Assembly (NCBI GenBank): GCA_905178155.1
Contig: CAJINV010000001.1
Span: 16,306,142-16,370,141 of the forward strand
Reading direction: 5' to 3'
Length of the DNA stretch: 64,000 nucleotides
DNA from: Amoebophrya sp. A120
Lineage: Eukaryota; Protista; Dinoflagellata
The position numbers were made by a program, and so were the translations under genes. The notes beneath the pieces were generated by a model, which saw only the letters and a program-made list of their open reading frames with translations, made no database searches and was not told the origin of the DNA. This document shows positions 1 through 64,000 of the stretch, one piece after another; position 1 is the stretch's first letter, and each line of letters opens with the position of its first letter.

Positions 1-375
1 TTTCGTCTGCTTTTCTCGTACCCCAGCGGAAACAGCGTTTATCGTCGTACAGGAACGGTTAAGGATTAAAATGTATGATAGATGCTATTTTTACTTGGAA
101 TTCTAATCGCACAGACAACATCACTTAGCAGCTACTCAATCTGAACCCCTCGCTCCTTTTGAGAAAAACCTAACCCGCCTAGTATCCATCGCAAATCGAT
201 TGTTACTCTATTGAAACGGCCGTAAGTCCTACCATCGTCGTGCGACCATTGTCAAACCTGAATTGTGCCGGACTGTACAACTGAGAATAATAAATCATGT
301 GTGCCTGCTCATCTTGTCCCACCTTTTTGTCGCTATAGTTCGAGAAAAGCACGTGTGCAGCAGTCGCAGCTGATC

Positions 376-924
376 ATGTCCTCCTCCACTAAATCCAAGC
401 CGCCTGCGGCGCCAGGTGCCGACTCCCGTCGACCTGCGAAAGCGGATCCTGCCGACATGATCCAGGAGGAGCTGCGGAAGACCGTGAACTCCTGCCGGTC
501 CACGCTGGTGTCGATCGAGCACGACGTGGATGGACTCTCCGCGGAAAAGGACGACCTCCTGCAGCAACTGGTGCGCATTCGGGACCGGTGCCGGGCGATC
601 GATGCCGAGTTCGTGTCGAAGCGGCGAGAGTACGAGTCCGCCATGCGGCTGCTCAAGTTGTGCGAGGAGGAGTACGCGTTCACCTGCTGTGCTCAGGGCC
701 CGCCCCCGACGCCTTTCGTGCCCCGCAATCGCTTTATGGAGCGAATAAATGCGAAGGAAGAAAGCAGCGATGATGCTGAAGGAGGAGATCTAGAAGATAC
801 GCAAGTTGTAGCCGCGCTATCGCCCTCGAGAAGTCCTGCGCCACCTATTCCCAAACTTTATTCCGCACCAGGTCGCCCGAGCACAGCACAACTACAGCCT
901 GCCCGAGCAAGTCGTCGAGGGTGA
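376..924 (+). CDS. SSNA1/NA14/DIP13-like coiled-coil protein with low-complexity C-terminal extension
   Basis: ATG at 376. ELRKTV...AEK...SK...CEEEY aligns without gaps to the SSNA1 coiled coil as recalled (ELVKCI...DEK...RK...TEAAY), with the same spacing of EL, EK, K and Y. Confidence 0.55.
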   Translation: MSSSTKSKPPAAPGADSRRPAKADPADMIQEELRKTVNSCRSTLVSIEHDVDGLSAEKDDLLQQLVRIRDRCRAIDAEFVSKRREYESAMRLLKLCEEEYAFTCCAQGPPPTPFVPRNRFMERINAKEESSDDAEGGDLEDTQVVAALSPSRSPAPPIPKLYSAPGRPSTAQLQPARASRRG

Positions 925-1827
925 TACCTTTTATCAAAAAGCTACACTTCTTTTTGCTCCTCTGTCTCCTCTGCCATTTGCTTGCTCGAAGACGTAGTTA
1001 GATAGTTGGTTGTCCTCTGATTCACGAAAACTCAAATTGGTTTGAAATGCATGGTTGCATTTCTTTAGAGCAACTCGTCGCGCACACAGCATTTCGATAA
1101 ATTGAGTTGGCGGATGGAAAGTTCAACTTCTTCATGGAGACGACATGATCAAGCACCAGCTCTATACTTAACTACAATCAGATTTTGACCTTGCAAATCA
1201 AAAATCAAAGAAGTCCAACGTGGAAGCGTTTCTTTGTGTCTGATGTTCGCCGAGGACGAGTGTTCGCGATCGCGAAGTCGCAGAACGAGGGCAACGGTGC
1301 CCCGCTTCACAGTAACAGCACTTAAGCAAACCAGCGATCTAAGGATGACTGAGTTTTTCCATGTGCTACATCCAAGAGTGGGTCCTCGTGGAGATCCTAC
1401 CCGCTTTTCAATTCCAAGGTTCCCGCCTGAAAAGGGGAAAAAGATCAACTTTTTTTCTGCCGATCATTTCGTTCACGCTTTGAGGGAAAGGACAACAACG
1501 AAATCGGCTTTGTTGTCAAACTGCGTTTATTCCTAACGAGTGCCTCTTGATGTGCCGCGTTTTTCCATCCCTTTTTTCTGCAGTTACCCAACATAATTTA
1601 TCACGGTTCTCCATTTCACCGACGTAAGTTTACCTTCCCATTGATTAAAATTCGCATTCTGATTTCTTGTATGTGCAACCACGCAGTGAAAACCACTGTG
1701 CAAAAAGAAGAATGAACGTGTCGCATCCGTTGGTGGGCTCCTTTCTACACCCCCGGGTCTTCCGATAATTTCACGGAGAAGGCCATTATCCTGGCGTGGA
1801 AAGCAGCATCCACCATATTTCGACCAG

Positions 1828-4128
1828 ATGCTGTTGCAGCTGCTTTCGGATGTGAGCGGCATTCGAGTAGTAGCCCGAAAGGACAGCCGCATTCCCCGGG
1901 TAGAACTTGATTGGATCCGGTTCTGTACCTTCAGCGTCTCCGTTGCCGGTACCTGCTGGCTCGTCACGAAGCTGTACGAGCTGCAGATCAAGCACCACCA
2001 CGACAGAAATGCAAAGGTTCCTCGCGCCGTGGCGGATGCACCGACAGCTGTCGTCACACGACAGGGAGGTGCAGTTGCACCCACCGCGACACCCCCGGCG
2101 CTTCCAATAGGCCAAGAACAATCTCTTGCAACACCAGGTACTTTCGACAGCAGGAGCAACGGCGACAGCGTCGAAACGACACCCCAGCCGCTGGTGCGCA
2201 CGTATTCCGTGGGCGTCGATCACTTGATGGTACCGTTGTCGCAGTTTTTGGATCTAGTCAAAAACCGCGCCGTGACCGCGGTGGCGTACCAAACGGGTTT
2301 TGATGCAGCCGGAGCACCGGGCGGGCAACCGCGACAACAGCAGCTCACGTTCGAGGTCAGCAGCGACGCCAGTAGGGCAGTGCTGTCAGACTTTTCACGC
2401 TGCCCGCCCGTGACGACAAACGAAATGGGTGCTACTAAAACCGCCACTTCCGCGACCTTCTCGACAACCTTGGTCCCTGGCAGCGAAACGGCGGTATTTA
2501 CCGCCATCCAGCAGGCCGGAATACCGCACGCGGTGGTGCCGGCCGGGATAGCTGCGCAGTCGAGAATGTTGGGCTCCTACAAAAACGACCACATGGGCAC
2601 TGGTACATCCGCCGATAGCGCAGCTGCAACGCTTGCTCCTCAGCATCATGCCGGCGGAAGCTACAGCTCGTCGCACGGAGGTGGTATGGCCGCCGCGACA
2701 CGGCACGGCAAGAACCGGGACATCGTGGCCGCCCTGACTGTGGACTTGATCACGCTAGCGGTGACGCTGGCCTTCTGCTACTGGTACTACGACTACAACC
2801 CTTTCAACAGCTCTGGCTCCTCCTCCGACAATGTGTGGAACAAGGTTATGTCTGCAGACGCGAAGGACGGCGGTGCATCCACCATGGTGCGGTTCCAGGA
2901 CGTCGCGGGGTTCCGCAAGCAGAAGCAAGAGCTGCAGGAGGTGATCGCCTACATTAAGAACCCTGCTTCTTTCCACATGCTCGGCGCCGTGCCGCCGCTC
3001 GGGACGCTGCTCGTGGGCCCGCCGGGGTGCGGCAAGACGCTGCTGGCGCGGGCGGTCGCGACGGAGGCCGGTGTACCCTTTTTCCACGCCAGCGCGAGCA
3101 GCTTCGTGGAGAAATACGTGGGCATCGGGGCGGCGCGGGTGCGGAAATTCTTCCAGAACGCGCAGAACTACCCGGCCAGCATCCTCTTCCTCGACGAGCT
3201 AGAGGCGGTTGGGAGTCGGGACGACCAGCTGGGCAGCGGCGAATACTGCCAGACCATTTCCCAGTTGCTCGTCGAGCTCGACGGGATGCACCTGAAGCGC
3301 ACTTCTTCTACCAACAAGAATGGGACAGAACAACAACTTCCAGCGCAAAATCCAAACGCTGACGGCCAGATGATCGGCGACGCGACCAAAGACAGCTCAG
3401 GTTCTTCTGAGACCACGACCACTTCTGTAGCCGTTGATAAGAACGCTCATTTCTTCGTGTTTCTCGCGGCCACGAATCGGTACCACACCCTGGATCCCGC
3501 GCTGCTGCGGCCCGGGAGGCTCGACCGCGTGGTGCGCATCAAGTACCCGTCGCAGACCACACGCGCCGAGTGCGTCCGCATCCACGCGCAGGGGAAGCTG
3601 ATGGACCCGAAATTGCCCGCTAATTACACGGACGTGTTCGCGCGCCAGTGTCGGGGGCGGTCCTGCGCCGAGATCGCGCACGTGCTCAACGAGGCGGCGT
3701 TGCTCGCGGCCCGGCGCCGCAGCAGTTGTGTCGCCTGGACGGACTTGCTTGCCGCGCTTCAGCAGTGTGTGCGGCGAAATCGGGACTTCGAGCAGGTGGG
3801 CGTCAGCAGCGACGAAGAGGACGACGTCCCGTTCGAGGATACCGCCGAGGAGGTGCCAGATTCCCGGTCTGGGCAACGCGCGACGCCGCTATCAACCTTC
3901 CTTAGCACGCCGCCGGTGGAGGGGGACGGCGGGCTCAACGGCGGCCCGGCAGAGGGTCCTCCGAGCGGACGCGGTGCGGGGCCCAGGAGAGGTGGAAGTC
4001 TAGGGGGAAGCGGCAATCGTGGCGGGAACAATCCCGACGCCATGCGCCTCCTCGGCCAACTCCTCATCGATTCCGCGAACGCAGGGGAGCGCGTGATAAA
4101 TCCGACGATCTTAAACAGCAAACAGTGA
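1828..4128 (+). CDS. FtsH-like membrane AAA+ ATPase lacking the M41 peptidase domain
   Basis: Two hydrophobic segments, then RFQDVAG, Walker A GPPGCGKT, pore loop YVG, Walker B FLDELE, SRH ATNR..LDPALLRPGRLDR and lid NEAALLAAR. No HEXXH motif. 5' exon(s) uncertain. Confidence 0.85.
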   Translation: MLLQLLSDVSGIRVVARKDSRIPRVELDWIRFCTFSVSVAGTCWLVTKLYELQIKHHHDRNAKVPRAVADAPTAVVTRQGGAVAPTATPPALPIGQEQSLATPGTFDSRSNGDSVETTPQPLVRTYSVGVDHLMVPLSQFLDLVKNRAVTAVAYQTGFDAAGAPGGQPRQQQLTFEVSSDASRAVLSDFSRCPPVTTNEMGATKTATSATFSTTLVPGSETAVFTAIQQAGIPHAVVPAGIAAQSRMLGSYKNDHMGTGTSADSAAATLAPQHHAGGSYSSSHGGGMAAATRHGKNRDIVAALTVDLITLAVTLAFCYWYYDYNPFNSSGSSSDNVWNKVMSADAKDGGASTMVRFQDVAGFRKQKQELQEVIAYIKNPASFHMLGAVPPLGTLLVGPPGCGKTLLARAVATEAGVPFFHASASSFVEKYVGIGAARVRKFFQNAQNYPASILFLDELEAVGSRDDQLGSGEYCQTISQLLVELDGMHLKRTSSTNKNGTEQQLPAQNPNADGQMIGDATKDSSGSSETTTTSVAVDKNAHFFVFLAATNRYHTLDPALLRPGRLDRVVRIKYPSQTTRAECVRIHAQGKLMDPKLPANYTDVFARQCRGRSCAEIAHVLNEAALLAARRRSSCVAWTDLLAALQQCVRRNRDFEQVGVSSDEEDDVPFEDTAEEVPDSRSGQRATPLSTFLSTPPVEGDGGLNGGPAEGPPSGRGAGPRRGGSLGGSGNRGGNNPDAMRLLGQLLIDSANAGERVINPTILNSKQ

Positions 4129-4558
4129 CATTTACAACTTCGGACATCCTGGTCATGTGGACAACGACAAAGTTAGCGATGCGCTTCACGACAAAGCTCA
4201 CTAGGCGCGAAGCTCTAGTTTTCCAACTCCGAAGATGCAGCAAAGTTTTCCATTTTGATTTTACCTGTTCACTTGTGCTGCCACGAAAAGTGCTTCGCTA
4301 CAACTGACTGCAAGCAGTATTGATTCTTTGAGAGCGCAGAGTGTTTTTGCGGTCATGTTGCAGAGAGAGACTCACTTCAAGCCCGTTTTTGTAAGGAATG
4401 CGCGTTGTTAGTTCTTGGCAAGTTCTACTTTCTGGCGGTGGCGGTCTCGTTCTTAGGACATGATCATTAATAAAGCTCTTTTGAGATTATAAATTCCGGT
4501 ACGGTACCACACCATCTGAATAAATGCTCAGAAATATCAATCATCAATAGCTGAAGCC

Positions 4559-5595
4559 ATGTGGGAAGAGGTGCTGACCAGTCTGGGAGCCGGCTCCCTC
4601 GGGATGCTTGCCTTCGTGGCACTGTCCAGTCGACGGAGACTAAGCTGTGCCGTCGACAAGGACATGGAAACGAAGGATCTGCAAGCGGCTCGCGAAGACG
4701 AAAACAATCCCAGGAGTGATGAACAAAAAAATCAAGCGAGCCATGCGCAGGACAACGCCGACACCTCCGACCCGGCCACAGACCGGGCGACTACCTCCGC
4801 AACAGCAGCGTCGGAACGAGCGAAGATCTTCACGTTCGACGTCAAGGAAGATCACGATGGGGAGCTCGTCGACGACGACGCTTTTGCGCCCTTGTGGGAC
4901 AAACTGGCCCGCATAAAGGCGGGCGCGGAGGAGGAGCTCTCCGAGGACGACAAATACCTCATCCGCGTGGAGCTCGCAAGGCGCGAGAGGAAAACGGGGC
5001 GGGTGGGGCTAGACTACCTGCAACAAAACATGGAACACGGGGAATACGCAGAATTACAGGGGTAAGAAACTTCTAGGACGTGACCATGTAGGTGGTTTGT
5101 ACTTTGATGTGTAAGGTAGATCATTAGGATGACGAATTCAACTTCACACCCATTTCCGCAGGTCCAAGAAAATGCATCCGTTCCAAAGGATGCACATGCA
5201 GCAGATGCTACTTAGACTTTGTTTCCATTAGCTTGAGCAAAAGATTCCACTGCATCATGATCCGCAGGTTTATTGACCCTTCGGCACCGCGCACCCCGTT
5301 GGACCGGATTTTCCTGCTGGGCATCCTGTTCATGTGCTTTTGCGCCCTGGTCGCCCTCGGCGTGCTGCTGTTTTTTCTGTACAAGGCCTTGTACAAGAAG
5401 GACGATCAGGTTATCAACCGTTTCATGCAGAACTGGAGTAGGTTTTCTTGGTCCGTCGTGCACTACCTGCGAGACGAGGTGCTTACAAACCCAAATCTCG
5501 ACCGGCTGGTGCAAGGGGCGCAAAGTATTCTTGCACCCTCCACCAGTTCCCCCGGAACAGGCCAATCCGTGAAAAACACAAACACTGATTTGTAG
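4559..5595 (+). CDS. hypothetical membrane protein (2 exons)
   Basis: Exon 4559-5061, GT-AG intron 5062-5267 (phase 2, frames join as LQG/FIDP), exon 5268-5595. N-terminal and C-terminal hydrophobic segments. Confidence 0.6.
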
Positions 5596-6032
5596 CTCGA
5601 TGCATCCCGTTACAGAAAATTTTTGGTGCCAACTCACACACAAAGAATTGTCCTCGCACTCGAGGAGGAAGGAAGAAAAGCAGCAAGCGAAAAAATTGCA
5701 CTTCCTTGTTAGGCATGCTCGTGCCGCAAAAAAAAGTCAAAGGCAGTTCTTGACCCGCGGACCTCTTTGAAAGATGCTTTTCCGTGTTTGACATCGCGAT
5801 TCTGATGCTCCACCTAAAGTGTGACTCGAAGCGGTCCAACCCTGCACGAAGTTGTACAACCAGTGGTTCGTTGTCGGATAAAAGGTTTGTTTCTACTTCT
5901 AGCGAAACAGTTCGTTGACAAAAGGAAGGCACATCGTGTGAGGACGAACCCTGGCCCTAATATTCTTAGAAAAAATAGAATGATGGAAACGAAAACACGA
6001 CTTACGAGTTGACTTCGTTGCGGTGGTACAGC

Positions 6033-8159
6033 ATGGAAGATGCCCTAGCGTCAGTGGTGAGCAGAGTGACGGACACGGCGATCGTATTGCTGCTTGTTTC
6101 TTGGCGTATTTGGTTCGTCCTTGAATGTGTTCTGGGTCCGGCGACTGCCCTAGCCCACCGAGCTGTTGCTCCCGGCGGCGATGTTGCCGCTGCGCGTGAC
6201 GAGCGTACAGCTTTCTTCACGATGTGGACGGGCCATGCTGGAGCCGAAATAGCCCAAAGCGGAGCCGCTGCACAGGGGGGCTCGCTCGTATGATGTACTT
6301 GATTTTTGTCCACTGCGATTATGTGGAAAAGCCATTCGCTCGGGCAAGCAGCGGACAGCGTGACGGAGCCTTTGGTGAAGACATTGAAAAGAACTTGACA
6401 AAGATCTAGCCAGTTGAGGAACGAAAGGAAACCTGCGCACGCAAGAATGTTGCAGAAAACGAAGCGCATTTTCTTGTATTGGCAACAAGGCTGGGAGCAC
6501 GCGCCGCCTCTGGTACAGGACTGCCGCCGATCGTGGGAATTGCACAATACGCCCTCGTGGGAGATTGTGTTGCTCTCCGGTGCAAACGTGTCCTCGATCG
6601 TGGATCTCGACGCTGTCATCGTGCAAGGCGAGGGAGCAGCTGTTCCACAGTCTGACAAAGCGGAGGAGGGGTATGCAAAGGAAGATGAAGAGACTGCCGA
6701 TACAACTTCAGCTGCAGCGAGAGCATCCGTACGTGGAGAAAACCACTTCAGCGAAACCCCGATGTCCTCATTGGCGCTCGATTCTAGGTATTGGCAAGCA
6801 GCGCCGGATAGCGTCCGGGAGCACCCGTACCGGAGAAGGGATGCAGAGAAAAACTTTTTTCTGCCCGTGGCCACCACCGACCAAGAGAGGCTGGAGTACT
6901 TGTCGACATTTATCTTCACGGACGCCCTACGCTTGGAACTCCTAGCTCTCGATAAAGACTTCATGCCGGCTCCTGCATCGCCTGCACCACTCACCAGAAA
7001 AACAAATGGTCAAGTAGAAAGCGGCCGGCATGGTGCCGAACCTTCGTCGAGCGACAGCGAAGAAGTGTGGAATGTGTGGGCCGATGCCACCATGCTCTGT
7101 CTGCGGCCGCTGGATGACTGGCTCTTTCGAGACGCTAGCGTGCTTGAGAACCCAGCGGGGTTCTGGCTCTACGCCGGCTTGGAGCACGTGATCTATCCAC
7201 AATTTGATCGACATCCTCCACACGAACAACAAGGGACGACTTCTACCGCCAGTGCAGACGATACAGTGGACGACTCCGCTGCAAGCGCCGTTTCCTCTCA
7301 CCACGCTGTCTCCATCCACCAGCCCGCAATTTGGTTTCTGATTGCGCGGAGCGGCAGCGACATGCTGCGGCGCTGGCGGGACGCGTACCGACGGCGCTGG
7401 GCTCGGCGGCGGCGCGAAGAGTTTGAGATCCGGGTGGACCCGCTGTCCCAGCAGGTGTTTTGGACCGCCTCCGACCACGCGAGCCGCTTTTTCAAGGGCC
7501 AGCACCCGGCCACAACGGAGGTGGACACTTACTTTTTGTTTGAGCAACAGACCGGCCTCCGAGCGATGGACCAAGTCGCCCGGGCCCTTTTCGACGACGT
7601 AATTCTACCGGTAGACGTCACCACGGAAAGCGGTGCGCAAGTGCAAAAGGAAGTAGTCACGAATTCGTTCAACATCTTCAGCCTGGACCAGTCTTTCCTC
7701 GACCTGCTTTCTGAGGATCGGATGTTCTTCCATTACTGGGCCGACGTGGTGCTGCCGCTGACAGCATCGATCGACTCATCCGGTGCCAACATGCTGATGA
7801 CGGACGAGTTTTCTCTGTGGTCGGACGCTACTGCTGCGGAGGCGGCACCCCGGAAGAAGAACTTCGTGTCTCGAATCGTGAACGGGGACACGCATGTTCT
7901 GAAAATGAGCTTGAAAAATCGTCCCACGGACATGACCGAAGAAAAGTTTCGTAGTGACACCTTCGGTGGCCTCGCTCTGCGGCTCGCAATGTTGAATACG
8001 TCAGGAGATGACCCCACAACTAGCGGGGAAGATCAGGAAAAGATCGTGCGCAACATAGTAGACAAAGTAGAGCTATTTGAGAATTTTCTTCCGGAGGCTT
8101 TCGCGAAAAGTACTGAGTTTTGTTCTCCTTTTGGAGTTGCAGGTCCGATGGTCGCTTGA
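6033..8159 (+). CDS. capsular-polysaccharide-synthesis-type (Caps_synth/GT32-like) glycosyltransferase
   Basis: Motifs IFLYWQQGWEHAPPLVQDCRRSW, TDALRLELL, VWADAT..CLRPLDDWL and WFLIA. A signal-anchor exon 6033-6287 joins via a phase-0 GT-AG intron 6288-6413. Confidence 0.75.
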
Positions 8160-8832
8160 AGATGCATGGCAGATGTCGCGAAGATCCGCTGACGCAAGAA
8201 GATCCGTGCGAACAAAACAACCTGGTGTTGTCGATCTCATCTGCGACGTAGTAGAAACCGGAACCGAAGAAGATCTCAGTCCGATCGGCGCCCTCGTCGG
8301 CTGGCATGCGCATTCGCTGGTGACCTCGTGAAGTTTGCTACCACCTGTGTGCGACTCCGATTCGATCCATCTGTCGTGATGTCGGCTGCCAACGAACATG
8401 TAATCGCGATCACCTCGATGATCTCGTGGTGGTCGAAGTGGTTCCTTAGGCTGTTCCAAAGGCCCGCTGCGTCCATCGTGCCTGTGTCGTTTTTTCACGA
8501 GAGACGTAATTTTGTGGGGAAAAAAAAGACAGCGACGGAAGAAGTGAGCTTAGAGTAGTCTTGTTGTACCTTGTTGTGCATATATAGAAATAAGACAAAG
8601 AGAGATAGCGCAATAAATACTCTCTCTTCCGTACTAAGCAATTGCACTATTATTCTTTCGGAGCACGCTCACTGTCCCAGTTGCCAGCATTTCAACGACG
8701 TTTTTCTGGACATGCAGACTACGATAGACCTATTGCTCCCGCAGCAAGCTGTGGCATGAACCCACCACCTGAATCAGAACTTTTCAGTCCAAGCCACCAC
8801 CTGAACCAGAGAAAGCCCCTTTATTTCAGCCC

Positions 8833-10698
8833 ATGTCTACGTCATCAGCGCACCAGCAGGCACGGGTCCGGCCCCGTGTGGTGGTGGATGGGCCAAACGT
8901 GGGGCGGTTTCTGAAGCAGAAGGGTTCGTCCGCGTCCAGCAGTCGGATGCCGGTCATTGAAACCGAGCTGATCGCGAACGCGTACAATGCCGTCCAGGAA
9001 CGGTTTCCCGAGGCCGTCGTGGAGATTCTGGTGTACCAGCCGGACCTGGCCCGTTGGGACCGCGAGAACGACCCCCACATTGCCCGGATCCGGCAGCAAG
9101 TCACGGAAGTGCCCTCGCGGTCCGACGTGGACGACCTGGTGCTGCAGCGGGCGCTCAAGTGCTGGCGCCAGGGCCAAAAGGTCCGCATCCTGTCAAACGA
9201 TAACTACGACGTCTACCGCGAGGACAGCAAGAGCAGCGGCAAAGCGGACCAGCCAAAGGCGATCGCCGGCGTCACGCGGGAGTGGCTGCAGGCGGTGCTG
9301 TGGAAGTTTTCCTTCAGTACGGTTGACCGCGACTGCCTGCTCACGCCCGTGGACGACCTGGCGTGTCGCAGCTCAGAGTCGGAATCCATGATGGATCACG
9401 GACACGAGGTTGTCGCTGGTGGAGGCAGCAGTACTAGAGCTGATGTTTTCATCACGGGCGGCGCTGCCTCCACATCCACTGCGATATCTTCAAACCAGCA
9501 GCTTTTCGTCCCCCACGATCACGGTGGCGGCGCGACCAGTTCAACCTCCACGTTGTTCCAGCCGAACTACAACTTTCACCACGCAAATCGAACCAGCAGT
9601 GCATCAGCAGATGACGACGTGGCCATGGGGATGGAGGTCGACGAGGAGGAGGGGGTTGAAGTGGACCATTGCAGAAGTAGAACTGGTGCAGCTACTGCAG
9701 CTGTCACTGGTGCAGGTTATCCTGGGCAGCAGACACAAGAATACACGCAGCTAGGAGAAAATCAGGCTGCGCCCGATTGGACGCAAACGTGGAATCAAAC
9801 CCACCATCCGGACTCGATGCATAGTGTGGCGGGGGGCGTCGAGGACGAGGGAGTCGAGATCGAGCTCCCCAACGGATTTGCGGAATTGCGAGAAAAGCGG
9901 CGGGCCATGGGAGTGTTCGAAGAGATCCCGAGCAACGGCACGTGCTTCAACCTTGGGCAGACGGAGTTGACGCAGTCACTCTTCCAGCCACACACGCCCC
10001 GCCCCGGATCCTCCACTGCTGGTAAGGGGTGGGCAGGGTCGCCGCCGCTTGCCGCACGCCGACCATCGGGTCAGGAGATAAGTGTGCACCAGCATTTAAT
10101 AACACCCGGCGTCCCACCAGTCAAAAACGGTGGTGCAGTCGCTCCTCCACCAAACAAGCAACCCGCGTCCTCTTCCTCGTCGTCTTCCTCGGCCCGCAAG
10201 ACAACAACAGCTGACACCATTCCATTTCCCCGGACAAAGCCGGCAACCAGCAGGAGACCTTCCAGCAGCGGCGTGTCAACCGCGCATCCCTCCGCAGCTG
10301 TGCCAAAGGTGAGCCGCAACCAGGGGCCTCCCCCGGTCTCCGCACCGGTCGCGAAACGACGACCTTCGCTCACGAACATCGCAGGGCGGCCGTCGGCCAT
10401 CGCTGCTTCCCGTAGTTCTGCCTCCAGCGGCGCACAGACCAGAGGCCCCGCGGCCGCATCGGCCGTAAGCAAGTCGGTAATTAAGCCCGACTCCACGAAA
10501 AAGGATCACCGTGCAAAAGCGGCGGGGAAGAAGAAGATCATCGGAGGCGAGTTTACCATTGACGAGGGTGATGATCCACCCGATCGAGTATCTTCTTCTT
10601 CCAAAGCTGCAGCGAAAAGAGCTGCAGCAAGTGCCGCAGTTGAAAAGTGGAGTCTAGAAAATTGGAAGCAGGCAAAGGCACAAGCGAAAAAAAGATGA
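8833..10698 (+). CDS. Zc3h12a/Regnase-like NYN (PIN-fold) ribonuclease domain protein with long disordered tail
   Basis: VVVDGPNVG, DVDDLVL and ILSNDNY match the Regnase-type acidic catalytic motifs (IDGSNV / YDD / IVSND.Y). Confidence 0.75.
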   Translation: MSTSSAHQQARVRPRVVVDGPNVGRFLKQKGSSASSSRMPVIETELIANAYNAVQERFPEAVVEILVYQPDLARWDRENDPHIARIRQQVTEVPSRSDVDDLVLQRALKCWRQGQKVRILSNDNYDVYREDSKSSGKADQPKAIAGVTREWLQAVLWKFSFSTVDRDCLLTPVDDLACRSSESESMMDHGHEVVAGGGSSTRADVFITGGAASTSTAISSNQQLFVPHDHGGGATSSTSTLFQPNYNFHHANRTSSASADDDVAMGMEVDEEEGVEVDHCRSRTGAATAAVTGAGYPGQQTQEYTQLGENQAAPDWTQTWNQTHHPDSMHSVAGGVEDEGVEIELPNGFAELREKRRAMGVFEEIPSNGTCFNLGQTELTQSLFQPHTPRPGSSTAGKGWAGSPPLAARRPSGQEISVHQHLITPGVPPVKNGGAVAPPPNKQPASSSSSSSSARKTTTADTIPFPRTKPATSRRPSSSGVSTAHPSAAVPKVSRNQGPPPVSAPVAKRRPSLTNIAGRPSAIAASRSSASSGAQTRGPAAASAVSKSVIKPDSTKKDHRAKAAGKKKIIGGEFTIDEGDDPPDRVSSSSKAAAKRAAASAAVEKWSLENWKQAKAQAKKR

Positions 10699-11430
10699 TC
10701 TGATCAAGCAATGATCTGCTTCTCTCTGCGAAAATTAAGCAGCTTAATGACAAAAGCCGAAAACAAAGCGACCTCATTTTAAGCTTCTTTCCTTGCATTC
10801 GTCGAAGCACAACTCTTGGCACATTTTGTACCACCAGCGCATTCTCGCAAACGACAAGTAAAATCAGATTGAGATGAGTATTGATACTGTGGGTCTCGCT
10901 TCGTAACGCAGAGTTTCTACCGGCGACCCGCGTTCTTATCGCTTTCTTCGACAAATCGGTGATGTTGAACGTAGTGCAATCAACAATTAGTCCGTCAAGG
11001 TCTCTATATCTATCAATTTCTATTTCAATTTGTTGACGTCGTCATCATCTGGTATCGTGTACTGCCATTCGTTTTGCTCCGTCGCGTCTTCTAGAATCTT
11101 ACTTTTTTCCTCGTGAAAGTGGTAGATAGCACGTGGCAGAAGAACGTCCGTCGTCTTGGGTCGTATCATGATGCCGTAATCGTCGTACCCACTTTTCTCC
11201 CAAAGCAACACTCATTGCCGGTATCGCTCCGAAAGTGAATCGTGGTCCAGCTAGTTTTTATGATCGTTACCTCATCATGTTGATCGCCTCCTCTCATTAC
11301 TAGATTCGTTGAAACTGAAAGAAATCTTTTTTTGTTCTGGGAAAAAACAAAAAGTTGAAAATAAAGGCGCAAATACCACGAAGCATCGATTTGATGTCGA
11401 GTTGCGGCTGAGCAGACGAAAGCCGCCACT

Positions 11431-12776
11431 ATGAAACTGCGAATTTTTCCGCGGTCCCGCCCCGGGCGGCTGAACTTCGCCATTTTCCAGTGGATCACCT
11501 ACATGCAACCATGGTTGATCACGCAAACGCATGCGTGCATCCCCTGGTGCAGCCTGAACCAGGTGCACAAGTTCTGGATGGATACCATGTGGATGAAGTC
11601 ACTGCTCATGGACAGCCCGGTATTTTGAATCGTGTTATTTCTTTCAACGTTAGCTTCTACATAACCTTCTCCTTCGGTCTACTCGCATTCTTTGTACGTA
11701 CTCACAGTAAACATCGATAAACTATGTGAACCTGTTGTAGAAGTGACAAAATACAGTAAAGTCACACTTGATCTCAAATCCATCTCGATTATTATCCCAG
11801 TTATTTTTATAAGCTGCGGGGGGCGGGGGTCCCCGGGGGTCTGCGGGGGTCTGCGGGGCTCGATTCATTCTAAAGGAGAAAAAAACAAAAGATNTTCTGC
11901 AAAAAAGTTCTCGAATGCAAAACGCGAATCAAAAAGGACCCCCGCAGACCCCCGCGCTGCGGAAACTGCCCCCCTTATAAAAAAGGCTGTTATCCATCGT
12001 GCGACAGAGCCTGAAGGGTGGTTCTGGTTCGTTTCGGATGGTGGAGAGTTTACAGCGGGACGCATTGAAGGCGATGATCAACGGGTTTATCGAGCGAAGC
12101 ATCGACCCCTACGACCCCGGCGACGGTTTTGCCACCATGTTCGTGTACGACATCAAGAACGACTACTCGAGTTACGACTGCTTTCTGATGGTGAACTGGG
12201 GCGAGAAGCGGAGCGGCCTCCGGATCGGTGACCTGCGCGCCAACGAGCTGGGCACCCACGGCTCGCTCGCCCGCGTGTGGAACTACCCCCCCGGCGAGGA
12301 AAACTGTCTCACCTGGGTCACGGACCTGAGCACCTTCAACACCGTGCAGGCCGCCGTGACCGCCGCAAACAATGTGCGAAACGACAACTGGGCCTTCTTT
12401 CGCAAAGTAGCCAGTTACACGAAAGCCGCAATCGGATCCGCTGCAGTCTTGACCATGTCATCCATCCCACTCGAGTATGTGTCTGTCCTTCTTCCTTTTT
12501 GCTCTGCATGCTACTTGTTTTCAGCGAAACATACTAAATTCGGTACAAACAAAATCCCAGTAGACAATCTTCGATGCTCCAAAATTGAATAATCCCAGAC
12601 GCGGTGTGAACTTACCGAGCTACGTGAAACTGGAGGTGGTGGACACGCGACTGATTCAGACCACCTTCAGCGGCAACGGACCTAGTGGAGCCTACCGCAT
12701 GATGGACAACCTTCCGGAGGACGAGCGAATTCTCATTTTGGAAGACATCGAGAAGCAAGAGCTCTGGGACGTATAG
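11431..12776 (+). CDS. conserved-looking hypothetical protein (3 exons), possibly mitochondrial
   Basis: Strong codon bias. Exon 11431-11619, GT-AG intron 11620-12007, exon from 12008, second intron (probably 12475-12598, GTATGT donor, phase 2), last exon ends 12776. Basic N-terminus. Function not recognised. Confidence 0.6.
11804..11983. mobile_element. MITE-like inverted-repeat element inside an intron
   Basis: TTTTTATAAG (11804-11813) / CTTATAAAAA (11974-11983) terminal inverted repeats, plus internal GGGGGTCTGCGGGGGTC / GACCCCCGCAGACCCCC inverted arms around an A-rich core that contains an N. Confidence 0.55.
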
Positions 12777-12944
12777 AAACTGTTTTCCGAATTAGTACAA
12801 AAATACTTACAAACACACGTGATGATTGCTTGTTGTCAACTCGAAACAGACCACTTAGGGTACTACTGAAGTCAAGATTAACTTTTCGTTGGAGCTCCAT
12901 ACAAAGCAAAAAACAATTACAAACAGAACGTCTGCTTTGGCGTG

Positions 12945-13707
12945 ATGTTCTCGGTTCTCACGGCGCTGATCGTGACGATCTGCCTGTTGGTGTTGTGCAA
13001 CGTGCTGCTCGTGGAAACAGTGTCGGGGAAACGAAAGCGCTACGACTACATCGACGATGAGTATGTCTGAACCGGATATTCATTGGACGTCTTTTCTTCT
13101 CTTTGGAAGAGGAGGTTGTTGGATTTTCACAATTTTTTACGCATATTAATTTCCATTTCAGTTTCTTTTTCAAAATTTTCATCACTGTTACTAGAGTTTT
13201 TGGATTTGTATACCATTTTTTGTGCAACATGGCAATGGCATAAATTAATTGTACAAAGCTTGAATGTTTCGGATTGCGTTTCTTGTGACTAACTAACTCA
13301 TTTACATTTTTCAGTTTCCATGAATAAACAGTATCTATGAATACCGATGATAGCATCAAAGATTACAAATACAGATGGTAGTGGTAGGTCCTTCAGTTTT
13401 GGCTGCTTCCAGTGTATGACGAACAAACATTTTGCTATTGCAACAGCATGTGGCACGTCCAAATTGTACAGTAGCAGCACGCTGCCAAATAAAACGACTT
13501 CATAATTCGTCGATCAGATGTTGCAATCAACACGATAGTTGCCCCGACTTGTTCGCCTTCACGGAGATGCTTCTACGATCACCCTGGTGGATCGATCCAA
13601 AATCGCAGAAGGACGCCCCGCAGAGGAAGTCAAGCTCAAGCTCAACAGAAACAGCATACAAGATTCATCGAAGCGGGATCAATTTTTCAAAACTGCTTCT
13701 TGCGTAG
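12945..13707 (+). CDS. small secreted/signal-anchored protein (2 exons)
   Basis: MFSVLTALIVTICLLVLCNVLL hydrophobic leader. GTATGT donor at 13061 (phase 2). AG acceptors at 13517 or 13538 give the same frame, which ends at 13707. Confidence 0.5.
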
Positions 13708-13921
13708 CCATCGAAAAACGAGGTTCTTCAAACATCACCTTCCCAAGGATTGATCACAGTGATCTGAGACTTTTGTAAAATCAATGAGGACAGCGACAGC
13801 CCTGTGTCAGTTTTTCTTAGTCGTCATTATCTCCGAACGATGAGTGTGATGAACCCGGCAAGATAGTGGCAGAAATAGGTTTGAAAATCTTCACAAAGAC
13901 AGCGCTACTAAAACCGAGACC

Positions 13922-16135
13922 ATGATTTCTGCCGGAGGGAAGATTAAATTCGTGACGTCCACATCGGAGCACCAAACCCTGGAGCCGACTGCGACAGTTG
14001 CGAGCAGCAGTACTTCTACCTTGGCGCCTGCAGCTGCAGGCGGAACTACAGCAGTAGCCTCGACTTCTTCGGCCTCCAATGGTTTATTGCGCATTTTGCT
14101 GGTGGGCTCCGTCCGCGGGAGGGTGCGGCAGTTGCACGGCATGCTGCAGAAGTTTAAAGACCCCTTCGACGTGTGCTTTTGTGTGGGCGAGTTTAGTAGC
14201 GAGGACATGGATATCGAGGGTGATTTGGAGTTCGACCGCACGCCCGTGTATTTCATTGACTGCGGCCCGGCGTGCCAAGCGCTGATCGACGAGGGCGACG
14301 AGGAGATCCTGCCGGGATTGTACTTCCTCGGGCACTCGGGCGTGACCGAGATCGAAGTGAAGAAGCAGAAGCTGAAGATCGCCTTTCTCAGCGGCCGCAG
14401 CATGATCCGCGAGGGACTGCTGAAGCACCAGGCTGCCGCTGAAGCTGCAGCAGTTGCTGACGGCGCGGCGGGCCACAACTCATCTTCTTCTAGCAGTGCA
14501 ACCAGTGCAGTTGTTGGGCCACCACTTACAGGCACGAATTCCTCGTCCAGCTCCACCGTGACGGGACTGGACCAGGTTGCGGCGTATTTCACAAGCGAGG
14601 ACTTGTTTATCGACGGGTGTTATTCGCAGTTGTGCGTCGAGCGGCTGCAGGAGGAGCTGGAACTGGAGACGCGTCCGCCCACCGTTATGACGGGGGGACG
14701 CCAGGAAGTCAAGCTTCCGGGCTCGCTGTCCGACAGCGCCGGACGCGGACTGGATTTCTTCCTCTGCGCCGAGGGCTGTTTTGGGCGAACGCTGCTGGAC
14801 AAGAACCGTCCCTTCATCGACCTGTTTCTGCCGAAGCGGGTTAGCGGCGTGGCCGCGCCGCTGCCCGGAGCCGCGCAGTCCAGAACTCCACTTGGTGAGT
14901 ACGAGGCTAGAACCACCTCCATATTACCGGGCGCGAATGCAAAAAAGGTGGGCCCCGCTGGGCCCTCCCGGCCACTGGTAATTCGTTCGATTGAGGACGT
15001 AAAGACGCGGCTCGCGGATATCCGGGAATTCGATCTGGTTGGCAACTTGGTTCAGCAGGCCGAGCCCCGATACTTCGTGTGCTCCAAACACGTCGCAGCA
15101 ATGAGTGCTGCGGCAGAAGACCAGGACGCGGTAGAAGACGACGCGGACGATGATGCGGACAAAAGCGACGACAGCGACGACCAATTTGCGGCACTCCCCA
15201 CTCTGCCTGAAGATGACGAACAGGTGGAGAACGACGACGGCCCCGGCAACGCGAAAATCGAACCAGCTGTCGCGGAAAAAAAAGCAGCGCCACAACCTGC
15301 CCTGGGATCATCCACCTCCGCAACAGGTTCCGCCACCAGCAAACCTTCCCCGGGCGCGCAACTGCAGCACGCGAATCCGGATGCGTACAAGTACCGGCCG
15401 CCGTGGCAGGCGGCGCAGCGCGCCATCGAGGTGAACACGGCGCAACTGGATGATCCCAGCCTGGTGAAGCTGTTGACCGAGTTGGCAGACACACAGAAAA
15501 ACACGGTCAGAGTCGGGTTCACGACGAAGCTGTTCGCGCTCGACGACGTAAAATTTGCCGGAGGGGACGAAGGCGCCGATGTTGGCGCAGCGGACCACGA
15601 AGCGGCAGGAACAACAAACGCGGCCGCGAGTAAGAAAGCGGCGGTGCCGACCAAAATTCTGAATCCCAGTTTCTCCATTCACGGGCTGAGCTTCACCGGA
15701 ACCGCGCACCTGGATTTGGAAAAGTTTGCCCGAGAGTTCTTCCACAACGCGACGCCGAACGCCTTCACGGGGCACGAAGTCCCCTTCAGCGAGGTGGAGA
15801 AGGCGCGCCGGCGACTCGAGCGGGACAAGCGCGAGCGGGAGCAAAAGTCGCTGGCAGAGTTCCGCGCCGCCCAGTACGCCGCGGGCGGCTTCGTAGCGCC
15901 CGAGGGGCAACTGGACAAGGAAGAAATGTACCGGTGGAAGAAGAAGTTTGGCATTACCAGCGACGATCTGGCGGCTGGGCACGAGTTCATCGACGCGAAA
16001 CGACGGAAGCTGGAAGAACCGAAGGAAAAGAAAGAGTATCGCAAGAGCCTCTACCATAACCAGCGGCCAGTGGACAAAAAGAAGGAGCATATGAAGCGGG
16101 AGAAACAAAACGCACGCAAGGAACGATTCAAATAA
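13922..16135 (+). CDS. CWF19L1/Drn1-like protein (N-terminal pseudo-metallophosphoesterase domain)
   Basis: RILLVGSVRG, PFDVCFCVGEF, TPVYFID, LYFLGHSGV, LKIAFLSG and EPRYF match the CWF19L1 N-domain pattern. Confidence 0.7.
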   Translation: MISAGGKIKFVTSTSEHQTLEPTATVASSSTSTLAPAAAGGTTAVASTSSASNGLLRILLVGSVRGRVRQLHGMLQKFKDPFDVCFCVGEFSSEDMDIEGDLEFDRTPVYFIDCGPACQALIDEGDEEILPGLYFLGHSGVTEIEVKKQKLKIAFLSGRSMIREGLLKHQAAAEAAAVADGAAGHNSSSSSSATSAVVGPPLTGTNSSSSSTVTGLDQVAAYFTSEDLFIDGCYSQLCVERLQEELELETRPPTVMTGGRQEVKLPGSLSDSAGRGLDFFLCAEGCFGRTLLDKNRPFIDLFLPKRVSGVAAPLPGAAQSRTPLGEYEARTTSILPGANAKKVGPAGPSRPLVIRSIEDVKTRLADIREFDLVGNLVQQAEPRYFVCSKHVAAMSAAAEDQDAVEDDADDDADKSDDSDDQFAALPTLPEDDEQVENDDGPGNAKIEPAVAEKKAAPQPALGSSTSATGSATSKPSPGAQLQHANPDAYKYRPPWQAAQRAIEVNTAQLDDPSLVKLLTELADTQKNTVRVGFTTKLFALDDVKFAGGDEGADVGAADHEAAGTTNAAASKKAAVPTKILNPSFSIHGLSFTGTAHLDLEKFAREFFHNATPNAFTGHEVPFSEVEKARRRLERDKREREQKSLAEFRAAQYAAGGFVAPEGQLDKEEMYRWKKKFGITSDDLAAGHEFIDAKRRKLEEPKEKKEYRKSLYHNQRPVDKKKEHMKREKQNARKERFK

Positions 16136-16459
16136 AATGAAGTTTATTCTATGCTTCAGGCTGCTTCTTGTTCATGAAGCGCGTCGTCCTCCTTCTGTGA
16201 GAATTTATGACGAAAAAAACCCTTTCGAACAAGTATGACCAGCACGAATCGTACCTACTACGACGACATTGTTTTTCAACAATCACTGTGAAAAAAACAA
16301 AAAACTACGAGGCGGCGCACTGCTTGACTTGGATCTTCAATATCGACAGAGTGTTCGTTCCTCCCGCAAAAGATATTTCCGTTGTAAGTGAAATCAGGCT
16401 AGGCACTAATCTCGCCAAAAGCAGCTGTATGTGACACTTTTCCGTGTCGCGTTCGCAGG

Positions 16460-18526
16460 ATGGTGGGATTCTCTTCTCTTGCTTTCGTTTTTGCAGCCTT
16501 TGCGTTTCCGTTTGCCGCGCTCAGTACAAGTACCCTTTCTGCCTCTGCAGCGGAGAACCTGGCAGAGTATCAGCTTGCCGCGGAATCGAGCAAAGCCATC
16601 GAGAGGCCACCACAGCTCTTCCGCAGGACCAGTGTCGCCCAATTAACAGACCGGGAGGCCACAGTCAGTGCCCTGGGATGGTTCCCCTTTGGCGGTCGGA
16701 CGCGCGCACAGAGGGAGCGACTTTATGATGCACTCTACCCCCGTAGAGAACCGGCGCAAGCAAACGTTGGACCTCGAACTACTTCGCCTGGCACGAAAAA
16801 GGATGAGAGTAGAACTAAACACCCCCAGGTAATAATAGTACGGAAGAATGATCCGCACTTGCCGCCGGTGGTCTTCGTTCATGGAATGATTGGTTCCGGC
16901 ATTATGGCCAATTTGTCCGATCGAAAGGAGCGGAAGCACTTTTTCTGTGCAAAAAACGGCGAGAACTACACCCTGTGGTTCGACCCGAAGCACAATTTGC
17001 TGCCTTTCGAATTCGATTGCTGGGCCGACAACCTGTCGTTGCACTGGAAAACACAATCCGGCAGCGCGGACCTGCGACTCGCCGACGAAGATCTGGGGCT
17101 CCACTCTTTCGTGCCGGAACGCTCTCGGCCCCTCGGTTTAGACGTCCCGCCCCTGTTGGCCGGCGGCATCGGGGCCTGGAACACGCTCTTGTGGGGCAAC
17201 CTGACGGAGAAACTGGGCTACGACAACCGCCAGGCCGGGGTGGTGGCCTACGACTGGCGCAAGGGACCCGAGGAATTCGCCGCCGATGGCACCTTCGTGC
17301 GGGTACAGCAGACCATTGAGTACTACTACAAGCATAACGAAAACACGAAGGTCGCGCTGTTGTCGATCTCGATGGGTTGCCCGTTTCTGCTCTGGTTCCT
17401 GCACTGGGTCGACCGCACGCGAGGGGAAGAGGAGGGGAAACGGTGGAAGGACACATATCTGGAGGTGTGGGTGTCCCTTAGTGGCGTGTTCGCGGGAGCG
17501 CCGGAAATGGTCAGCGAGGCCCTGATGCCCACGGACCGGGATGTGTACGGGATCACGACGAAAAAACCCTTTTCGCTCTACATCACCAAACAAAAAATCC
17601 GCGACATCGTTGGCACGTGGTCCGGGCCACTGGGCATGCTGCCACAGTCGCTGGATGACCGCGTGGTGCTGTGGGTCACATCGAAACAAAAAGAAGGTGA
17701 TGCGCAAAACATGACAACAAGCACGGGAGCTGCAGGAGCTTTCGCCATCGGCAACGACCACTCACTAGCGGGACCGGGAGGCAGCGACAGCCCTAAGATG
17801 CGCACTCAAGTACCAGGTTTTGCCCGCACCGAAGCGGGGCGCAGCACAAGCACTCCAGTCGCTGGTCTGAAAAATGAAGCGACCAAAGTGAAACAAACCG
17901 CCTCTCACGCAGCGCCGAAAGTAGTTCCTTATCGCGGTCGCGAGCTCCAGCGGGCTTTCGAGGACGCGGGGCGCCCGGTGTCCGCGCAGTTGTGGGCAAC
18001 GCACCAAGCGAAAAACTGGACCGACCTGGGTTCCCCGGGTGTTAATCTGGAATGCATGTACGGAGTTAATGTGCCGACGGAAATCGGATGGGTATACGGA
18101 CAAGGCTTCGGGAAGTCCCCCACAGAAGTTTTCATGGAAAACGAAACGCAGAGGGTGCTTTCTTCATCTACAGTCGGCACGACGGCGCGTGATCAGACTA
18201 TTCCAAGAACATCGACAACTCGGACCTACGCTTCCAGTCAGCATCATCCTCATCACTCGGAGGAAAACTTCGTAGCGGCGTCGGGCGATGGTGTCGTCAA
18301 TCTTTTGTCGCTCGACCACTGCCGCTACTTGTACCAGGAAAGCAGCAAGTACGTCAAGGTTACACAGTATGACGGCCTCTCCCACACGGATTTGGCCTGG
18401 GCTCCGGGTCCGTTCGACCGGATTATGCAGGTTCTGCAAAGCGCCGCAGAAAAGAACGCACAGATAACGAGCAATGTCGAGAAGACGGCAGCGGTGGCTG
18501 CTGAGAAGGCGATTATCTACATTTGA
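16460..18526 (+). CDS. secreted LCAT / group XV phospholipase A2 family acyltransferase
   Basis: Signal peptide, PVVFVHGMIGS, DCWADNL, YDWRKGP, nucleophile elbow SISMG, CMYGVNVPT, GDGVV and terminal His (LSHTD). Confidence 0.9.
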   Translation: MVGFSSLAFVFAAFAFPFAALSTSTLSASAAENLAEYQLAAESSKAIERPPQLFRRTSVAQLTDREATVSALGWFPFGGRTRAQRERLYDALYPRREPAQANVGPRTTSPGTKKDESRTKHPQVIIVRKNDPHLPPVVFVHGMIGSGIMANLSDRKERKHFFCAKNGENYTLWFDPKHNLLPFEFDCWADNLSLHWKTQSGSADLRLADEDLGLHSFVPERSRPLGLDVPPLLAGGIGAWNTLLWGNLTEKLGYDNRQAGVVAYDWRKGPEEFAADGTFVRVQQTIEYYYKHNENTKVALLSISMGCPFLLWFLHWVDRTRGEEEGKRWKDTYLEVWVSLSGVFAGAPEMVSEALMPTDRDVYGITTKKPFSLYITKQKIRDIVGTWSGPLGMLPQSLDDRVVLWVTSKQKEGDAQNMTTSTGAAGAFAIGNDHSLAGPGGSDSPKMRTQVPGFARTEAGRSTSTPVAGLKNEATKVKQTASHAAPKVVPYRGRELQRAFEDAGRPVSAQLWATHQAKNWTDLGSPGVNLECMYGVNVPTEIGWVYGQGFGKSPTEVFMENETQRVLSSSTVGTTARDQTIPRTSTTRTYASSQHHPHHSEENFVAASGDGVVNLLSLDHCRYLYQESSKYVKVTQYDGLSHTDLAWAPGPFDRIMQVLQSAAEKNAQITSNVEKTAAVAAEKAIIYI

Positions 18527-19104
18527 AATGTTTTAATTTCTCCCCGCAAAGATCATGAAGAAGTAGTTTACTTCTGAAGAACTGTAGACGAAACAGAAAG
18601 AGTCCCGGGACCGGTAGCAATTTTCTCAAGACAGGAATAGCAGTCCACCTTCAAGTTTCCTTCGGCACAAAGTACATTATTCAACATTTTGCTCTCAGTA
18701 AGACACAACAGGAGATAGATAAATATGAAACAAAACCGACCTATCGAAACCAAAAACGAACGCCCACCAGCAGATTCAGGATGAACTACAGTGGCGTCTG
18801 ATGTCACACGTTCGCAGATGCTTCTTTGGTTCCTGACTCGGTTGAAAACGCCAAAGCCAATACAGAACCGGCGCGCGGACAATCATGCCTTTCATGCAAG
18901 AACGGAGCCCACTTTGGTATCGGTACGCGTAAGTTCTCTCCACCCCTTGGCCCGCTTCTGTCGTGTCGTACTAAACAGAACAGATGTCGGCTCAATGTTG
19001 TCCTGTCCCTGCGATGCCTCGAACTCGAAGTGCGGCTGTGTTGATGTTGAAGAACATGAACGTGAACACGCATACAATAGAGCTACGGACTTACTTTAGT
19101 TTCC

Positions 19105-21363
19105 GTGCCAAACAAAATCAATGCTGTCACACTCGTTGCAGATAGACGAAATTTGGTCTTCCTCATCCTTCTTCACGTGATGCTTTTATTTTTGCGGAAG
19201 CGGGGACAAAATCAAAAAGGTGGCTCATTCTGCAACTTTTGTAGATTTTACTCTGTTTATGCACTATTTGAACTGCCTCTTTTGATGGTGCTCTTGGTTG
19301 CTCAGCGTGGCTCCTCGACAGCTTCCGAAATGTTTATCACCGCCGCGAACGTGCTGGGTGCCGATGACAGAAACGTCGCAGAGAAGAAACAGGACTTGCG
19401 CGATCTGTCCTATCCCGCGCCGAAGTTTTTTCCGTTCCACCCACACCGCCTGGTGATGGAGACCGTTCCGGGAACGTGCAACCTGTTTCTGCACAGGCAT
19501 CTGTGCGAAGAGTGGTCCGCCGGCAAGGCGTTTGAATTTGACCCGCACAACCGGGAAGCCATGGCCTCCGTGCTCCACGACTGCTTCTATCGGTTATATG
19601 AATCATCTCGCGCAGAAGCAGAAGCAGCCGGAGCAGGTGGAAGTACAGTGACAAGGTCTACTTCGTTGGCTCCTACTCCGTGTAGAGTGGTCGATGTGGG
19701 AAGCAATGTGGGAATGGCGACGGGTTTGGCTGCGAGCCTCGGAGCCCAGGTTCTGGCATTTGAGCCCCAAAGCGACCTGACCACCGCTCTGGAAAAAACC
19801 GTCGTCGTCAATCCCGGTTGGCAAGACCGCGTCCGCGTGTTCAGTGGGTTTGCGACTTTTGACCGAGAAAAGAAAGGCGTCGTGAAAAAGGTTCTCAAGA
19901 CGAGGCACGAGACAAAAGCGACAACTCTCCGCCAAGGAAATACCGATCCCTCAACGGCATCATCCAGTCGAAGTGCGGGCACTCGCAGCGGGTCAAAATC
20001 GGATCCCATTCCTCAGTTTTCGACCGGGCAGCAGTACCGTCTGGGAGACGGAGACAACTTCGGTCTTTTCCGCGCACGAGCGGAAAATGTCACGTTTCGC
20101 GTCCTCCAGGAGGATATCCCGTGGGGTTTCGCAAGCTTGAGCGCGAAGCACAAAAATAAACCAACATTTGTTCCCAACCAGACGAGTGATCAGGCAAAGC
20201 TGTCTGAAGCGACCCCACAAACTGTAGACCCGCAAGAACCTCCGCCAGGCCGCGACGTGGAAGACGAAGTCGTTCCGAAAGAAAACTCTACTACCAAGAA
20301 ACCTCCGGTTTTGGCGCTGGATTTGGTGAAGATTGATACCGACACGGTGGACGGGGAGCTTTTGCGCGGCTTCCTGGCGTACCAGAAGCGTGCCCTCTGG
20401 CGCGTAAAGAACTGGCTGTTCGAGGGTACCGGTGTCACCCCGGAGATCCTGTACGACTTTCTGCAAGCGCAGGACCTCCCGAAAGACCAACCGCCAGCCG
20501 CGACGGGCGACCACCAGGTGCATGATGGGCAGACTAGTACTAGAATTGGTACAACTGCTGGTAGAAGCGTGCAGCCCCGCCGGGCGTACTACACGATCTA
20601 CCGTCTGAACATGCACAACGGGTTCCGCTTCTTCAACGCCTCCGGCCACGACGTGCTGTCCGAATTTCGCCCCCTTCCCCCGAGCTCCGAGGTGGACCAG
20701 TGGGGCCGCGAGGTTTTTTCACAGCGGCTCATCAAAAACGCGATCCGGGTCAAGGATCTTGCGGAGCTCGAAGCCTCGTGCGCAGAACGAGAGCACGGAG
20801 GAGCCGACCAACGGCAGCAGGCGGGAACAAAACAGAACTTGCAAGATCAACAGCAGACAATGGGTCGCGAAGACGAGGAGGCTAGAAGTGGTGCAGCCGG
20901 GCGGACGATCGTTAAAGCGTGTGTCCTCGAGCTGCTGGCCGGCGCCTCGTGGCCTCGACGGGACATCGCCGCGTTGACGCACTTCTTTGTAACCACCGAA
21001 GAATTCGAGGAGGCGCCGGTGATGCGGTGGGTGCACACCGGTCCGTGGTGGCCCACCGAAGAGCCCGGGTCAGCCCGGTCCCGGAATCGGTACGCGTACC
21101 CGCACCCGAAGCTCTGGGAACCAGCCGCATACGAAAAGGTGTACAAGCAGAGGAAAAACGACCCAGCTTCCCCAGAAGTAGATTTTTACTCGCATTCGCG
21201 GCCAAAGCGCGACGCCGGGTTTCTCCTTGGCGACCAACTGGTTGTAGCCACACCGGTGCGCGTCAACGGTACGATGCGGGAGCACTATCGCGGAGCGCTG
21301 CGCCGCCGGACAAGGAGCGCAGCAATTCATACGGCTCGCAAAAATGTTCATCGGATGCACTAG
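19105..21363 (+). CDS. FkbM-family SAM-dependent methyltransferase (membrane-anchored); start uncertain
   Basis: VVDVGSNVG, VLAFEPQ and LDLVKIDTD motifs, with a hydrophobic N-terminus. Confidence 0.75.
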   Translation: MPNKINAVTLVADRRNLVFLILLHVMLLFLRKRGQNQKGGSFCNFCRFYSVYALFELPLLMVLLVAQRGSSTASEMFITAANVLGADDRNVAEKKQDLRDLSYPAPKFFPFHPHRLVMETVPGTCNLFLHRHLCEEWSAGKAFEFDPHNREAMASVLHDCFYRLYESSRAEAEAAGAGGSTVTRSTSLAPTPCRVVDVGSNVGMATGLAASLGAQVLAFEPQSDLTTALEKTVVVNPGWQDRVRVFSGFATFDREKKGVVKKVLKTRHETKATTLRQGNTDPSTASSSRSAGTRSGSKSDPIPQFSTGQQYRLGDGDNFGLFRARAENVTFRVLQEDIPWGFASLSAKHKNKPTFVPNQTSDQAKLSEATPQTVDPQEPPPGRDVEDEVVPKENSTTKKPPVLALDLVKIDTDTVDGELLRGFLAYQKRALWRVKNWLFEGTGVTPEILYDFLQAQDLPKDQPPAATGDHQVHDGQTSTRIGTTAGRSVQPRRAYYTIYRLNMHNGFRFFNASGHDVLSEFRPLPPSSEVDQWGREVFSQRLIKNAIRVKDLAELEASCAEREHGGADQRQQAGTKQNLQDQQQTMGREDEEARSGAAGRTIVKACVLELLAGASWPRRDIAALTHFFVTTEEFEEAPVMRWVHTGPWWPTEEPGSARSRNRYAYPHPKLWEPAAYEKVYKQRKNDPASPEVDFYSHSRPKRDAGFLLGDQLVVATPVRVNGTMREHYRGALRRRTRSAAIHTARKNVHRMH

Positions 21364-22391
21364 AAGGATGTACTTAGAAGTCTGTTAATGCGCGATGAAT
21401 AGGATACACTTAATTTGTTCTCCATGCAGGCCCGCCGCCTGCAGTCCTATTGCCTTTGTACTCGTCGACCTTGCGTAGAAGAAAAATTCATTGTGTGAGG
21501 AAACTTTATTCTGCTGTTGGAGTACGTACAGACATGTAGCTGGCCGATAGAAGACCGATGAGCAACGACATTCGGAACCACAGAGCCAAATTAGCAAAGA
21601 AGCCTCGAAAGTGAACGGTTCGATTGTCGTTATCAAATTGTCGGAGCTGATCAACTAAATCTAAATCGAAATGTTTGCGTCAGAGATGTTCGAAAGAGCA
21701 AGAACCGAAGCCCTGCTGAGAAAATAAATCATTTTTTTTTTTCGAGTTTCTTTGTTCCGGTAAAAACACGAATACCGAAATATTCCTGAGCAGCTCGTGA
21801 GCATAGATAACAGATCTGAAATGCTATGCAAAATGAAAGACGGGTAGAACTAGAACCACGACCTATTGTCTTGACGTGAGCGAAGAAAGGCATTGATTTC
21901 GGTCATACCGTACTCATCCAAATGTCGTACAAGTTGAAAAAGTACGCTCGTTGAAACACTACGTACACACGTAACGACAAAAGAAGAAAAATCGACTCGT
22001 CGACATGGATCCGTACGAAATTTTGGAAGTCCCAATTATAGACGCAAAATTCATTTTCCATGAACATACAAATTCATTTACTAAAGAGAAAAACTTACGA
22101 CCTGTCATTCAATATTTCCACCAGGCTACCCAGCACGAAGAACGGACCCATGATATAGATTCCCCATAGACAGAAAAATGAAAATCTCATTCGCCCGAGA
22201 AAGAAGTGCAGTTCATAATATTCTTGCGGTCATGATGTTGTCGATAGAGTTGCAAATTTCATCTTCCATAGCGTTTTTTTGGTTTCGTCTTGCTTGACGC
22301 GGTCAGCAGGACAAAGTACAGACTTGACTCACAACTAGATTTCGATTTTGATGCACAAAGAAAACTTACATGTCCTTCTCCTTCGCACCAG

Positions 22392-23597
22392 ATCTTCGCC
22401 AGCAGCACAAGCTTCAGGGCCATAGCCTTTTTTGAGATCGCCGTGCAGTCCGTTTCCCTGGTGGAAAGCCGCGCCGCCGAGGTGCACAAGTACAGCAGGA
22501 CGCGTCCTACACCTTGAGAGCAGCCTCCAAGACCGAACTTACTGCGCTTCAAAAGCAAGCGAGGAAGCTGCTGCTGCACGTACAGGACGTCGAGAAGGAC
22601 CAGGAACAGAACCACGCGAAGTCCTCGTGTGTAGTTCTGTGGAGTAACTAGTAGACAAAAGCGAAGTAGTAGCTTGTGCCACCTCGTGTCTTTATCAAGT
22701 TCATATTCCAAGTCAGTAGGGTGTCGCGGATTTCGACTTCTAAAAACACCTGTCAATACAACTAGACCTTGTTGCAGCAGATCCATCGATCTTGCCGCGG
22801 ACTTCCGGAGCTACTTCTTCCACAGTCGAAGTAACTTTACCCAAGCCGCTCACGACCGGAAGCAAATTTCTTTTTCACTGGACGAAAGACTTCTTCGCAA
22901 CTTACGCTGTTTTTACGGATACAAAGAAAGTGAACAACGCAGAAGTTAGCTTTACTGCCTAAGTACTAGTACCGGTGATTTTCGCAGTGGAGGCTCCACC
23001 AGTCCTCGCACAGCGTGATCGTCGGAGGTGGACCATTTTTACAGTGCTGGAAAACTACTTCTACAGCAGTATCAGTAAATCATCCCTATCGTCCAAGATC
23101 GGATTCGATCCAGCCGGACCGAGAGGGGGCGCGCCTTTCGAACAGGCCGATCGCGGAAATAAACCGAAGGCCTTTTCCTCGGAAAGAAGTCTGATCAGCT
23201 CGTGAAGAACAGGGATTGTGCTCTCCTGTGTCATCAAGTTCCTACTCTAGCAATCGTTCTGTTGCAGTTTTCCATGCAGTTTCTGCATTGAAAACTGTGT
23301 CTTCTTCGTCGTCTGTTATCCGAGTATTAGGACACAGTCGGAGCAGCTGGACCACTCTACTCTCGACCAGGAACTACCGGGACTCGGGACCTGTTGTTTG
23401 AGTGTGTGCCGCACATTCGCACCGACATCCACAGTACCTACGACGAGATTGTGCAACATCATCATCTAGTTCCACGCCGCTACGCGACCAGAAACCGACT
23501 TGGCGAACCGCTCATTACGCTCAACACGACCGATTTGCAGCTCTACGACAATTACCTCGACGGAGGCACCTTCTTGCACTACTTTTCCAGGAAATAA
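22392..23597 (+). CDS. FIBP (acidic FGF intracellular-binding protein)-like, N-terminal-region homolog; 5' exon not resolved
   Basis: Exons 22392-22489, 22781-22830, 22988-23068 and 23338-23597 are joined by phase-consistent GT-AG introns. VLAQRDRRRWTIFTVLE, LLFECVP and RNRLGEPL...DL resemble FIBP VLQSDTMDHYRTFHMLE, LIFQIPP and REVLGKKL...DL (recalled). Confidence 0.45.
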
Positions 23598-23773
23598 ATC
23601 GACTGCAGTTTTTACCATTCGCTTTCATCTAACACCCCAAGATTAAGCTTCTTTTCCCACTACACGAGAGCCTCCACATCCTTCGCCTGGCGACTTACGC
23701 GTATGTATTTGGTATTTCCCACTTTTTGTGCTAAAAGCCCGATCTACGAGGATCAAGCTGTGAGAACCGGTGC

Positions 23774-26700
23774 ATGAGCCCACCCGCTTCCGTGTCTCCC
23801 CTTGGTGACCAGCACGAAGACGGCACGACTGCGGGCAAGGTTCAAATTTCCTCTTCTCTCCAAAACAAGATGACAGCTTTCGTTCCAGCAACGGCAAGCG
23901 CGCCCTCACCAGGTAATTGTTTTTTCATTTTGATCTTCTGCCGCTACATTCTTGTCATTCTTCTTCTTTGTTTCACAGCAACTTTCAATGAAAACACTGC
24001 TCTGTCTGCGATGTTGCAGTGACGAAGTGCAAATATCTACTCAAGAGACTTCTGACGCAAGACACCTGTAGTTCTGCATCAAACCTGTATAATATTGAAA
24101 AATCATTGCATCAAACCACAGGCGCGTTTGGCATGGCGGCAGGGGGCGCGACGAGCTTCGCCCCGGGCATCCAGCAAGCACCCTACCAGACCATGCAAAC
24201 GTACATGGTCCGTGCGAAGATGGAATTCCAGCGGCGGGGCGTAACCGACGTGAATCTTGATCAGTATCTCAACAATTTGCAGTGGGCGTTTGGCGCCGAA
24301 ATCTTCAAGCGCGACTGGCAGCTCGTTGACCTTCCGACCGAGGACCAAGTCCGCAGGAACGAGCCGGTCAAGCTGCAGGATTCCAGTCTGCTGATCCCCC
24401 CGTGTCCCGCAGCACAGCCGAAAGCGGCCGGGCGGGCGCTGGGGGCGCAACAGGTGCCGAACGCCGCCAGCGCCGCGTCCACGAATGGTGCGGATACTGC
24501 CACGCCCACAGGCGCCAGCAGCACGGCCACGGGGCCGGATGGCGACCAAGCGGGCAGCAGCGGTGACTCTGGCAATGTAACAAACGTAGGCATGAATCAG
24601 GTACCCCCACCGCCACCGCCACCACCACCAGCAAATGGCGCCACGCCGTCTGCTTCACCTCCGCAACCGCAGGCATCTAATCCCCTTATGAACAGCCTGG
24701 CTGGTGCGCCCGCGACAGCACTGACGCCACAACAAATGATGCTGGTGTACCAGCAGCAGATGATGGCTTTGCGGCAACGAGAGATGCAGATTATGCAGCA
24801 GAACGCCATGAATCCAGCCATGATGAGCTCTATGATGATGAACTCCCAAATGGGCGTTGCATCCGGCGGCTACAATAATAACATGTGGGGTGGCCAGCAG
24901 CGTGCTGGGCCGTACTCTAACAACTACGGCGGCAACAACGCCATGACCGCAAAAGCAGCTGCTATGGGCGGCGCCGGGGCCTTCAATCTAAAGGCGCTTC
25001 CTGGAGGTGCGCAATCAAAGACCGGCATCACCAGTCGTGTGGTGCCTGCTTCGCAATTTCCGCTCCGACCGGTGCTTCCAAAGGCCGGCATGACCGCAAA
25101 TTCGAGCATGGGCGGCTTTTCCGGGGGAATGCGGTTCGGAAAAGCAGGTGCGCCCGTGCTACCAGTGAGCACGGGCAAAGCCGCCGGCATGATTCTGAAC
25201 CCGATGCTGAAACACAGCAGCCGCACGCACTCTTCCGACAGTCGCGGGGGGCGATCACGATCGCGAAGCCGTAGCCGCGGTCGCGGCAGAGGACGGGGCC
25301 GCCGCTACTCATCGCGCGACCGCGACGGGCGCGGCAGGGGCAATAACAAGAAGCCGGGCTCCCAGCCCAGCAACCGTGGCAGCGAGGAGTGGCGACAGTG
25401 GGTCAAAGACGAATTCAAGGGACTGATGTGGGAAAAAGGGGGTCCCAGTGCCGCAAACGTCTCCTCCGACGTCATTCAGCACTTTCAGAAAACTCACGGC
25501 GTCAATGCGAAGCTCGTCAAAGACGTACTCGGCGTCCCGCCGGGCAAGTACGTGGGGCAGCTGAAGCTGCAGGCTCTGGGCAAGCGCAACCTGATCGACG
25601 GCTCGCTCACCGTCGACGAAGTCATGGAAGGCGCCGCGGCAAACAGTTACAACAACGGCAATAGCTACAACTCCAACAGTAACATCTGGGGTTGGGACGA
25701 TCCCGCCGCGGCCCGGCGCAAGAAAGAGCGGGAGGACCGGTTCAAGGGATCCTCCACCTCAAACGCCGCTAGCATTTTGAAGGAGTTCGAGTTGAACTGG
25801 GACGACGATGACATGCCCTTGCGGCTGCAGTTAGACGACGAGAAGCCGCTTCTCGGCGAGCTCGACGCGCTGTGCAGCGAGAAGGAAATTCTGGACCGCG
25901 AGACGACACGGCAGCTGGACCGGTTCGAGGTCAAACCTACCAGACGCGCGTCCGCGGGGGGAACCAGCACACTGCTGTCGCCACCCGCCGCAGCCAATGG
26001 CGACAAGGCGCCGGTGGCGGATCGGTCGTTGTGCGTGAAAAAGTACCAGCGCTCGTCGGCAGACAAGCAATACTCGCCCAAGGACATCCGCACGCTGGCT
26101 GCCTGCTTTCGCAGCGTCGAGTACCTGTTCAAAGAGGTCATCGATCTGGACACCAGAACGAGGCCGACAAAATTCGTCTTCACAGAGCTGGTACACTTTC
26201 TCAAAATTGAAGTCATTTTGATGTGTATCAACGACTAGCACGATTTTTGCATGGGTTTGTTCTCTTGCTAGATCAGTACTAGTGCGATCATTTTCTTCAT
26301 CTTGTAGCAAATGCAATAAAGTCTTGCTCAATAGTAGACCGCGAACCGCGGTCGATTCCTGTTCCAGACCGCTACATAACCTTCACCACCAAAAAAACTG
26401 CCAGGTTCCCTACATCCAAATCTACTCCTTCATTCGCGACCGCATCCGCGCCGTGCGGGTGGATCTGCATGTCCAGCAACCGTTGTCCACCGTGTCCAAG
26501 GAATACATCAAGACACACGAAGCGGCCTTCCGCTTTGAGCTGTTGAGCAACTTCATCATCAAGGCGGACTACGTCGCGAACCTGTTCAGCGACAAGAAGG
26601 GCATGGAGAAGTACGACGAGAAGATGGCGCAGAAGGCCATTTCGCAGACGGTCGAGCCGCTGCTGTTCGCGTACAAGAAGGCCCGCGAGGAAACCGAAGA

Positions 26701-27883
26701 GAACAAGAAAAAAGCGGATGAGAAACTCAAAGGCAAGAACCTCGCGGCCACGACGAAACCGAACACGAAGGAGCAGTATAACAAAGAGGACGATCTGCCC
26801 AAGATCGACCCCTATATCTCGCCGTTCGAAGCCAACATTCGGCGGTACGTGATCTTGATGCAATTGAGCAACAGCGAACAGGTGCAGGGACAATTGCAGC
26901 GGCTGGACCTCGCCGCGATGAGCGACCTCCGCGTCCAGGAGGCGCTCGACCTCTACAAGTGCTACCAGAGCGGGAACTGCGCTGCCTTCTTTGACTTCTA
27001 TCGGACCTGTGATTTTCTGTCCGCAGTGAGCCTCGGAAACTTGGTACGCTCTCTTGATACGTTTTCAAGGAAGACGATTTTCGTGCGACAAGTTTTTTCA
27101 TTCTTGCTTCACTTTTAGATAGAATTCTTTGTCTCAGGATCAGTGCAGCTCGTCAGGTATTGGTAGTCGTCGAGTCTGAATTCTTGCACTATTTTGCAAC
27201 AAAACCGCCAAAAAAATCTTTCTATCACGATCTTCAACCTTCTCCCACCACAGGTCGACGTGATGCGGTATCGCCAGATGGTGTGCCTCGTGAAGAGCAT
27301 CCACCCAACGATGGGCGACCAAGTTCCGCTTGCTGCCATGATGGACACATTGTGTTTCTGCGACCCCTTTCAAGCCACAGAGTTCCTCGAATTCGTCGGG
27401 TGCGTTGTGAAAAACGTGTCCCCCACGTCCCCTCGCCTCGCACAAGCTGCCAAGGCGCTGGGCAAGAGAGCCGCGTCCGTCCCCCAGATGGTGCATCTAC
27501 CGGGCCGGGAGGCGGTGATAAAGCACAAAATGCTGCTGCAGCCTGGCGCTACCCCGGCGCTGCCGGAGGCCTTGCACAAAACCAAGGACGAAATCTTGCA
27601 GGCATTGAAGCCCTACTACAAGCGGGTAGGGGCGCGAGACTCCATGGTCATCGATAAGTACGACCGCTTGATTGCTTCCAACCTAACACGAGCCGACATC
27701 ATCTTCGGCCGCACGGATTTGACAATTGAGGGCAAGCGCCGCGCTAACCGCGAGCGCATGGAGGCACGCGAGCGCGCACTGCTCGAAGAAAAGAGCCAAA
27801 GAAAAAACGGAGAGGCGACCAGCTTTCTTCCTAGTCCCACGCCGGCCTCCTCTTCTTCCCCAGATAGCGACAAGTCCTCTTAA
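23774..27883 (+). CDS. SAC3/GANP family mRNA export factor (4 exons)
   Basis: VKKYQRSSA..DIRT...VEYL and YSFIRDRIRAVRVDLHVQ motifs. GT-AG introns 23913-24121, 26191-26404 and 27044-27253 all keep frame. Start is at 23774 or a later ATG. Confidence 0.85.
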
Positions 27884-27889
27884 TGTTGT

Positions 27890-28263
27890 TCCATAAGAGA
27901 AGCTCTTTCAAAAGAAATGAACCGAGCACGACGGAGACCTCCAGCAGAAGCTTCCAGTGTGCAAGCGTGTTTTTTTAATAGACGAAACGAAGGCGTTCGA
28001 AAGTGGGCGCACCTAGCCACGGTTTTTGTTAATACCACTCCAGTACCTACCAGCCCCGGAGGTTGGGCTCTTGGAGCCAGCAAGACCGCGACAAGTGCTG
28101 AAATTTTCGGACCTTCAAGGAAACGAGTTTCCAGCTGCACGAGACTAAGCATGTCAAGCTTCCACAGGTTGCAGAAGAGCTCTCGCGCAGAGAAAGTTGC
28201 CGTCAAGTGGGCGCGCGCAGGACCGGCCGTGCATTGGTGTACGTAAGTAGTCGTGAAAGCCAT
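27890..28263 (-). pseudogene. decayed non-LTR retrotransposon AP-endonuclease fragment
   Basis: Minus-strand ARELFCNLWKLDMLSLVQLETRF ... GTGVVLTK ... SFRLL ... FISF follows the order of LINE APE motifs (D(I/V)..LQET, GV..L.K, SR, IS.YAP). Confidence 0.45.
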
Positions 28264-31001
28264 CTTCGATCATCGTGTGAACGCGCTTCGCACAGGGACT
28301 ACATTTTTTCAAGGCCTTCAGCCACAATTTCCACGGTTGCGCAACACCTTCGCTTCACCACCGCAAGAACCTTCTGTACTGCCGCTGCAACGAACAAGTA
28401 GACGCACCCTCGCTTGCTTTTGCACAGCCTGCTTTTCAGCCCGACACTGTCTGTCACACTGGTGCCAAAAAAATCTCGTCGCTTGCAATCGAGTGGAACA
28501 CTGCCGCGCATCATCATGCTGTGTAAAAAGATGAAGTATTCAGTGCTGTTTGTGAAGAAGAAAGATCGCTCCCTTCGTGGACGGTGCGACCGCGAACAGG
28601 CACCGTAGTTGGGTACTTGTTTTTCGCGTTTTCCACCTCGCTCGCAGCTTGCGCAACCAGAGTCCCCATGCGGACCGAGTCCAGCAGGGAGAAGTGTACG
28701 ACGGGCGTGCACAAAATCGCAGTAGGTATTGGCTTCGCGTAGTTTCCAGTGACAGGGAGCAGCAGTCGTGCATTCTCTATTTTCCAGCAGTGGTGGTCAT
28801 TCCAACTGCGGGCTGGGCTGTCTGCGGCTCCCGATATGGTCGTCGCGCGCATGCATGGGGCGTGACCCTCCCGGGGGGAAAAAACCGCCTTCCTTGTCCT
28901 TTTCACGTGTCCGTCGTGGGCACCACTAAACCGGCGTGGTCAGCTTCCTCAAATAAAACAGGAACGTATGCATTTTGTGGTCTTCGAATAGGAATGAACG
29001 AGGAGAAAAAAGCGACCGATTGCCACGCAGTCAAGAACACCGGTGAATCTGTTGGAAACGACGGGACAACCATAGGCGGATGACCGCGACGCTCCTGAAC
29101 ATCAAAAAGCAATCGCTAGTGCGAGGTTCATTTCTTGCGCTGCTAGCGTCCCTTGTACTTTTTGCTCATGCCTCTCACTAACCTATGAAAACTATGACTA
29201 ACGGTGCCATATCGGTACAGCACTATCATGGTATATTGGGTTAACCGTAGCCAATGTGTTGTATTCTATTGCCAACACTTTTTCAAGAAGTAAGTTTGTA
29301 AGTAGAAAGTGTACAACAAGGACTACAATACGTCATATGGGGCAAGGCCATGCCAAATTTGCTTCAATGCTTGCACGTGCTTCAGCGCGAGCCAGAGATC
29401 GATACGAATCAAAAGTTGTGAGTTTGCTGCAAACTATGTTTAACATCATCAGATTGAAGCTTAGGCTTAAATTTTTGATATTTGTAGAACTTCTTCTGTC
29501 CATGAGATTCAAGTTTGCCACTTCTCACATTTTCGTTTGTATCCGCCTCGCTTCATCGACGACCTCACAGTAGCGGTAGGGGTAGCTATAGCTTCTTTAG
29601 TTAGGCGTCAAAGTACTTAGATTAAAGCTTCTGCGCTACCTCGGGCGGGTCGCCACAGCTGTTCCGACGCGCGAGCTGTACATTCCGGGAGTGTTAAGCA
29701 GCGTTGTGTTTAGTACTCAACGGGGAACCGCAACCTCCAGCACCTGCATCGGCAAGCCTGGCATCGAGATCACTGCGAGTACGCGGGCGCCGCCGTCGCC
29801 AACCGACCGAACGCCGTAGTCGGCCCACCACGAGGAACGACCGGAAAAGATTTGCATTGCGAACAAGTCAAGGATTTGGGACCACCATCCTCAGCATGAA
29901 TCTGCATGAGATTCCGAGACGGCTTCGCCTGGCGTGGCTGTTCCGGGAAGAGGCCACCGCCGTTTGCCGACCTAGTTGCGACCGTACGACACCGGTAGCG
30001 GACCAAAGGCGTTCAAGTCTGGGAGTAATATTCGCTCGGGAAAACATGCCGAGCTGCGCTCCTTCAAGCGACATCTTCACCCGAAGAAAATCTGAGCCAC
30101 AAGTTGCAATGGCAAAGCGACAGAAACTACCCTGCAAAGAGCGCAAAGCGCGTGGCTTCTATTCAGACCTCCAGCGAACCAATGCAAGCACCTTCTTTTG
30201 TATTGAGAAAAGAAACATTCGCCGATAGGCAAAACTGCTCAGCCCTGTAATAGAGGGCGAGAATGGGTCACCTTTTCACTCTCCGTGTTCGAAGTTGCTC
30301 ATCCAAGTCACGAACTTCGACGGCACTAGCACACGTGTAGTTGCCTCTTCCAGGAGTCGTGAGCGATGTGATAGATAGTTTCCTGATGTAATCCTCGTCA
30401 ACATCCGGGAGCTGAAAGTGAAACAGCATCAGCAACGTTCAGTAATGTACTTGTTGCTTTCCTGGTGCTGGTTCTACCTCTACGAACTACCAGTCTAAAA
30501 AGAGGTGTTGATCTTCCCAGTTTTGTCTCCTGGCTCGAAGGTCCTCCTGCTAGATGGGTAATATTCTCTTTGTTTGCATCTCTTTATAACAGCGGTGGCG
30601 ATGTGTTCTTGGCGATCATCCATCATACGACAGATTGATTCTTCAGGAAGAAGTACTTAAGTGCTTAGGTTTCTATCGAGAAGTTAGCGTATCTAGCACG
30701 TTGATCATCATCTTCATGTACATAAAGCGGCCTTATCTAGGTGTCACGTGGTCCCTAGATCCTTGACTGAGTCGAAGCGGTACCATGTATTCTTTGCGGT
30801 GTTTATTTCTGCAGAATATCATCTTTAGTATGTGTGATGAAACTGTATTGCAGATACAACTGCGGACGATTGGATTCTGCTACCAATCACTCTGCAGAGA
30901 CGTTGTGGTGTTTTAGTTCGCGATGGTAAAACATGATAGTACTACTTTGAAACCTGCTACCTTGAGCCTTGTCTTCGCTCTGATCCTGTGAAAGGCCAAA
31001 A

Positions 31002-32553
31002 ATGACAAATGCTACGGCGGACCTGACCTTGTACGACATTCTGGAGGTGCACCATGATGCAGACACGAAAACCATCACGCAACAGCACCGAAAGCAGGCT
31101 CTCCGGTGGCACCCGGACAAGCACCGAAAAGAAGACCGAACCACAGCCCAAAAACGCTTTCTCCGCATCCAGGAGGCCTATGAGGTAAGTACATAAGTAC
31201 ATGTCGCAAGAAAAAACTTGCGTCTCTAGCGACGTGATGTACGATTTCCAAGCTAAGTCTGAGTACTGTACTTTTTCTGTTGATGAAGGGAATGCATGCG
31301 CAGTTGGACGATGAGGGAAGATGCAATTTCATTATCAGGTGCTGACAAGCGACCGCCTGCGGCACCTGTATGATTCTTTTCTGGATGCGCGCTGGAGTGG
31401 CGAGGTCCCCGCCGAAATGACCTGGGGTGAATTCCGGGAGCGGACCGAAGGCAGCACGGATTTGGCCACCGGCGAGTCGGTCGCGGAGCAGCTGGTGCGC
31501 ACTAAAAAGGAGCGGGACGAGCGCACCGCGGCGCCCTCGCTGGACGACTTGCGCCTGCTCGGCTACGCGACGGGTGGGTTTCTGCTGGGCAGCTATTTGG
31601 TGTACAAACTCTTCCTGGAAGAGGCGTACTGGCTCGCATCCGCCAACTTCTGGCAGAGCCTGGAGTGGGCCGAGGTGACGCTGCCCTTGTCCTTCGACCT
31701 GGGTAACATGATGGCTATGCGGCGCATCTCGGCGCAGTTGTCAGCCTTGGTGAAGTACTCCTCCACGCTCGGGGGCAACGCGGACGCGACCAACGTTCTG
31801 TTCGGGAACCTGGTGCCGCAGGACATGATCGGTCGCCTGCACGAAACCGCCACGGCTCTGCACCAGCGGTCGTCGAGAATAAACGCAAACGCGGCTTCCG
31901 CAGCGCCGTTGGTGTTCGCCGCGACAACCGCAGACACAACAGCCAGCGACGGCAGTTACAACAGCATTCTCGCGCAGGCCGGCTCCACCCCGGCGCTCAC
32001 CGTGGATCTGCTGGCCCTCGGCAAGAAACTGTACTTGCCCTACCTGGGGCCTTTTCAGTCCTGGCTCCGGACTCAGGTCACTTTCGCCAATCGCGTCCTG
32101 GTCAAGAATTTCAGCACGCTTGAAGGCTATCTCTGGATGGACTAGTAAGGACGCACTGCCGGCCGCTGTAGAATTGTCAGGTCCGCGGGTGTAGGTACGC
32201 CGGTGCGACGAGAGAGACTGTTGTTCCCCCGGCGAGAGTAGCACGGCGACAAAACACCCAGTCTGGTACCCGAAAGTCAGTCAAGAGGCGGCTATACACG
32301 CGAGTGCAGGAGGCTAGAAACACGGCTGTGCGGCTTTGTCAAGCAGAAAGGGCTTGTACGTGACCGAGTCGACCCGTTTCCACGACGACGCTCGAGGCCG
32401 CAGGGCTCATTTGTCCTTCCTCTCACCGAAAAGAAGAACGTCAAAGTGCTGGGGAGAGAAATACTGCGGAGCAGCTCGCAAGTCCACGTGGCATTACGCA
32501 GCGCAGATGAGCGGAGGAGCAGTGTCGGACTTGAAGGACCACCCGCACCATGA
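31002..32553 (+). CDS. DnaJ (J-domain) membrane protein (3 exons)
   Basis: LYDILEV, WHPDK and IQEAYE/VL. Intron 31185-31338. The apparent TAG at 32143 is split by a GTAAG donor (32145) with acceptor 32261, extending the frame to TGA 32553. Confidence 0.85.
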
Positions 32554-33085
32554 AGCAACACCGAGCCACTGTACGATGATAGGCGACGACGAGAATTGTT
32601 GTCTGTACGACAATCAGAAAGCCGACCACAAGCTAATTTTATCGAGAGCGACAGTGCCTCCGAAATGGTTGAAAAATCATCTTTCAAATTTCGACCGAAA
32701 TCTAGCGAAAGCGATTTGATTCTGAGAGCCAAAATCCTTGGTAGCTCAGCCTGCTCCGGCAACCAAAAGAATGGCAGTTTTTCAAGTATCCGAAAAAAGA
32801 AGCCCCCGTATGCCGACCTCCTTTGGCGCGATCACCGAGTGTTTTATTCTCATTCCGAACTTATGACGACTTTTTTGACCAGGACTTCTAAAAAAACCAC
32901 TACGTACCACTTGTTGGCTTTACTGGCGTATGAAAGGTGCTTCATGACGCGTCTCGTGGCAAAACCAAAACCCGATGTTGAGAGGCACGGCATGTTTCAA
33001 TCCTGCAGAAAAGGCAAGAACTACCCAGGCTTACTATTAAGTACTCTAGCTTCGACGACGAGCATCTGAAACCTTAAAGTACACC

Positions 33086-34970
33086 ATGGCGGAAGAGGTT
33101 AGCTCGGAGTTTGAATGTGCGTTATGCCTTCGCCTGCTACTTGAGCCCGTCAGCGTCTCATGCGGCCACACGTTTTGCAGGTATTTTCACTTTGTCTAAA
33201 CACGCTTGATCGACTTGCGGCGAGTACCCTTTTCGCACTCTTCATTGCCCCTCTTTACATCAGGCGAACACTTGCTCTTGGGAAATGATGCCAATTCGAG
33301 TTCGCGAAAAGTACCTCGGACAACACGTTTTCCTTACAGAACGTGAACCAAAACTGCTAAAACAGGTCCTGCATCGAGGCTAGTCTGGACCACCGTGCCG
33401 CCTGTCCGCTATGTCGGCAGCCCATCATCGCAGGCCGAAGCGTGAACGTCCTGATTCAAAATTTGATTCAGCAGCGGTACCCCCAGACTCTCCGGGCGCG
33501 CCAAGAGGAGCAGCTGGAGGAGATTCGGGATGATGAGCAGCAGCGCGCGGGGGCGAACACTACCGCTATCTCGCCGGACAGAGATGCGGCGGGGGCCACA
33601 GAGCGGCGGAACGTGCCGATGTTCGCGAGCTCCAGATTATACCAGACCAACGAGCTTCTATTCCCGGGGGCCGAGATGCTCTTCAAGGCAACGGAGATGC
33701 AGGACGAGCATATCCTGGATCATCTACTTGCCACCTCGCGGGAGTTTGTGATGCAGTACGAAGCATCTGCTGGTGCTGGCAGTGGCGACGATGAAGCGAG
33801 AAATGGTGGCGCATCGAACGCAGCCGGAACTGCCAATACAGCAAATTCCTCCACAACTGGCAATTCCGTAGGCTATCTCTTCCAGGTGGAGTCCGCGGAG
33901 CGGGATCCGCAGGACGAAACGCGGATGGTGCAGTGCCGGTGCAAGGAGCGGGTGTGGGTGCGAGGGATGAGATTCACGACGCGGCCGGAAACCGGGACCG
34001 GCATGCGTATCTGCGACATCGTGCCGATGAAAGACGGAGCGATAGACGTAGCCGAGCTCGTGCTGCCGACCGCCTACCAGCCACTGCGCTTAGATCCTAT
34101 GACGGGCAAGCGGTTGGGTAGCACGAGCAGCACGCCTCCACAGCAAGAGGACGCACCACCTGTAGAAGCGCAAGCGGGCACGCAGCCTGCATCACCCGTA
34201 AACGCTGAGGGGCCACCAGACGAAGCCAATGGGGGTATCGAGCTCACTCCTGTCCTAAACCCAGCAACGCGACCTATTGTCGCTCCACCTGACGTGCGTT
34301 CACGGAACCTAGCGTCCATTGCGGATGAGTGTGTCATTTACCTGAACTTTCACCTGGAACGACTGGGGCCGCACGCCCGGCAGCGCTTCATTCGCCACCA
34401 CGGGCCGGTGCCAATGCGAGTTGCGCGGTCGGTCATGCAATTGCGCGACATCGAGCAACTTTCGTGGTATCTTTGCCGAGTGCTGGTCGCGACAGACGAC
34501 CGGAAAACGGAGTGGTATTTTCTACGCTACTTTCATCATGTCTCCTCCTGCTCAGTTTCGCGGGCAGTATCCCTTGTAGACTAGAGGACGGTCTGGAGTT
34601 GCCGTTTTATGGTTCATTCCGCTGCGTGTGCGTACTGCATGAATTCGTTCCACCATGTTCTACATAGGTGCACGTCCAGTGGAATTTTCACTATCCGAAA
34701 AATTAAAATTTGCATCTTCCAAGGTTCAAGTCGACGGATTTGAAGCTCCGTCTGTGCGATTGCTTGCAGGTGTTCCGGGAGTGTGGAAAGCCCGGGGCAT
34801 GCCTCCAGATGCCAGGCTCGGCGGCCTGGATGAAGCTTGGCTCTCACTATTCGTCCCTTCTGCTGCTGGTGATTGTTCTCCTTCTTCTCTATCTCAAAGG
34901 GAGCGGCCACCTGGACGCGCTTGAGCGGTCGCGGGGGCGCGGAAAATACGTAATCGACTTCGATTCGTAG
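33086..34970 (+). CDS. LON peptidase N-terminal domain and RING finger protein (LONRF-like), tail-anchored
   Basis: C3HC4 RING CALC...CGHTFC/RSC...CPLC spans intron 33181-33365. LON-N-like LLFPG and LSWY motifs. Intron 34515-34723. C-terminal hydrophobic LLLLVIVLLLLYL. Confidence 0.85.
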
Positions 34971-35019
34971 GCGACATCGCAAATTATCCGCACTGGCTCT
35001 GGGACACAGTCAGTTGGTC

Positions 35020-35590
35020 AGGATTGGAGGGTGGAACTCCTCTGTATCAGTTGGTCGCCCACAGCAGGCGCAGGGCAGCGCTCGTCCAGCATTATGACCA
35101 GCAAGGGAAGCGCCCTTCGCCAAACACGAGAGTCCAACACCCGGGAGCAGGATCCAATGGTGTCGCGATGAGAAGGAAACACCCAGCAAAAGGGGTAAAA
35201 CCGCTGCCGTGGCGACCCGGCGGAGAATCTTTCGGCAGGCAGATATGGGCAGCGTCGCAGGGCCAAAGAGCCGGCCTTCCCACACAACGGAAGAGAAAGC
35301 ACGTGGGGTCTGGAGTGCATGGAGTTTCTCTGCCAGGCAGATACAGCTGGCAGACAAAGACGCGATAAAAACACTGGAGTGCAAGACGCAAACTCGCAAA
35401 ACTGCTCCGCTAGGCACGAGCGCATGAGGCTCATCCATGAGCGGATCGACCAGAAATGGAGAAAATTCTTTATCGATTCCAAGAAGGTGGAACGTAATTT
35501 ACATGAAACTGGTGGCCTGCTAGCAGCTCGCCTCAGTGAAGGGGCGGTGAAACCATTTCTAGGAGTAGTTGTACGCGTGGCAACTTAAGT
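35020..35590 (+). pseudogene. possible decayed non-LTR RT thumb-region fragment
   Basis: Frameshifted pieces TRRRIFRQADMGS and WGLE/AWSFSARQIQLAD resemble the RTE-type post-RT motifs K.R.Y...V.S and YG.E.W.L.....L. Weak. Confidence 0.3.
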
Positions 35591-36099
35591 CGGTCAAGCA
35601 TCAGTTCTCTCCGCAACACGCGTGATCCGCTGCTGTGGTCATGTGCATCAGGATTTTCTAAATTTGGATCCGTGCTCTAGTCGATTATGTCCATTGCCGT
35701 TCCGATGAGGATCATGAAGGAACATACCGAGAACGAGATCAGGATCACATCGTCAACTACAGAGCAGTACGAAACCGCAATGAAAGCAAGATCGAAAGCT
35801 AGAAAAGAACTGCAACATGCGACCACAAAAGATCTCGGCCGGGAATCGAAACGAAATCGCAAATGTTCAAATTTAGATCCTTCAAAAGCTCTCTTAAATG
35901 ATTCACGCTCTGGTTTATTCCGCGACTACCGCCGAAAAACAATAAATGCGAAAAACAAGAAAGTAAACCTAAATTTCAATCACTAAAACTGTTTTCCTGT
36001 CTCTCACACCGAAACCTCTCTTCTTTATCTAAACTTTCGCACCAGGGAATCGATCGCGCTTTACGAGCTTAAAGCAACGATACAACTACATCACACAAA

Positions 36100-36883
36100 A
36101 TGGTGCTCATCAGCCGCAAGAACCGCAAGGCGATCCTCGAGTACCTCTTCAAGGAGGGTGTGCTCACCGTGCAGAAGGATGGCATGAAGCCGAAGCACGA
36201 CCAGATCGATGTGCCGAACCTGCACGTCATGATGGTCATGAAGTCCCTGACTTCCAAGGACTACGTCAAGGAGAAGTTCAACTGGCAGTGGTACGGTTTT
36301 TCACTATTCCTTCATGTTGTGTTGGTATTTATTTTCTAAATCGAAATCCAAGTTGTAGGCACTTCCAGATGTGATTTTGTTTTTGCAAAACCAACGCGAA
36401 GACGGAACTTCCCAAACAAAACTCAAATCCAGGTACTACTACTACCTGACCGATGAGGGTATCTCCCACTTGCGTGAGGTGTTGCACCTGCCCAGCACCG
36501 TCTTCCCGTCTACCCTGACCAAGCAGGTCCGCCAGAACCGCCCGGGTGGCAAGGGTGGCTACGATGACGAGGACCGACCGAAGGGCAAGGGAAAGGGCAA
36601 GGGAAAGAAGGGTATCGATAGTGTTTTTCCGTGTGGTCATTAACATCTCTTTCTTCTTGTTCGGTCGCCGGTTTCATGTTGCTCTTTCAACACTACGCGT
36701 CTGCACCAAATATCCCTCCTCTCATGAAACTCTTTAGATAGCAGGGAAAATAAGATACTTCTCTGCGCACAGCTCATCATAATTTCGTCTAAACTTGAAC
36801 TTTCAGGTAAGGGCAAGGGCTGGTCCGCTGGCGGAAAGGGCGGCTATGCCGGTGAGGCTGAGCCGAAGGAATCCGAGGAGTAA
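36100..36883 (+). CDS. RPS10: 40S ribosomal protein S10 (eS10), 3 exons
   Basis: MVLISRKNRKAILEYLFKEGV...VPNLHV..MKSL.SK.YVKEKFNWQW/YYYYLTDEGI..LR..LHLP. Introns 36291-36432 and 36612-36806. Confidence 0.97.
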
Positions 36884-37493
36884 ACATCCACCTTTCTCCT
36901 GCGTGGTGCTGAATGAGCGCTTCTGTGATGGAGTGTTATCGAGACTGTAAATCTAACGTGAGTTCATGGCTTGCGAATCTTCGTGGCGACTTGGAGCCAA
37001 GAATATTTGTATGTCAATCTCAAACCTTTTGAAACAGCTCTCGACGTCGCTTTCTCGCGATCAAATTCAAAAAGAAAAAAGATTTTGTTTCTACGGTTGC
37101 CTGCTAGGTGCCGCACCAGCGCGAACTCTGTTCGGCTGATTCATCTTTACCTACACGAGAAGTGTTCGCGCAACAGAACTGATTTTTCTTTGTGCAGCCG
37201 CTGCGAAAGTCTGTTGCTAAGTACTGGTGCTGCTCTATTTCGGTTACAAGTCTCGGTCGCTGTCGTGCGGATTTGTGGACTCATCGTCGTGTCGATAGTG
37301 ATGTTTTGTAGAGGGGATCTTTCTTTGAGCGCTTCCTGCATACAGTAAGCACAGTAAATATACAAGAATATTGATGCTTTTTTTATACAGAGAGAGCACT
37401 TTACTTTGTTTGTGGTGCTTAGCCCTATCCTTTGCGCCTGAGGACGCCCCTTGCCACTATTCAGGAAGAATCAGTGCGACCGTCGGAACAACG

Positions 37494-39734
37494 ATGTTGA
37501 TGTTCCTACGCGTGTTTGCTTCTCTCCTTTTTCTGCGCAGCCTGCCGGCCGTGGCAAGTCCCATGCCCGCTACAGACACGGTTCCGGTTCCGGACCTGCA
37601 GGGGGAGACGAAGAAATCACTTGCTAGCCAGCACAATCCGAACGCGCTTATGGACGAAGTGGACCTGGAAGTCAAGGGCGCATTGGAGAAAAGTGCAGTC
37701 GCGGTCGCGGAAGAAACCGACCAGCTGCCGCGTGAACTGCGCTGCGAGGGCCCCATGCAGGATTATTGGCAGTACGTGAAGAAAATCAGCAACGTGTATC
37801 AAGTCGCACATATTCCGGCCGAGGCACGCGACGCGGTGACGAATGAATTCCTCAGATTTGGCTTTTCCGACGAATGGCTTGCGGGCGCACGTGGCGATTG
37901 CGTGTACGGCCTGGCGTTTTTGATTTTGCTCTCCCTCCCCAAAATGGAGCAGGAGATGGGTCACGACCCCGCTGTTCTGAGGAAGTACTACAGGCTGTTT
38001 GAGGAACTCGCCCGGTCCGAGGAGGCAACGCACGGCCCCGCCGCAAGCGAGCGCTTGGGATGGTACATGCGCACGCACCAGAGTGAGTCCTACCCCATGC
38101 TGTTGGGCTTGTTACCAAGCCAGACGGAACGGGGGGAGGAGGAAACAATACAACAGGCACTCACGGACTCGAGCGACTTCGAACTCCCCCTTTCTGCTGA
38201 AGAAGCGGAGATGTTGGCATTTCACGAGGACGATTCCAGCACAATACCCGAAGATCAAGAACATGGTCGTGCAAGCACTGCTAGCTTTGCTGCAAGAGAT
38301 GCTGCAGAAGCGCGATCCAGTCGGTCGATAACAGACGCAGAAGTTGCGCGATTTCTCCAAACGAACGCATCTTTGGCTGAAGACGCAGCCTCAAATTCTC
38401 TCGTTCTCTCCACGACGGGCCAGGGGTTCCGGCAGCTGTCCTCGAAAATGATAAACGACCTGCGACACCCGCCACGGTTTCAGCAGCCCATCCCGAGACT
38501 CTTCGACGTCCGAGTGTTCGTGCTGGACTTTGGAAAGTTCAACGAGTGGACGAGTCGCTCGCTCCTGTGCAGTCAGGGCATGTTCGCGACCGAAGTGTTT
38601 GTGCACCGCTGGTTGCTGCACTCCCCCTACCGCACACTCGATCCGGACGCCGCGGACTTTTTCTTCGTGCCCATCTACCCGAGCTGTATCCAGACGAAGT
38701 TCGACAAGAACATCGACGACCTCAACGAGTTCTACATCTCCGCGTTGACGCAAGAGCACCGGCCTGACGAAAACCTGCCGCACCCAACCGGGATTGACGT
38801 GAAGTATTACTTCGAGCGGAACGACGGCCGCGACTTCGTGTTTCAGTTCAGCAGCGAGTGCCTGGACTTCCCAAAGTGGAAAAAGTATCTGCTGCGTTCG
38901 CCTTTCATCAGCGTGGAAAAGACGCCGATTGAGTGCACCAAGGACTTCGGCTACGTGAATGAGCAGAACGCCGAGGAGTACGGAAAATCCTGCTACCACT
39001 GCAACCACTGCTTTTCCCCGTGGAAGGACATCTTGATTCCCGGGTTCGTGGAGAAGTGGAGCATTGATCGCATGATGTCCAAGGCCCAGCCCTACAGCGC
39101 GCGCGACAACCTGCTCTGCTACCACGGGGCGGACAGCGACGAAATCTCGCTGTACAAGTACGCCAACGCCACCGCGCGCAACGACATCCAGGACCACCTC
39201 GCCGGCACGCCGGGCACCAGCATTGGACGGCGGATTCCTATCATCATGGACTATTTCGAACGCATGGGCAGTTGCGTGTTCTGCCTGGTGCCTAAAGGGC
39301 TGGGCTACTGGAGCAACCGCTTCTTCGAAATCCTCTTTATCGGCTGCATTCCCGTAATTCTGTCGGACGAGATGGGCTTGCCGTTTTCGGACAAAATCCC
39401 GTGGCAGGAGTTCACGATCAAATGGCCCATGAAAATCGTGGACAAGCGGCTGTTGCGGTACCTGGACGATTTGATTCTGTACCACCCAGCTTTGGTGGAG
39501 AAAATGCACAACACCCTGCTGCAGTACCTCTGCTGGCTCTCCTGGCACTCGCAGGACTACGACTGCTCCCCCTACCGGGCGATTGTCGAGCAACTCGCTG
39601 CGAAAAAGAAGGGGTTCCCCTACTACACCGGCCGCTTTTGGAACACGGAACTGGATTCGCGAGAATACAGCGACCAAATGCCCTACCCCTACTACCGCGA
39701 TCAAATGGAGGGTGGGCTCCCGGAACCGTCATGA
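37494..39734 (+). CDS. exostosin-family (GT47) glycosyltransferase, IRX10/xylan-synthase-like catalytic domain
   Basis: Signal peptide at 37494, MFATEVFVHRWLLHSPYRTLDPDAADFFFVPIY, FCLVPKGLGYWSNRFFE and GCIPVILSDEMGLPF. Confidence 0.9.
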   Translation: MLMFLRVFASLLFLRSLPAVASPMPATDTVPVPDLQGETKKSLASQHNPNALMDEVDLEVKGALEKSAVAVAEETDQLPRELRCEGPMQDYWQYVKKISNVYQVAHIPAEARDAVTNEFLRFGFSDEWLAGARGDCVYGLAFLILLSLPKMEQEMGHDPAVLRKYYRLFEELARSEEATHGPAASERLGWYMRTHQSESYPMLLGLLPSQTERGEEETIQQALTDSSDFELPLSAEEAEMLAFHEDDSSTIPEDQEHGRASTASFAARDAAEARSSRSITDAEVARFLQTNASLAEDAASNSLVLSTTGQGFRQLSSKMINDLRHPPRFQQPIPRLFDVRVFVLDFGKFNEWTSRSLLCSQGMFATEVFVHRWLLHSPYRTLDPDAADFFFVPIYPSCIQTKFDKNIDDLNEFYISALTQEHRPDENLPHPTGIDVKYYFERNDGRDFVFQFSSECLDFPKWKKYLLRSPFISVEKTPIECTKDFGYVNEQNAEEYGKSCYHCNHCFSPWKDILIPGFVEKWSIDRMMSKAQPYSARDNLLCYHGADSDEISLYKYANATARNDIQDHLAGTPGTSIGRRIPIIMDYFERMGSCVFCLVPKGLGYWSNRFFEILFIGCIPVILSDEMGLPFSDKIPWQEFTIKWPMKIVDKRLLRYLDDLILYHPALVEKMHNTLLQYLCWLSWHSQDYDCSPYRAIVEQLAAKKKGFPYYTGRFWNTELDSREYSDQMPYPYYRDQMEGGLPEPS

Positions 39735-40681
39735 CGAGACACTTCGCGAGCCGGCGAAATTCCTACTGCGCCAGCGGTAAGGCAGAACGTGGGAGAATTC
39801 GTTGGTTGCGGCCACACGACTGCTAGTGCCCGAGCAACGCGTTCGGAAGTGAACGATAACCGATTCGCGGAGTGGATTTACGTTTATGGTAAAGGAGTGC
39901 CAGCATCAGTAAGTCGTATGCGCATTGAGCACGCGTGGAGTGCTCGGCGAGGGAGGACGCGGCGGGCGGCAGTACCATGAGAAGGCGGGTAGATTGATTC
40001 GGAACCCTGCGGGAGTGGCAAAAATTGCGAGCCTTCTTAAGAATACTATAACGTTTTCTTGTTGGTGGATGGTGATGGCAGGGTCCTATCTAGTCAAGAA
40101 GCGGAGCACCGCGGAGGCAACTACGCTGGTGCTATGCGGTAACGATCCGGTAAAGACGGCGCCACGTTCAGATGGTATTGTTGCTGTCTGAACGTGTACA
40201 CGAAAAAAAAAAGAATCCACGCCAGACTGACAAGAGAAATGCACTTCGACGGTTCTGGAAGCACTGGACGAAGAAACATCTCGGAAGCAGTTGTAAAAAA
40301 AGTGCACAGAAGAGGAGAAGTGATTTCGATCAAATGCACGAGTCACGTAGACGGCATAATTTTCTGTATTGTATTCAACTGACATCTTGCGCCACTTCGT
40401 CTTCTATTTGAGGAAAAAGGACGTGTCTTGATGTTGCTTTTGTGAATCGCGATCTAGATCCCCAATGAGATCACGTGATGAAAACGATCCCGATGTAAGC
40501 ACCTTCTTTGCTCCAGTTTTTCATTGCGACCAGTTCTTCTCAGGCACTGTTGTTGTGAGTTTGTTTCACATGACGAAGATCGTTGTTGTGCGTGAACAAA
40601 TTCTTTTTCGAAATAGTGTTTTTCATAGAAATTTCCCCTATTGCCAATGGTTCTTCTTCCGTACCTGAAGTGGTGAAAGAG

Positions 40682-43486
40682 ATGGCTCCTCCGGCTTCTC
40701 CTACCTCCTCAGTACCACCACTCGCAGTGAAAATGGCGACGGCGGTGATGACGAACGAAACAGAACTTACGGCTTCGCCGTTCAACAGTACGACCAGCAC
40801 GGGCGCTGCACAGCTCGGGGCAGCCGGGCATCCGAAAAATCAAGAGAACTTCACGGCTTCTGCCTTGGATCCAAACGCGACCGCAGCATCTGCCTCAGAC
40901 GACGGCAGCAGCATTGCGGAAGGGCTCGTGGAGTCCGCGACAACGTATTTGGCCACGCTAGGCACAGACGCACTGGCGTCTACGCAGGATTTCTTCACTG
41001 TCTACTTGCCGCTTTTTTTCACAGTTACTCTTCCAAAGTACTTCGCCGACGCGGCTACCAACGGATACAATTCTGTTATCCAGTTTTGCATCCAGCTGTA
41101 CTACGCCTGCTGCGCGGTTTTGCAGCTGCTGCTCACCATCTCAGATTTGGTCTACCAGCTGCTTCTCGGACTGTGGCGCGTCGCGCAAACCATCGCGCAT
41201 GTATGGCTTACTTACATCGGCATACTGCCGATAATAATCGCAGCCACGTGCTTGATCATATTCTTGGTCTTGGCGCGATCTGTTGCAAATCGACGATTTG
41301 CAAGACTGCGGAACCGAATTGAAGATGTGATTCTCTCCGCAAACGTCCACGCCGAGGAGAAAGATGCAAGTCCGAGTTTTATTTCCTCAAGATCTTCTAC
41401 AGGAGGCAACCGGGACCTCGAGCAATTGCGTGGAGCGCTCCCGCTTTTCCCCATAGTGCATCCGGAAGGAAGACTCGTGGGAAGCAGCAGAGAAATCGTC
41501 GCCGTCGGCGATGCCGAGTACCCGAGCATGCGGACGAGACGGCTGCGTGGACAGGACAGCAGGTGCGCAGACAGTAGTGGCACGAAGACGGAGATCCTCT
41601 CGAAGGCACCGAACGTGAATCTCGTCCAGGATGACTCCAGCGGGACGGAATCGGCGAATTCTAGCACATCGGCGACGCCAAAGTCCCAGACGGAGAATTT
41701 TGCGGAAATCGTCGACTCGGCCGGGTATCCGGTGAAAACGGACTCGCGCTCGCTGCTCTTTGCCGGTGCAACAAGCTTGTCCTCTGTGCGAGCAAACGAC
41801 TCTCGCAGTGATGTGCAGGAGGTGGCCGAAATAAATTCGAAACCCTGCCTGCTCTACGTGCACGCGTTTCGCGGCAGCCCGGGCGATGCCGGGTACCGGG
41901 TTTCCGCCCAGATGGCAAAAGCGCTCTCTACAGACCTGGCCACCGTGCGCTTGAGGTGGCACGGGTTTCGCGGGTCGGATAGTTTACTGCACTGGGCGTC
42001 AGCGGCGGACTACGTGCAGGACGTGATGCAGGCGTTGCGCAGGTTGGTGGTCGTTTACGGGCGAAGGAAAATTACGCTCGTCGGTCACGGTTTGGGAGCG
42101 ACCATCTGCTTCATCGTACACAGGATACTGTCCACATCTTCGACCTCCGGGCGCAAACCTGGAAAGAGATCCGCCGACTCGACGACCACACAACAACAAG
42201 ATCCGATCCGTGCAGCGCTGCAGGGGGCAATCTTGCTGTGTCCGCAAGTTGACTACGGGGCGGTAACACAGGAGATGCTGGATCCACACATCCAAGAGCT
42301 TCTTGCCGAGTCACCTGTGTTTGCTTCGGGCCTGGGACGCAGCACGGGAATCGATGATCCCGCAGTTTTCTACGCCGGGGTGGCCGAACTGCGGTCCGCC
42401 AACCGCCGCTACCACGTCAAGGAATTCCTCTACCGCAGCTGGCTAGTGGGCGCGGGTTGGCAGCTGCTCTCCCTATGCAAGCGCTGGGGACTAGTTGCGG
42501 CACCGGGCTTGGGAGGCGTTCCCAGTGCTGCAGACTCGAAGTCCAGAAAAAAGAAAGTTTCGACCCAAGAGCGAGCCGCTTTCGTTCAGCGAGTCTGCGA
42601 CTGGTGTCTGCACGCTTTCCCAGCGAAACCGGATGCGTACGAAATGTCCCAGCTGGGTGGAGCGCCTGCCATGGCAGTCGCGGCTGGGGCGTCATCTTCA
42701 CCGACGAAAAGAAGCAAAAACACGGGCTCAAGCTCTGGTACTGATGCTGGCAGTGACGCAAGCGCGCCGTCGCCGCGCACAAAGAACAAGAAGAAAAGGA
42801 AGCACGTGGAGCACGTGCCATTTGAAACGAAACGGACAGGCTTCGATATCATCGGGGCGTGCCTGGAGAAAGTTCTAATCAAAGGTGCGCTTTTTTGCTG
42901 TACATGAATGCAGTTTCTGTCTTATGGCCCTGGAGCAGGACGCATGCTGTTTCTTGATACTGGTTTCCGTGTCCTCGTGCATTTTTCTTGGTAGCAGCTG
43001 CAAAACTTCGTTAAACTACTTAGCCCTCACATCGATCATACGTCAGGTCTCTTGACTGCTCGAGACGCGCATGCCGTACGCCATGTGCAGTGGACAGAGT
43101 CGCAAAGCTGGACGTCCCGGCACGACAGTGCGGCGTTGCTCGCTCCGCTTTTGCTGGTTCGATTCGCGAGAGAACTCCTTGGTCAAGCTCCTGGAGGTAG
43201 CAGAGGTGGGGTAGAACCGGCGAAGCAAGACGCCTCCGACGACCAAACTACCAGGGAATCATCGCAAGCCGGAGGCAGATTGTTCATTCTCTCATCCTCC
43301 TCGTCTGTACCAGAGGAGGAGGACGCTGCGCTCTGGGCTGGTGCCGGCGCAGCGCACGACTCCGTGAAGCATGCGGAGGAAAAAATTCTGCTCGGCCACG
43401 ACGTGGAAAAAATCGTCGACCTTGTCAAGCGGCATTTCTCGGATTCAAGTGCTCCTGCGGACCGCGCCAGTGCGGACACTTCCTAA
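40682..43486 (+). CDS. membrane-anchored alpha/beta-hydrolase-fold protein, likely catalytically inactive
   Basis: TM segments, LLYVHAF, LRWHGFRGSD, ITLVGHGLG and AILLCP. Intron 42885-43046 (phase 1). His-containing C-terminal exon. Confidence 0.7.
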
Positions 43487-44387
43487 GCACTACCTTGTCC
43501 TTGGCATGGATTTCTTAGAAAAACAAACCACGAGAATTGGCAACGGTTGTGTGGAAATATGTGTGCTTCAAGAAGATCGACGCTATGCATTATTTCCGTC
43601 TTATTTCCTACATTACGCTAGTGATGATCATTTTCGTTTTACCGCCACGGTTCTGCCGCCTCCGCTAGCAGTTCTCGCAAGTACACTCTTTTGTTCTCCT
43701 CCGCCAAGCTACACGCAAACTTTCACTACAAACATGTTGATCGCGAGAAGAGTGTCTGTGGACAAGAACGCCAGCAGCTTCATCAAAGAGGCTTTCGCAC
43801 AACTGACAGTTGAGCTGGAAACGTCAAAATAGACTCAAATCGTGAAAGCATCAGAGAAGTCGGGAGAGAGAATGCGAGGCTTTACCCGTGGCCCAGCGCA
43901 ATTTCTTACCAGCAAACTTTCAGATCGGGAACTTCTCATATGATCCTGTACTCGCTGAAGTAGCTGGCTAAATGTAATAGCGGTTGGTTGCGGTGCAGGA
44001 CTAGATTGATGACATTAACCTCGGTAAGCCCCGAGACAAGCGTGGCTTCTGTATGCTAGCTTGGCCGCGCCGGTGACGGAGTGCTTTACAAAAGTCACGA
44101 GCCGCTGCTGCCCCGACCGAGCCGCTCCTCGCTTCCAAGAAGACGTTTGGATTTTTACAGCTGTTCTTCCAGTCCGTGGACCGGCACGCTGCGTAAGACG
44201 GTCTCCTGTCGCTTCTTCACGTCAACACCGCATAATTGAGGCCACGGCAACATCAGCGGGTTTTGTGCGACATCTGTTGGGTGCGAGTTCTAAGTTCTAA
44301 GTTTGATAAAAGATAAGTCCTCGTGTCCGTCCGTCTTGCTTCTACCGTCTTCTGCACGGCGTTTTGGATCCGTCCCGGCCCTGCACC

Positions 44388-47300
44388 ATGGCACCCCAAC
44401 TCGAGGTTCCGTCGTCCGCCTTTTTTCCGGGACAACAACAGATTACACCGATTAACGATAAATGCGACGGTGAAAACACCGAGGACGAGGACATGGACCA
44501 TACGCCCGCGAAGCAACTGTCGGCCGGTATTGCCCCGCAGGTGGGGATGCGAATGGTAGGCACGATTGTGCGGGAGATCTTTCACAAGGTTAAGGACAAG
44601 GATGGCAACGTGATCCGGGTCGGGGACAGCAAGGGGTACGGATTCATTCGTCCGCATAAGCAACTCAGCCTGGAGAACTTCCTCGGGCACAAAACAGGGG
44701 GTCGCTTCACCAACTTTGTCAGTGTGTCACCGGATTTTATTGCGGAACTGTCGGAGTTGTCGAGGGAGTTCAAATCCAAGAATGACCTGTTTGTGCACAA
44801 GCGGTCCGTCGTTGAGGGCGACTGGGGTGTGGGCTGTGTGGCCGAATTCACTGTTGCACCGGGCCGGGAGGAGGGCAAGCTTGAGGCGCGCATGGTGCAA
44901 ATCCTGGCCGTTGATCCCCGCTGCCCGACTCTGGATGCGCTGGCGAAGAAGGTTCAGTGGCTCGAGGGGCAGTTAAAGTTGTCCAACAAAAAATCCAACG
45001 ACGCGGTGGCGACCGCTGAAGCCGCAAGGGTGACCTCGGCGCAGGCAGCGGCCAAAGTGCATCAGGTCGAAACCTCCACCAGCCAGCGCCTGGGCAAGCT
45101 CGAAGCCGGGGTAGAGGAGTCCGCACAGGTGGCGCGCGACACGAAGAGAGACGTTGAGGCGGTGAAAAAGGAGGTTGTTACCCAGCAGTCGACCCTGGCG
45201 GAGATCCTGTTGCATGTCAAGCAGAACTCCGCTGCATCGGCCCAGCCGGCGAAGCGCAATGAGGATGAGGATGAGGGTATCGCTAGCGCTCCTTCGTGCG
45301 AACAGTCTTCATCTTCGTGTTCATCTTCGTCTTCATCATCACAGCTCTGTCTCAACAACTTAAATTCCCACATCTCATCATCACAGGTCATTCCGGCGAT
45401 GACAAGAGACGTAAGATGGCCGGCGCTGGAGCTGCTGAAGCGACAAACCCATAGCAGCAGAGCGGGTGATCAGGTTGCTGCACCACGGCGGCTTTTTGCT
45501 GGTGCTGCAGCCGGAGATGATGAGTTTGATGAAAATCTTGATGTGAACAATTTTGACAACGAGGATTTTGAACAACAGCAACCAGATGACAAAGAATCAT
45601 CTTGTTTGTCCTGTCGACTGTCGGAACTGTCGGTAGCCGTACAGTCAGATTTTGTTGATAGCCCGCAAAACGAAAACCAAACCACGAACGGCAATCCTTA
45701 CATCTGTGAAACGAGTGATTTGAGCCAGCAGCCAGCCTCTGCAATTGTTGAAAGGGCCTCTGCAGCTGGTCCGTCGCACACCAGGCAGTTGGTGTCTCAC
45801 GCGTTCAACGCTTTGTGTTCACTAGGGCGTCACGACTCTGTTATCGCGGTGTCAGATACCTCTCCAAAAACACCTGATCGACGCTGGCCCGCGACATCTA
45901 CCGTCCCCGCAGTGAACGAGGCACAGTGCGACCCGTTTGTGACACCGCCCCCGCGCACAAGGACTATCTGGGACCCAGGCATCAGAACAGCCGAAAAGGA
46001 TACAACAGCTCGCAACTCTCGCCGGATCAGACGGAGCAGGAGGAAGGGCTTCTTCGCAAACATCATCACGGTCAACTTTCAGGGGAAACACCAGTCCAAG
46101 CAGCGCGAGCAAATACTCCAGCACTTTTCCGAAGTCCATAGCTTGGGCGGGCCCCACATCGACGCGATACTTGGGACGGAGTTCTCGTACGATGCGAATG
46201 CTGCTGATGGACCGCCCGACAGCTTCTCCACTACCCTAGACACGGACGGGAGATGGTTGACCCTGTGGATTTGTGGCGCGGCGATAATAGTATACAACAA
46301 GCAGTGGATCAAGCAGATTCTTCGTGGCAACTTCCGGGTACATTCACAGCCACGGATTATAGCACTGCGCCTCCCGTTCTTAGCCCTTTGCAGCGCGTAC
46401 GCCCCAGCTGATGGAAGTAAGGCCGGCCAGGGAGTGTGTTTGGCGTTTGACATCTTCCTTGGCAACCTCGAGATTGTACTTGGCAAAATCCGTAAGCCGC
46501 TACGTACCGGATCGACCCCACTGCTCGTGAAGCTGAATACCGCAGCGAAACCCCCTGGGCTTCCAGACCCTACGTTCGACGCCTCGGCCAACTCGTCGCT
46601 CCGCTGCCCAGTTTTTGTTGGGGGTGACAATCTTGGCACCGTTGGGTCTCCGGACTCCAGGAATAGACGAGGCTATTGTGGGGGACAGACAGCCGGCCAG
46701 TTTGGGCTTGATGATACGAATGGGCGCGGCGTTGAAGTTTTGCGATTTGGCGATGACTACGGGCTTGCAAATGTCAATGTGCTTTACGACCACCGGGAAT
46801 CGAAGAAATTTGTTCAGTGGCGTCCGAGTTTGCTCTGGCATGCGCAGGATCGGGCAACGCATTACTCCAAGCGGATTCTCAGGTGGCGGGAGCTCGATCA
46901 GTTCTACGTAACGAGCTGCGACGTTCCGAGCATCACTGTTTGCGCCACCGTTACGTCGCCGCTGGGTCTTGACCACCGTCACAAGTTTCTCCGCGCATTC
47001 ATCGAGTTTTCTTATCAGCGGAGGAACATCGACCGTAGGGCGAAACAGGACCGGACGGAGGTTGACGCTTCTGCACCGTTGTGGCGTGCCACCCCTTCAG
47101 CAAAACACCAGTTTTCCGCCGCTGTTGTGCAGGCGTTGTGCCCAGAACCGGACTCGGCCGCAGACGTTAGCTCCCCTGTTGCCGACCCGACCCCGCAGAC
47201 TCCGCTTGATATCCCCATATCCCGCATCCCAGAGGCTCTTGTTGCTGCGCGGGGTATTTTAGCGGGGTCCGCACAGCAGGAGCTGAACCGCTACAACCGG

Positions 47301-50300
47301 AGCCACGACTACAAGAAACGGAGACGCTTCGACCTGCGCATCAAGATCCTACGCAAGGAAGTTCGGCGCCTCGGCGCCGCCCTCGACCCAGACGATGACG
47401 CAGCGGGCGCAGTTTATCAGGAAAAGTGTGAGCTTTTAGCCAGTGTCATTGCAGAGCGTGTGGAATTCCGCAAGACCCAGTCCTCCGACTTCAACACGGA
47501 CTACCACACCAGGGCGCAGCGCACGCTGAAGCGGAGGCTTGCAAAGGGTGTTGATTTCGATCCTGAGACTGCGGCGAAGCACTTCCAAGCCGTCAGTGTC
47601 TCGCCCGGGGTTCCTAACGTTGAGCTTGTTCGCAGCGCTGTGCAGCCCCTTGACGACACCAGCAGGGAAACACTTTTAAAGGAGTTCTCCATCGAGGAGT
47701 GCATGTCCGCCGCCAAGCGTCGCCGCAACAGCCTACAAGTAGACGTCGTTGGCGATTCCATTGCGCTGTACAAAGCTTTGAACGCCGGGGCCTGGGCAGT
47801 GATTGTCCGGATCCTGAACCACCACCGGCTGACCAACTTTGTGGGGCTCCTTGGCGAAAACCCGCAGGACCAGCAAGTTCTTGCCGCCACTGTCCGGCTG
47901 CTCTACAAGGGAAAAGGCGCCGAGACTAGTCTTGATAATTTTCGTGGCATCGTGAATACCTCGATTATTGTTAAAGTGCTGACGGCTGTTTTAACAGATC
48001 GGCTTGATGCCTGCCTTCGTTCCTGTGGTTTTCTTTCTGGGCGCCAGCATGGGTTTCGCAGGCACTACCAAGTGGACGAAGCGGTTTTTTTGGCGCGTCG
48101 GGCGTGTGAGGATGCCCTGCGTGTTTTCGGGAAGGGGAGCAGTGTCGGCAATTTGTCGCTGCTGCTCCTTCTTGACATCAGGAAAGCCTACCCCAGTTTC
48201 CCGTGGAAGATCTGGAAGGGAATCATCCGCGGGCTCGGTGTTGAGGACTCTTTTTTCGACTCCCTCTTCAGCATCGTCCACCGCCGAACTAGCTACCAGG
48301 TTCTCTGTGGTGACAAACCAAGCGACCCGTTTTTTTTAGACAGCGGCTTCGGAGAGGGACAGATAAGCTCTCCCAGTTCGTACTCCCTCGCCTACGAGTG
48401 TGTTCTACGTGTTGTGCGACAAGTGTTGACCGAGAGGCTTTCCAGATCTTCGTCGCTGCTTCTTTGGTCCCCGCGTGCGCCGTTTGCTTTCGTTCCAGGA
48501 GTGAAGCCGGGTACGGGGTTGCGATCGGTATTTGACCTCCTACACCCGGGGTCGGCCTCCCTTGTCGTCGACAAGATGACCGAGTGGGAATTCGCCGACG
48601 ATACGCTGATCCCGGCCCTCCTTCTACATTGTCTGATAAATTTTTTCGGTTGGGAAGCAACTGCGGATGAGGCTGCTGTAGCGGCGAACCGGGGGAAGTT
48701 TGATTTTGTCCTTGCGTCAAACCCAGAAGTCTCTGCTTTCGTCCGGTATCTCGGGGCGTTTCTGGATCGCCGCGAGGATTCCTCGCGCAGAATTGGAAAG
48801 ATGCTTGCGGCACTTGGCGAAGTTGACTGTGTCCCTGCCGCGGGGGACACGGTCACTGATGTGCGGATAAACATCATGTCGCGGGTGCGCAGCAGGGGGC
48901 TCTTTGCGATTGGGACGAGGGAGATTACGCAACAGGAAATAAAATCGCATCAGGTCATCGAGAATCAGGCTCTTCTGCGCCTTGCCGGCCAACCGCGTTG
49001 GTCGTTGCGCCGCTTCCACCTGCCGCTGGCCCGCCTTCGTCGGTGGTACCACATGGACCCAGCGTGCGCGATGATCCGCTACTCACAGTGTTCGCACGTC
49101 GGCCACATAGTGCGGTCCGATCCTGGTCGACTCTCTCGGAAAGCGTTTTTTGGAATGTTGACCTTCGGCCTGCCATGTCTTGAAGACCACTACTTGCACA
49201 GGCGGACCGGGCAGATTTCTCTCTGGGACAACGTGCGTGATTCCTTGAAGCTTGTATGCGGTGAGCGGTCTGACACGCAATACCTGACCCTGATGCAGTC
49301 CCGGCCGCATTTCAACGCCTTGCTTTATGAGCTTCGCATTTTTTTGACGATTGAAGACTACCTCACTGATGACGGCGTCACTGATCAGCAGCTTGCCGAC
49401 GCTCGGAAGTGGTGGGCTGAGCACTTTGCGAAGCGCCAGAACTCGCTGCCGATTGATGTCAATTGCCGCTCTGGATTTTCGTGGTTTAGCCAAGACGGCC
49501 GATCATTCACCGATGAAGTGCTGGCCAAGATTCATGTCGAGACTACTGTTCCCGGCTCTACCAACTTCTCGCGGTGCAGAAGATGCAGTGTTGATGCCTG
49601 CGACAAGTGGGACACACGTTTTACCCCGAAGTTCCTGAACGACTACGCCTGCACGCCCTACATTCCTTCCCCCCGACCTGAGACACGGTGGAAGACTGCC
49701 GAGTTCCGCGATATCAGGCAAGTTGTTGGGCATGACAGTGGTGTCTCCATTCATTGCGAGAACCCGGCGCCCGCGGTTGGGGATGCCAGTGGTGCTGACC
49801 TGTCCTTCTTCCGCCGCGATGACATCGTGAACACCGTCTACGAGAAAGTGCGCGCGGTGCACGCTGAAAAGCCTCCTGACCCCCCGAAGAAGTTGCCGCC
49901 GCTCACGAAGTTAGTGCAGTCCATCGAAGTTGAGCAGTTCCGTGACGTATTGTTCCCCCCCACAGACCAGTCTGGCGACGCATCTTCCTCCAACCTCCGC
50001 TTTGCCTCAAGCACCCCTCCGGACGACCATCTGCAGCTGACGAGGTACCTTGAGGAGCAGCATGCTGCGATTTGCCGTGAGATTGAGGAGTATCCGTTTT
50101 TCATCACTCATCGCTACGACCATGGGAGTAAAGCGATCGCATCGGTTCGCTGCGTTTGCCAGGAGTGCCGCGACTTTGTCCTGCGCAAGCGAGCGAAGGG
50201 GCCACGGGGTAGAGCTGCGTCCGAGTCCTCTTCCGTTTCGATTTCGGAGTCTGCAGATGGCGATGGTGTTGACGCAGGTAACGAGTCTGATGATGAATTT

Positions 50301-50999
50301 GTGTTGGAGATAGGGCGTGGCGCTGGGGATGCTCTTGCTCTGTCCCCCGACCATGAGGTTCCGGAAGACGATGACGAAGACCCGACGACCCTCAAGATGC
50401 TTGTCCCCGTTGATCAGCAGCGGTTGTTCGCCAATTTGAAGACTGCGTTCCGACACATGCGATACAAGAAGCAGAAGCAGGCAGAGGCGGACTTCAGTGC
50501 ATTAATTCCGGCCCCCCCCAAGAAACCCAAGGAAACTACGACCAGTGCGAAACCTGCGCGGGCCCTCGACGTTGACGCCCCTCCGCAGCGGACCAAGAAG
50601 CTGATGCCGTCGCAAGCCCTTGACTCGGAGCTGCATCCTGAGCAGCGCGTCGTCGATGTTTCTGCCGGCAGCGCCCACACTGTCGACGAGGACCCGCCCA
50701 TGCAGCTCCCCAAGGGCATCACGTGGTGCACGTCCATGCCTGGAGCTGCGTCGCGTGCTTTTGGCGGGGTGCTTCTCGTTAGGGTGACGAACGCGAAGCT
50801 GCCCGATGGGTCTACGCACCACGTATCCCGACACATCGATCCAGCCGCGTACGGGAACAGTGCGTCGCTCGCGATTGAAGCGGCAATTGCACTACGAACC
50901 CAGATCACACTTGACCCTGCCCCCTTCATTGCGAAAACGAAGCGGATGCGAAAGCCGAAAAAGAAGAAAAGTGGTGGTGGTGTGGACGTTCGTAGGTAG
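44388..50999 (+). CDS. retrotransposon polyprotein: cold-shock domain - coiled coil - AP endonuclease - reverse transcriptase - split Zn finger - AP2-like domain
   Basis: CSD KGYGFI/DLFVH (~44547-44905). APE NIITVNFQG, SAYAP, VGGDN, LDQF, LDH (~46050-47000). RT LLYKGKG..NFRGI, QHGFR, LLDIRKAY, FADD (48591), YLG (48747). CxCxxC...F.....RH. C-terminal LPKGITW...YG...A...AIALR. Confidence 0.92.
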   Translation: MAPQLEVPSSAFFPGQQQITPINDKCDGENTEDEDMDHTPAKQLSAGIAPQVGMRMVGTIVREIFHKVKDKDGNVIRVGDSKGYGFIRPHKQLSLENFLGHKTGGRFTNFVSVSPDFIAELSELSREFKSKNDLFVHKRSVVEGDWGVGCVAEFTVAPGREEGKLEARMVQILAVDPRCPTLDALAKKVQWLEGQLKLSNKKSNDAVATAEAARVTSAQAAAKVHQVETSTSQRLGKLEAGVEESAQVARDTKRDVEAVKKEVVTQQSTLAEILLHVKQNSAASAQPAKRNEDEDEGIASAPSCEQSSSSCSSSSSSSQLCLNNLNSHISSSQVIPAMTRDVRWPALELLKRQTHSSRAGDQVAAPRRLFAGAAAGDDEFDENLDVNNFDNEDFEQQQPDDKESSCLSCRLSELSVAVQSDFVDSPQNENQTTNGNPYICETSDLSQQPASAIVERASAAGPSHTRQLVSHAFNALCSLGRHDSVIAVSDTSPKTPDRRWPATSTVPAVNEAQCDPFVTPPPRTRTIWDPGIRTAEKDTTARNSRRIRRSRRKGFFANIITVNFQGKHQSKQREQILQHFSEVHSLGGPHIDAILGTEFSYDANAADGPPDSFSTTLDTDGRWLTLWICGAAIIVYNKQWIKQILRGNFRVHSQPRIIALRLPFLALCSAYAPADGSKAGQGVCLAFDIFLGNLEIVLGKIRKPLRTGSTPLLVKLNTAAKPPGLPDPTFDASANSSLRCPVFVGGDNLGTVGSPDSRNRRGYCGGQTAGQFGLDDTNGRGVEVLRFGDDYGLANVNVLYDHRESKKFVQWRPSLLWHAQDRATHYSKRILRWRELDQFYVTSCDVPSITVCATVTSPLGLDHRHKFLRAFIEFSYQRRNIDRRAKQDRTEVDASAPLWRATPSAKHQFSAAVVQALCPEPDSAADVSSPVADPTPQTPLDIPISRIPEALVAARGILAGSAQQELNRYNRSHDYKKRRRFDLRIKILRKEVRRLGAALDPDDDAAGAVYQEKCELLASVIAERVEFRKTQSSDFNTDYHTRAQRTLKRRLAKGVDFDPETAAKHFQAVSVSPGVPNVELVRSAVQPLDDTSRETLLKEFSIEECMSAAKRRRNSLQVDVVGDSIALYKALNAGAWAVIVRILNHHRLTNFVGLLGENPQDQQVLAATVRLLYKGKGAETSLDNFRGIVNTSIIVKVLTAVLTDRLDACLRSCGFLSGRQHGFRRHYQVDEAVFLARRACEDALRVFGKGSSVGNLSLLLLLDIRKAYPSFPWKIWKGIIRGLGVEDSFFDSLFSIVHRRTSYQVLCGDKPSDPFFLDSGFGEGQISSPSSYSLAYECVLRVVRQVLTERLSRSSSLLLWSPRAPFAFVPGVKPGTGLRSVFDLLHPGSASLVVDKMTEWEFADDTLIPALLLHCLINFFGWEATADEAAVAANRGKFDFVLASNPEVSAFVRYLGAFLDRREDSSRRIGKMLAALGEVDCVPAAGDTVTDVRINIMSRVRSRGLFAIGTREITQQEIKSHQVIENQALLRLAGQPRWSLRRFHLPLARLRRWYHMDPACAMIRYSQCSHVGHIVRSDPGRLSRKAFFGMLTFGLPCLEDHYLHRRTGQISLWDNVRDSLKLVCGERSDTQYLTLMQSRPHFNALLYELRIFLTIEDYLTDDGVTDQQLADARKWWAEHFAKRQNSLPIDVNCRSGFSWFSQDGRSFTDEVLAKIHVETTVPGSTNFSRCRRCSVDACDKWDTRFTPKFLNDYACTPYIPSPRPETRWKTAEFRDIRQVVGHDSGVSIHCENPAPAVGDASGADLSFFRRDDIVNTVYEKVRAVHAEKPPDPPKKLPPLTKLVQSIEVEQFRDVLFPPTDQSGDASSSNLRFASSTPPDDHLQLTRYLEEQHAAICREIEEYPFFITHRYDHGSKAIASVRCVCQECRDFVLRKRAKGPRGRAASESSSVSISESADGDGVDAGNESDDEFVLEIGRGAGDALALSPDHEVPEDDDEDPTTLKMLVPVDQQRLFANLKTAFRHMRYKKQKQAEADFSALIPAPPKKPKETTTSAKPARALDVDAPPQRTKKLMPSQALDSELHPEQRVVDVSAGSAHTVDEDPPMQLPKGITWCTSMPGAASRAFGGVLLVRVTNAKLPDGSTHHVSRHIDPAAYGNSASLAIEAAIALRTQITLDPAPFIAKTKRMRKPKKKKSGGGVDVRR

Positions 51000-52100
51000 T
51001 GTGTACGTTAGTAGCTAGCGTTGTAGCCTGGGGGAGTGCGTTTTTTAGTTAGAAGTCCGCTGATGTTTCTGCCTGTGTGCAGTTGCACTTGAAAAAACTA
51101 TTTGCAGCTACAAAAATAATAAAAAACACAAAAAAAAAACCGTAACTTTCTAGTAGTGCAGTCTCTCTGCCTCTCTACAGCAAGGTAAAAGTCAAACTAT
51201 CTGTGTTTGGCTTTCTTTTTTCTTTTACCTTTCTTTTTCTCAGTTGAGAGCTTTGTGAGTCCGCAACACGATGGTGTGCTGATGAGTGACGAGTGACGTC
51301 GTGTTTTGTCTCTCTTGGTAACACCGTTGTTGATGATCTTATGATGCTATTTATTACACGAATGCTTGGTTTAAAGTTTTACCTGATTTCCATTCTAAAC
51401 TTGGTCGCCGGGAAGGGACCGAGGTACGTGTTAAAGGCTTCGCGCTTTGTAGTTAAAGTCTTACAAGCTCTGAGGATCCATCGTGCTCGCCTTGTCCCGA
51501 TGCTATGGTGGAAAAACAGACTCACTAACGAGAGCGAAAATCCAAAAAAGCTGTTGTTTTCCATGATCTCACACGTATCGCCTTGTCCCCGTCTAAAACT
51601 GCAGTTTTGATAGTTCAGGTAGTAGAAAGTGCGTGAGTTTTTTTTCTGCGAAAAGACCAATCCTACGTAGACGGGAACGTGACGACTTCGACAAATCACG
51701 ACTTGTAGCCGGTTTGAGGGTTTTCACATGACGAAGACCATTATTCTGACCTATTGCCGTGTAGTTTTTTTTTTGATTGAAATCCAAAATCTGAAAGCTT
51801 AGTTTTGTTTTAGCTCCCCCAGGCCCGCTCCTCGGAGCATAGTTTTTTCAAACCTTTCCAATGTAGCTCCTCGGAGCATAGTCTTCTCGCCCATTCCAGC
51901 TCAGCTCTTCGGAGCCTATTCTTTTAGTCCTCTCTAGTCTGCAAAAGGGTTTAGTTAATTCTGTTTCAGCTCCAAACTTCTGACAAACGCAAATCTGTTT
52001 TACGGCCGACGTGGTGGTTAGGATTGCCTGACTGCTGCGTTGAGCCCAGCTTGTGTGACGGCGTCACGTGGGCTGACACCTCTGATCTGATCTGATCATC
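51000..52100 (+). ncRNA. structured 3' UTR / RNA domain of the retrotransposon
   Basis: Several long-range inverted complements (11-13 bp, perfect) and local hairpins whose G-U pairs only form on the + strand. Confidence 0.6.
51827..51920 (+). repeat. three tandem GCTC(C/T)TCGGAGC tetraloop-hairpin repeats, period 38-39 nt
   Basis: GCTCCTCGGAGCATAGT at 51827 and 51866; GCTCTTCGGAGCCTATT at 51904. Confidence 0.85.
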
Positions 52101-52296
52101 GGCGCTTGTTTCTTTCAGGCCACTTCTGAGTACTTGTGCAGCTAGAACTGCAAAAACTCTATTCGGAGCACCTAGACACTCGGCTTGCTGCAAGTGAGGA
52201 GAACAGGAAATTAGGCAAAGGACCTGCTAAGAAGCAGCTGCGCGGTTGTGTCCCCGAATAAGTAGACTCTCGTGGGCTGCCACCGCGTCGACGAAG

Positions 52297-54491
52297 ATGT
52301 CTTCGTTTCCTCGGAGGACAACCGGTGGGGTGCGGCGTTTCGCCGAGGATCCCAGTGCTATGGCACCGCCCGGCACGCGGCCCATTACCGTCGAGAACGC
52401 ATTCCCGGTCTTCTCCAGTGCGGAAGGATTACCACTCGACCGCGTCACTGTATCTTCGAACTCATTGCTTTTTGTGTTCAAGGCAAAAAGGGGAGATTCT
52501 CAAAAAGATTAGCGGTAGATTCACAACAGAGACCGAACCATCGAGATCGGCCGAATCTTTCTTCAATCTTTTTACAAGGCCGTATCAAAAAATTCAGGTA
52601 AGCAATACGGTTTTCGAGTTTTGGAGTTACGAGCAGCTGGAGCCGCTGAGCGCCGCCGTACTTGCGCGCCGGGTTGCCGCCCTGCAGGAGAAACTCCGCG
52701 ACTGTGGTTTCGTAGACCAGGGCGCGCCGCGAAGCCGCCAGACGGCTGATCTGACGCGATACCTGATCGTGAAACAGGCATTTCTCGCCTGTGAGGCCAA
52801 CCAAGTGAAAGCCACCGCTCGGGAAATCGCCAAGATGCTCCGCAGGTTCGGGTGTCCCGAGGCGTTTGTGATCGCCGAGACGCGGACACCGACCCCCGGT
52901 GTGAGCCAATCACAGCAACAACTTGGAGAACTTCAAGTGCCGCAGAGCCCGCGGTCCGCAAGATCTGATTCACCCGACGGGCATCGGGAGCATTTCACAC
53001 CAACGGGTAGCAAGAGCATTACTTTGTGAGGATTTATTCGTCGCACCTCTACATGGATATGGACATGCAAAAGTTGCAATTCCGTCCGAAGCGTGAGCGC
53101 AGGACAGCAGCTGTGGCTGTTTTTCTCCGGAAACGTTTTTTTCGAAAAATGCACATTAAATTCTAAATTAGGTGCTTATGGCGATCGGCGGGACGACATG
53201 AAATACGGCCACATGGAGGATACGAGGATGGAAGACGGGTTGGCGCGCGTGGTCGGCCACGGAAAGCGGCATGTTGAGGTTCCGGACCACATAAGACCCA
53301 AGGCCCGCTCCGTGGACGTGCAAGAGGAGAGAACAGGGTAAGGGCTTAGCTGGCAATCGATTGTGAATCAATTTTTCCACGAAATGCACGACTTAGAGTC
53401 CTCTCTACTTGCGTTTTTTCATACTCTTGACATTAAGTTTTTGCAGTGCGTCTGCCTCCAGTAATCGAAAAATGTATCGCATGACAGACGCCTAAGTCAA
53501 GCACTGGGGCACGACGATGACGGTGCTGCGGGCTACCCTAAACTGCGCGATCCGTCACCAAGAAACAAGCGCGCGGATCCTGTTTTGCGCAACGCCTCGC
53601 ATTTCAACGGCTGCGTTCTTGATCCGGGCAGACCAGAAGATCTCATGCGATCGGTACTTGCTTTGCTTACTCAACATTTTTGTGCTTTCGAGATTATCAC
53701 GCCGCGTCAATGGCAGATCTCCGGTAACACAATCTTTGTAGCTATGCCGAACACTCCATTTTTCCTGAACAGCGCATGAACTCGCAGTATGCGGACGCGC
53801 CTGAGAAAGTGTTCGGCGCGAGGCTAACCAACTCCGAGCAGCGAAAGCGCTACCACGCGCCAAGACCTAGCGACTACGTTGTCTTTCCCGCTGGAGAACC
53901 ACTATCGGGAGACGTCATTACGGAGCAGTACTTGAAGTCATTTTCTCGAATGCATTTTTACGGCTGACAGTGCGTACTTTTATCTTCTCTTCCATCAACG
54001 TGCGCTCATCTTCATCAACATCATTTGTTTGGGCGGGCTTTTACTTCAGAATGTAAATTTTGTGAAGCTGCGCTCATGGATCACTGAAAGGTGCCATCGG
54101 ACCGGTGAAGTGCGAACTTGGAAGGCTCCGTACGACGATCGAGTGGCCGGAACAACAAAAAAGTAGTAAGCTTTTTTTGCAGCTTCTGCAATTGCTAGCG
54201 TGCACGAATACACATCTAGTGATTTGCATGCCTACTTAGTTATCGAAATAGACACAACACTGCTTGAAGAGCACTTACTGTCTCAGTCTTCGAGCTTGCT
54301 TTTCCCATGGATACAGGCGGGTCCAGATGGACGACCACGCTCACTGCCTCGGCGTGTTTGAGACGGACGGAATAAAAAACGAGGCTATACCCGGGACCGG
54401 CCACGGACGCAAGTACATCGACCGCGTGTTGGGTCCTCAGCTCAAAACTGAGCGCGGACATCTCGCTTCCTTCCGCCCGCACCGTGGTTAA
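52297..54491 (+). CDS. multi-exon hypothetical protein with GHG(K/R)(R/K)H/Y..DH-type repeats
   Basis: Phase-compatible GT-AG introns 52450-52597, 53007-53171 and 53338-53487; later junctions are less certain. GHGKRHVEVPDH and GHGRKYIDR repeats. Confidence 0.55.
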
Positions 54492-55147
54492 CCTCGCTCG
54501 TGGAAGTAGTACTGCAACTACAGTACGACTTCTCAACGCGAAGATGACGCACGCACTCAGAGTCTAGCCTGGTGCTCGTCGTTTCCAAGAAACCAAAACA
54601 ATTAGAAAGATTTTGATTATAGATTTACATAAACGCAGTGTCGTTTGGTGGATCACCAAGCTATGCTTCGCGCCTAGGTCAATCTCTCGATGTTCTTCCC
54701 CACTGTCGTGTGTGCTCTTGCCGCGAGGCGGACCAAAATAGCAACTGCACCTCAGTGTGCCGTCGGAAATCTTGTTATCCCAGTATGCTTACATCAATGA
54801 GGGGACGAGGATTTTCTAGCCAGGCGCTGAATCAAACCGCGAGAGAAAGAAAAGGCAAAGCAGGGATTCATCCAGTACAGAGCGCCTAAATCTTTGACCG
54901 GAGAAGACAAAATTGCTGAGCGATGGAGTTACATGTGAAAAATTCTCGAGGAGGGCGAGGGTTACATACCCGCGCAAGTGCGATGGCATTCTGGTTTCTC
55001 GCCAATTGACGTTGTTGCACGTGGTTGTAATACAATGACTTTCGAAAACTAAATCTTCACAAGAAGGGTGCGAACATCAAAAAGTTCGCAGCTGTATGTT
55101 GTACTTGTGACAGGAGGTTGCCTCGTCACGACAAGCAGTTTTCTTCG

Positions 55148-58100
55148 ATGAGTTGCGATACCCCTGCGGGCCTTGGTGTCCCCGTCACCCCCGACCGCCG
55201 CTCCGGGAGTTTCACTTCGCAAGACTCGAGCATCAAACAACCGAAAACCCGGAACGCGATGGGAGGGCAGCACATCCCGTTCCTCTTCGTTCCCCCGGGA
55301 ACGACTGCGCGGGCGAGAAATGGGCAACACGTTCCGCAGAGCATGGGTACTAAAAATTATGCATAAAATGCTTATTCGATAATTTTAATTTCGATATGAG
55401 AAAGCCAAAGCCCGGTCGCAAGACGCTCGTTCTATGTACTTAATATGACATTTGATTTCATCGCGCCGCGACGTCAATAGATTTGGGAGGTCACCATGAT
55501 GTTCATTTTCTATTGCGTTCCATCTTCCTCGGAATTCATATTCCAATCCTTTACTCCAATCGTACGAACAGAGCGGTCGGATGCACTGATGAGTTTGACG
55601 CTGAACCTGCTAGAAACGTACCAGAATTGCAACCCGGAGTTCAAGTACAACCAGAACAAGTCGGCGCCGAAGCGGGTGTTAACCAAGCTGGCCGAGGGTG
55701 TGTACAACAATGGATACGACAACTCGAAGCACGATTACATCTGCCGGGTCCGCGACCAGCTGACCAGCCCGGACGGGCGGATCTACAGCATCGTCGAGCG
55801 GCTGGGTCACGGAACGTTCGGGCAGGTGCTCAAGGTGCAAATCCTCCAGCAGGACCGCGAGAGGTACAACGTAAATCCCGCGAAGGCGATGGCAGAAGGG
55901 GAACAGCAACACCAGGTTCCATTGAACAACAGCGCCGGTACCCCTCCGTTTTCTACTGCCGAATCTGGTGGGATGGATCAACAACTGCACAGCAATAACG
56001 CCCACAACAGCCAGCAGTTGTTGAAGGAGGGCGGGCACGTGGCGCTGAAGATCATTAAGAACAAGCCGGCCTATTTCCATCAGGCCTTGGTGGAGGTTCG
56101 CATCTTGAAGATGCTGAACGAGAAGTACGACGAGGAGAGCCGCATCGTGCGCATGCTGGACTTCTTCGTGTACCGGAAACACCTGTGCATCGCGTTCGAG
56201 ATTCTCAGCGTCAACCTGTACGACGTGTTGAAGCAGAACGGGTTCCGCGGCCTGTCCACGCTGTTGATCCGGAACCTGGTGGAGCAGATCGTGCGCGCGC
56301 TGCAGTGCCTGCGGAAGGCGCGCATCATCCACTGCGACCTGAAGCCGGAGAACGTGTTGCTGTCCACCACGCGGACCACCAATATCAAGCTGATCGACTT
56401 CGGCTCCGCCTGCTTCGAGGGCCACATCGTCTACACCTACATCCAGTCGCGCTTCTACCGATCGCCCGAGGTGCTGCTCGGCCTGCCCTACTCCTCTGCC
56501 ATCGACCTGTGGTCGCTGGGGTGCATCTGCGCCGAGCTTTTCATTGGGCTGCCGGTACTAAGCTGTTCTGCTTCGATGTCGTGTGATTTGCAGTTATTGA
56601 TTCAGTTGGCAGGAGTTCCTGCCGACGGCGGTGTCGACGCTTTCACCACATGACCAACTCCGGTTTTGATGTCGGTGCAACGTTTCGGCACAGCTACGCC
56701 AAAAAACGCTGCCATCTTTTATCTACGCCATATCCATAAATCAAAACAGTACAGTCGATTCATTGGTGAAATACAAACTGTTCAAATGTAAGGATCCCTT
56801 GGCATGGTGACCAAAATCAAAATCAGATCTTTCCCGGTTGCAGCGAGTATGACCAAGTGAAGCGCATCACGGAGGTATGCGGCATTCCGCCTGCCCGTAT
56901 GATGGAAGGAGGAAATGCGTCGAAGTATTTCGTTCCCGTGCCCGTGAATCCGGAGGTCGACAACAACCAGACCGACAACTGCTCCAGCGAGTCGGCGAGC
57001 GGCGAAGAGGAGGAGGAGGATGACGAGGATGAGGAATCCACGAGCACGTTAGCAAGCCCCACCATCCTCCAAGCGCCGAATAACCAAGCGCAGCAAACAA
57101 ACGCTCAAGTAGTAGGTCAAGGGGAGCAGCCACCTGCCACAGCGACGGCTGGTGGAACTACAGCTACCGCTGCGGCAAGCAACGGCAGCGCAGCGAATTG
57201 CGCGTCGGACCAGCAGCAGCAGACTACAGCGAGCATCACGACGGAGTTGCTGCAGCGGAGCAGCGGCGCGAGCATGAACACGAAGCAAGGTCGGCAGCAG
57301 TTGATGAACGGCATGAACTTGGTCCGGAACGAGAGCCGCAACACCATGGCGCCACCACCCGGGGCAAACTCGTCGACCACGGGTAGTACCACGACCTCGA
57401 ACAATAACAGCAACCTCCCGTTTCCTGGTGCACAGTCCGGTTTGAACCCCAACAGTGATCTTCAACATCGGGACCACCCCGGAAGCAATAGCGGTTCGTG
57501 TGCCAGTACGCCGTGCAGCAGCAAGCTGCCGCCGCCGCCGGTGTACGCCCCTCCGCCGCGGGCGACGAATTCCCTGTCGATCAAGACCGGGAACACGACC
57601 CCCTCCGGTTCGGCCAGCAGTACCAACGCCTCCGCGAAGGCCACGCCCACCAATTCCTCCTGCTCGTCCGACGTGAACACCGGAAACGAGTCGTGTTCCA
57701 CGACGGAAAACAACAGCCAAACGTTGATCAAGGGCGGCTTTCCGGGGGAAAATGTGGTAAAAGCGGCCCCGAACTTTACCTCGTCGAAGAACGCCGCGTC
57801 GAAAAACACGCCGCCGCTGAACTACCTTCAGGCTCTGGTCGGTGGCGGCGGCAACCAACCGGTCAAGGCGGCGCACCGCGGCAAGGCCAGCCTGTTTCAG
57901 CAGAGTATGAAGGCCAGCTCAAAGTCCACGTCCATTGCGGGTTCGGCCAGCATCGGTGGAGGCAACGTGACTAATGTCAGCCCGAAAACCGCCCTGGTAA
58001 GTGGTGCTGCAACTACTGCAACCACTCCTGCAGCTCAGCAACCAAGTGTTGACAAGAGCAAGAAGAACGAGGCCACGACTGCAACTGCGGTTTGTTCGCC

Positions 58101-61100
58101 GACGTCCAGCGTTACGACCAAGACGAACAAAACTGATGCAGAGAAACAGCTAGTGTCGTCGAGTAGACCTGATGCTGGTGCTGGTGCGACCGGCACTGCC
58201 ACATCGAAAAGTTCCTCGAACGATTCCTGTTCGCGGGAGGAGGACGCGCGAACTGAGTACACGTTGGATTTCGAAAGCGATTCGCTGCTGCCCTCCCGGG
58301 TCCCAACGGGAGATGTTGTGGTTCCAGACTCGGAGAGGATCGTCGAGACCATTGTCGGGACCGGTGTCAACTTGCACGTGTCTGACACCGTGTCAAATTC
58401 CACCGAGCTGCCCTCGAAGAAAAATTCCATTATCGGGAGTAACCAACTCTTCTCGCTCTCGGCGACGGAGGTGGATCCCACGGCCCAACGAGGTCCTGCC
58501 GCCGCCGGGTCGAAGGGAAGCTCCTTGCACAATCTGGGCGACGACAGCGTCGCGGCCAATTCCGACTGCGCAGCGGTCGCCATTCGCTCGGCGGTGAGCG
58601 GCGTGCTAGAGGCGGTGCTCGAAAACCGTCCCTTGCGGTCCTCAGGAAGCAAAAGCAAAAGCTCCAAGAACGCTTCCGGGAAGCCGACGGGGGCGGACGG
58701 AATGTCGAATAAACCTACGAAAGGGGTATGTAGACTAAAAAGTTCGGATTTTATGAAGCTTGATCATGTGCAAAAGGACAAAAATCAGTCTGGCACCGAA
58801 ACGTGCAGCCGTTAAGAATGTATAGATGATTCGACGCACCGTCCTACGTACTCAAATTTATCGCAGGTGCTGACGCAGTCCTGCGAGCAGTTGAGCCTCC
58901 ATTTGCTGTTAGGGAACGGCAACAACGAGCGCGTGAAGAAGGCGAAGAAGCGCGGCAAGCGCAATTTGTCCTCGCCGCTCCGCACGCGGTCGGCGCCCCC
59001 GCGGATGAAGACCACCGGCAAGCGCAAGCGGCAGACCCGGAAGCGCGCGACGACGCTGGGCTCGAATGTGAGCGCGACGACGCGGGCGGCCGCGGGCCCG
59101 ACGCTGTCTCGGACCACGCGCACGAGCTCGAACACCAACGCGATCGTCGTCAACAAAACGGCGACCACTTCGACGACCGCGACGGCGGCCAACACGATTG
59201 ACCACGCAGGCATGCCCGCGACCAAGCTGCACAACAAGCAGGCCAGCGCCATGGTTACGTGGCGGCTGAAAACGAAGGAGGAGTACGAGCGCAGCACGCA
59301 GAAAAAGGAAGGGCCGTCCAAAAAGTACTTCGATTTCTCCTCCCTGGAAGAGATGGTCCAATCGGTGCGGGCAAGCAAAACAACGCCGGAGGAAAAGAAA
59401 CGTCGAGAGCAGCTGCTCGACTTCCTGAAGCAACTCTTCCAAATCGATCCGGCCAAACGCATGACCCCGGACGAAGCCCTGCGGCACCCGTTTTTGACCG
59501 GCCAGACCACACCTGTTGCGGCTACGGCTACTGAGGTATTAATGGAAAGAACTTACTCATCTTCATTGAAATTGAATCAAGAGCACTGGTAGAGAAATCA
59601 GTCACGGGCAACTGCAAATGTGACTTATTTACTTACTCGATAGATGTTGATTTGTGCAAAAGAGAACAAACTTTCCTTTTCCTTTCTTCCAGGGCGCCCC
59701 CTGTTTCCCGACGCCCGCGCCGGTGCACAAGCAGGATTTCAAATCGGATGCCACTGTGGATGCGGCGCAGCCGTTCCTGTTGCCGCCCATGCCCGATCTG
59801 ACCGAAGAAACTTTGCGCTGCCTGGACTTACCGCCCGACCAGCCCGAATCCTACCGTCCCCCGGTGGATGCCTTACCGGACAGTTACTTCTACGGCTTTC
59901 TCCACGGGCGGTACCGCGAGCAGCGCACCACGATGCAGCAGGTGCAGGAAGGCGCGCCCGGCACCGGTGCCCCCAGCAGCAGTACCTCGACGCCCGCGTC
60001 CGGGGCCGGGGGCTCCTCTGCAACGCTGCAGCCGGTCAACCAGCACTACAGCAAAAGTGCAGGAGCCCCTGGGCAAGTTTCTGCTGCTGCGATGGCTTCT
60101 GCGCAATTGTACTCCAACGTCGCGAGCGGTGGCGCCAAGGCGGCCCCTCCGCCGGTGCCGCCCCCACTTCCTGCGACCCAGCAGCACGCGCAAGCCACCC
60201 CAACCTCTGGACAGCACTCATTGTCGATGAGTCACGGCGGAGCACCAGTGCAGGTTGGTTCTAATGTTCCAACTTTTGTCGCGACCAATGCAGCCTCTGC
60301 TTCTGCGCAGGGTGTGCCGCACGTCCAGGTGGCTGGCACGATGCACCCAGCAGGGCCCCCGCAATTCCCGCACCAGCACGCGACACCGACTTCGTCCTTC
60401 ACGTCGCGCGGTGCGTTTCCGTCCCGTGGATTCGCCACCCCGCTCAGCGATGCCACGACCTCCGCGCCGTGGGCGGAAAAGAGTGACTCCTCGATGGCTG
60501 ACCCGAAGGGCGTTGTTCAGCAGGGGGGTCTTCACAACAAGCAGCCGGTGCCGCAGGCCACAACGCCGCAGGACTTGCAGCACCACTCTTCTGGCGGGTC
60601 CTCGTCCACGACAGCCTCCTTGACCAACACGCCGACCACCATGCATCAGTACCACCCACCGCAGCGCGCGACCGCCGGCGGACAGTGGCCGGTGCCGCGT
60701 GCCGGGGGTCCACCGAGCCGGGATAATTCCCGAGTGGCCTACGCCAATCCACCGCAGCAGCCACCGCCGCATGTCGCCGTGGTGGGCAGCCCGGCCGGGC
60801 AGCCGCCGCACCAGCATCCAGGGAATCGCGGACGTAGTTTTCTAGTTTGTTCTCCCATGAGGCTCGTAATTTCTGTGACAACTCCTAGTGTTTTGATGCA
60901 CGGTGCTGGTACTTCTCTCATGAATGTAGCGCTTTGTAATCAACAACATCAAAATTCGCTTTTCTCAAAAAAATCCATGCAGAAAACAACGCTGGTCTCC
61001 GGCTGGTGCAATACAATGCTAAGCCTCCTGCGTATCACCAGAAGCGCCGTGCAAAGTACGCCCGCCCGCATTCTTGGTCCTACGGAGCTCCAGGGATGCA

Positions 61101-61836
61101 GCAGCCGCACACTCCGGGAGATCGGTACGAAGTTGCTACTTTTTTATTCGATTCACAAATGTGATGTGTTGCTATCAAAAGATGCAGAGTCCGTAATCAA
61201 ATACGTGACTCACGATTTCGTCGCCTATCATGGCAAACAAAAATCGATAGGTCGAGCACGGGCAACCCGGGTAATGCGAGTGGTCCGGGTTACATGGTTT
61301 CGTCGGGGGGTTCGAGCAACACGTCGGGACCGCAGCAGCTGCAGCCGCCGCCCCAGCAGCAATATTCGTATCACCCCGGTGTTGTAGGTGGATCTGCGAC
61401 CAGCCAGCAGCAAACGCACGTGCACCAACATGCGACGCACCTCCAGCCACCGCCGGCGCAGCAGCCTCCCCATCACGTGCAATCCCGCGGGTCTTCGCCG
61501 TGGCACTTGCCCAGCCCCATTTCCCCGGCGTGTTCAGTGGTGTCGGAATCTTGGGCAACCAGTACCAACAACAGGCAAATCTTTTCGCCGGCGGACAGTT
61601 GGACCAGCGACGATCACGACTACTCCCGGGCAGCGCACTACTATTCGAGCTCCCCACCATCGTCTCTGGACTCTTCTCGCAACCAGCATCACTCGTCGTC
61701 CTACAACGCGTACAATGCTCATGGGGGACCGCACGGGCAGCAGCAAATGTCAGCGGGCGGCGGCGGCTGGAACAACGTTACGAAACGTGGCCAACAAGAC
61801 TTCTCGAAGCAGATGATGCACAATAGGACTACATGA
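55148..61836 (+). CDS. YAK1: Yak1/YakA-type DYRK-family dual-specificity protein kinase (7 exons)
   Basis: Yak1 signature TY..CNPEFKY...PKRVLTK...NNGYDN..HDYI; GHGTFGQV, KIIKNKPAYFHQA, HCDLKPEN, DFGSA, YTYIQSRFYRSPE. Introns 55347-55571, 56555-56826, 58726-58866, 59536-59692, 60834-60982 and 61125-61250. Start is at 55148 or 55259. Confidence 0.9.
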
Positions 61837-64000
61837 ACAATCGATGCTCAGCTTTCATGACGCCATACCTTGGCATGCATGGGTTTTGTTTTGTCATTAT
61901 CAGGATTTCCAAAAGACGTTTGACAGACTGCACTCTTTGCATCTTCCATAAAGAAATCCAACACAGTGATGACTGGGTTGATTGTTGGTGTTGCAGCACA
62001 CCACCTTCGTTGTATCTTCGAGTTGTTCTTGATGACTTTCAGTTTTACAGCCGTCGGCCCGTACGCAACTGTGCCACAGCATCCTCAATTTGTCGGAGCG
62101 GAAGTTCACGCGCAGATGCCACTGGACAGTGAGATGAAGCGCTTTCACCCTCTGGCGGCGCCGAAACAAATTTCAGGCCAATCCTTTCGCGCGAAAACGG
62201 GCATGTCAGACTCTGGGCCGGTCATGGCGAGTAAGTATGGCAAATAACAAAGAGTAAAACTTACTCTCGGCAAAGGAACAAATTTTTGCAAGCGCCAAGC
62301 CAGCTTGCGAAAAGATGAAGGTGTCCGGTAGACGTTGTTAGAAGTTGTCTGCAGATATTTTTGTGCGGACTCACAAGATATGACGTTGCGGGGACGACTT
62401 ATGTACCTGCGAGGAGCCCTTCTGTCACTCACATTGCTGTCAAAGAGAAACTTTTAGATATACTCCCTGAAAAACCATCGTGTGCGCTTCGTTTGAAGCG
62501 ACTTGGCAGTAACGATTTTTTGAAATAATTGCAAATAGAATTTTCATGAAAAATAACTCTCTCTGCTACATGGGTGAATGACTTTTGTTGTCGCAGTTGC
62601 GAAGGTTCCACTAAGGTAAGATAAGAAACATTCGCTTTTATAACGAAGAGCTTCGCTTCGTTGGTGCCCCCGCTGCCTCTACTACCCTGAAATTTTTAAA
62701 ATTTTCGGATGTTTTTTGCTAGCACTCTACTGTCGATGCAAAAATACTTTTTTTAACAACAAAGGTATAATTTGCTTGTCTAATGTCATACGACGCTTAA
62801 GACTTTTAGAGCGTTAGTACTAAACCACCACTTTCCTCCTGTACTACGTCAGCCGCGTGGCGCGCCCGTTGCAAGCGATCTTTTCGGAAGGTGCAGTGCT
62901 ATATTTTTGAAGGCAACATCAACTTGCAACAGCAACACCTCGACGAATTCGGAATCTCGAAACATTTTTAGCCGACAACAAAGATAGTAGAGCGAGAGTT
63001 CCGAATTTTCCGGTTTTTCTAATGGAATTACAAGACTTTGCAGCTGAACTACTTACAACTATGTAATTTTCCACCGCCATGCATAAAGGTAAGGAACATT
63101 TGTCCCGTGTGGTGGACAAGCTACGTCTGCTTCAGAGTATTTGAAGAAGTTTTAGTTTCATCAGAAAGTTTCTGGACAATAATCTGCCGAGCGCCAGCTC
63201 TTCCAGCGATGACATTTCGCAGCGACTTTTGCATCTTTTTAAGAAAATAGGCCAGGTACAGAAGGCGCCGTCATTGTCAGGTCCCGGTTCTCTTTCTTTT
63301 CGGGCTCTGCCGATGTCACGGCGACGACTTATCTGTCGCAGTTCTGTCGTGGGCGAAAGGATTTGCTGTGGAAGCGAATTGCTCGAGAATGCATCCCTGT
63401 TTTATCGGAGGCATTAATTATCATTTTTTCGAATTCAGTTTTTGTTTGGTTTGCGACCGATTTCGACAACCTGCCTATTGTAGTTGTAGCGCCAGAAAGT
63501 TGCACTGATAATCGCAAATCAGAGCCTGGATAACCGATGCAGCTCCCCTACAACTAAATTGAAGACTCGCACACTTTTTCTAAGACAAAAAAAAAACAAG
63601 TACAAGGAACAGAGCCTTCACTATTTTCTGATGAATTTCTAATCCTGTAAAAATTGACTTTGAAATCTTAAATTTTTTGAGACATGTAAAAGACATTGAG
63701 ATCGAAGATGGATGATATTTTCAGATAGCTCTAGATGATAGTTGCTACTAAGTCCTTTCGCTTTCTGCTTTTACAAAACAAGCAGAAATTTGTAAAAGTC
63801 GACTGCCTAATTACGGACTTCATCGCCACTTAGCCAACCGCAAAAGGAACAACAACAATCTGTTGATAGCCTGGACGACGCGATTATCTTGTGCTTACCT
63901 TCCCCCCACGCTTCATCATGGCGAAACTTTGACTGCCCGCCAGAGGTTGCACCTACCTATCACAAGTTGGCATCTGACCCAAGATAAATTTCCCAGAGGG

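Follow-up and report, generated by a model that had tools for sequence, protein, structure and literature searches.

The locus at 43864–52097 of the window, the 64,000-nucleotide stretch of Amoebophrya sp. A120 DNA analysed here, raises the question of whether one long reading frame encodes an intact retrotransposon, and whether the unusual domains at its two termini belong to it. The initial annotation had read it as a non-LTR retrotransposon carrying, in this order, a cold-shock domain (CSD), a coiled coil, an AP endonuclease (APE), a reverse transcriptase (RT), a split zinc finger and an AP2-like C-terminus, and the order of the domains holds in our analysis. The locus presents a domain architecture that would be new among APE-type LINEs. 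Taken as a whole, the best explanation, which we regard as probable, is an intact APE-type LINE (non-LTR retrotransposon), full-length or near full-length and with a single ORF, from a lineage known to date in the marine parasite Amoebophrya alone, in which a likely CSD and a predicted AP2-type domain are additions that would be new for LINEs.

Extent, ends and copies of the element

The features of the element are as follows.
43864..44387, + strand: 5' UTR and interval holding the 5' end (the spliced contig of the upstream gene reaches 43863; a unique DNA contig ends at 44339)
44388..50999, + strand: ORF of P0001, 2203 aa (open frame; contig agreement)
44550..44915, + strand: likely cold-shock-like domain, aa 55–176 (RNP1 and RNP2 motifs; weak Pfam CSD match)
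44931..45239, + strand: coiled coil of ~100 aa, about aa 182–284 (unbroken AlphaFold helix, pLDDT 80–92; weak coiled-coil Pfam matches)
45240..46050, + strand: Ser/Asp/Pro-rich, unconserved linker (sequence; linkers at the same place in relatives are unrelated)
46053..46991, + strand: APE endonuclease of the Exo/endo/phosphatase fold, aa 556–868 (hhalign; motif survey)
47655..49547, + strand: non-LTR RT with thumb and downstream helical region (Pfam RVT_1; family profile; tree; hhalign)
50151..50459, + strand: split putative zinc-binding motif, CxCxxC, ~80-aa acidic/Ser insertion, F-x-H (Cys/His conserved in the family)
50688..50936, + strand: predicted AP2-like domain, three strands and a helix, aa 2101–2183 (model; structural matches)
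51000..52097, + strand: 3' UTR of ~1.1 kb, with further copies in the genome (summed contig depth ~11x flanks; folding)
51827–51923, + strand: 38-bp tandem repeat (tandem repeat search)
52004..52075, + strand: terminal double hairpin, 19-bp and 13-bp stems with many G-U pairs (folding versus shuffles)
52082..52096, + strand: (CTGAT)3 tail that defines the 3' end (sole such repeat in the window)

P0001 is encoded by one stop-free ORF, as first described, and an unbranched DNA contig of 4662 nt matches 45770–50431 with 0 differences. The + frame is open throughout, and it is from this open frame that the further description of the element as intronless derives. The 5' end lies somewhere in 43864 to ~44310 and the 3' end at ~52092–52097; the latter replaces the originally proposed 52200, and the originally proposed start at 43940 finds no support. 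At the 3' side, a branch is placed near 52093 because 52063 is the first position of the unique flank contig. No target-site duplication (TSD) of at least 8 nt was found between 43750–44390 and 52070–52115, the 5' end being known only as an interval, and the longest candidate is a 7-nt chance match. Chance likewise explains a 5-nt repeat, at about 43942 and 52093, that was weighed as a TSD. A search for LTRs returned no long direct repeat.

Two DNA runs from a single sample were compared, as summed contig depths and not as copy numbers: the ORF body lies at about the depth of its flanks (43 versus 42; 22 versus 25–27), and the depth climbs toward the 3' end to 61/31, then 166/107, then 471/267. 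Contig junctions fall at 50402, 50798 and 51960–51980, and at the last of these several contigs enter the element with dissimilar upstream sequence. An excess of 3' ends (from depth at the contig level), a 3' tail and the absence of LTRs are thus found together, as in non-LTR retrotransposons; with the APE and an L1-like RT, the repeated 3' ends and the (CTGAT)3 tail bear out the initial assignment to this class. Three raw RNA runs gave 1, 1 and 0 reads over 16 kb, too few to bear on expression. One sample gave two spliced-contig runs; their contigs cover the 3' UTR and the genes on either side but barely reach into the ORF body, which we do not take as silence.

The 3' UTR had been described as a folded RNA of ~1 kb. 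Over 51100–52095, however, folding gives a z of –1.16 with 4/20 shuffles as good, and five UTR tiles range from –1.4 to +1.2. Structure is found only at 51980–52097 (z –3.78, 0/200 shuffles as good, + strand; minus strand z –0.61), and of 320 tiles the one that begins at 52001 shows the lowest z. Three 5' segments carry no folding signal (z –1.1 to +1.6), and Rfam gave 0 matches within the window. As the highly structured UTRs supposed at first find no support, the proposed rationale for the CSD as their chaperone weakens. The terminal double hairpin is likely the signal recognised by the element's protein; in LINEs that recognise their own 3' end, short tandem tails and stem-loops have been reported (excerpt of PMC3747384).

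Catalytic core and relatives

The RT assignment is confirmed at several levels. The FADD motif occupies aa 1402–1405 (within 48588–48602), the RT piece of P0001 matches Pfam RVT_1 at E 8e-4, and the family RT profile aligns to LINE-1 ORF2p at E 3.5e-8. The APE precedes the RT in the ORF and the catalytic (Y/F)xDD is present, as in APE-type non-LTR elements. In a tree of 85 rows, none of them a named reference element, the 4 family RTs of sufficient length form one side of a branch with SH-aLRT 100. The thumb region presumably resembles that of RTE elements.

The APE was likewise called correctly: hhalign aligns the region at 98.8% and E 5e-17 to 10 Pfam-positive outgroup APE domains, though the P0001 APE alone has no Pfam match. 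The motifs N, E, Y, D, D and H are all present. The canonical catalytic D-x-N is absent, replaced by D-N-x at 46620–46637; among 157 proteins scanned, D-N-x occurs in 8/8 family proteins and D-x-N in all 24 other pattern-matching proteins. Asn147 of the L1 endonuclease touches the scissile phosphate (excerpt of PMC8565326), and since the APE of the element lacks Asn at this position, its nicking may be altered.

A search of 1.84 billion representatives returned 8 proteins at E <1e-30, and relatives range from 30 to 65% identity. All named relatives (11/11) come from Amoebophrya AT5.2, A25 or A120; this count covers the 12 best matches plus P0003, P0013 and P0023, with P0005 and P0013 nameless and with P0014 and lower fragments left out. 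Viral contigs contained 0 relatives among 22 pattern matches, and metagenome contigs 2 loci out of 151 matches. L001, an independent genomic locus, encodes the APE to the AP2-like domain in one frame without the CSD and coiled coil, and P0002 and P0003 are gene models running past the RT without the AP2-like tail. A CSD-like and an AP2-like domain occur in one sequence in P0001 only and in no relative. The 3' UTR of L001 has no homology to the 3' UTR here; it shows hairpins of its own at about 12330–12570, as judged by a rough doublet shuffle. L002 is a fragment of a distant, ordinary LINE.

The cold-shock-like and AP2-like termini

The N-terminal domain is likely a cold-shock RNA-binding domain, judged from its motifs. 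RNP1 (aa 82–87) and RNP2 (aa 134–139) match both published patterns exactly and in order, for which ~1e-6 such pairs are expected by chance, and a ~45-aa insertion separates them. Pfam CSD (PF00313) reaches E 0.0095 and 16.2 bits versus a cut-off of 27, and the match is split because of the insertion. A similar region is found in P0011 and P0004 and weakly in P0002 (2–3 relatives), with Pfam CSD matches in 2/4 aligned family members, all under the cut-off; the strict RNP1 pattern occurs in P0001 alone among 157 proteins. In leave-one-out CSD profiles, family members do not recover each other (best 4.5 bits). The predicted structure of the region, where a CSD should form a five-stranded OB barrel, has pLDDT <50 and is unreliable; Foldseek with this model gave no significant match, and a PDB profile search and plasmid tblastn for the CSD gave nothing informative. 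The CSD of the initial annotation is supported by its exact motifs and by the similar region in 2–3 relatives, with a Pfam score under the threshold and an unreliable fold model. P0078, a sister-group protein, shows two CSD-like repeats and a coiled coil ahead of the APE, by eye only, and has no Pfam CSD match. The coiled coil that follows the CSD-like domain in P0001 agrees with the earlier description, and one lies at the same position in P0002, P0009 and P0011.

Downstream of the RT, the CxCxxC (aa 1922–1927) and His 2023 form the putative zinc motif that had been noted as a split zinc finger, and it may bind zinc, judging from the three Cys and the His kept in 6/6 family sequences that span it. 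The motif is split in P0001 and P0006 and contiguous in P0003, P0005, P0013 and P0023; the Cys-to-His spacing is 96 aa in P0001 versus 14–20 aa in four relatives.

The C-terminal domain is predicted to be an AP2-type nucleic-acid-binding domain and a tail rich in Lys/Arg extends from it to 50996. Its model (pLDDT 71) comprises strands at 11–14, 28–37 and 43–50 and a helix at 59–75 (domain numbering), and a C-terminal β3-α domain of this kind is present in 4 relatives, P0005, P0006, P0013 and P0023. In a structural search of 48,161 chains, the top five are ApiAP2 or Toxoplasma mitoribosome chains: 9g6k_LG (Z 6.0, rmsd 4.1, 63 aligned), 9i05_Xn (Z 6.0, rmsd 3.4, 63 aligned), 9hqv_Yn (Z 5.6, rmsd 4.8, 62 aligned), 6sy0_A, which is PfSIP2 (Z 4.8, rmsd 2.5, 58 aligned), and 9fi8_HR (Z 4.1, rmsd 4.9, 62 aligned). 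With 9hqv_Yn and 9fi8_HR named AP2IX-6, three of the top five chains are identified by name. The best Z of 6 is inside the range that the search tool calls common, and unrelated chains begin at Z 3.9.

Sequence profiles gave no such match. Pfam AP2 (PF00847) matched 0/5 sequences, PHROGs gave nothing usable, a PDB sequence profile gave none, and hhalign against 5 phage AP2 domains reached about 1%. Foldseek on the model gave nothing at E <0.001, the best probabilities being 0.30 (9i05_Xz) and 0.51 (a Klosneuvirus HNH protein), and one AP2-like profile search retrieved family members and P0157 only. The phage-profile negative is weak, because the same profile also misses ApiAP2 entries (E 0.35 and 1; 6sy0 not listed). 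The AP2 call stands on the structural side, in all five top ranks, and fails in every sequence profile.

Known elements, mechanism and alternatives

The element shares with the RTE clade (RTE-1, SR3, BovB) one main ORF, APE followed by RT, and a short-tandem-repeat tail (excerpts of PMC1291365 and PMC3747384). It lies outside the compact RTE build (about 3–4 kb, ~1000-aa ORF, short 3' UTR): its ORF has 2203 aa versus 922–1066 aa in RTE (excerpt of PMC1291365), its length is ~8 kb versus 3.2–3.9 kb, its 3' UTR is 1.1 kb versus short, and a TSD was not found here versus 10–12 bp in SR3. It adds the CSD-like, coiled-coil, zinc and AP2-like parts and the D-N-x motif, and its pentamer-repeat tail fits the tetramer/pentamer pattern yet is not A-rich. 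As compared with LINE-1, an RNA-binding domain next to a coiled coil parallels type II ORF1p (coiled coil, RRM and CTD; excerpt of PMC4120745), but here it is fused in one ORF, with a CSD-like domain before the coil and not an RRM after it; the 3' end has no poly(A) tail and the C-terminal metal motif differs. ORF1 types I–V do not include a CSD, and the word 'cold' occurs 0 times in that paper (PMC4120745).

The dinoflagellate cold-shock proteins match in RNP1 and RNP2, whereas the element has the insertion and the fusion to coiled coil, APE and RT, a fusion not in Table 3 of PMC12787238 (excerpt). Dinoflagellates have many CSDs, which bind single-stranded nucleic acid by preference (same excerpt), so a host source of the CSD is plausible. 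With the AP2 kin compared (ApiAP2 proteins, phage HNH-AP2 endonucleases, and Tn916 and lambda integrase arm-binding domains) the element shares the predicted three-strand and helix fold, its best matches being ApiAP2, without a sequence-profile match. AP2 domains are typically joined to mobile-element nucleases (excerpt of PMC4117751); an AP2-like domain joined to an APE-RT retrotransposon protein was not found in our literature search.

The element probably multiplies through target-primed reverse transcription with one multidomain protein. By analogy with known LINEs, the protein would attach to the RNA that encodes it at the (CTGAT)n tail and the terminal double hairpin, the APE would nick the target and the RT would copy starting at the tail; the excess of 3' fragments would arise because copying often stops early. 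The CSD and coiled coil may act as a fused substitute for ORF1p, providing single-stranded RNA binding and self-association, with the CSD optional since L001 carries the APE, RT, zinc and AP2-like domains without it. Least surely, the Zn/AP2-like module might hold nucleic acid during integration; we lean towards target DNA as its partner, with the element's RNA end a lesser candidate, and regard it as improbable that the module binds neither. The further suggestions of the initial annotation, that the AP2-like domain guides target-site choice and that the element is a possibly active member of a new clade, are conjectural.

It is possible, if doubtful, that the partner of the AP2-like domain is not target DNA but the end of the element's RNA, at the terminal hairpins. 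Toxoplasma mitoribosomes supply four of the five best-ranking chains in the structural search, mitochondrial AP2 proteins bind rRNA fragments at both ends, 3' and 5' (excerpt of PMC11652630), and a conserved terminal hairpin is present. However, the DNA-binding PfSIP2 trails by a Z of about 1 and fits with a lower rmsd; mitoribosomal AP2 proteins touch rRNA mostly via extensions and not the canonical AP2 surface (excerpt of PMC11742926), and AP2 in mobile elements is otherwise linked to endonucleases and integrases (excerpt of PMC4117751). The termini might also be lineage-specific small β domains merely resembling CSD and AP2 on a real LINE core. Every curated-threshold profile test fails, and three-strand and helix folds are common, with dsRBD and ribosome hibernation factors matching the AP2-like model at Z 3.2–3.9; the exact, ordered RNP motifs, the ApiAP2-type chains filling the top structural ranks and the weakness of the phage-profile negative make this unlikely.

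We consider it decidedly unlikely that the endonuclease is inactive or repurposed, with integration at existing breaks, or that the element is immobile and possibly kept as a host gene. The D-N-x, the missing TSD and the single-copy depth of the ORF body would fit, but D-N-x is common to the family down to about 30% identity with the remaining catalytic motifs kept, a sign that a functional site is under selection; there are also many 3'-end copies at 90–99% identity, and the relatives, present as broken gene models, are scattered over unrelated loci. That host CSD and AP2 genes were joined to an ordinary LINE by a single in-frame fusion or by mis-assembly is largely refuted and hardly tenable, even given that the DNA graph branches at about 44310–45800 and past 50400 and that the DNA runs may be the source of the assembly itself. 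P0011 has a CSD-like region, coiled coil and APE in one frame, P0004 has CSD and APE pieces in one model, in P0005, P0006, P0013 and P0023 the zinc motif and the AP2-like tail come after the RT thumb, and L001 is an independent locus. Because the termini ascribed to the element from the outset recur in diverged relatives (CSD-like in 2–3, CxCxxC-H in 6/6, AP2-like in 4), neither chimeric assembly nor a one-off fusion accounts for them.

The intact APE-type LINE, our preferred reading, would add two nucleic-acid-binding modules to the LINE toolkit, and its lineage would be acquiring domains prominent in its host group, the CSD in dinoflagellates and ApiAP2 in Myzozoa. We only tentatively go further, to an unnamed syndinian LINE clade with ORF1p replaced by a fused host-derived CSD/coiled coil, a rewired APE active site and a true ApiAP2-type domain steering integration. 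The conserved D-N-x offers a natural variant for probing APE catalysis, and a small candidate RNA signal is delimited by the compact hairpin and tail at the 3' end. Standard annotation misses such elements, their relatives being filed in databases as gene models that are chimeric or lack a name. Mobile-element invasion is one option put forward for the origin of ApiAP2 (excerpt of PMC4117751); an AP2-like domain on a myzozoan retrotransposon makes a mobile-element origin testable by phylogeny. If the domain is of true ApiAP2 type, LINEs would be new AP2 carriers in Myzozoa and a candidate route for the spread of ApiAP2 regulators.

A single reading frame with an APE–RT core

The element carries a single frame, from ATG to stop, at 44388–50999 on the forward strand. 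It has the 2203 aa that the initial annotation had stated, and the encoded protein is P0001. Its neighbours are ordinary eukaryotic genes (AAA ATPase, LCAT, GT47 and kinase by Pfam) with GT-AG introns. All ORFs longer than 330 aa in the window (1–64000) lie on the forward strand; Pfam gave no match for several of them. The entire P0001 sequence gave a sub-threshold RVT_1 hit (E = 0.014) as its sole Pfam match; divided into nine pieces, it matched CSD (E = 0.0095, 19 aa), RVT_1 (E = 8e-4) and, weakly, coiled coils, and APE and AP2 were unmatched even then. Because this support is sparse or sub-threshold, the domain calls of the initial annotation needed independent tests.

Two word-seeded searches found the relatives P0002–P0004, and in a full HMMER scan with the APE–RT core 807 proteins reached E ≤ 0.001, 8 of them falling below 1e-30; the best 150 of the 807 were considered. 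Source labels, checked for 24 proteins, assign P0002, P0003, P0009, P0011 and P0023 to Amoebophrya AT5.2 and P0004, P0007 and P0012 to Amoebophrya A120; P0006, P0008 and P0010 are adjacent gene models of Amoebophrya A25, and P0005 is encoded by the metagenome-contig locus L001. These labels make an Amoebophrya-type syndinian the most likely host. At L001, the 3′ part of an upstream 763-aa gene is apparently duplicated immediately 5′ of the L001 element (1875–4166 and 6130–6420).

Profile–profile alignment to ten APE domains of the outgroup confirmed the APE call (98.8%, 245 columns). The family profile aligns with human L1 ORF2p (E = 3.5e-8), and an FADD motif is retained in the P0001 RT. All eight family proteins covering the APE catalytic site carry D-N-x where other elements have D-x-N; among 157 proteins scanned, the other 24 pattern matches, counted as proteins matching either form, are D-x-N. 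The L1 residue Asn147 is described in PMC8565326 as touching the catalytic water as well as the scissile phosphate. Since D-N-x is kept at about 30% sequence identity, the motif suggests a rearranged yet working catalytic site.

A quick RT tree of 85 of the 146 RT-matching proteins (at least 400 aa extracted) gives no assignment to a known clade because it is midpoint-rooted and contains no named reference elements. The four included family members fall on one side of a branch with SH-aLRT support of 100, adjoining a 17-row sister group with support of 99, in which four of the seven proteins looked up, plus P0012, are from Amoebophrya. The thumb region of the P0001 family presumably resembles that of RTE elements. 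Within the sister group, P0015, P0017, P0019, P0043 and P0062 represent another lineage of long APE–RT elements with a single ORF, most of them from Amoebophrya. They mostly retain D-x-N and have a different C-terminus that contains several Cys/His motifs and gave no AP2-like match. In P0095, a distant element, an RNase H-like segment, seen by eye only, appears to lie in an odd order between APE and RT (about aa 400–550).

The two termini of the protein

The case for the cold-shock domain called at the N-terminus rests on its motifs. P0001 aa 82–87 and 134–139 match exactly the RNP1 and RNP2 patterns given for cold-shock domains in PMC12787238, with about 1e-6 such pairs expected by chance, and P0011 shares this layout, with a coiled coil and then APE following in a single frame; however, the CSD lies under the Pfam cut-off, leave-one-out profiles of the region do not recover one another, and the predicted model is unreliable for this domain and confident for the coil. 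P0004 starts within the CSD-like domain (32% identity over 57 aa), P0002 has the RNP2-like half only, the P0009 gene model begins at the coiled coil and that of P0003 is a fusion with an unrelated gene; both CSD and coil are absent from L001. On balance, the N-terminal domain is likely a true CSD. In the sister-group protein P0078, a tandem pair of CSD-like repeats and also a coiled coil are seen by eye only ahead of APE–RT (aa 1–245), and a Pfam CSD search of it gave no match. The CSD/coiled-coil region also occurs in a second version among the DNA contigs (44310–45411; for example, 8 differences over 45062–45155). Its depth is about that of the flanks, the APE–RT body has no variant to match it, and it may represent a non-autonomous derivative with an internal deletion.

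All six family sequences covering the site contain a CxCxxC … F-x-H motif. Its Cys-to-His spacing is 14–20 aa in four of them but reaches 96 aa (P0001) and 111 aa (P0006) in the others, so this putative zinc motif is correctly described as split.

The last, AP2-like domain is found in P0001, P0005, P0006, P0013 and P0023, and the P0023 tail recurs almost unchanged in P0157, a different gene model; the P0002 and P0003 gene models stop without it. Every sequence-based AP2 test of this domain was negative (the phage AP2 profile used misses ApiAP2 structures too), and Foldseek with its model (pLDDT 71; three strands and a helix) returned no significant match, but an exhaustive aligner run on 48,161 chains gave its five best ranks to Plasmodium SIP2 and four chains of the Toxoplasma mitoribosome (Z = 6.0, 6.0, 5.6, 4.8 and 4.1 in rank order); three of the five are named ApiAP2 proteins. 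The Tn916 and lambda integrase arms and a plant AP2 scored 3.4–3.5, amid unrelated folds. As the Z values are modest, the evidence for AP2 is the ranking, by which the modelled domain is probably homologous to AP2. Mitoribosomal ApiAP2 proteins are described as contacting rRNA ends (PMC11652630, PMC11742926), and DNA targeting is thus not the sole reading of this domain. CSD and AP2-like termini together in one sequence were seen in no relative of P0001.

Element ends and terminal hairpins

Two DNA runs from a single sample, which may be the source of the assembly itself, give a summed contig depth (not a copy count) that equals the flanks over the ORF body and rises about 11-fold above them across 51214–52060. 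Contig junctions lie at 50402, 50798 and 51960–51980, and unique flank resumes near 52093; the depth rise and junctions match the pattern expected of 5′-truncated LINE copies. The 3′ terminus is formed by (CTGAT)3, a repeat that occurs nowhere else in the window, and a TSD search around the element, whose 5′ end lies somewhere between 43864 and about 44310, found none.

A folded 3′ RNA of about 1 kb, as originally proposed, was not found (z = −1.16 against shuffles). The last 118 nt form two hairpins on the sense strand only (z = −3.78; 0 of 200 shuffles as good), and the tile overlapping them has the lowest z of 320 window tiles, 9 of which reached −3. Other strongly folding 118-nt tiles lie at 41201, 4601, 56601 and 23201. 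PMC3747384 describes stem-loops and tails of short tandem repeats in LINEs with recognition of the element's own 3′ end.

Over 50976–51974, other copies omit 50977–51117, 51549–51772 or 51916–51973, and several join only at 51960–51980; these may be sub-families or SINE-like partners sharing just the terminal hairpins. Within 51130–54650, the contig of the spliced downstream gene starts at 52004, inside the hairpins, and adjoins a 908-nt contig near-identical to the 3′ UTR of this copy. The transcript of that gene may start inside the element, although contigs cannot show starts.

Proposed mechanism and novelty

The most likely mechanism is target-primed reverse transcription by one protein. 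The single protein would recognise the 3′ hairpins and tail, APE would nick the target and RT would then copy, with the CSD and coil filling the role of ORF1p and the Zn/AP2-like module holding target DNA or the RNA end.

Our literature search, which lay outside Repbase, Dfam and most subscription papers, found no publication that mentions AP2 and cold-shock domains together with non-LTR retrotransposons, and no title pointing to such a LINE. Non-LTR elements in Amoebophrya are mentioned without domain detail in the main text of PMC7789003 and PMC12130899, CSD is not among the ORF1 types I–V as set out in PMC4120745, and the RTE features used here are taken from PMC1291365, the AP2 background from PMC4117751. 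The element is a real, architecturally new variant of APE-type LINEs and possibly a member of a new clade.

Follow-up and report, generated by a model that had tools for sequence, protein, structure and literature searches.

Organization of the element

The 64,000-nucleotide window, the whole stretch of DNA that was analysed, contains one long open reading frame (ORF) of a non-LTR retrotransposon (Table 1). From the N-terminus, the ORF comprises an acidic tail of 53 aa, a cold-shock-like segment (aa 56–176), a helical segment (aa 180–294) and a Ser/Asp/Glu-rich linker, followed by an Arg-rich stretch, an AP endonuclease (APE), a reverse transcriptase (RT) with a FADD motif and a long C-terminal region that ends in a basic tip. 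The motifs that we take to be those of an AP endonuclease and an RT lie in this order within the same 2,203-aa ORF, as in APE-type non-LTR elements. The A-rich tail, which ends 140 nt past the stop codon, and the occurrence of the 3′ end at other sites also agree with this type. An in-frame fusion of the 5′ module to ORF2 had been proposed in the preliminary description and was borne out, as one stop-free ORF carries the module together with APE and RT; no 2A motif, stop or frameshift was found in the ORF between the module and ORF2.

The endonuclease and RT enzymes of the element are evidently very divergent. The RT domain matched Pfam RVT_1 with an E value of 0.0011 and 19.1 bits, below the cut-off of 29.6 bits, and the AP endonuclease region had no Pfam match of its own. 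The C-terminal segment, which by eye we take to resemble AP2, had no match in Pfam, NCBIfam or PHROG; 11 of the last 28 residues of the ORF are Lys or Arg. A CCHC zinc knuckle, for which we take Cx2Cx4Hx4C to be the pattern, was not found in the ORF.

The leader lacks a stable fold (z +1.31), and no ribozyme (Rfam), other RNA family or tRNA was found in the element region. In the 3′ part, contigs branch from position 50402 on with few differences, and one continues with other letters past 51138, as would be seen for recent 5′-truncated copies. No target-site duplication was found around the element; a separate repeat that abuts the tail may have removed it. The neighbours of the element are long, intron-poor eukaryotic genes, with one GT..AG joint seen.

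Contigs of the guessed-RNA runs X3, X4 and X5, all from one sample, do not cover the module; among the contigs listed, run X3 contributed five short low-depth pieces at 49233–51159. RNA runs X8 and X9 had no reads on any part of the whole stretch and are therefore uninformative on expression.

Table 1 Features of the element, with positions in the window and the basis of each assignment.
Feature	Position	Strand	Basis
Start of the repeated unit with its 78-nt leader	44310..44387	+	Second copy matches from 44310 on
Single 2,203-aa ORF of the APE-type non-LTR element	44388..50999	+	Stop-free from 44310 to 50999
Cold-shock-like domain, aa 56–176, degenerate, split by an insert	44553..44915	+	Motifs and profile scores
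RNP1 motif KGYGFI, aa 82	44631..44648	+	Motif common to cold-shock and RRM domains
Coding insert, ~37–38 aa, predicted partly helical	44655..44765	+	Spacing; coding-like base use
RNP2-like motif DLFVH	44784..44798	+	Position after RNP1, the cold-shock order
Helical, probably coiled-coil segment, aa 180–294	44925..45269	+	Weak Pfam matches
Ser/Asp/Glu-rich linker	45270..45995	+	Composition; its last part also in the second copy
Arg-rich stretch and AP endonuclease domain	45996..47039	+	Alignment to P0002
Reverse transcriptase domain	47601..48899	+	Pfam RVT_1; FADD at 48591–48602
C-terminal segment, AP2-like look (candidate only), and Lys/Arg-rich tip	50700..50996	+	Likeness by eye
3′ UTR and A-rich tail	51000..51139	+	Sequence; A-rich tail at 51112–51139

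A cold-shock-like domain split by an insert

The motifs from which the preliminary description had read a cold-shock domain are all in frame: MVGTIV (44553–44570), KGYGFI, DLFVH, VAEFTV (44838–44855) and GKLEARMV (44874–44897). Their reading as such a domain held in part. Our own cold-shock profile, built from 67 bacterial cold-shock proteins (CSPs), scored 13.0 bits over aa 69–180, which was equalled by none of 1000 shuffles and none of 606 decoy windows. The C-terminal half alone scored 4.8 bits (3/1000 shuffles, 0/658 decoys), so that both halves exceed the shuffles, in the right order; the DLFVH motif also aligned to this profile. By contrast, Pfam PF00313 gave 16.4 and 16.8 bits with the insert in place, under its cut-off of 27 bits, and its alignment comprised 19 residues around RNP1 (aa 73–91 to profile positions 3–21). 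With the insert removed, at cut points that we chose ourselves, our own profile gave 21.6 bits.

Gapped alignments to six CSPs were equalled by 0–10 of 1000 shuffles, and the alignment to CspA by none of 227 decoys. Strands 4–5 of the cold-shock domain could be aligned pairwise but were absent from the HMM alignment. NCBIfam CspE matched the domain with an E value of 0.012. In the Atlas, a cold-shock domain (CSD) cluster was the best named match (rank second, 0.90, 181 of 256 features) and all ten best family matches fell within one family or clan, with a recognition of 2007, which is below the level of 2300 for a strong score. From these comparisons, the segment is quite probably a degenerate cold-shock domain in origin.

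The full aromatic binding surface of a cold-shock domain is not present. Tyr/Phe of RNP1 and Phe/His of RNP2 are kept, whereas three aromatic positions that contact RNA in CSPs are replaced, namely the Trp and Phe in the first strand and the Phe that follows RNP2. A single-sequence fold of the domain reached a pLDDT of 39.9, and a fold with five close CSPs, whose input alignment had placed RNP2 on the insert, reached 42.9. Foldseek with these low-confidence models gave no matches at E 0.001, and VIA-align gave no match with Z of at least 8 and no OB-fold among the matches listed (best 50). Since the models are so poor, these searches are uninformative on an OB-fold.

RNP1 and RNP2 are separated by 45 residues, compared with 7 in E. 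coli CspA, and the short loop of the latter is not found here. An insertion between the two motifs, described earlier as about 45 aa long, therefore does exist, but its net length is about 38 aa. Its GC content at the three codon positions (0.51/0.38/0.68) is coding-like, and both low-confidence models contain helices in it. An in-frame intron was considered and rejected. Removal between a GC..AG pair would restore the normal spacing, but 339 of 603 control stretches also contain such a pair; moreover, its acceptor reads GAG and the base use is coding-like.

The helical segment

Seven Pfam families, which we take to be of helical or coiled-coil type, matched aa 180–294; the best was Tropomyosin (E 0.0013), and all were under their cut-offs. 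The segment contains one proline. Its best heptad contrast was equalled by 107 of 500 shuffles and is not significant. The heptad richness claimed in the preliminary description is thus weak, whereas the weak helical and coiled-coil matches agree with its coiled coil, which is likely as a prediction.

A second copy of the 5′ module

A second copy of 44310–45995 is present in DNA contigs; its upstream flank differs and its frame is open. It was seen in both DNA runs (X1 and X2) of one sample, which is perhaps the window's own source and would then give no independent support. The second copy has 65 unlike letters upstream of 44310, and the unique 32-kb flank contig of the window copy ends at 44339; the unlike flanks indicate that the shared unit starts 78 nt upstream of the ATG.

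Near the start, 15 of 287 letters differ between the copies, in addition to 27 inserted letters, and in the linker 53 of 416 and 24 of 226 letters differ (87–89% identity). The second copy has insertions of 12 and 3 letters in the ORF, both in frame. The 48 differences listed, with 76 and 18 further rows outside this comparison, yielded 44 readable changed codons, among which 23 changes were synonymous, 21 were not and none was a stop; the random expectation for synonymous change is approximately 24%. All four changes listed at aa 174–185 were synonymous. The excess of synonymous change and the lack of stops indicate that a protein-coding frame has been maintained in both copies.

The match to the second copy ends at 45995, directly before the Arg-rich stretch and the endonuclease. 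The APE–RT part, by contrast, lies in one unbranched contig of 4,662 bases (45770–50431). In simulations, copies shared a 31-letter run in 2000 of 2000 cases at 88% identity, in 1996 of 2000 at 86%, in 97% at 84% and in 59% at 80%. Taken together, the unbranched contig and the simulation indicate that the second copy either is without ORF2 or has an ORF2 clearly more distant than its linker. On the evidence of these contigs, the module has had another history in this genome than ORF2.

Beyond the match, the second copy continues with letters whose similarity to the window's own continuation (equalled by 423 of 5000 shuffles) and to the sequence past the tail (247 of 5000) is in both cases too weak to decide between the two. 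The preliminary description had named, as the reading that would overturn its own, a separate host gene into which the LINE had inserted; the other upstream flank of the second copy and the start of the shared unit at 44310 count against it. As judged from the second copy, the domain belongs to a 5′ unit that occurs more than once, and a simple LINE insertion into a resident host gene does not account for it.

Relatives of the element and of the domain

The only relative of the element found was a protein of 1,544 aa, P0002 (locus L001), with 31% identity over 1,090 columns spanning APE, RT and beyond, and with 35% identity in the RT domain. In the Atlas, the clusters closest to P0002 contain RVT_1 and Exo_endo_phos. 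The searches comprised 7,987 scored candidates for RT, one of which was a relative, and 2,847 for APE, none of which was; the metagenome scan gave one locus from 106 stretches. P0002 resembles the element in having an Arg-rich stretch before its APE and a similar-looking C-terminal segment, although the likeness of the latter was equalled by 136 of 2000 shuffles. It differs upstream, where P0002 has just a Gln/His/Gly-rich stretch with an in-frame stop, and its contig (18.8 kb) contained no cold-shock or helix match. The P0002 copy may be 5′-truncated. Because the second copy leaves the match before the endonuclease and the sole relative is without the module, the module looks exchangeable and not family-wide.

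No homologue of the domain was found among 313 candidates of 236–2000 aa, nor in plasmids, viral contigs, prokaryote genomes and PHROGs. A search of 1.84 billion protein representatives gave four matches at E 0.001, all of them unrelated repeat proteins. The earlier suggestion that a host CSD had been captured found no support, as no true homologue among these representatives, and hence no host donor, was found.

Comparison with known elements

LINE ORF1 types are built from RRM, CCHC, coiled-coil, PHD and esterase domains, which are shuffled and swapped (PMC4120745), and an L1 from an alga relies on an unrelated helix-turn-helix domain (PMC5203782). The 5′ module resembles L1-type (type II) ORF1p in its position 5′ of APE–RT and in having an RNP-motif domain beside a helical segment (PMC4120745, PMC5940361). 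It differs in that L1-type ORF1p is a separate ORF, whereas the module is fused into a single ORF. L1-type ORF1p has the order coiled coil, RRM and CTD; here, the RNA-binding-type domain precedes the helix and reads best as cold-shock, not RRM, no CTD was seen, and the 5′ module had no match to Pfam Transposase_22. Type I ORF1p combines an RRM with a CCHC knuckle, which is absent here. The module would thus act like an ORF1-type accessory module, yet lies outside the L1 ORF1p type.

In some L2 and CR1 elements, a single ORF begins with an ORF1-type domain (PMC4120745). Their layout is the same as that described here, with a PHD in place of the cold-shock-like domain and helix. The L1Tc/ingi elements of trypanosomes are likewise protist single-ORF LINEs with APE, RT and a nucleic-acid chaperone, and have a leader of 77 nt, compared with 78 nt here (PMC5814959). 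Their chaperone, however, is C-terminal with C2H2 fingers, and they have an RNase H, a 2A motif and a ribozyme (PMC5814959); a 2A motif and an Rfam ribozyme were sought in the present element and not found.

In bird endogenous retroviruses (ERVs), a CSD has been captured several times (46 ERVs; PMC12287698). These share with the present element a host-type CSD inside a retroelement, but they are LTR retroviruses with Pfam-detectable CSDs at varying positions (PMC12287698), whereas the element described here is non-LTR and its domain is degenerate and insert-bearing.

We found no report of a cold-shock domain in a non-LTR element in the literature, as searched by titles and abstract starts and with Repbase outside the search. 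Neither "cold" nor "CSD" appears in the main text of PMC4120745 and PMC5203782, and "CSD" is absent from two supplementary files of PMC5203782; one file, possibly listing ORF1 domains, was outside this search. In the texts searched, the cold-shock domain is not among the LINE ORF1 domain classes (RRM, CCHC, PHD, esterase and coiled-coil; PMC4120745).

Proposed role of the module and alternative explanations

We propose that the element is an intact single-ORF APE-type non-LTR retrotransposon, in which the 5′ module (cold-shock domain, predicted coiled coil and acidic linker) would serve as an RNA-binding and self-association part that replaces a separate ORF1, a reading to which we give slightly less than an even chance. 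The two RNP motifs would come together in an OB barrel from which the insert loops out, and would form a single-strand binding face. Binding would be without sequence preference, as in dinoflagellate cold-shock proteins, which bind ssDNA, dsDNA and RNA in this manner in vitro (PMC4863620). The helical segment would gather several molecules, and the protein would act in cis on its own mRNA, holding and unfolding it ahead of target-primed reverse transcription. The module would be exchangeable between elements, as suggested by the different histories of module and ORF2 in this genome.

The main difficulty of a chaperone role is the amount of protein. The fusion to ORF2 without a stop, frameshift or 2A motif would give one domain per RT; L1 ORF1p is a separate homotrimer (PMC5940361). 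The preliminary description had the cold-shock domain and coiled coil stand in for ORF1p. The location 5′ of APE–RT agrees with this, whereas the reversed order of domain and helix, the lack of a release signal and the sole relative without the module do not.

A different origin of the module would leave the domain idle. Template switching or recombination at about 45995 could recently have placed a LINE ORF2 behind the front portion of a different gene or element, with its cold-shock domain, helix and linker, and the domain would then be a passenger in a frame that is still open. The end of the second-copy match at 45995 falls right before the region where P0002 also begins, the simulations at 88% and 86% identity leave no same-age ORF2 in the second copy, the relative P0002 is without the module, and the purifying selection between the copies could stem from the donor. 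However, the shared unit starts sharply at 44310 between unlike flanks, as element ends do, the linker is already 11–13% diverged and yet 2,203 codons are open, and the host donor was not found; we regard such a chimera as rather unlikely. An in-frame insertion of a 5′-truncated LINE into a host cold-shock gene already resident at this locus is very improbable, even though the break at 45995 coincides with the start of ORF2 and the continuation of the second copy briefly matches the sequence past the tail. This similarity is marginal and does not exceed that to the window's continuation, there is no target-site duplication among the flanks searched, no contig joins across the element, and the other upstream flank of the second copy means that it is not an empty allele of this locus.

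Two further explanations concern the identity of the domain. It could be a degenerate RRM, the common ORF1 domain of LINEs (PMC4120745, PMC5203782), with a cold-shock look that comes from the shared RNP1 motif. A PDB sequence search with aa 39–115 returned RRMs of TIAR, TIA-1 and DAZL in 5 of 10 rows (E 0.046–1.0, the best being TIAR at 0.046, and DAZL over aa 52–98) and no cold-shock protein. On the same residues, an RRM profile of 17 sequences scored 9.3 bits, near the 9.9 bits of the cold-shock profile, and a helix follows RNP1 in both low-confidence models. The RRM profile, however, covers 16 residues around RNP1 only, and its score for the C-terminal half was equalled by 546 of 1000 shuffles. 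Removal of the insert, which lifted the cold-shock score to 21.6 bits, left that of the RRM at 8.8 bits. Pfam RRM matched none of six sub-ranges, the Atlas matches are CSD, and an RNP2-like motif after RNP1 is the cold-shock order, all of which makes an RRM quite unlikely. We give equally little or less credence to the motifs being remnants or chance in a fast-evolving N-terminal extension without nucleic-acid binding, in which case the chaperone would be the basic C-terminus, as in L1Tc. All family scores are under their cut-offs, no homologue was found, aromatic positions are lost, and the ORF has a basic C-terminal tip, with the L1Tc chaperone also being C-terminal (PMC5814959). Against this, the cold-shock profile is matched by each of two halves, in the right sequence and with scores above shuffles and decoys, and the four changes listed at aa 174–185 are all synonymous.

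A more far-reaching form of the proposed cold-shock role, which we consider possible but doubtful, is that the module represents a new LINE ORF1 module type: a cold-shock OB-fold with a helical insert and a coiled coil, acting as an RNA chaperone and moving as a unit. The second copy, if without ORF2, would supply free module in trans and so restore an ORF1-like excess.

If the cold-shock assignment is true, the front of this element would be a new kind of front module for LINE-type elements. If the module is a chaperone, LINEs would have found a second answer to RNA handling, built on an unrelated RNP fold, in a one-protein design that is directly testable by a swap for ORF1p. Together with the bird ERV cases, cold-shock capture would become a recurring route across retrotransposon classes. 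The second copy would also present a 5′ module parting from its ORF2 inside one genome.

Both ends of the LINE and its surroundings

The multi-copy 3' part of the LINE starts at 50402-50426. In one DNA contig, position 50426 was linked back to 50402 with 11 intervening letters, and this link may mark where a truncated copy meets its 5' flank. The sequence directly behind the tail was represented by numerous variant contigs and loose ends, matched neither Rfam nor a tRNA, and contained a unit in three copies (51827-51926) spaced 38-39 bases apart. It is possibly a non-autonomous element.

The C-terminal segments of the LINE and of its sole relative found, at locus L001, both have the look of an AP2/integrase DNA-binding domain on inspection by eye. 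The LINE segment had no family match in Pfam, NCBIfam or PHROG, and its pairwise likeness to the L001 segment was equalled by 136 of 2000 shuffles. The low-complexity stretch upstream of the relative's ORF may represent the last part of an ORF1 region that was lost. Elsewhere in the window, six long ORFs gave zero Pfam matches at E 0.1.

Features of the LINE, its relative and the neighbouring genes
Feature	Coordinates	Remarks
C-terminal segment, LINE	window 50700-50996	opens with LPKGI motif
C-terminal segment, relative	L001 13379-13591	opens with similar motif
Separate sequence, highly repeated	window 51140-52060	directly behind LINE tail
Low-complexity stretch, Gln/His/Gly/Tyr-rich	L001 8567-8767	in frame with relative's ORF, separated by one TGA
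Intron, 162 bases, GT..AG	window 42885-43046	alpha/beta-hydrolase gene upstream of LINE; joined in contig from presumed RNA run
Six long ORFs, 407-760 aa	window 8773-10695, 13853-16132, 19081-21360, 33361-34581, 56770-58815, 59651-61387	

The repeated unit may have a preferred target, or else a short repeat, as its true 5' end. In the region 44280-44325, TAAGT-type short repeats lay ahead of its 5' boundary, and DNA contigs carried a near-duplicate of its opening bases in the flank of the second copy.

Within the cold-shock-like domain, the insert separating RNP1 from the RNP2-like DLFVH may have arisen by internal duplication or by fusion of two tandem domains. MAFFT alignment placed the RNP2 of cold-shock proteins on an insert strand, TNFVSV. 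This motif (44709-44726) constitutes a second RNP2-like strand.

Follow-up and report, generated by a model that had tools for sequence, protein, structure and literature searches.

A likely AP2-type domain at the C-terminus of the APE-RT protein of a protist non-LTR retrotransposon

The window, by which we mean the whole stretch of 64,000 nucleotides that was analysed, contains a 2229-codon stop-to-stop open reading frame on the + strand (44310–50999), which carries no stop codon from 44310 to 50996 and whose first ATG at 44388 gives a protein of 2203 amino acids (44388–50999, +). The preliminary description of this DNA had placed an AP2-like DNA-binding domain at the C-terminus of a reverse transcriptase (RT), and the residues it quoted from 50706–50906 (+) are indeed encoded there, in frame with the RT-bearing part of the ORF. 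The deduced protein starts with a cold-shock-like and coiled-coil front, followed by a putative APE endonuclease, the RT, a Cys/His region, the 65-aa domain behind a low-complexity acidic linker and finally a basic tail. Judged from its sequence, the element is an intact single-ORF LINE of the APE type, i.e. a non-LTR retrotransposon, with the following features:

44310–51139, + strand: full-length non-LTR retrotransposon of about 6.8 kb, delimited by contig ends of the DNA run X1; 5' end approximate
44388–50999, + strand: single intact ORF of 2203 aa, translated without internal stop
44541–44912, + strand: cold-shock-like (RNP-motif) region with an insert; a Pfam CSD match of just 19 residues (E 0.033), which is under the cut-off
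44934–45197, + strand: predicted coiled coil; weak matches to Pfam Tropomyosin (E 0.076) and KxDL (E 0.12)
46050–47030, + strand: putative APE-type endonuclease, bounds approximate; BLASTP match (E 6e-5, 19% identity) to P0002 in its endonuclease region
47871–49157, + strand: reverse transcriptase including the thumb, judged RTE-like by eye; matches to RVT_1, P0002 and L1 ORF2p
49302–50300, + strand: C-terminal region with two Cys/His clusters, seen in the translation
50706–50906, + strand: AP2-like domain, 65 aa; secondary structure, Atlas, VIA-align and profile fit against controls
about 50718–50735, 50772–50798 and 50814–50837, + strand: strands of the AP2-like domain as predicted by the AlphaFold models
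about 50862–50906, + strand: its main helix, from the same models
about 50934–50969, + strand: basic Lys/Arg-rich tail, from the sequence
51000–51139, + strand: 3' UTR with an A-rich tract at its end, from the sequence and a shared contig (50798–51120)

The cold-shock-like region, for which a PDB search returned only an RRM protein (E 0.12), is likely to be an RNA binder of the ORF1 type, its Pfam match being weak. Together with the likely coiled coil behind it, this region would form an ORF1-like unit fused in frame; among the few papers listed by a literature search, none concerned a LINE ORF starting with a cold-shock-like RNA-binding region. The endonuclease region gave no Pfam match of its own and was recognised via the LINE protein P0002, which carries Exo_endo_phos_2 (Pfam). 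On visual inspection of their alignment, the positions of the catalytic Asp and His coincided, and the Asn after the Asp was shifted by one residue. Because of this apparent shift, activity is not certain, and we regard the endonuclease as putative, its match being weak but correctly placed upstream of the RT. The RT itself matched Pfam RVT_1 at E 0.0024, under the curated cut-off, and P0002 with 25% identity over 467 columns (E 5e-26), both motif-C aspartates aligning with those of P0002, and its best PDB sequence matches were to human L1 ORF2p (E 0.009–0.27). These matches bear out the earlier statement that the C-terminal domain sits on a retrotransposon RT, which from its motifs we take to be RTE-like. 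The two Cys/His clusters behind it are possible zinc sites, and for the region around them (49302–50300) neither Pfam nor PHROG yielded anything below E 0.06. The basic tail described previously is also present; the last 103 amino acids of the ORF carry a net charge of +10, and the tail would be a candidate nuclear localisation signal.

The ends of the element were derived from contigs of X1. At the 5' end, a contig of the unique flank stops at 44339 and two variants continue from 44326, and at the 3' end a shared contig stops at 51120 within the A-rich tract, with loose ends behind 51138–51140. Long terminal repeats were not seen, and a convincing target-site duplication was not found, the best candidate being 7 nt with one mismatch next to an uncertain 5' end. 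Of the features expected of an APE-type non-LTR element, the analysis recovered an RT with its catalytic aspartates, a weakly matching APE domain upstream of it, an A-rich 3' end without LTRs and, from depth steps and loose ends in one DNA run, likely 5'-truncated copies. We rejected a frame error or an assembly fusion as the origin of the composite ORF, since the core contig overlaps the next one at 50402–50431 without a stop or gap and GC3 is uniform (0.62–0.67 in all six ORF segments measured). The two contigs concerned (45770–50431 and 50402–50827) overlap with one differing letter.

All inferences on copies come from X1, a single DNA run that may be the source of the window itself, and depths of contigs give a rough measure but no strict copy number. 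The core (45770–50431) forms one contig with a depth of 21.6, compared to 25–27 in the flanks, and the depth then steps up to 35 over 50402–50827 and to 67 over 50798–51120. Position 50798 is preceded by foreign sequence, and three loose ends that differ from each other follow behind 51138–51140. This pattern likely reflects one full copy and about two nearly identical, 5'-truncated and 3'-anchored sister copies. Because such truncation with a fixed 3' end is the usual mark of target-primed retrotransposition, the element has likely moved recently by this mechanism. The nature of the element as a complete APE-RT LINE, its cold-shock-like front and its likely truncated sister copies go beyond the preliminary description. 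A domesticated host transcription factor was rejected as an explanation of the ORF, as the intact APE-RT part and the truncated copies argue for a mobile element.

Further matches in X1 concern other parts of the element. The front (44310–45995) has a second copy of about 87–99% similarity, which ends just before the endonuclease and suggests either a module common to a sister family or a 3'-deleted copy. Short matches to more diverged endonuclease and RT sequences (46707–46943, 47789–47827 and 48366–48602) suggest that the genome harbours sister LINE families as well. Directly behind the A-tract lies a separate high-copy repeat (51140–52063; summed X1 depth 300–400), which includes three 23-nt direct repeats at 51827–51926. 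Within the window, 18 of the 23 long ORFs are on one strand, which fits a compact genome of the dinoflagellate type and proves nothing; unidirectional gene clusters are described for such genomes in the available part of PMC7789003.

Transcription was assessed from X3 and X6, both of which are RNA by guess. They provided short low-depth contigs over the domain and the 3' UTR, and X3 also showed five GT-AG skips in neighbouring genes; this part of the element is therefore likely transcribed at a low level. The raw RNA runs X8 and X9 yielded one read each and were uninformative in this respect. A 2749-nt contig of X6 joins position 43671 to 51054 of the window, skipping 7.4 kb including the whole ORF, and links the 3' UTR of an upstream hydrolase-like gene directly to that of the element. 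Taken literally, this junction has non-canonical ends; if one mismatch is allowed there, they would be GT-AG. The host transcript may splice the element out.

The domain at 50706–50906 gave no match to the Pfam AP2 family PF00847 at E values up to 10, either with three different cuts or with the whole ORF, and no PHROG or PDB sequence matches. The curated cut-off of PF00847 is 33.3 bits, and the HMMER filters drop weak matches. The tails of the T5 proteins hegE and hegF, which are true phage AP2 domains, likewise miss PF00847 at E values up to 0.01; they score 64 and 40 bits on an AP2 profile we built, hegE itself being a profile member. Compared by eye with the AP2 consensus, the domain retains the Gly of strand 1, the alanines of the helix and the terminal Arg, and aliphatic residues replace the strand-2 Trp and the strand-3 aromatic residue (Phe). 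Because the curated cut-off was not reached and these two aromatic residues are missing by eye, we do not file the domain under PF00847.

For more sensitive comparisons we used two sets of AP2 sequences. Set A1 consists of 34 HNH-type AP2 tails (from 20 of 48 viral loci and from 14 bacterial loci), and set A2 of 75 distinct phage AP2 domains, obtained from the 80 of 102 pattern matches that were listed. Both performed as AP2 profiles, A1 finding plant AP2/ERF structures and A2 those of AP2s from Plasmodium and Toxoplasma (E up to 3e-9), and all 75 members of A2 matched PF00847 at E values up to 0.1. In local alignments the domain scored 1.0, 2.0 and 3.5 bits, values that were reached by 23, 6 and 2 of 1000 shuffled sequences, respectively; the score of 2.0 bits (6/1000) belongs to A2, the phage subtype that resembles ApiAP2 factors. 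Hhalign probabilities against AP2 alignments were 1.8% and 1.3% (the latter for A2), and the short pieces aligned by hhalign and in the local searches fall in the expected register.

The domain was also fitted end to end to A2 (74 rows, L168 omitted), a subtype picked for its resemblance, so that this test was not blind. The domain scored −0.8 bits (z 4.5), a value reached by none of 300 shuffled sequences and exceeded by just one other of 1033 real sequence segments; hegE, a true AP2 domain of another subtype, scored −0.4 bits on the same profile and is thus level with it. With a combined profile, the end-to-end fit gave a z of 3.6, with two of 300 shuffles and five other segments of the 1033 as high. 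As further controls we took viral stretches that share the loop-and-helix motif of the domain (80 loci listed, of which 12 were dropped for stops or short flanks, leaving 58 distinct sequences, mostly of one protein family). None of these 58 decoys reached the score of the domain (best −9.0, mean −18.2), and none looked like AP2, which was also the case for all four distinct viral matches to the short helix motif alone. The short helix motif by itself is therefore not diagnostic of AP2. The far lower scores of the motif-matched decoys indicate that strands and motif both contribute to the signal, although most of these decoys are of one family. Taken as a whole, the domain fits the AP2 profile better than shuffled sequences and natural decoys do, at a low absolute score.

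Two single-sequence AlphaFold models both show the order strand-strand-strand-short helix-long helix, with pLDDT values of 54 and 52, i.e. at low confidence. The three strands and the helix that had been proposed from the sequence are therefore recovered in both predictions, and among matches that carry a name AP2 repeatedly came out best, but Pfam membership in the AP2 family was not reached and the models remain poor. VIA-align placed the AP2 domain of Plasmodium SIP2 (6sy0_A) first among 48,161 chains for model 1 (Z 4.1, rmsd 3.7, 58 residues aligned) and Toxoplasma AP2IV-1 eighth, but 6sy0_A fell to rank 22 for model 2 (Z 3.0, rmsd 2.6, 45 residues aligned), with a Toxoplasma AP2 at rank 11, and the Z values of 3–4 are tied with those of unrelated folds (Roadblock, longin, LysR). 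A mitoribosomal AP2 was also among the structural matches. Foldseek found nothing at E values up to 0.001 in PDB (model 1) or BFVD, the models being too poor for this search to weigh the fold. In the ESM Atlas, the first match scored 0.92 with 178 of 256 features shared, and 15% of the cluster members carry PF00847; the recognition value of the best match was 1901, under the tool's line of 2300. With a tighter cut, the best named cluster was again AP2 (PF00847 in 10%, score 0.76), which we treat as a lead only.

Because the Atlas, VIA-align and the profile fit converge on one small family, and because size and terminal position are right, we consider it likely, though not proven, that the domain has an AP2-type fold. 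Its resemblance could instead be due to convergence or chance in an unrelated small α/β module or in drifted C-terminal sequence, a reading that we regard as unlikely but of real weight. Three strands and a helix are a common arrangement, as the tied Roadblock, longin and LysR folds illustrate, the helix motif by itself is also found outside AP2 proteins, hhalign gave just 1–2%, and neither Pfam and PHROG nor a search of 1.84 billion representative sequences returned a match or a true homolog. What speaks against this reading is that three partly independent methods name AP2 first, that size, terminal position and basic tail match the architecture of HNH-AP2 proteins, and that the true AP2 tails of T5 hegE and hegF are missed by Pfam as well.

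Searches for relatives of the domain and of the RT were negative apart from P0002, which was the only match of the RT region among 7991 scored proteins of 1211–3854 aa. The part from the RT to the C-terminus found none among 7995 scored proteins under 1211 aa, and the domain had no relative among 304 candidates of 148–2000 aa. Phmmer over the 1.84 billion representatives found no true homolog of the domain, three matches being rejected as repeat proteins that sum 5–7 weak stretches. No match was obtained by tblastn against phages, no viral contigs with the domain or metagenome contigs with the RT were found, and the 38 matches at E values up to 0.1 in 401 bacterial genomes are at chance level. 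Two viral sequences (L199:181–999 and L200:295–969) encode GIY-YIG-like endonucleases, as judged by eye, with two tandem AP2-like repeats, and the gene on L199 adjoins an apparent large-virus capsid gene. These repeats start similarly to the domain and were rejected as its kin at an hhalign probability of 0.1%.

As the best explanation we tentatively favour, at slightly below an even balance, that the domain is a diverged AP2-fold module, likely captured, which would tether the protein to its target DNA without much sequence preference. In this scheme, the front with its cold-shock-like region and coiled coil would package the RNA as ORF1 does, and the basic tail would bring the particle into the nucleus, where the APE domain would nick the target DNA and the RT would then start copying at the A-tract of the 3' end. 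Attached by a flexible linker, the AP2-like module may keep the protein on the DNA near the nick, occupying the place where other LINEs have a C-terminal zinc finger or chromodomain. The transfer probably went from a host or viral AP2 gene to the element and not in reverse. We assume a low sequence preference because the 3' flanks differ from one another and because the domain lacks the Trp of strand 2 and the Phe of strand 3 found in the AP2 consensus.

The C-terminal domains of LINEs make contacts with RNA, and the structural matches of the present domain include a mitoribosomal AP2. An AP2-fold domain could bind the element's own RNA, e.g. its 3' end, for cis preference or template positioning, which we consider rather unlikely. 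AP2 domains of endonucleases and integrases bind DNA, and a candidate for RNA binding is already present in the front of the ORF. The precedent for RNA binding is provided by myzozoan mtAP2 proteins, which bind rRNA fragments, often at 3' ends, via AP2 domains (PMC11652630, available part), but AP2 domains on mobile elements go with endonucleases and integrases according to the available part of PMC4117751.

A sequence-specific AP2 domain might also steer insertions to a defined motif, e.g. in intergenic or regulatory sites of a compact genome, as the preliminary description had proposed. AP2 domains are typically sequence-specific (PMC4117751, available part), the family has few copies, and the present one is harmlessly placed between two genes of the same strand, adjoining the high-copy repeat. 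The flanks do not bear targeting out: the three other loose ends after the A-tract, some of which may be chance A-rich matches, differ from each other and from the flank in the window, no common motif is evident behind the A-rich end, and no target-site duplication was found. As consensus AP2 residues are lost in addition, we consider targeting quite improbable. The most far-reaching possibility, that a protist LINE family captured AP2 as a sequence-reading guide for target-primed insertion, and would thus be the first retrotransposon carrier of AP2 and an RNA-level route for copying AP2 modules around myzozoan genomes, appears to us a long shot.

AP2 domains are also known as plant and apicomplexan regulators. 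Compared to the ApiAP2 proteins (PfSIP2, 6sy0; Toxoplasma AP2IV-1, 9g6k_UG), the domain shows the same predicted topology and has them as best or near-best structural matches of model 1. It cannot be counted among the ApiAP2 transcription factors because it belongs to the APE-RT protein of a mobile element, whereas ApiAP2s are host proteins that often contain AP2 as their sole globular domain (PMC4117751, available part). An expected bearing on the origin of ApiAP2s found no support: the phage A2 profile matches ApiAP2s at up to E 3e-9, and the LINE domain reaches only about 2 bits on it. Since phage HNH-AP2s are far closer to ApiAP2, the domain, a distant outlier, is a poor witness for these origins and more likely represents a late capture; even a confirmed fold would say little on the source of ApiAP2s. 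The phage subtype A2 itself (loci L097–L175) matches solved ApiAP2s at E 3e-9 to 6e-6 with no plant AP2 listed, unlike A1, which prefers plant AP2/ERF, and makes a better starting point for tracing the origins of ApiAP2s than the LINE domain does.

HNH-AP2 homing endonucleases resemble the element in that an enzyme of a mobile element carries an AP2-type module at its C-terminus, and the A2 phage subtype shares with the domain a longer loop between strands 1 and 2 and the loop-to-helix pattern. The domain differs from them by its carrier, a retrotransposon, by a two-residue insert before the helix, by the absent strand-2 Trp and strand-3 Phe, and by a local-search score near background. The available part of PMC4117751 describes AP2 domains on homing endonucleases and integrases, and that of PMC12220804 an AP2 domain on a polinton-like virus of Symbiodinium; homing endonucleases of Tetrahymena are named in the title of a reference cited in PMC4117751. 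With these published cases, mobile carriers of AP2 were already on record for alveolates. We found no report of AP2 on a retrotransposon in the open-access literature, as judged from titles and abstract openings.

The APE-type single-ORF LINEs represented by P0002 and L1 ORF2p are like the element in the order of APE and RT, the motif-C aspartates, the region following the thumb, the A-rich 3' end and the likely 5'-truncated copies. P0002 is an APE-RT-RNase H-zinc-finger protein, whereas the element, with an RT only 25% identical, has no detected RNase H and differs by its fused cold-shock-like/coiled-coil front and by an AP2-like end instead of zinc fingers. If the fold is confirmed, this end would represent a small, separable domain for testing how APE-type LINEs hold or choose their target DNA, and a proven sequence preference would interest work on RT-based gene insertion. 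Other LINEs have likewise captured non-essential modules into their RT polyproteins, namely chromodomains, SF1 helicases and methylases (PMC6338049, a short review of accessory domains, in whose available part AP2 has 0 occurrences), and a confirmed AP2-type fold would add a new accessory module to those of LINE proteins.

Follow-up and report, generated by a model that had tools for sequence, protein, structure and literature searches.

In the 64,000-nt stretch of Amoebophrya sp. A120 DNA analyzed here (the window), we found a non-LTR retrotransposon with a 1098-nt 3′ untranslated region (UTR; 51000..52097; all features lie on the + strand). This UTR ends in two hairpins that are likely the site used by the reverse transcriptase (RT) of the element, and it is likely folded back by helices of long range; we regard this combined reading as evenly balanced between right and wrong. 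The original prediction had proposed a folded RNA domain of ~1 kb at 51026..51991, downstream of a retroelement open reading frame (ORF), and the pairings it named indeed sit within the 3′ UTR.

The host genes of the window are eukaryotic, all on the + strand and with GT-AG introns. The element has a single ORF of 2211 codons (44364..50999, first ATG at 44388) with no internal stop. Its 5′ junction lies approximately at 44310..44340, where a contig of the unique flank ends (44339) and a second copy begins (near 44326). That second copy, seen in the X1 DNA contigs, comprises the 5′ part only (44326-45797), is ~87% identical (53 differences in 416 nt) and is perhaps an internally deleted relative. 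The ORF encodes a reverse transcriptase (47661..48863; RVT_1, E 0.00095) with a FADD motif at residue 1410; all five PDB matches of this region were L1 ORF2p or RNA-directed DNA polymerase (E 0.018-0.57), and RVT_1 was also present in relatives of the ORF protein. An endonuclease/exonuclease/phosphatase domain of the APE type was recognized at 46044..47060 (Atlas score 0.95 to Exo_endo_phos clusters, recognition 3137); this region had no Pfam match, and its PDB profile search returned coiled-coil noise only. No long direct repeat (LTR) was found at the element. Judged by its sequence, the element is an APE-type non-LTR retrotransposon with endonuclease and reverse transcriptase, and non-LTR elements are reported from Amoebophrya genomes in PMC7789003.

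Two further regions of the ORF are weaker. A cold-shock-like region at the N terminus (44508..44945) matched Pfam CSD with an E of 0.014, below the cut-off; the N terminus of the relative P0013 looks similar, and P0005 matches residues 94-150. An AP2-like C-terminal region (50670..50960) is a lead only (Atlas 0.93 to a cluster in which AP2 makes up 15%; model pLDDT 41) and carries an LPxGI/L motif common to P0007, P0012 and P0016. If confirmed, cold-shock-like and AP2-like domains on one LINE ORF would be an unusual set. Among the best 10 of 150 ORF relatives checked, 8 carry a name, and all 8 come from Amoebophrya. Five Amoebophrya proteins (P0005, P0006, P0010, P0012 and P0013), annotated as unnamed or numbered gene models, are 35-61% identical to the ORF product across endonuclease/RT stretches. 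Viral contigs gave no match to two sequence patterns or to the RT, and bacterial and archaeal genomes gave no matches.

To define the 3′ end, the window copy was compared with two loci from a pattern scan, L001 and L002. L001 is identical to the window at 372 of 402 positions over 51696-52097, where its homology starts at 51696. L002 matches at 234/284 positions over 51799-52064, 100/135 over 51474-51607 and 35/38 at the end, and its tail is ~82% identical to that of the window. TCTGA repeats terminate all three copies, and the 3′ flanks are mutually unrelated. The repeat (TCTGA)3+TC at 52081..52097, common to L001 and L002, is thus the true 3′ end. The window copy showed no target-site duplication, and L001 has a candidate (11/12 match) 1.8 kb upstream; the 5′ ends are uncertain in both cases. 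The ORF upstream in L001 showed no match to the LINE proteins. The first 590 nt of L002 consist of GC-rich tandem and inverted repeats, probably a separate repeat family.

The X1 DNA contigs point to the same end. Their summed depth, a rough guide rather than a copy number, was 42-43 on both flanks and over most of the ORF, 364-650 over 50941-52041, 783-949 at 52048-52054 and again 42.5 beyond ~52100. This rise to about 20-fold reflects an excess of 5′-truncated copies, many of them 3′ only. Since depth and two other copies place the end of the element at 52097, the A-run at 51111-51139 lies inside it and is not the poly(A) end, as had been proposed. The depth climbs through many steps, starting at about 50400, without a sharp 5′ edge at 51026, and the 5′ arms of the pairings described below are missing from most copies. 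One could suppose that the 1.1-kb unit is a non-autonomous, SINE-like RNA family mobilized in trans, one version of which the LINE carries as its UTR. Indeed, up to 1.9 kb of noncoding sequence in L002 contains the pairings and no LINE ORF, and copies with the common tail diverge upstream at 51474, 51799, 51852 and 51980. A stepwise rise without a sharp edge is, however, what 5′ truncation would give, a search for a tRNA-like head found none, and there was no Rfam match; we consider this origin unlikely. Near-identical copies of 50798-51120 showed 3 differences, all outside the arms and too few to gauge constraint, and the single 151-nt X8 contig (51817-51968) has 1 change and 1 gap. A 12-nt motif occurs twice in the UTR (51488-51499 and 51579-51590, 91 nt apart) and recurs in the conserved block of L002, with an 11-nt match upstream in L001. 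A 27-nt match (85%) joins UTR positions 51722-51748 to 40564-40590, at the start of an upstream hydrolase ORF, and is probably due to chance (E about 1).

The best-supported structure lies just outside 51026..51991. Folding and the three-copy comparison both gave a terminal hairpin A of 19 bp with one bulged A (52004..52046) and a hairpin B of 13 bp stacked directly on it (52047..52075). The fold of 51974-52100 had a z score of -4.65, with none of 200 shuffles as good. Because 10 of the 32 pairs are G.U, the structure is strand specific (z of -4.4 on the + strand versus -1.6 on the opposite strand). Four of the 32 pairs vary among the three copies: one changes on both sides (A-U to G-C at 52048/52074 in hairpin B of L002), two go from U.G to C-G, and one position is U.G, U-A or a mismatch in the window, L001 and L002, respectively, the last being the single mismatch in hairpin B. 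The variants at 52048, 52052 and 52054 recur in the X1 contigs, together with a 52052 T>A whose partner position falls outside the listed rows; in these variant tables, a position without a listed variant is not equivalent to an invariant one. Thus, across three copies, this 3′-terminal stem-loop has been conserved and kept by compensatory change. By analogy with known elements, the twin hairpins at 52004-52075 (core 52004-52097) are likely the RT recognition site or handle. The recognition element originally placed within 51026..51991 is therefore better sought here, outside that region. In L002, the loop of hairpin B holds a 190-nt insertion (2700-2890) flanked by a 7-nt direct repeat, which may be a small mobile element or an introner-like insert.

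Upstream of the twin hairpins, three repeats of 38-39 nt (51827..51915) are each predicted to form a 4-bp hairpin with a YUCG loop (51827-38, 51866-77 and 51904-15). The hairpin sequence GCUC-YUCG-GAGC is present in all three repeats. Among the variants listed, it is the first base of the loop that changes (51831, 51870 and 51908), and none falls on the stems. UUCG loops are extra stable; the folding model gave hairpins 2 and 3 at p < 0.1. L002 also contains an internal (TCTGA)4 without hairpins (1981-2000) and a 20-nt unit in triplicate (2085-2190) similar to the tail repeat.

We then considered transcription. The X3 contigs are guessed to be RNA, as they show GT-AG joints. Over 51130-52033 they agree with the window allele at every letter apart from one additional T. 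Unspliced RNA-like contigs cover 50830-51159 and 51130-52033. Cover of the ORF body was little, and contigs of this kind show presence, not absence. RNA-like contigs from X3 and X4 start in the terminal core (52004) and continue into spliced host exons; these contigs may represent read-through or a leader donated by the tail. The host gene concerned (within 52004-53500 of the window) has introns at 52450-52597 and about 53006-53170 and its first ATG at 52297. The contigs document the presence of an unspliced UTR and of a bridge from tail to host gene rather than starts, ends or levels. The raw RNA data were uninformative, with a single read from each of the runs X9 and X10, less than 90% alike.

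All six long-range or local pairings of the original prediction were found where they had been placed. The helix called PK joins a 5′ arm that lies 26 nt past the stop codon (51026..51037) to a 3′ arm (51813..51824) that is unchanged in L001 and has 2 changes in L002. It is a perfect Watson-Crick helix of 11 bp (51026-36/51814-24), or 12 bp with one U.G, and this G-C helix is the strongest of all (-26.5 kcal/mol). PK does cross the two outer helices, H1 and H2. H1 is a bulged pairing between 51037..51056, found in the window only, and 51976..51991, which is invariant in three copies and marks the start of the high-copy terminal core. H2 is a perfect Watson-Crick helix of 13 bp between 51089..51101, which has a positional counterpart at 1837-1849 of L002, and 51839..51851, which differs at 5/13 positions in L002 and at 2/13 in L001. 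The 5′ arms of H3 and H4 together occupy 51129..51152, including an A10 run, and have analogues at 1865-1888 of L002. H3 (51129-40) pairs perfectly over 12 Watson-Crick bp with the T10 run at 51764..51775, a sequence kept in neither L001 nor L002, and H4 (51141-52) forms a bulged pairing with 51623..51633. H5 is a local hairpin (51182..51231) with 10 perfect Watson-Crick bp (51182-91/51222-31) in a 120-nt window of z -3.8.

Arms of this kind could also be terminal inverted repeats that bound nested DNA elements or introner-type introns, or the domain could be a ribozyme. Introners with inverted repeats are described for Amoebophrya genomes in PMC7789003, and H2 is in fact a perfect 13-bp inverted repeat. 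The arms, however, cross each other and have no flanking direct repeats, the RNA-like contigs remain unspliced over both covered stretches (again as presence, not absence), and the G.U pairs that make the terminal structure strand specific speak against a DNA-level repeat. The ribozyme-like character that had been suggested was not borne out, since an Rfam search gave 3 matches at E 2.8-4.1, none of them in the UTR and no family below 2.8. We hold these readings to be very improbable. A group II intron, considered for a GTGCG motif at 51036, was ruled out with no Rfam match.

We next asked how far the pairings exceed chance. Three perfect helices of at least 11 bp were observed versus 0.14 expected, and none of 500 dinucleotide shuffles had as many. 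Among real 966-nt tiles of the window, 3 of 131 had two such helices and none had three. With shuffles that preserve runs, three such helices arose in 12-14 of 1000 (3- to 5-let) and in 86 of 1000 (6-let); H2 and H3 depend partly on A/T runs, and H3 alone is near chance (14-15/150 shuffles). Elsewhere in the window, at 11110-12560, tiles contain 4-5 perfect helices of at least 10 bp, including an 18-bp inverted repeat (11834-11851/11937-11954). The fold of the whole region (51000-51995) reached -271.4 kcal/mol, better than all 20 shuffles, with a z of just -1.92. Such values are consistent with an ordinary stringent-type LINE tail, whose working parts are the terminal hairpins and repeat alone, the long-range pairings arising incidentally from A-rich and U-rich blocks in a long UTR.

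The folding model cannot choose among PK alone, the nested set and the full pseudoknot. In the nested-only ensemble, PK was formed at 0.998, H4 at 0.9 and H5 at 0.7, with H1, H2 and H3 at about 0; after removal of the PK 5′ arm, H2 rose to 0.82 and H3 to 0.72. When states were forced, PK gave -319.1 kcal/mol versus -313.8 for H1+H2+H3. All nested helices together, with the PK arms left free, came to -304.8, and PK would contribute a further -24.5 if loop penalties are disregarded. For an RNA of 1.1 kb, gaps of ~5 kcal/mol do not exceed the error of the model, so these states cannot be separated. The closeness of the two forced states, the exchange upon deletion of the PK arm (L002 shows a like exchange) and the RNA-like contig that runs from 52004 into spliced host exons would all fit a two-state switch, where PK excludes H1 and H2 and the state would decide how the 3′ end forms, how stable the RNA is or whether it reads through into the downstream host gene. 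PK and the nested helices can nevertheless coexist as a pseudoknot, the energy gaps carry little weight for the reason given, and no ligand or trigger has been identified, making a switch a poor candidate. Pairing would bring 52004 closer to the stop codon: the path between them counts 1004 links when unpaired, 51 via H1, 207 via PK and 243 via H2.

The other copies provided a more direct test of the long-range helices. For the 3′ arms named in the original prediction, a partner was sought upstream (3 arms in 2 copies). L001, which is apparently 5′ truncated and hence served as the control, had partners for none of the three arms; L002 had partners for two, H2 and PK. In L002, the H2 counterpart (H2′, 1837-1849/2454-2466) has 13 bp with one G.U, and each of the four altered bases within the helix is in a Watson-Crick pair. 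Its energy was -18.3 kcal/mol versus -10.2 for the next best site, a value reached in 2 and 5 of 1000 shuffles and in 0 of 72 real tiles. The partner lies 356 nt before a shared anchor, compared with 373 nt in the window. Each arm also prefers its own allele: the window arm scored -15.3 on its own partner and -11.9 on that of L002, and the L002 arm -18.3 on its own and -9.7 on the window. Folding of 1780-2930 of L002 gave H2′ followed by 1865-72/2363-70 (H3′) and 1877-88/2344-55 (H4′), at p 0.94-0.96, that is, the nested order of H2, H3 and H4 with different letters. Blocks defined by anchors, which were picked after H2′ had been seen, interacted at -19.2 in L002 (0/200 shuffles twice, 0/119 real AT-rich tiles) and at -17.4 in the window (1 and 4/200 shuffles, 2/119 tiles); crossed blocks gave -6.3 and -16.1, the latter with the L002 5′ block and the window 3′ block. 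As the upstream part of L002 aligns with the window no better than chance (score 78 versus 63.7 ± 8.8, best shuffle 90.5), the term compensatory rests here on position and not on aligned columns. In one X1 contig, of depth 78.8, the 3′ arm of H2 carries 4 changes, with the partner arm outside the view of the contig.

The PK partner in L002 (1048-1061/2432-2445) had an energy of -26.8, equaled in 3 and 0 of 1000 shuffles and in 1 of 72 tiles, and none of 1000 shuffles gave partners for both arms together. It is in the right order but stands 789 nt from H2′ versus 63 in the window, about 730 nt further. Because of this distance, the lack of a LINE ORF ahead of it and the (TCTGA)4 in between, it may belong to the flank. 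The 720-nt insertion between PK′ and H2′ is marked by no direct repeat beyond one 7-mer, and in a fold that includes the PK partner, H2′ is lost and PK′ is reduced to 7 bp. For H1, no partner was found in L002 (95/150 shuffles as good) or in L001. Tail windows at z of -2.5 or lower numbered 3/37 in the control L001 and 5/37 in L002; since the control still gives 3, single outliers are commoner than the shuffles imply.

Taken together, part of the proposed ~1-kb folded domain probably stands. L002 retains H2 with four double-sided changes and has nested analogues of H3 and H4; H2 is the strong case, PK is displaced, H1 is without a partner in both copies, and one copy only is informative. We find it fairly probable that H2 with its inner nested helices is real, put the conservation of PK slightly short of an even chance and regard H1 as doubtful. 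The fold-back architecture as such is probably real, on the basis of two copies. An ordinary stringent-type tail would account for the near-chance H3, the absence of H1 elsewhere, the outliers in the control and the loss of 5′ arms from most copies. It would explain less readily why two arms named beforehand find partners in L002, why H2′ is allele specific at a nearly equal distance and why the same nested order recurs in other letters, and we consider it rather unlikely. Should the long-range part fail, that ordinary stringent LINE tail would remain, in a little-studied lineage.

With the fold-back reading, a mechanism can be proposed. The ORF protein would bind the twin hairpins at the 3′ end of its RNA, and the (UCUGA)n repeat would prime reverse transcription at the nicked target. 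The long-range helices, if they form in cells, would place the RT handle close to the stop codon, so that new protein could be passed on to the tail of the very RNA that encodes it (cis preference), and/or the folded RNA could escape the decay that acts on long UTRs. In its fullest version, a conserved, kilobase-scale pseudoknotted 3′ UTR would clamp the RT hairpins beside the terminating ribosome, as a cis-preference device without a poly(A) handle, in a LINE family that also has cold-shock-like and AP2-like domains; this version as a whole is improbable. How L1 proteins choose their own RNA is called unknown in PMC4176376, and a pairing of the post-stop region with the tail would offer a direct test of cis preference, by breaking and repairing the helices. 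Our literature search, with most subscription journals and repeat databases outside its scope, found no kilobase-scale fold-back UTR in a non-LTR element, and a search on fold-back and decay turned up nothing pertinent.

A structured LINE tail as such is already known. Stringent LINEs bind to a stem-loop at the 3′ end (PMC4176376), and the tails of UnaL2 and ZfL2-1/-2 and of the CR1, RTE and Tad1 clades resemble the one described here (PMC4176376, PMC3747384): APE and RT domains come with a conserved 3′ stem-loop, a short tandem repeat replaces poly(A), and many copies are tail only. In contrast to these, the Amoebophrya tail has two long, stacked, G.U-rich hairpins and three YUCG hairpin repeats, and its 1.1-kb UTR contains predicted pairings that span 500-950 nt from beside the stop codon. 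R2 elements are rDNA specific and encode a restriction-like endonuclease. In Bombyx mori R2, both binding and target-primed reverse transcription require a two-stem-loop core and a single-stranded 3′ tail of the 3′ UTR (PMC11194090); the arrangement here is similar, with binding predicted. Unlike R2, our element encodes an APE-type domain, its three copies sit before unrelated 3′ flanks, and a fold-back on the kilobase scale is predicted. Finally, fold-back of a 3′ UTR suppresses nonsense-mediated decay of reporters in human cells, according to PMC2689704, where pairing draws the RNA 3′ end toward the stop codon, as it would here; unlike those reporters, the Amoebophrya UTR belongs to a natural retroelement.
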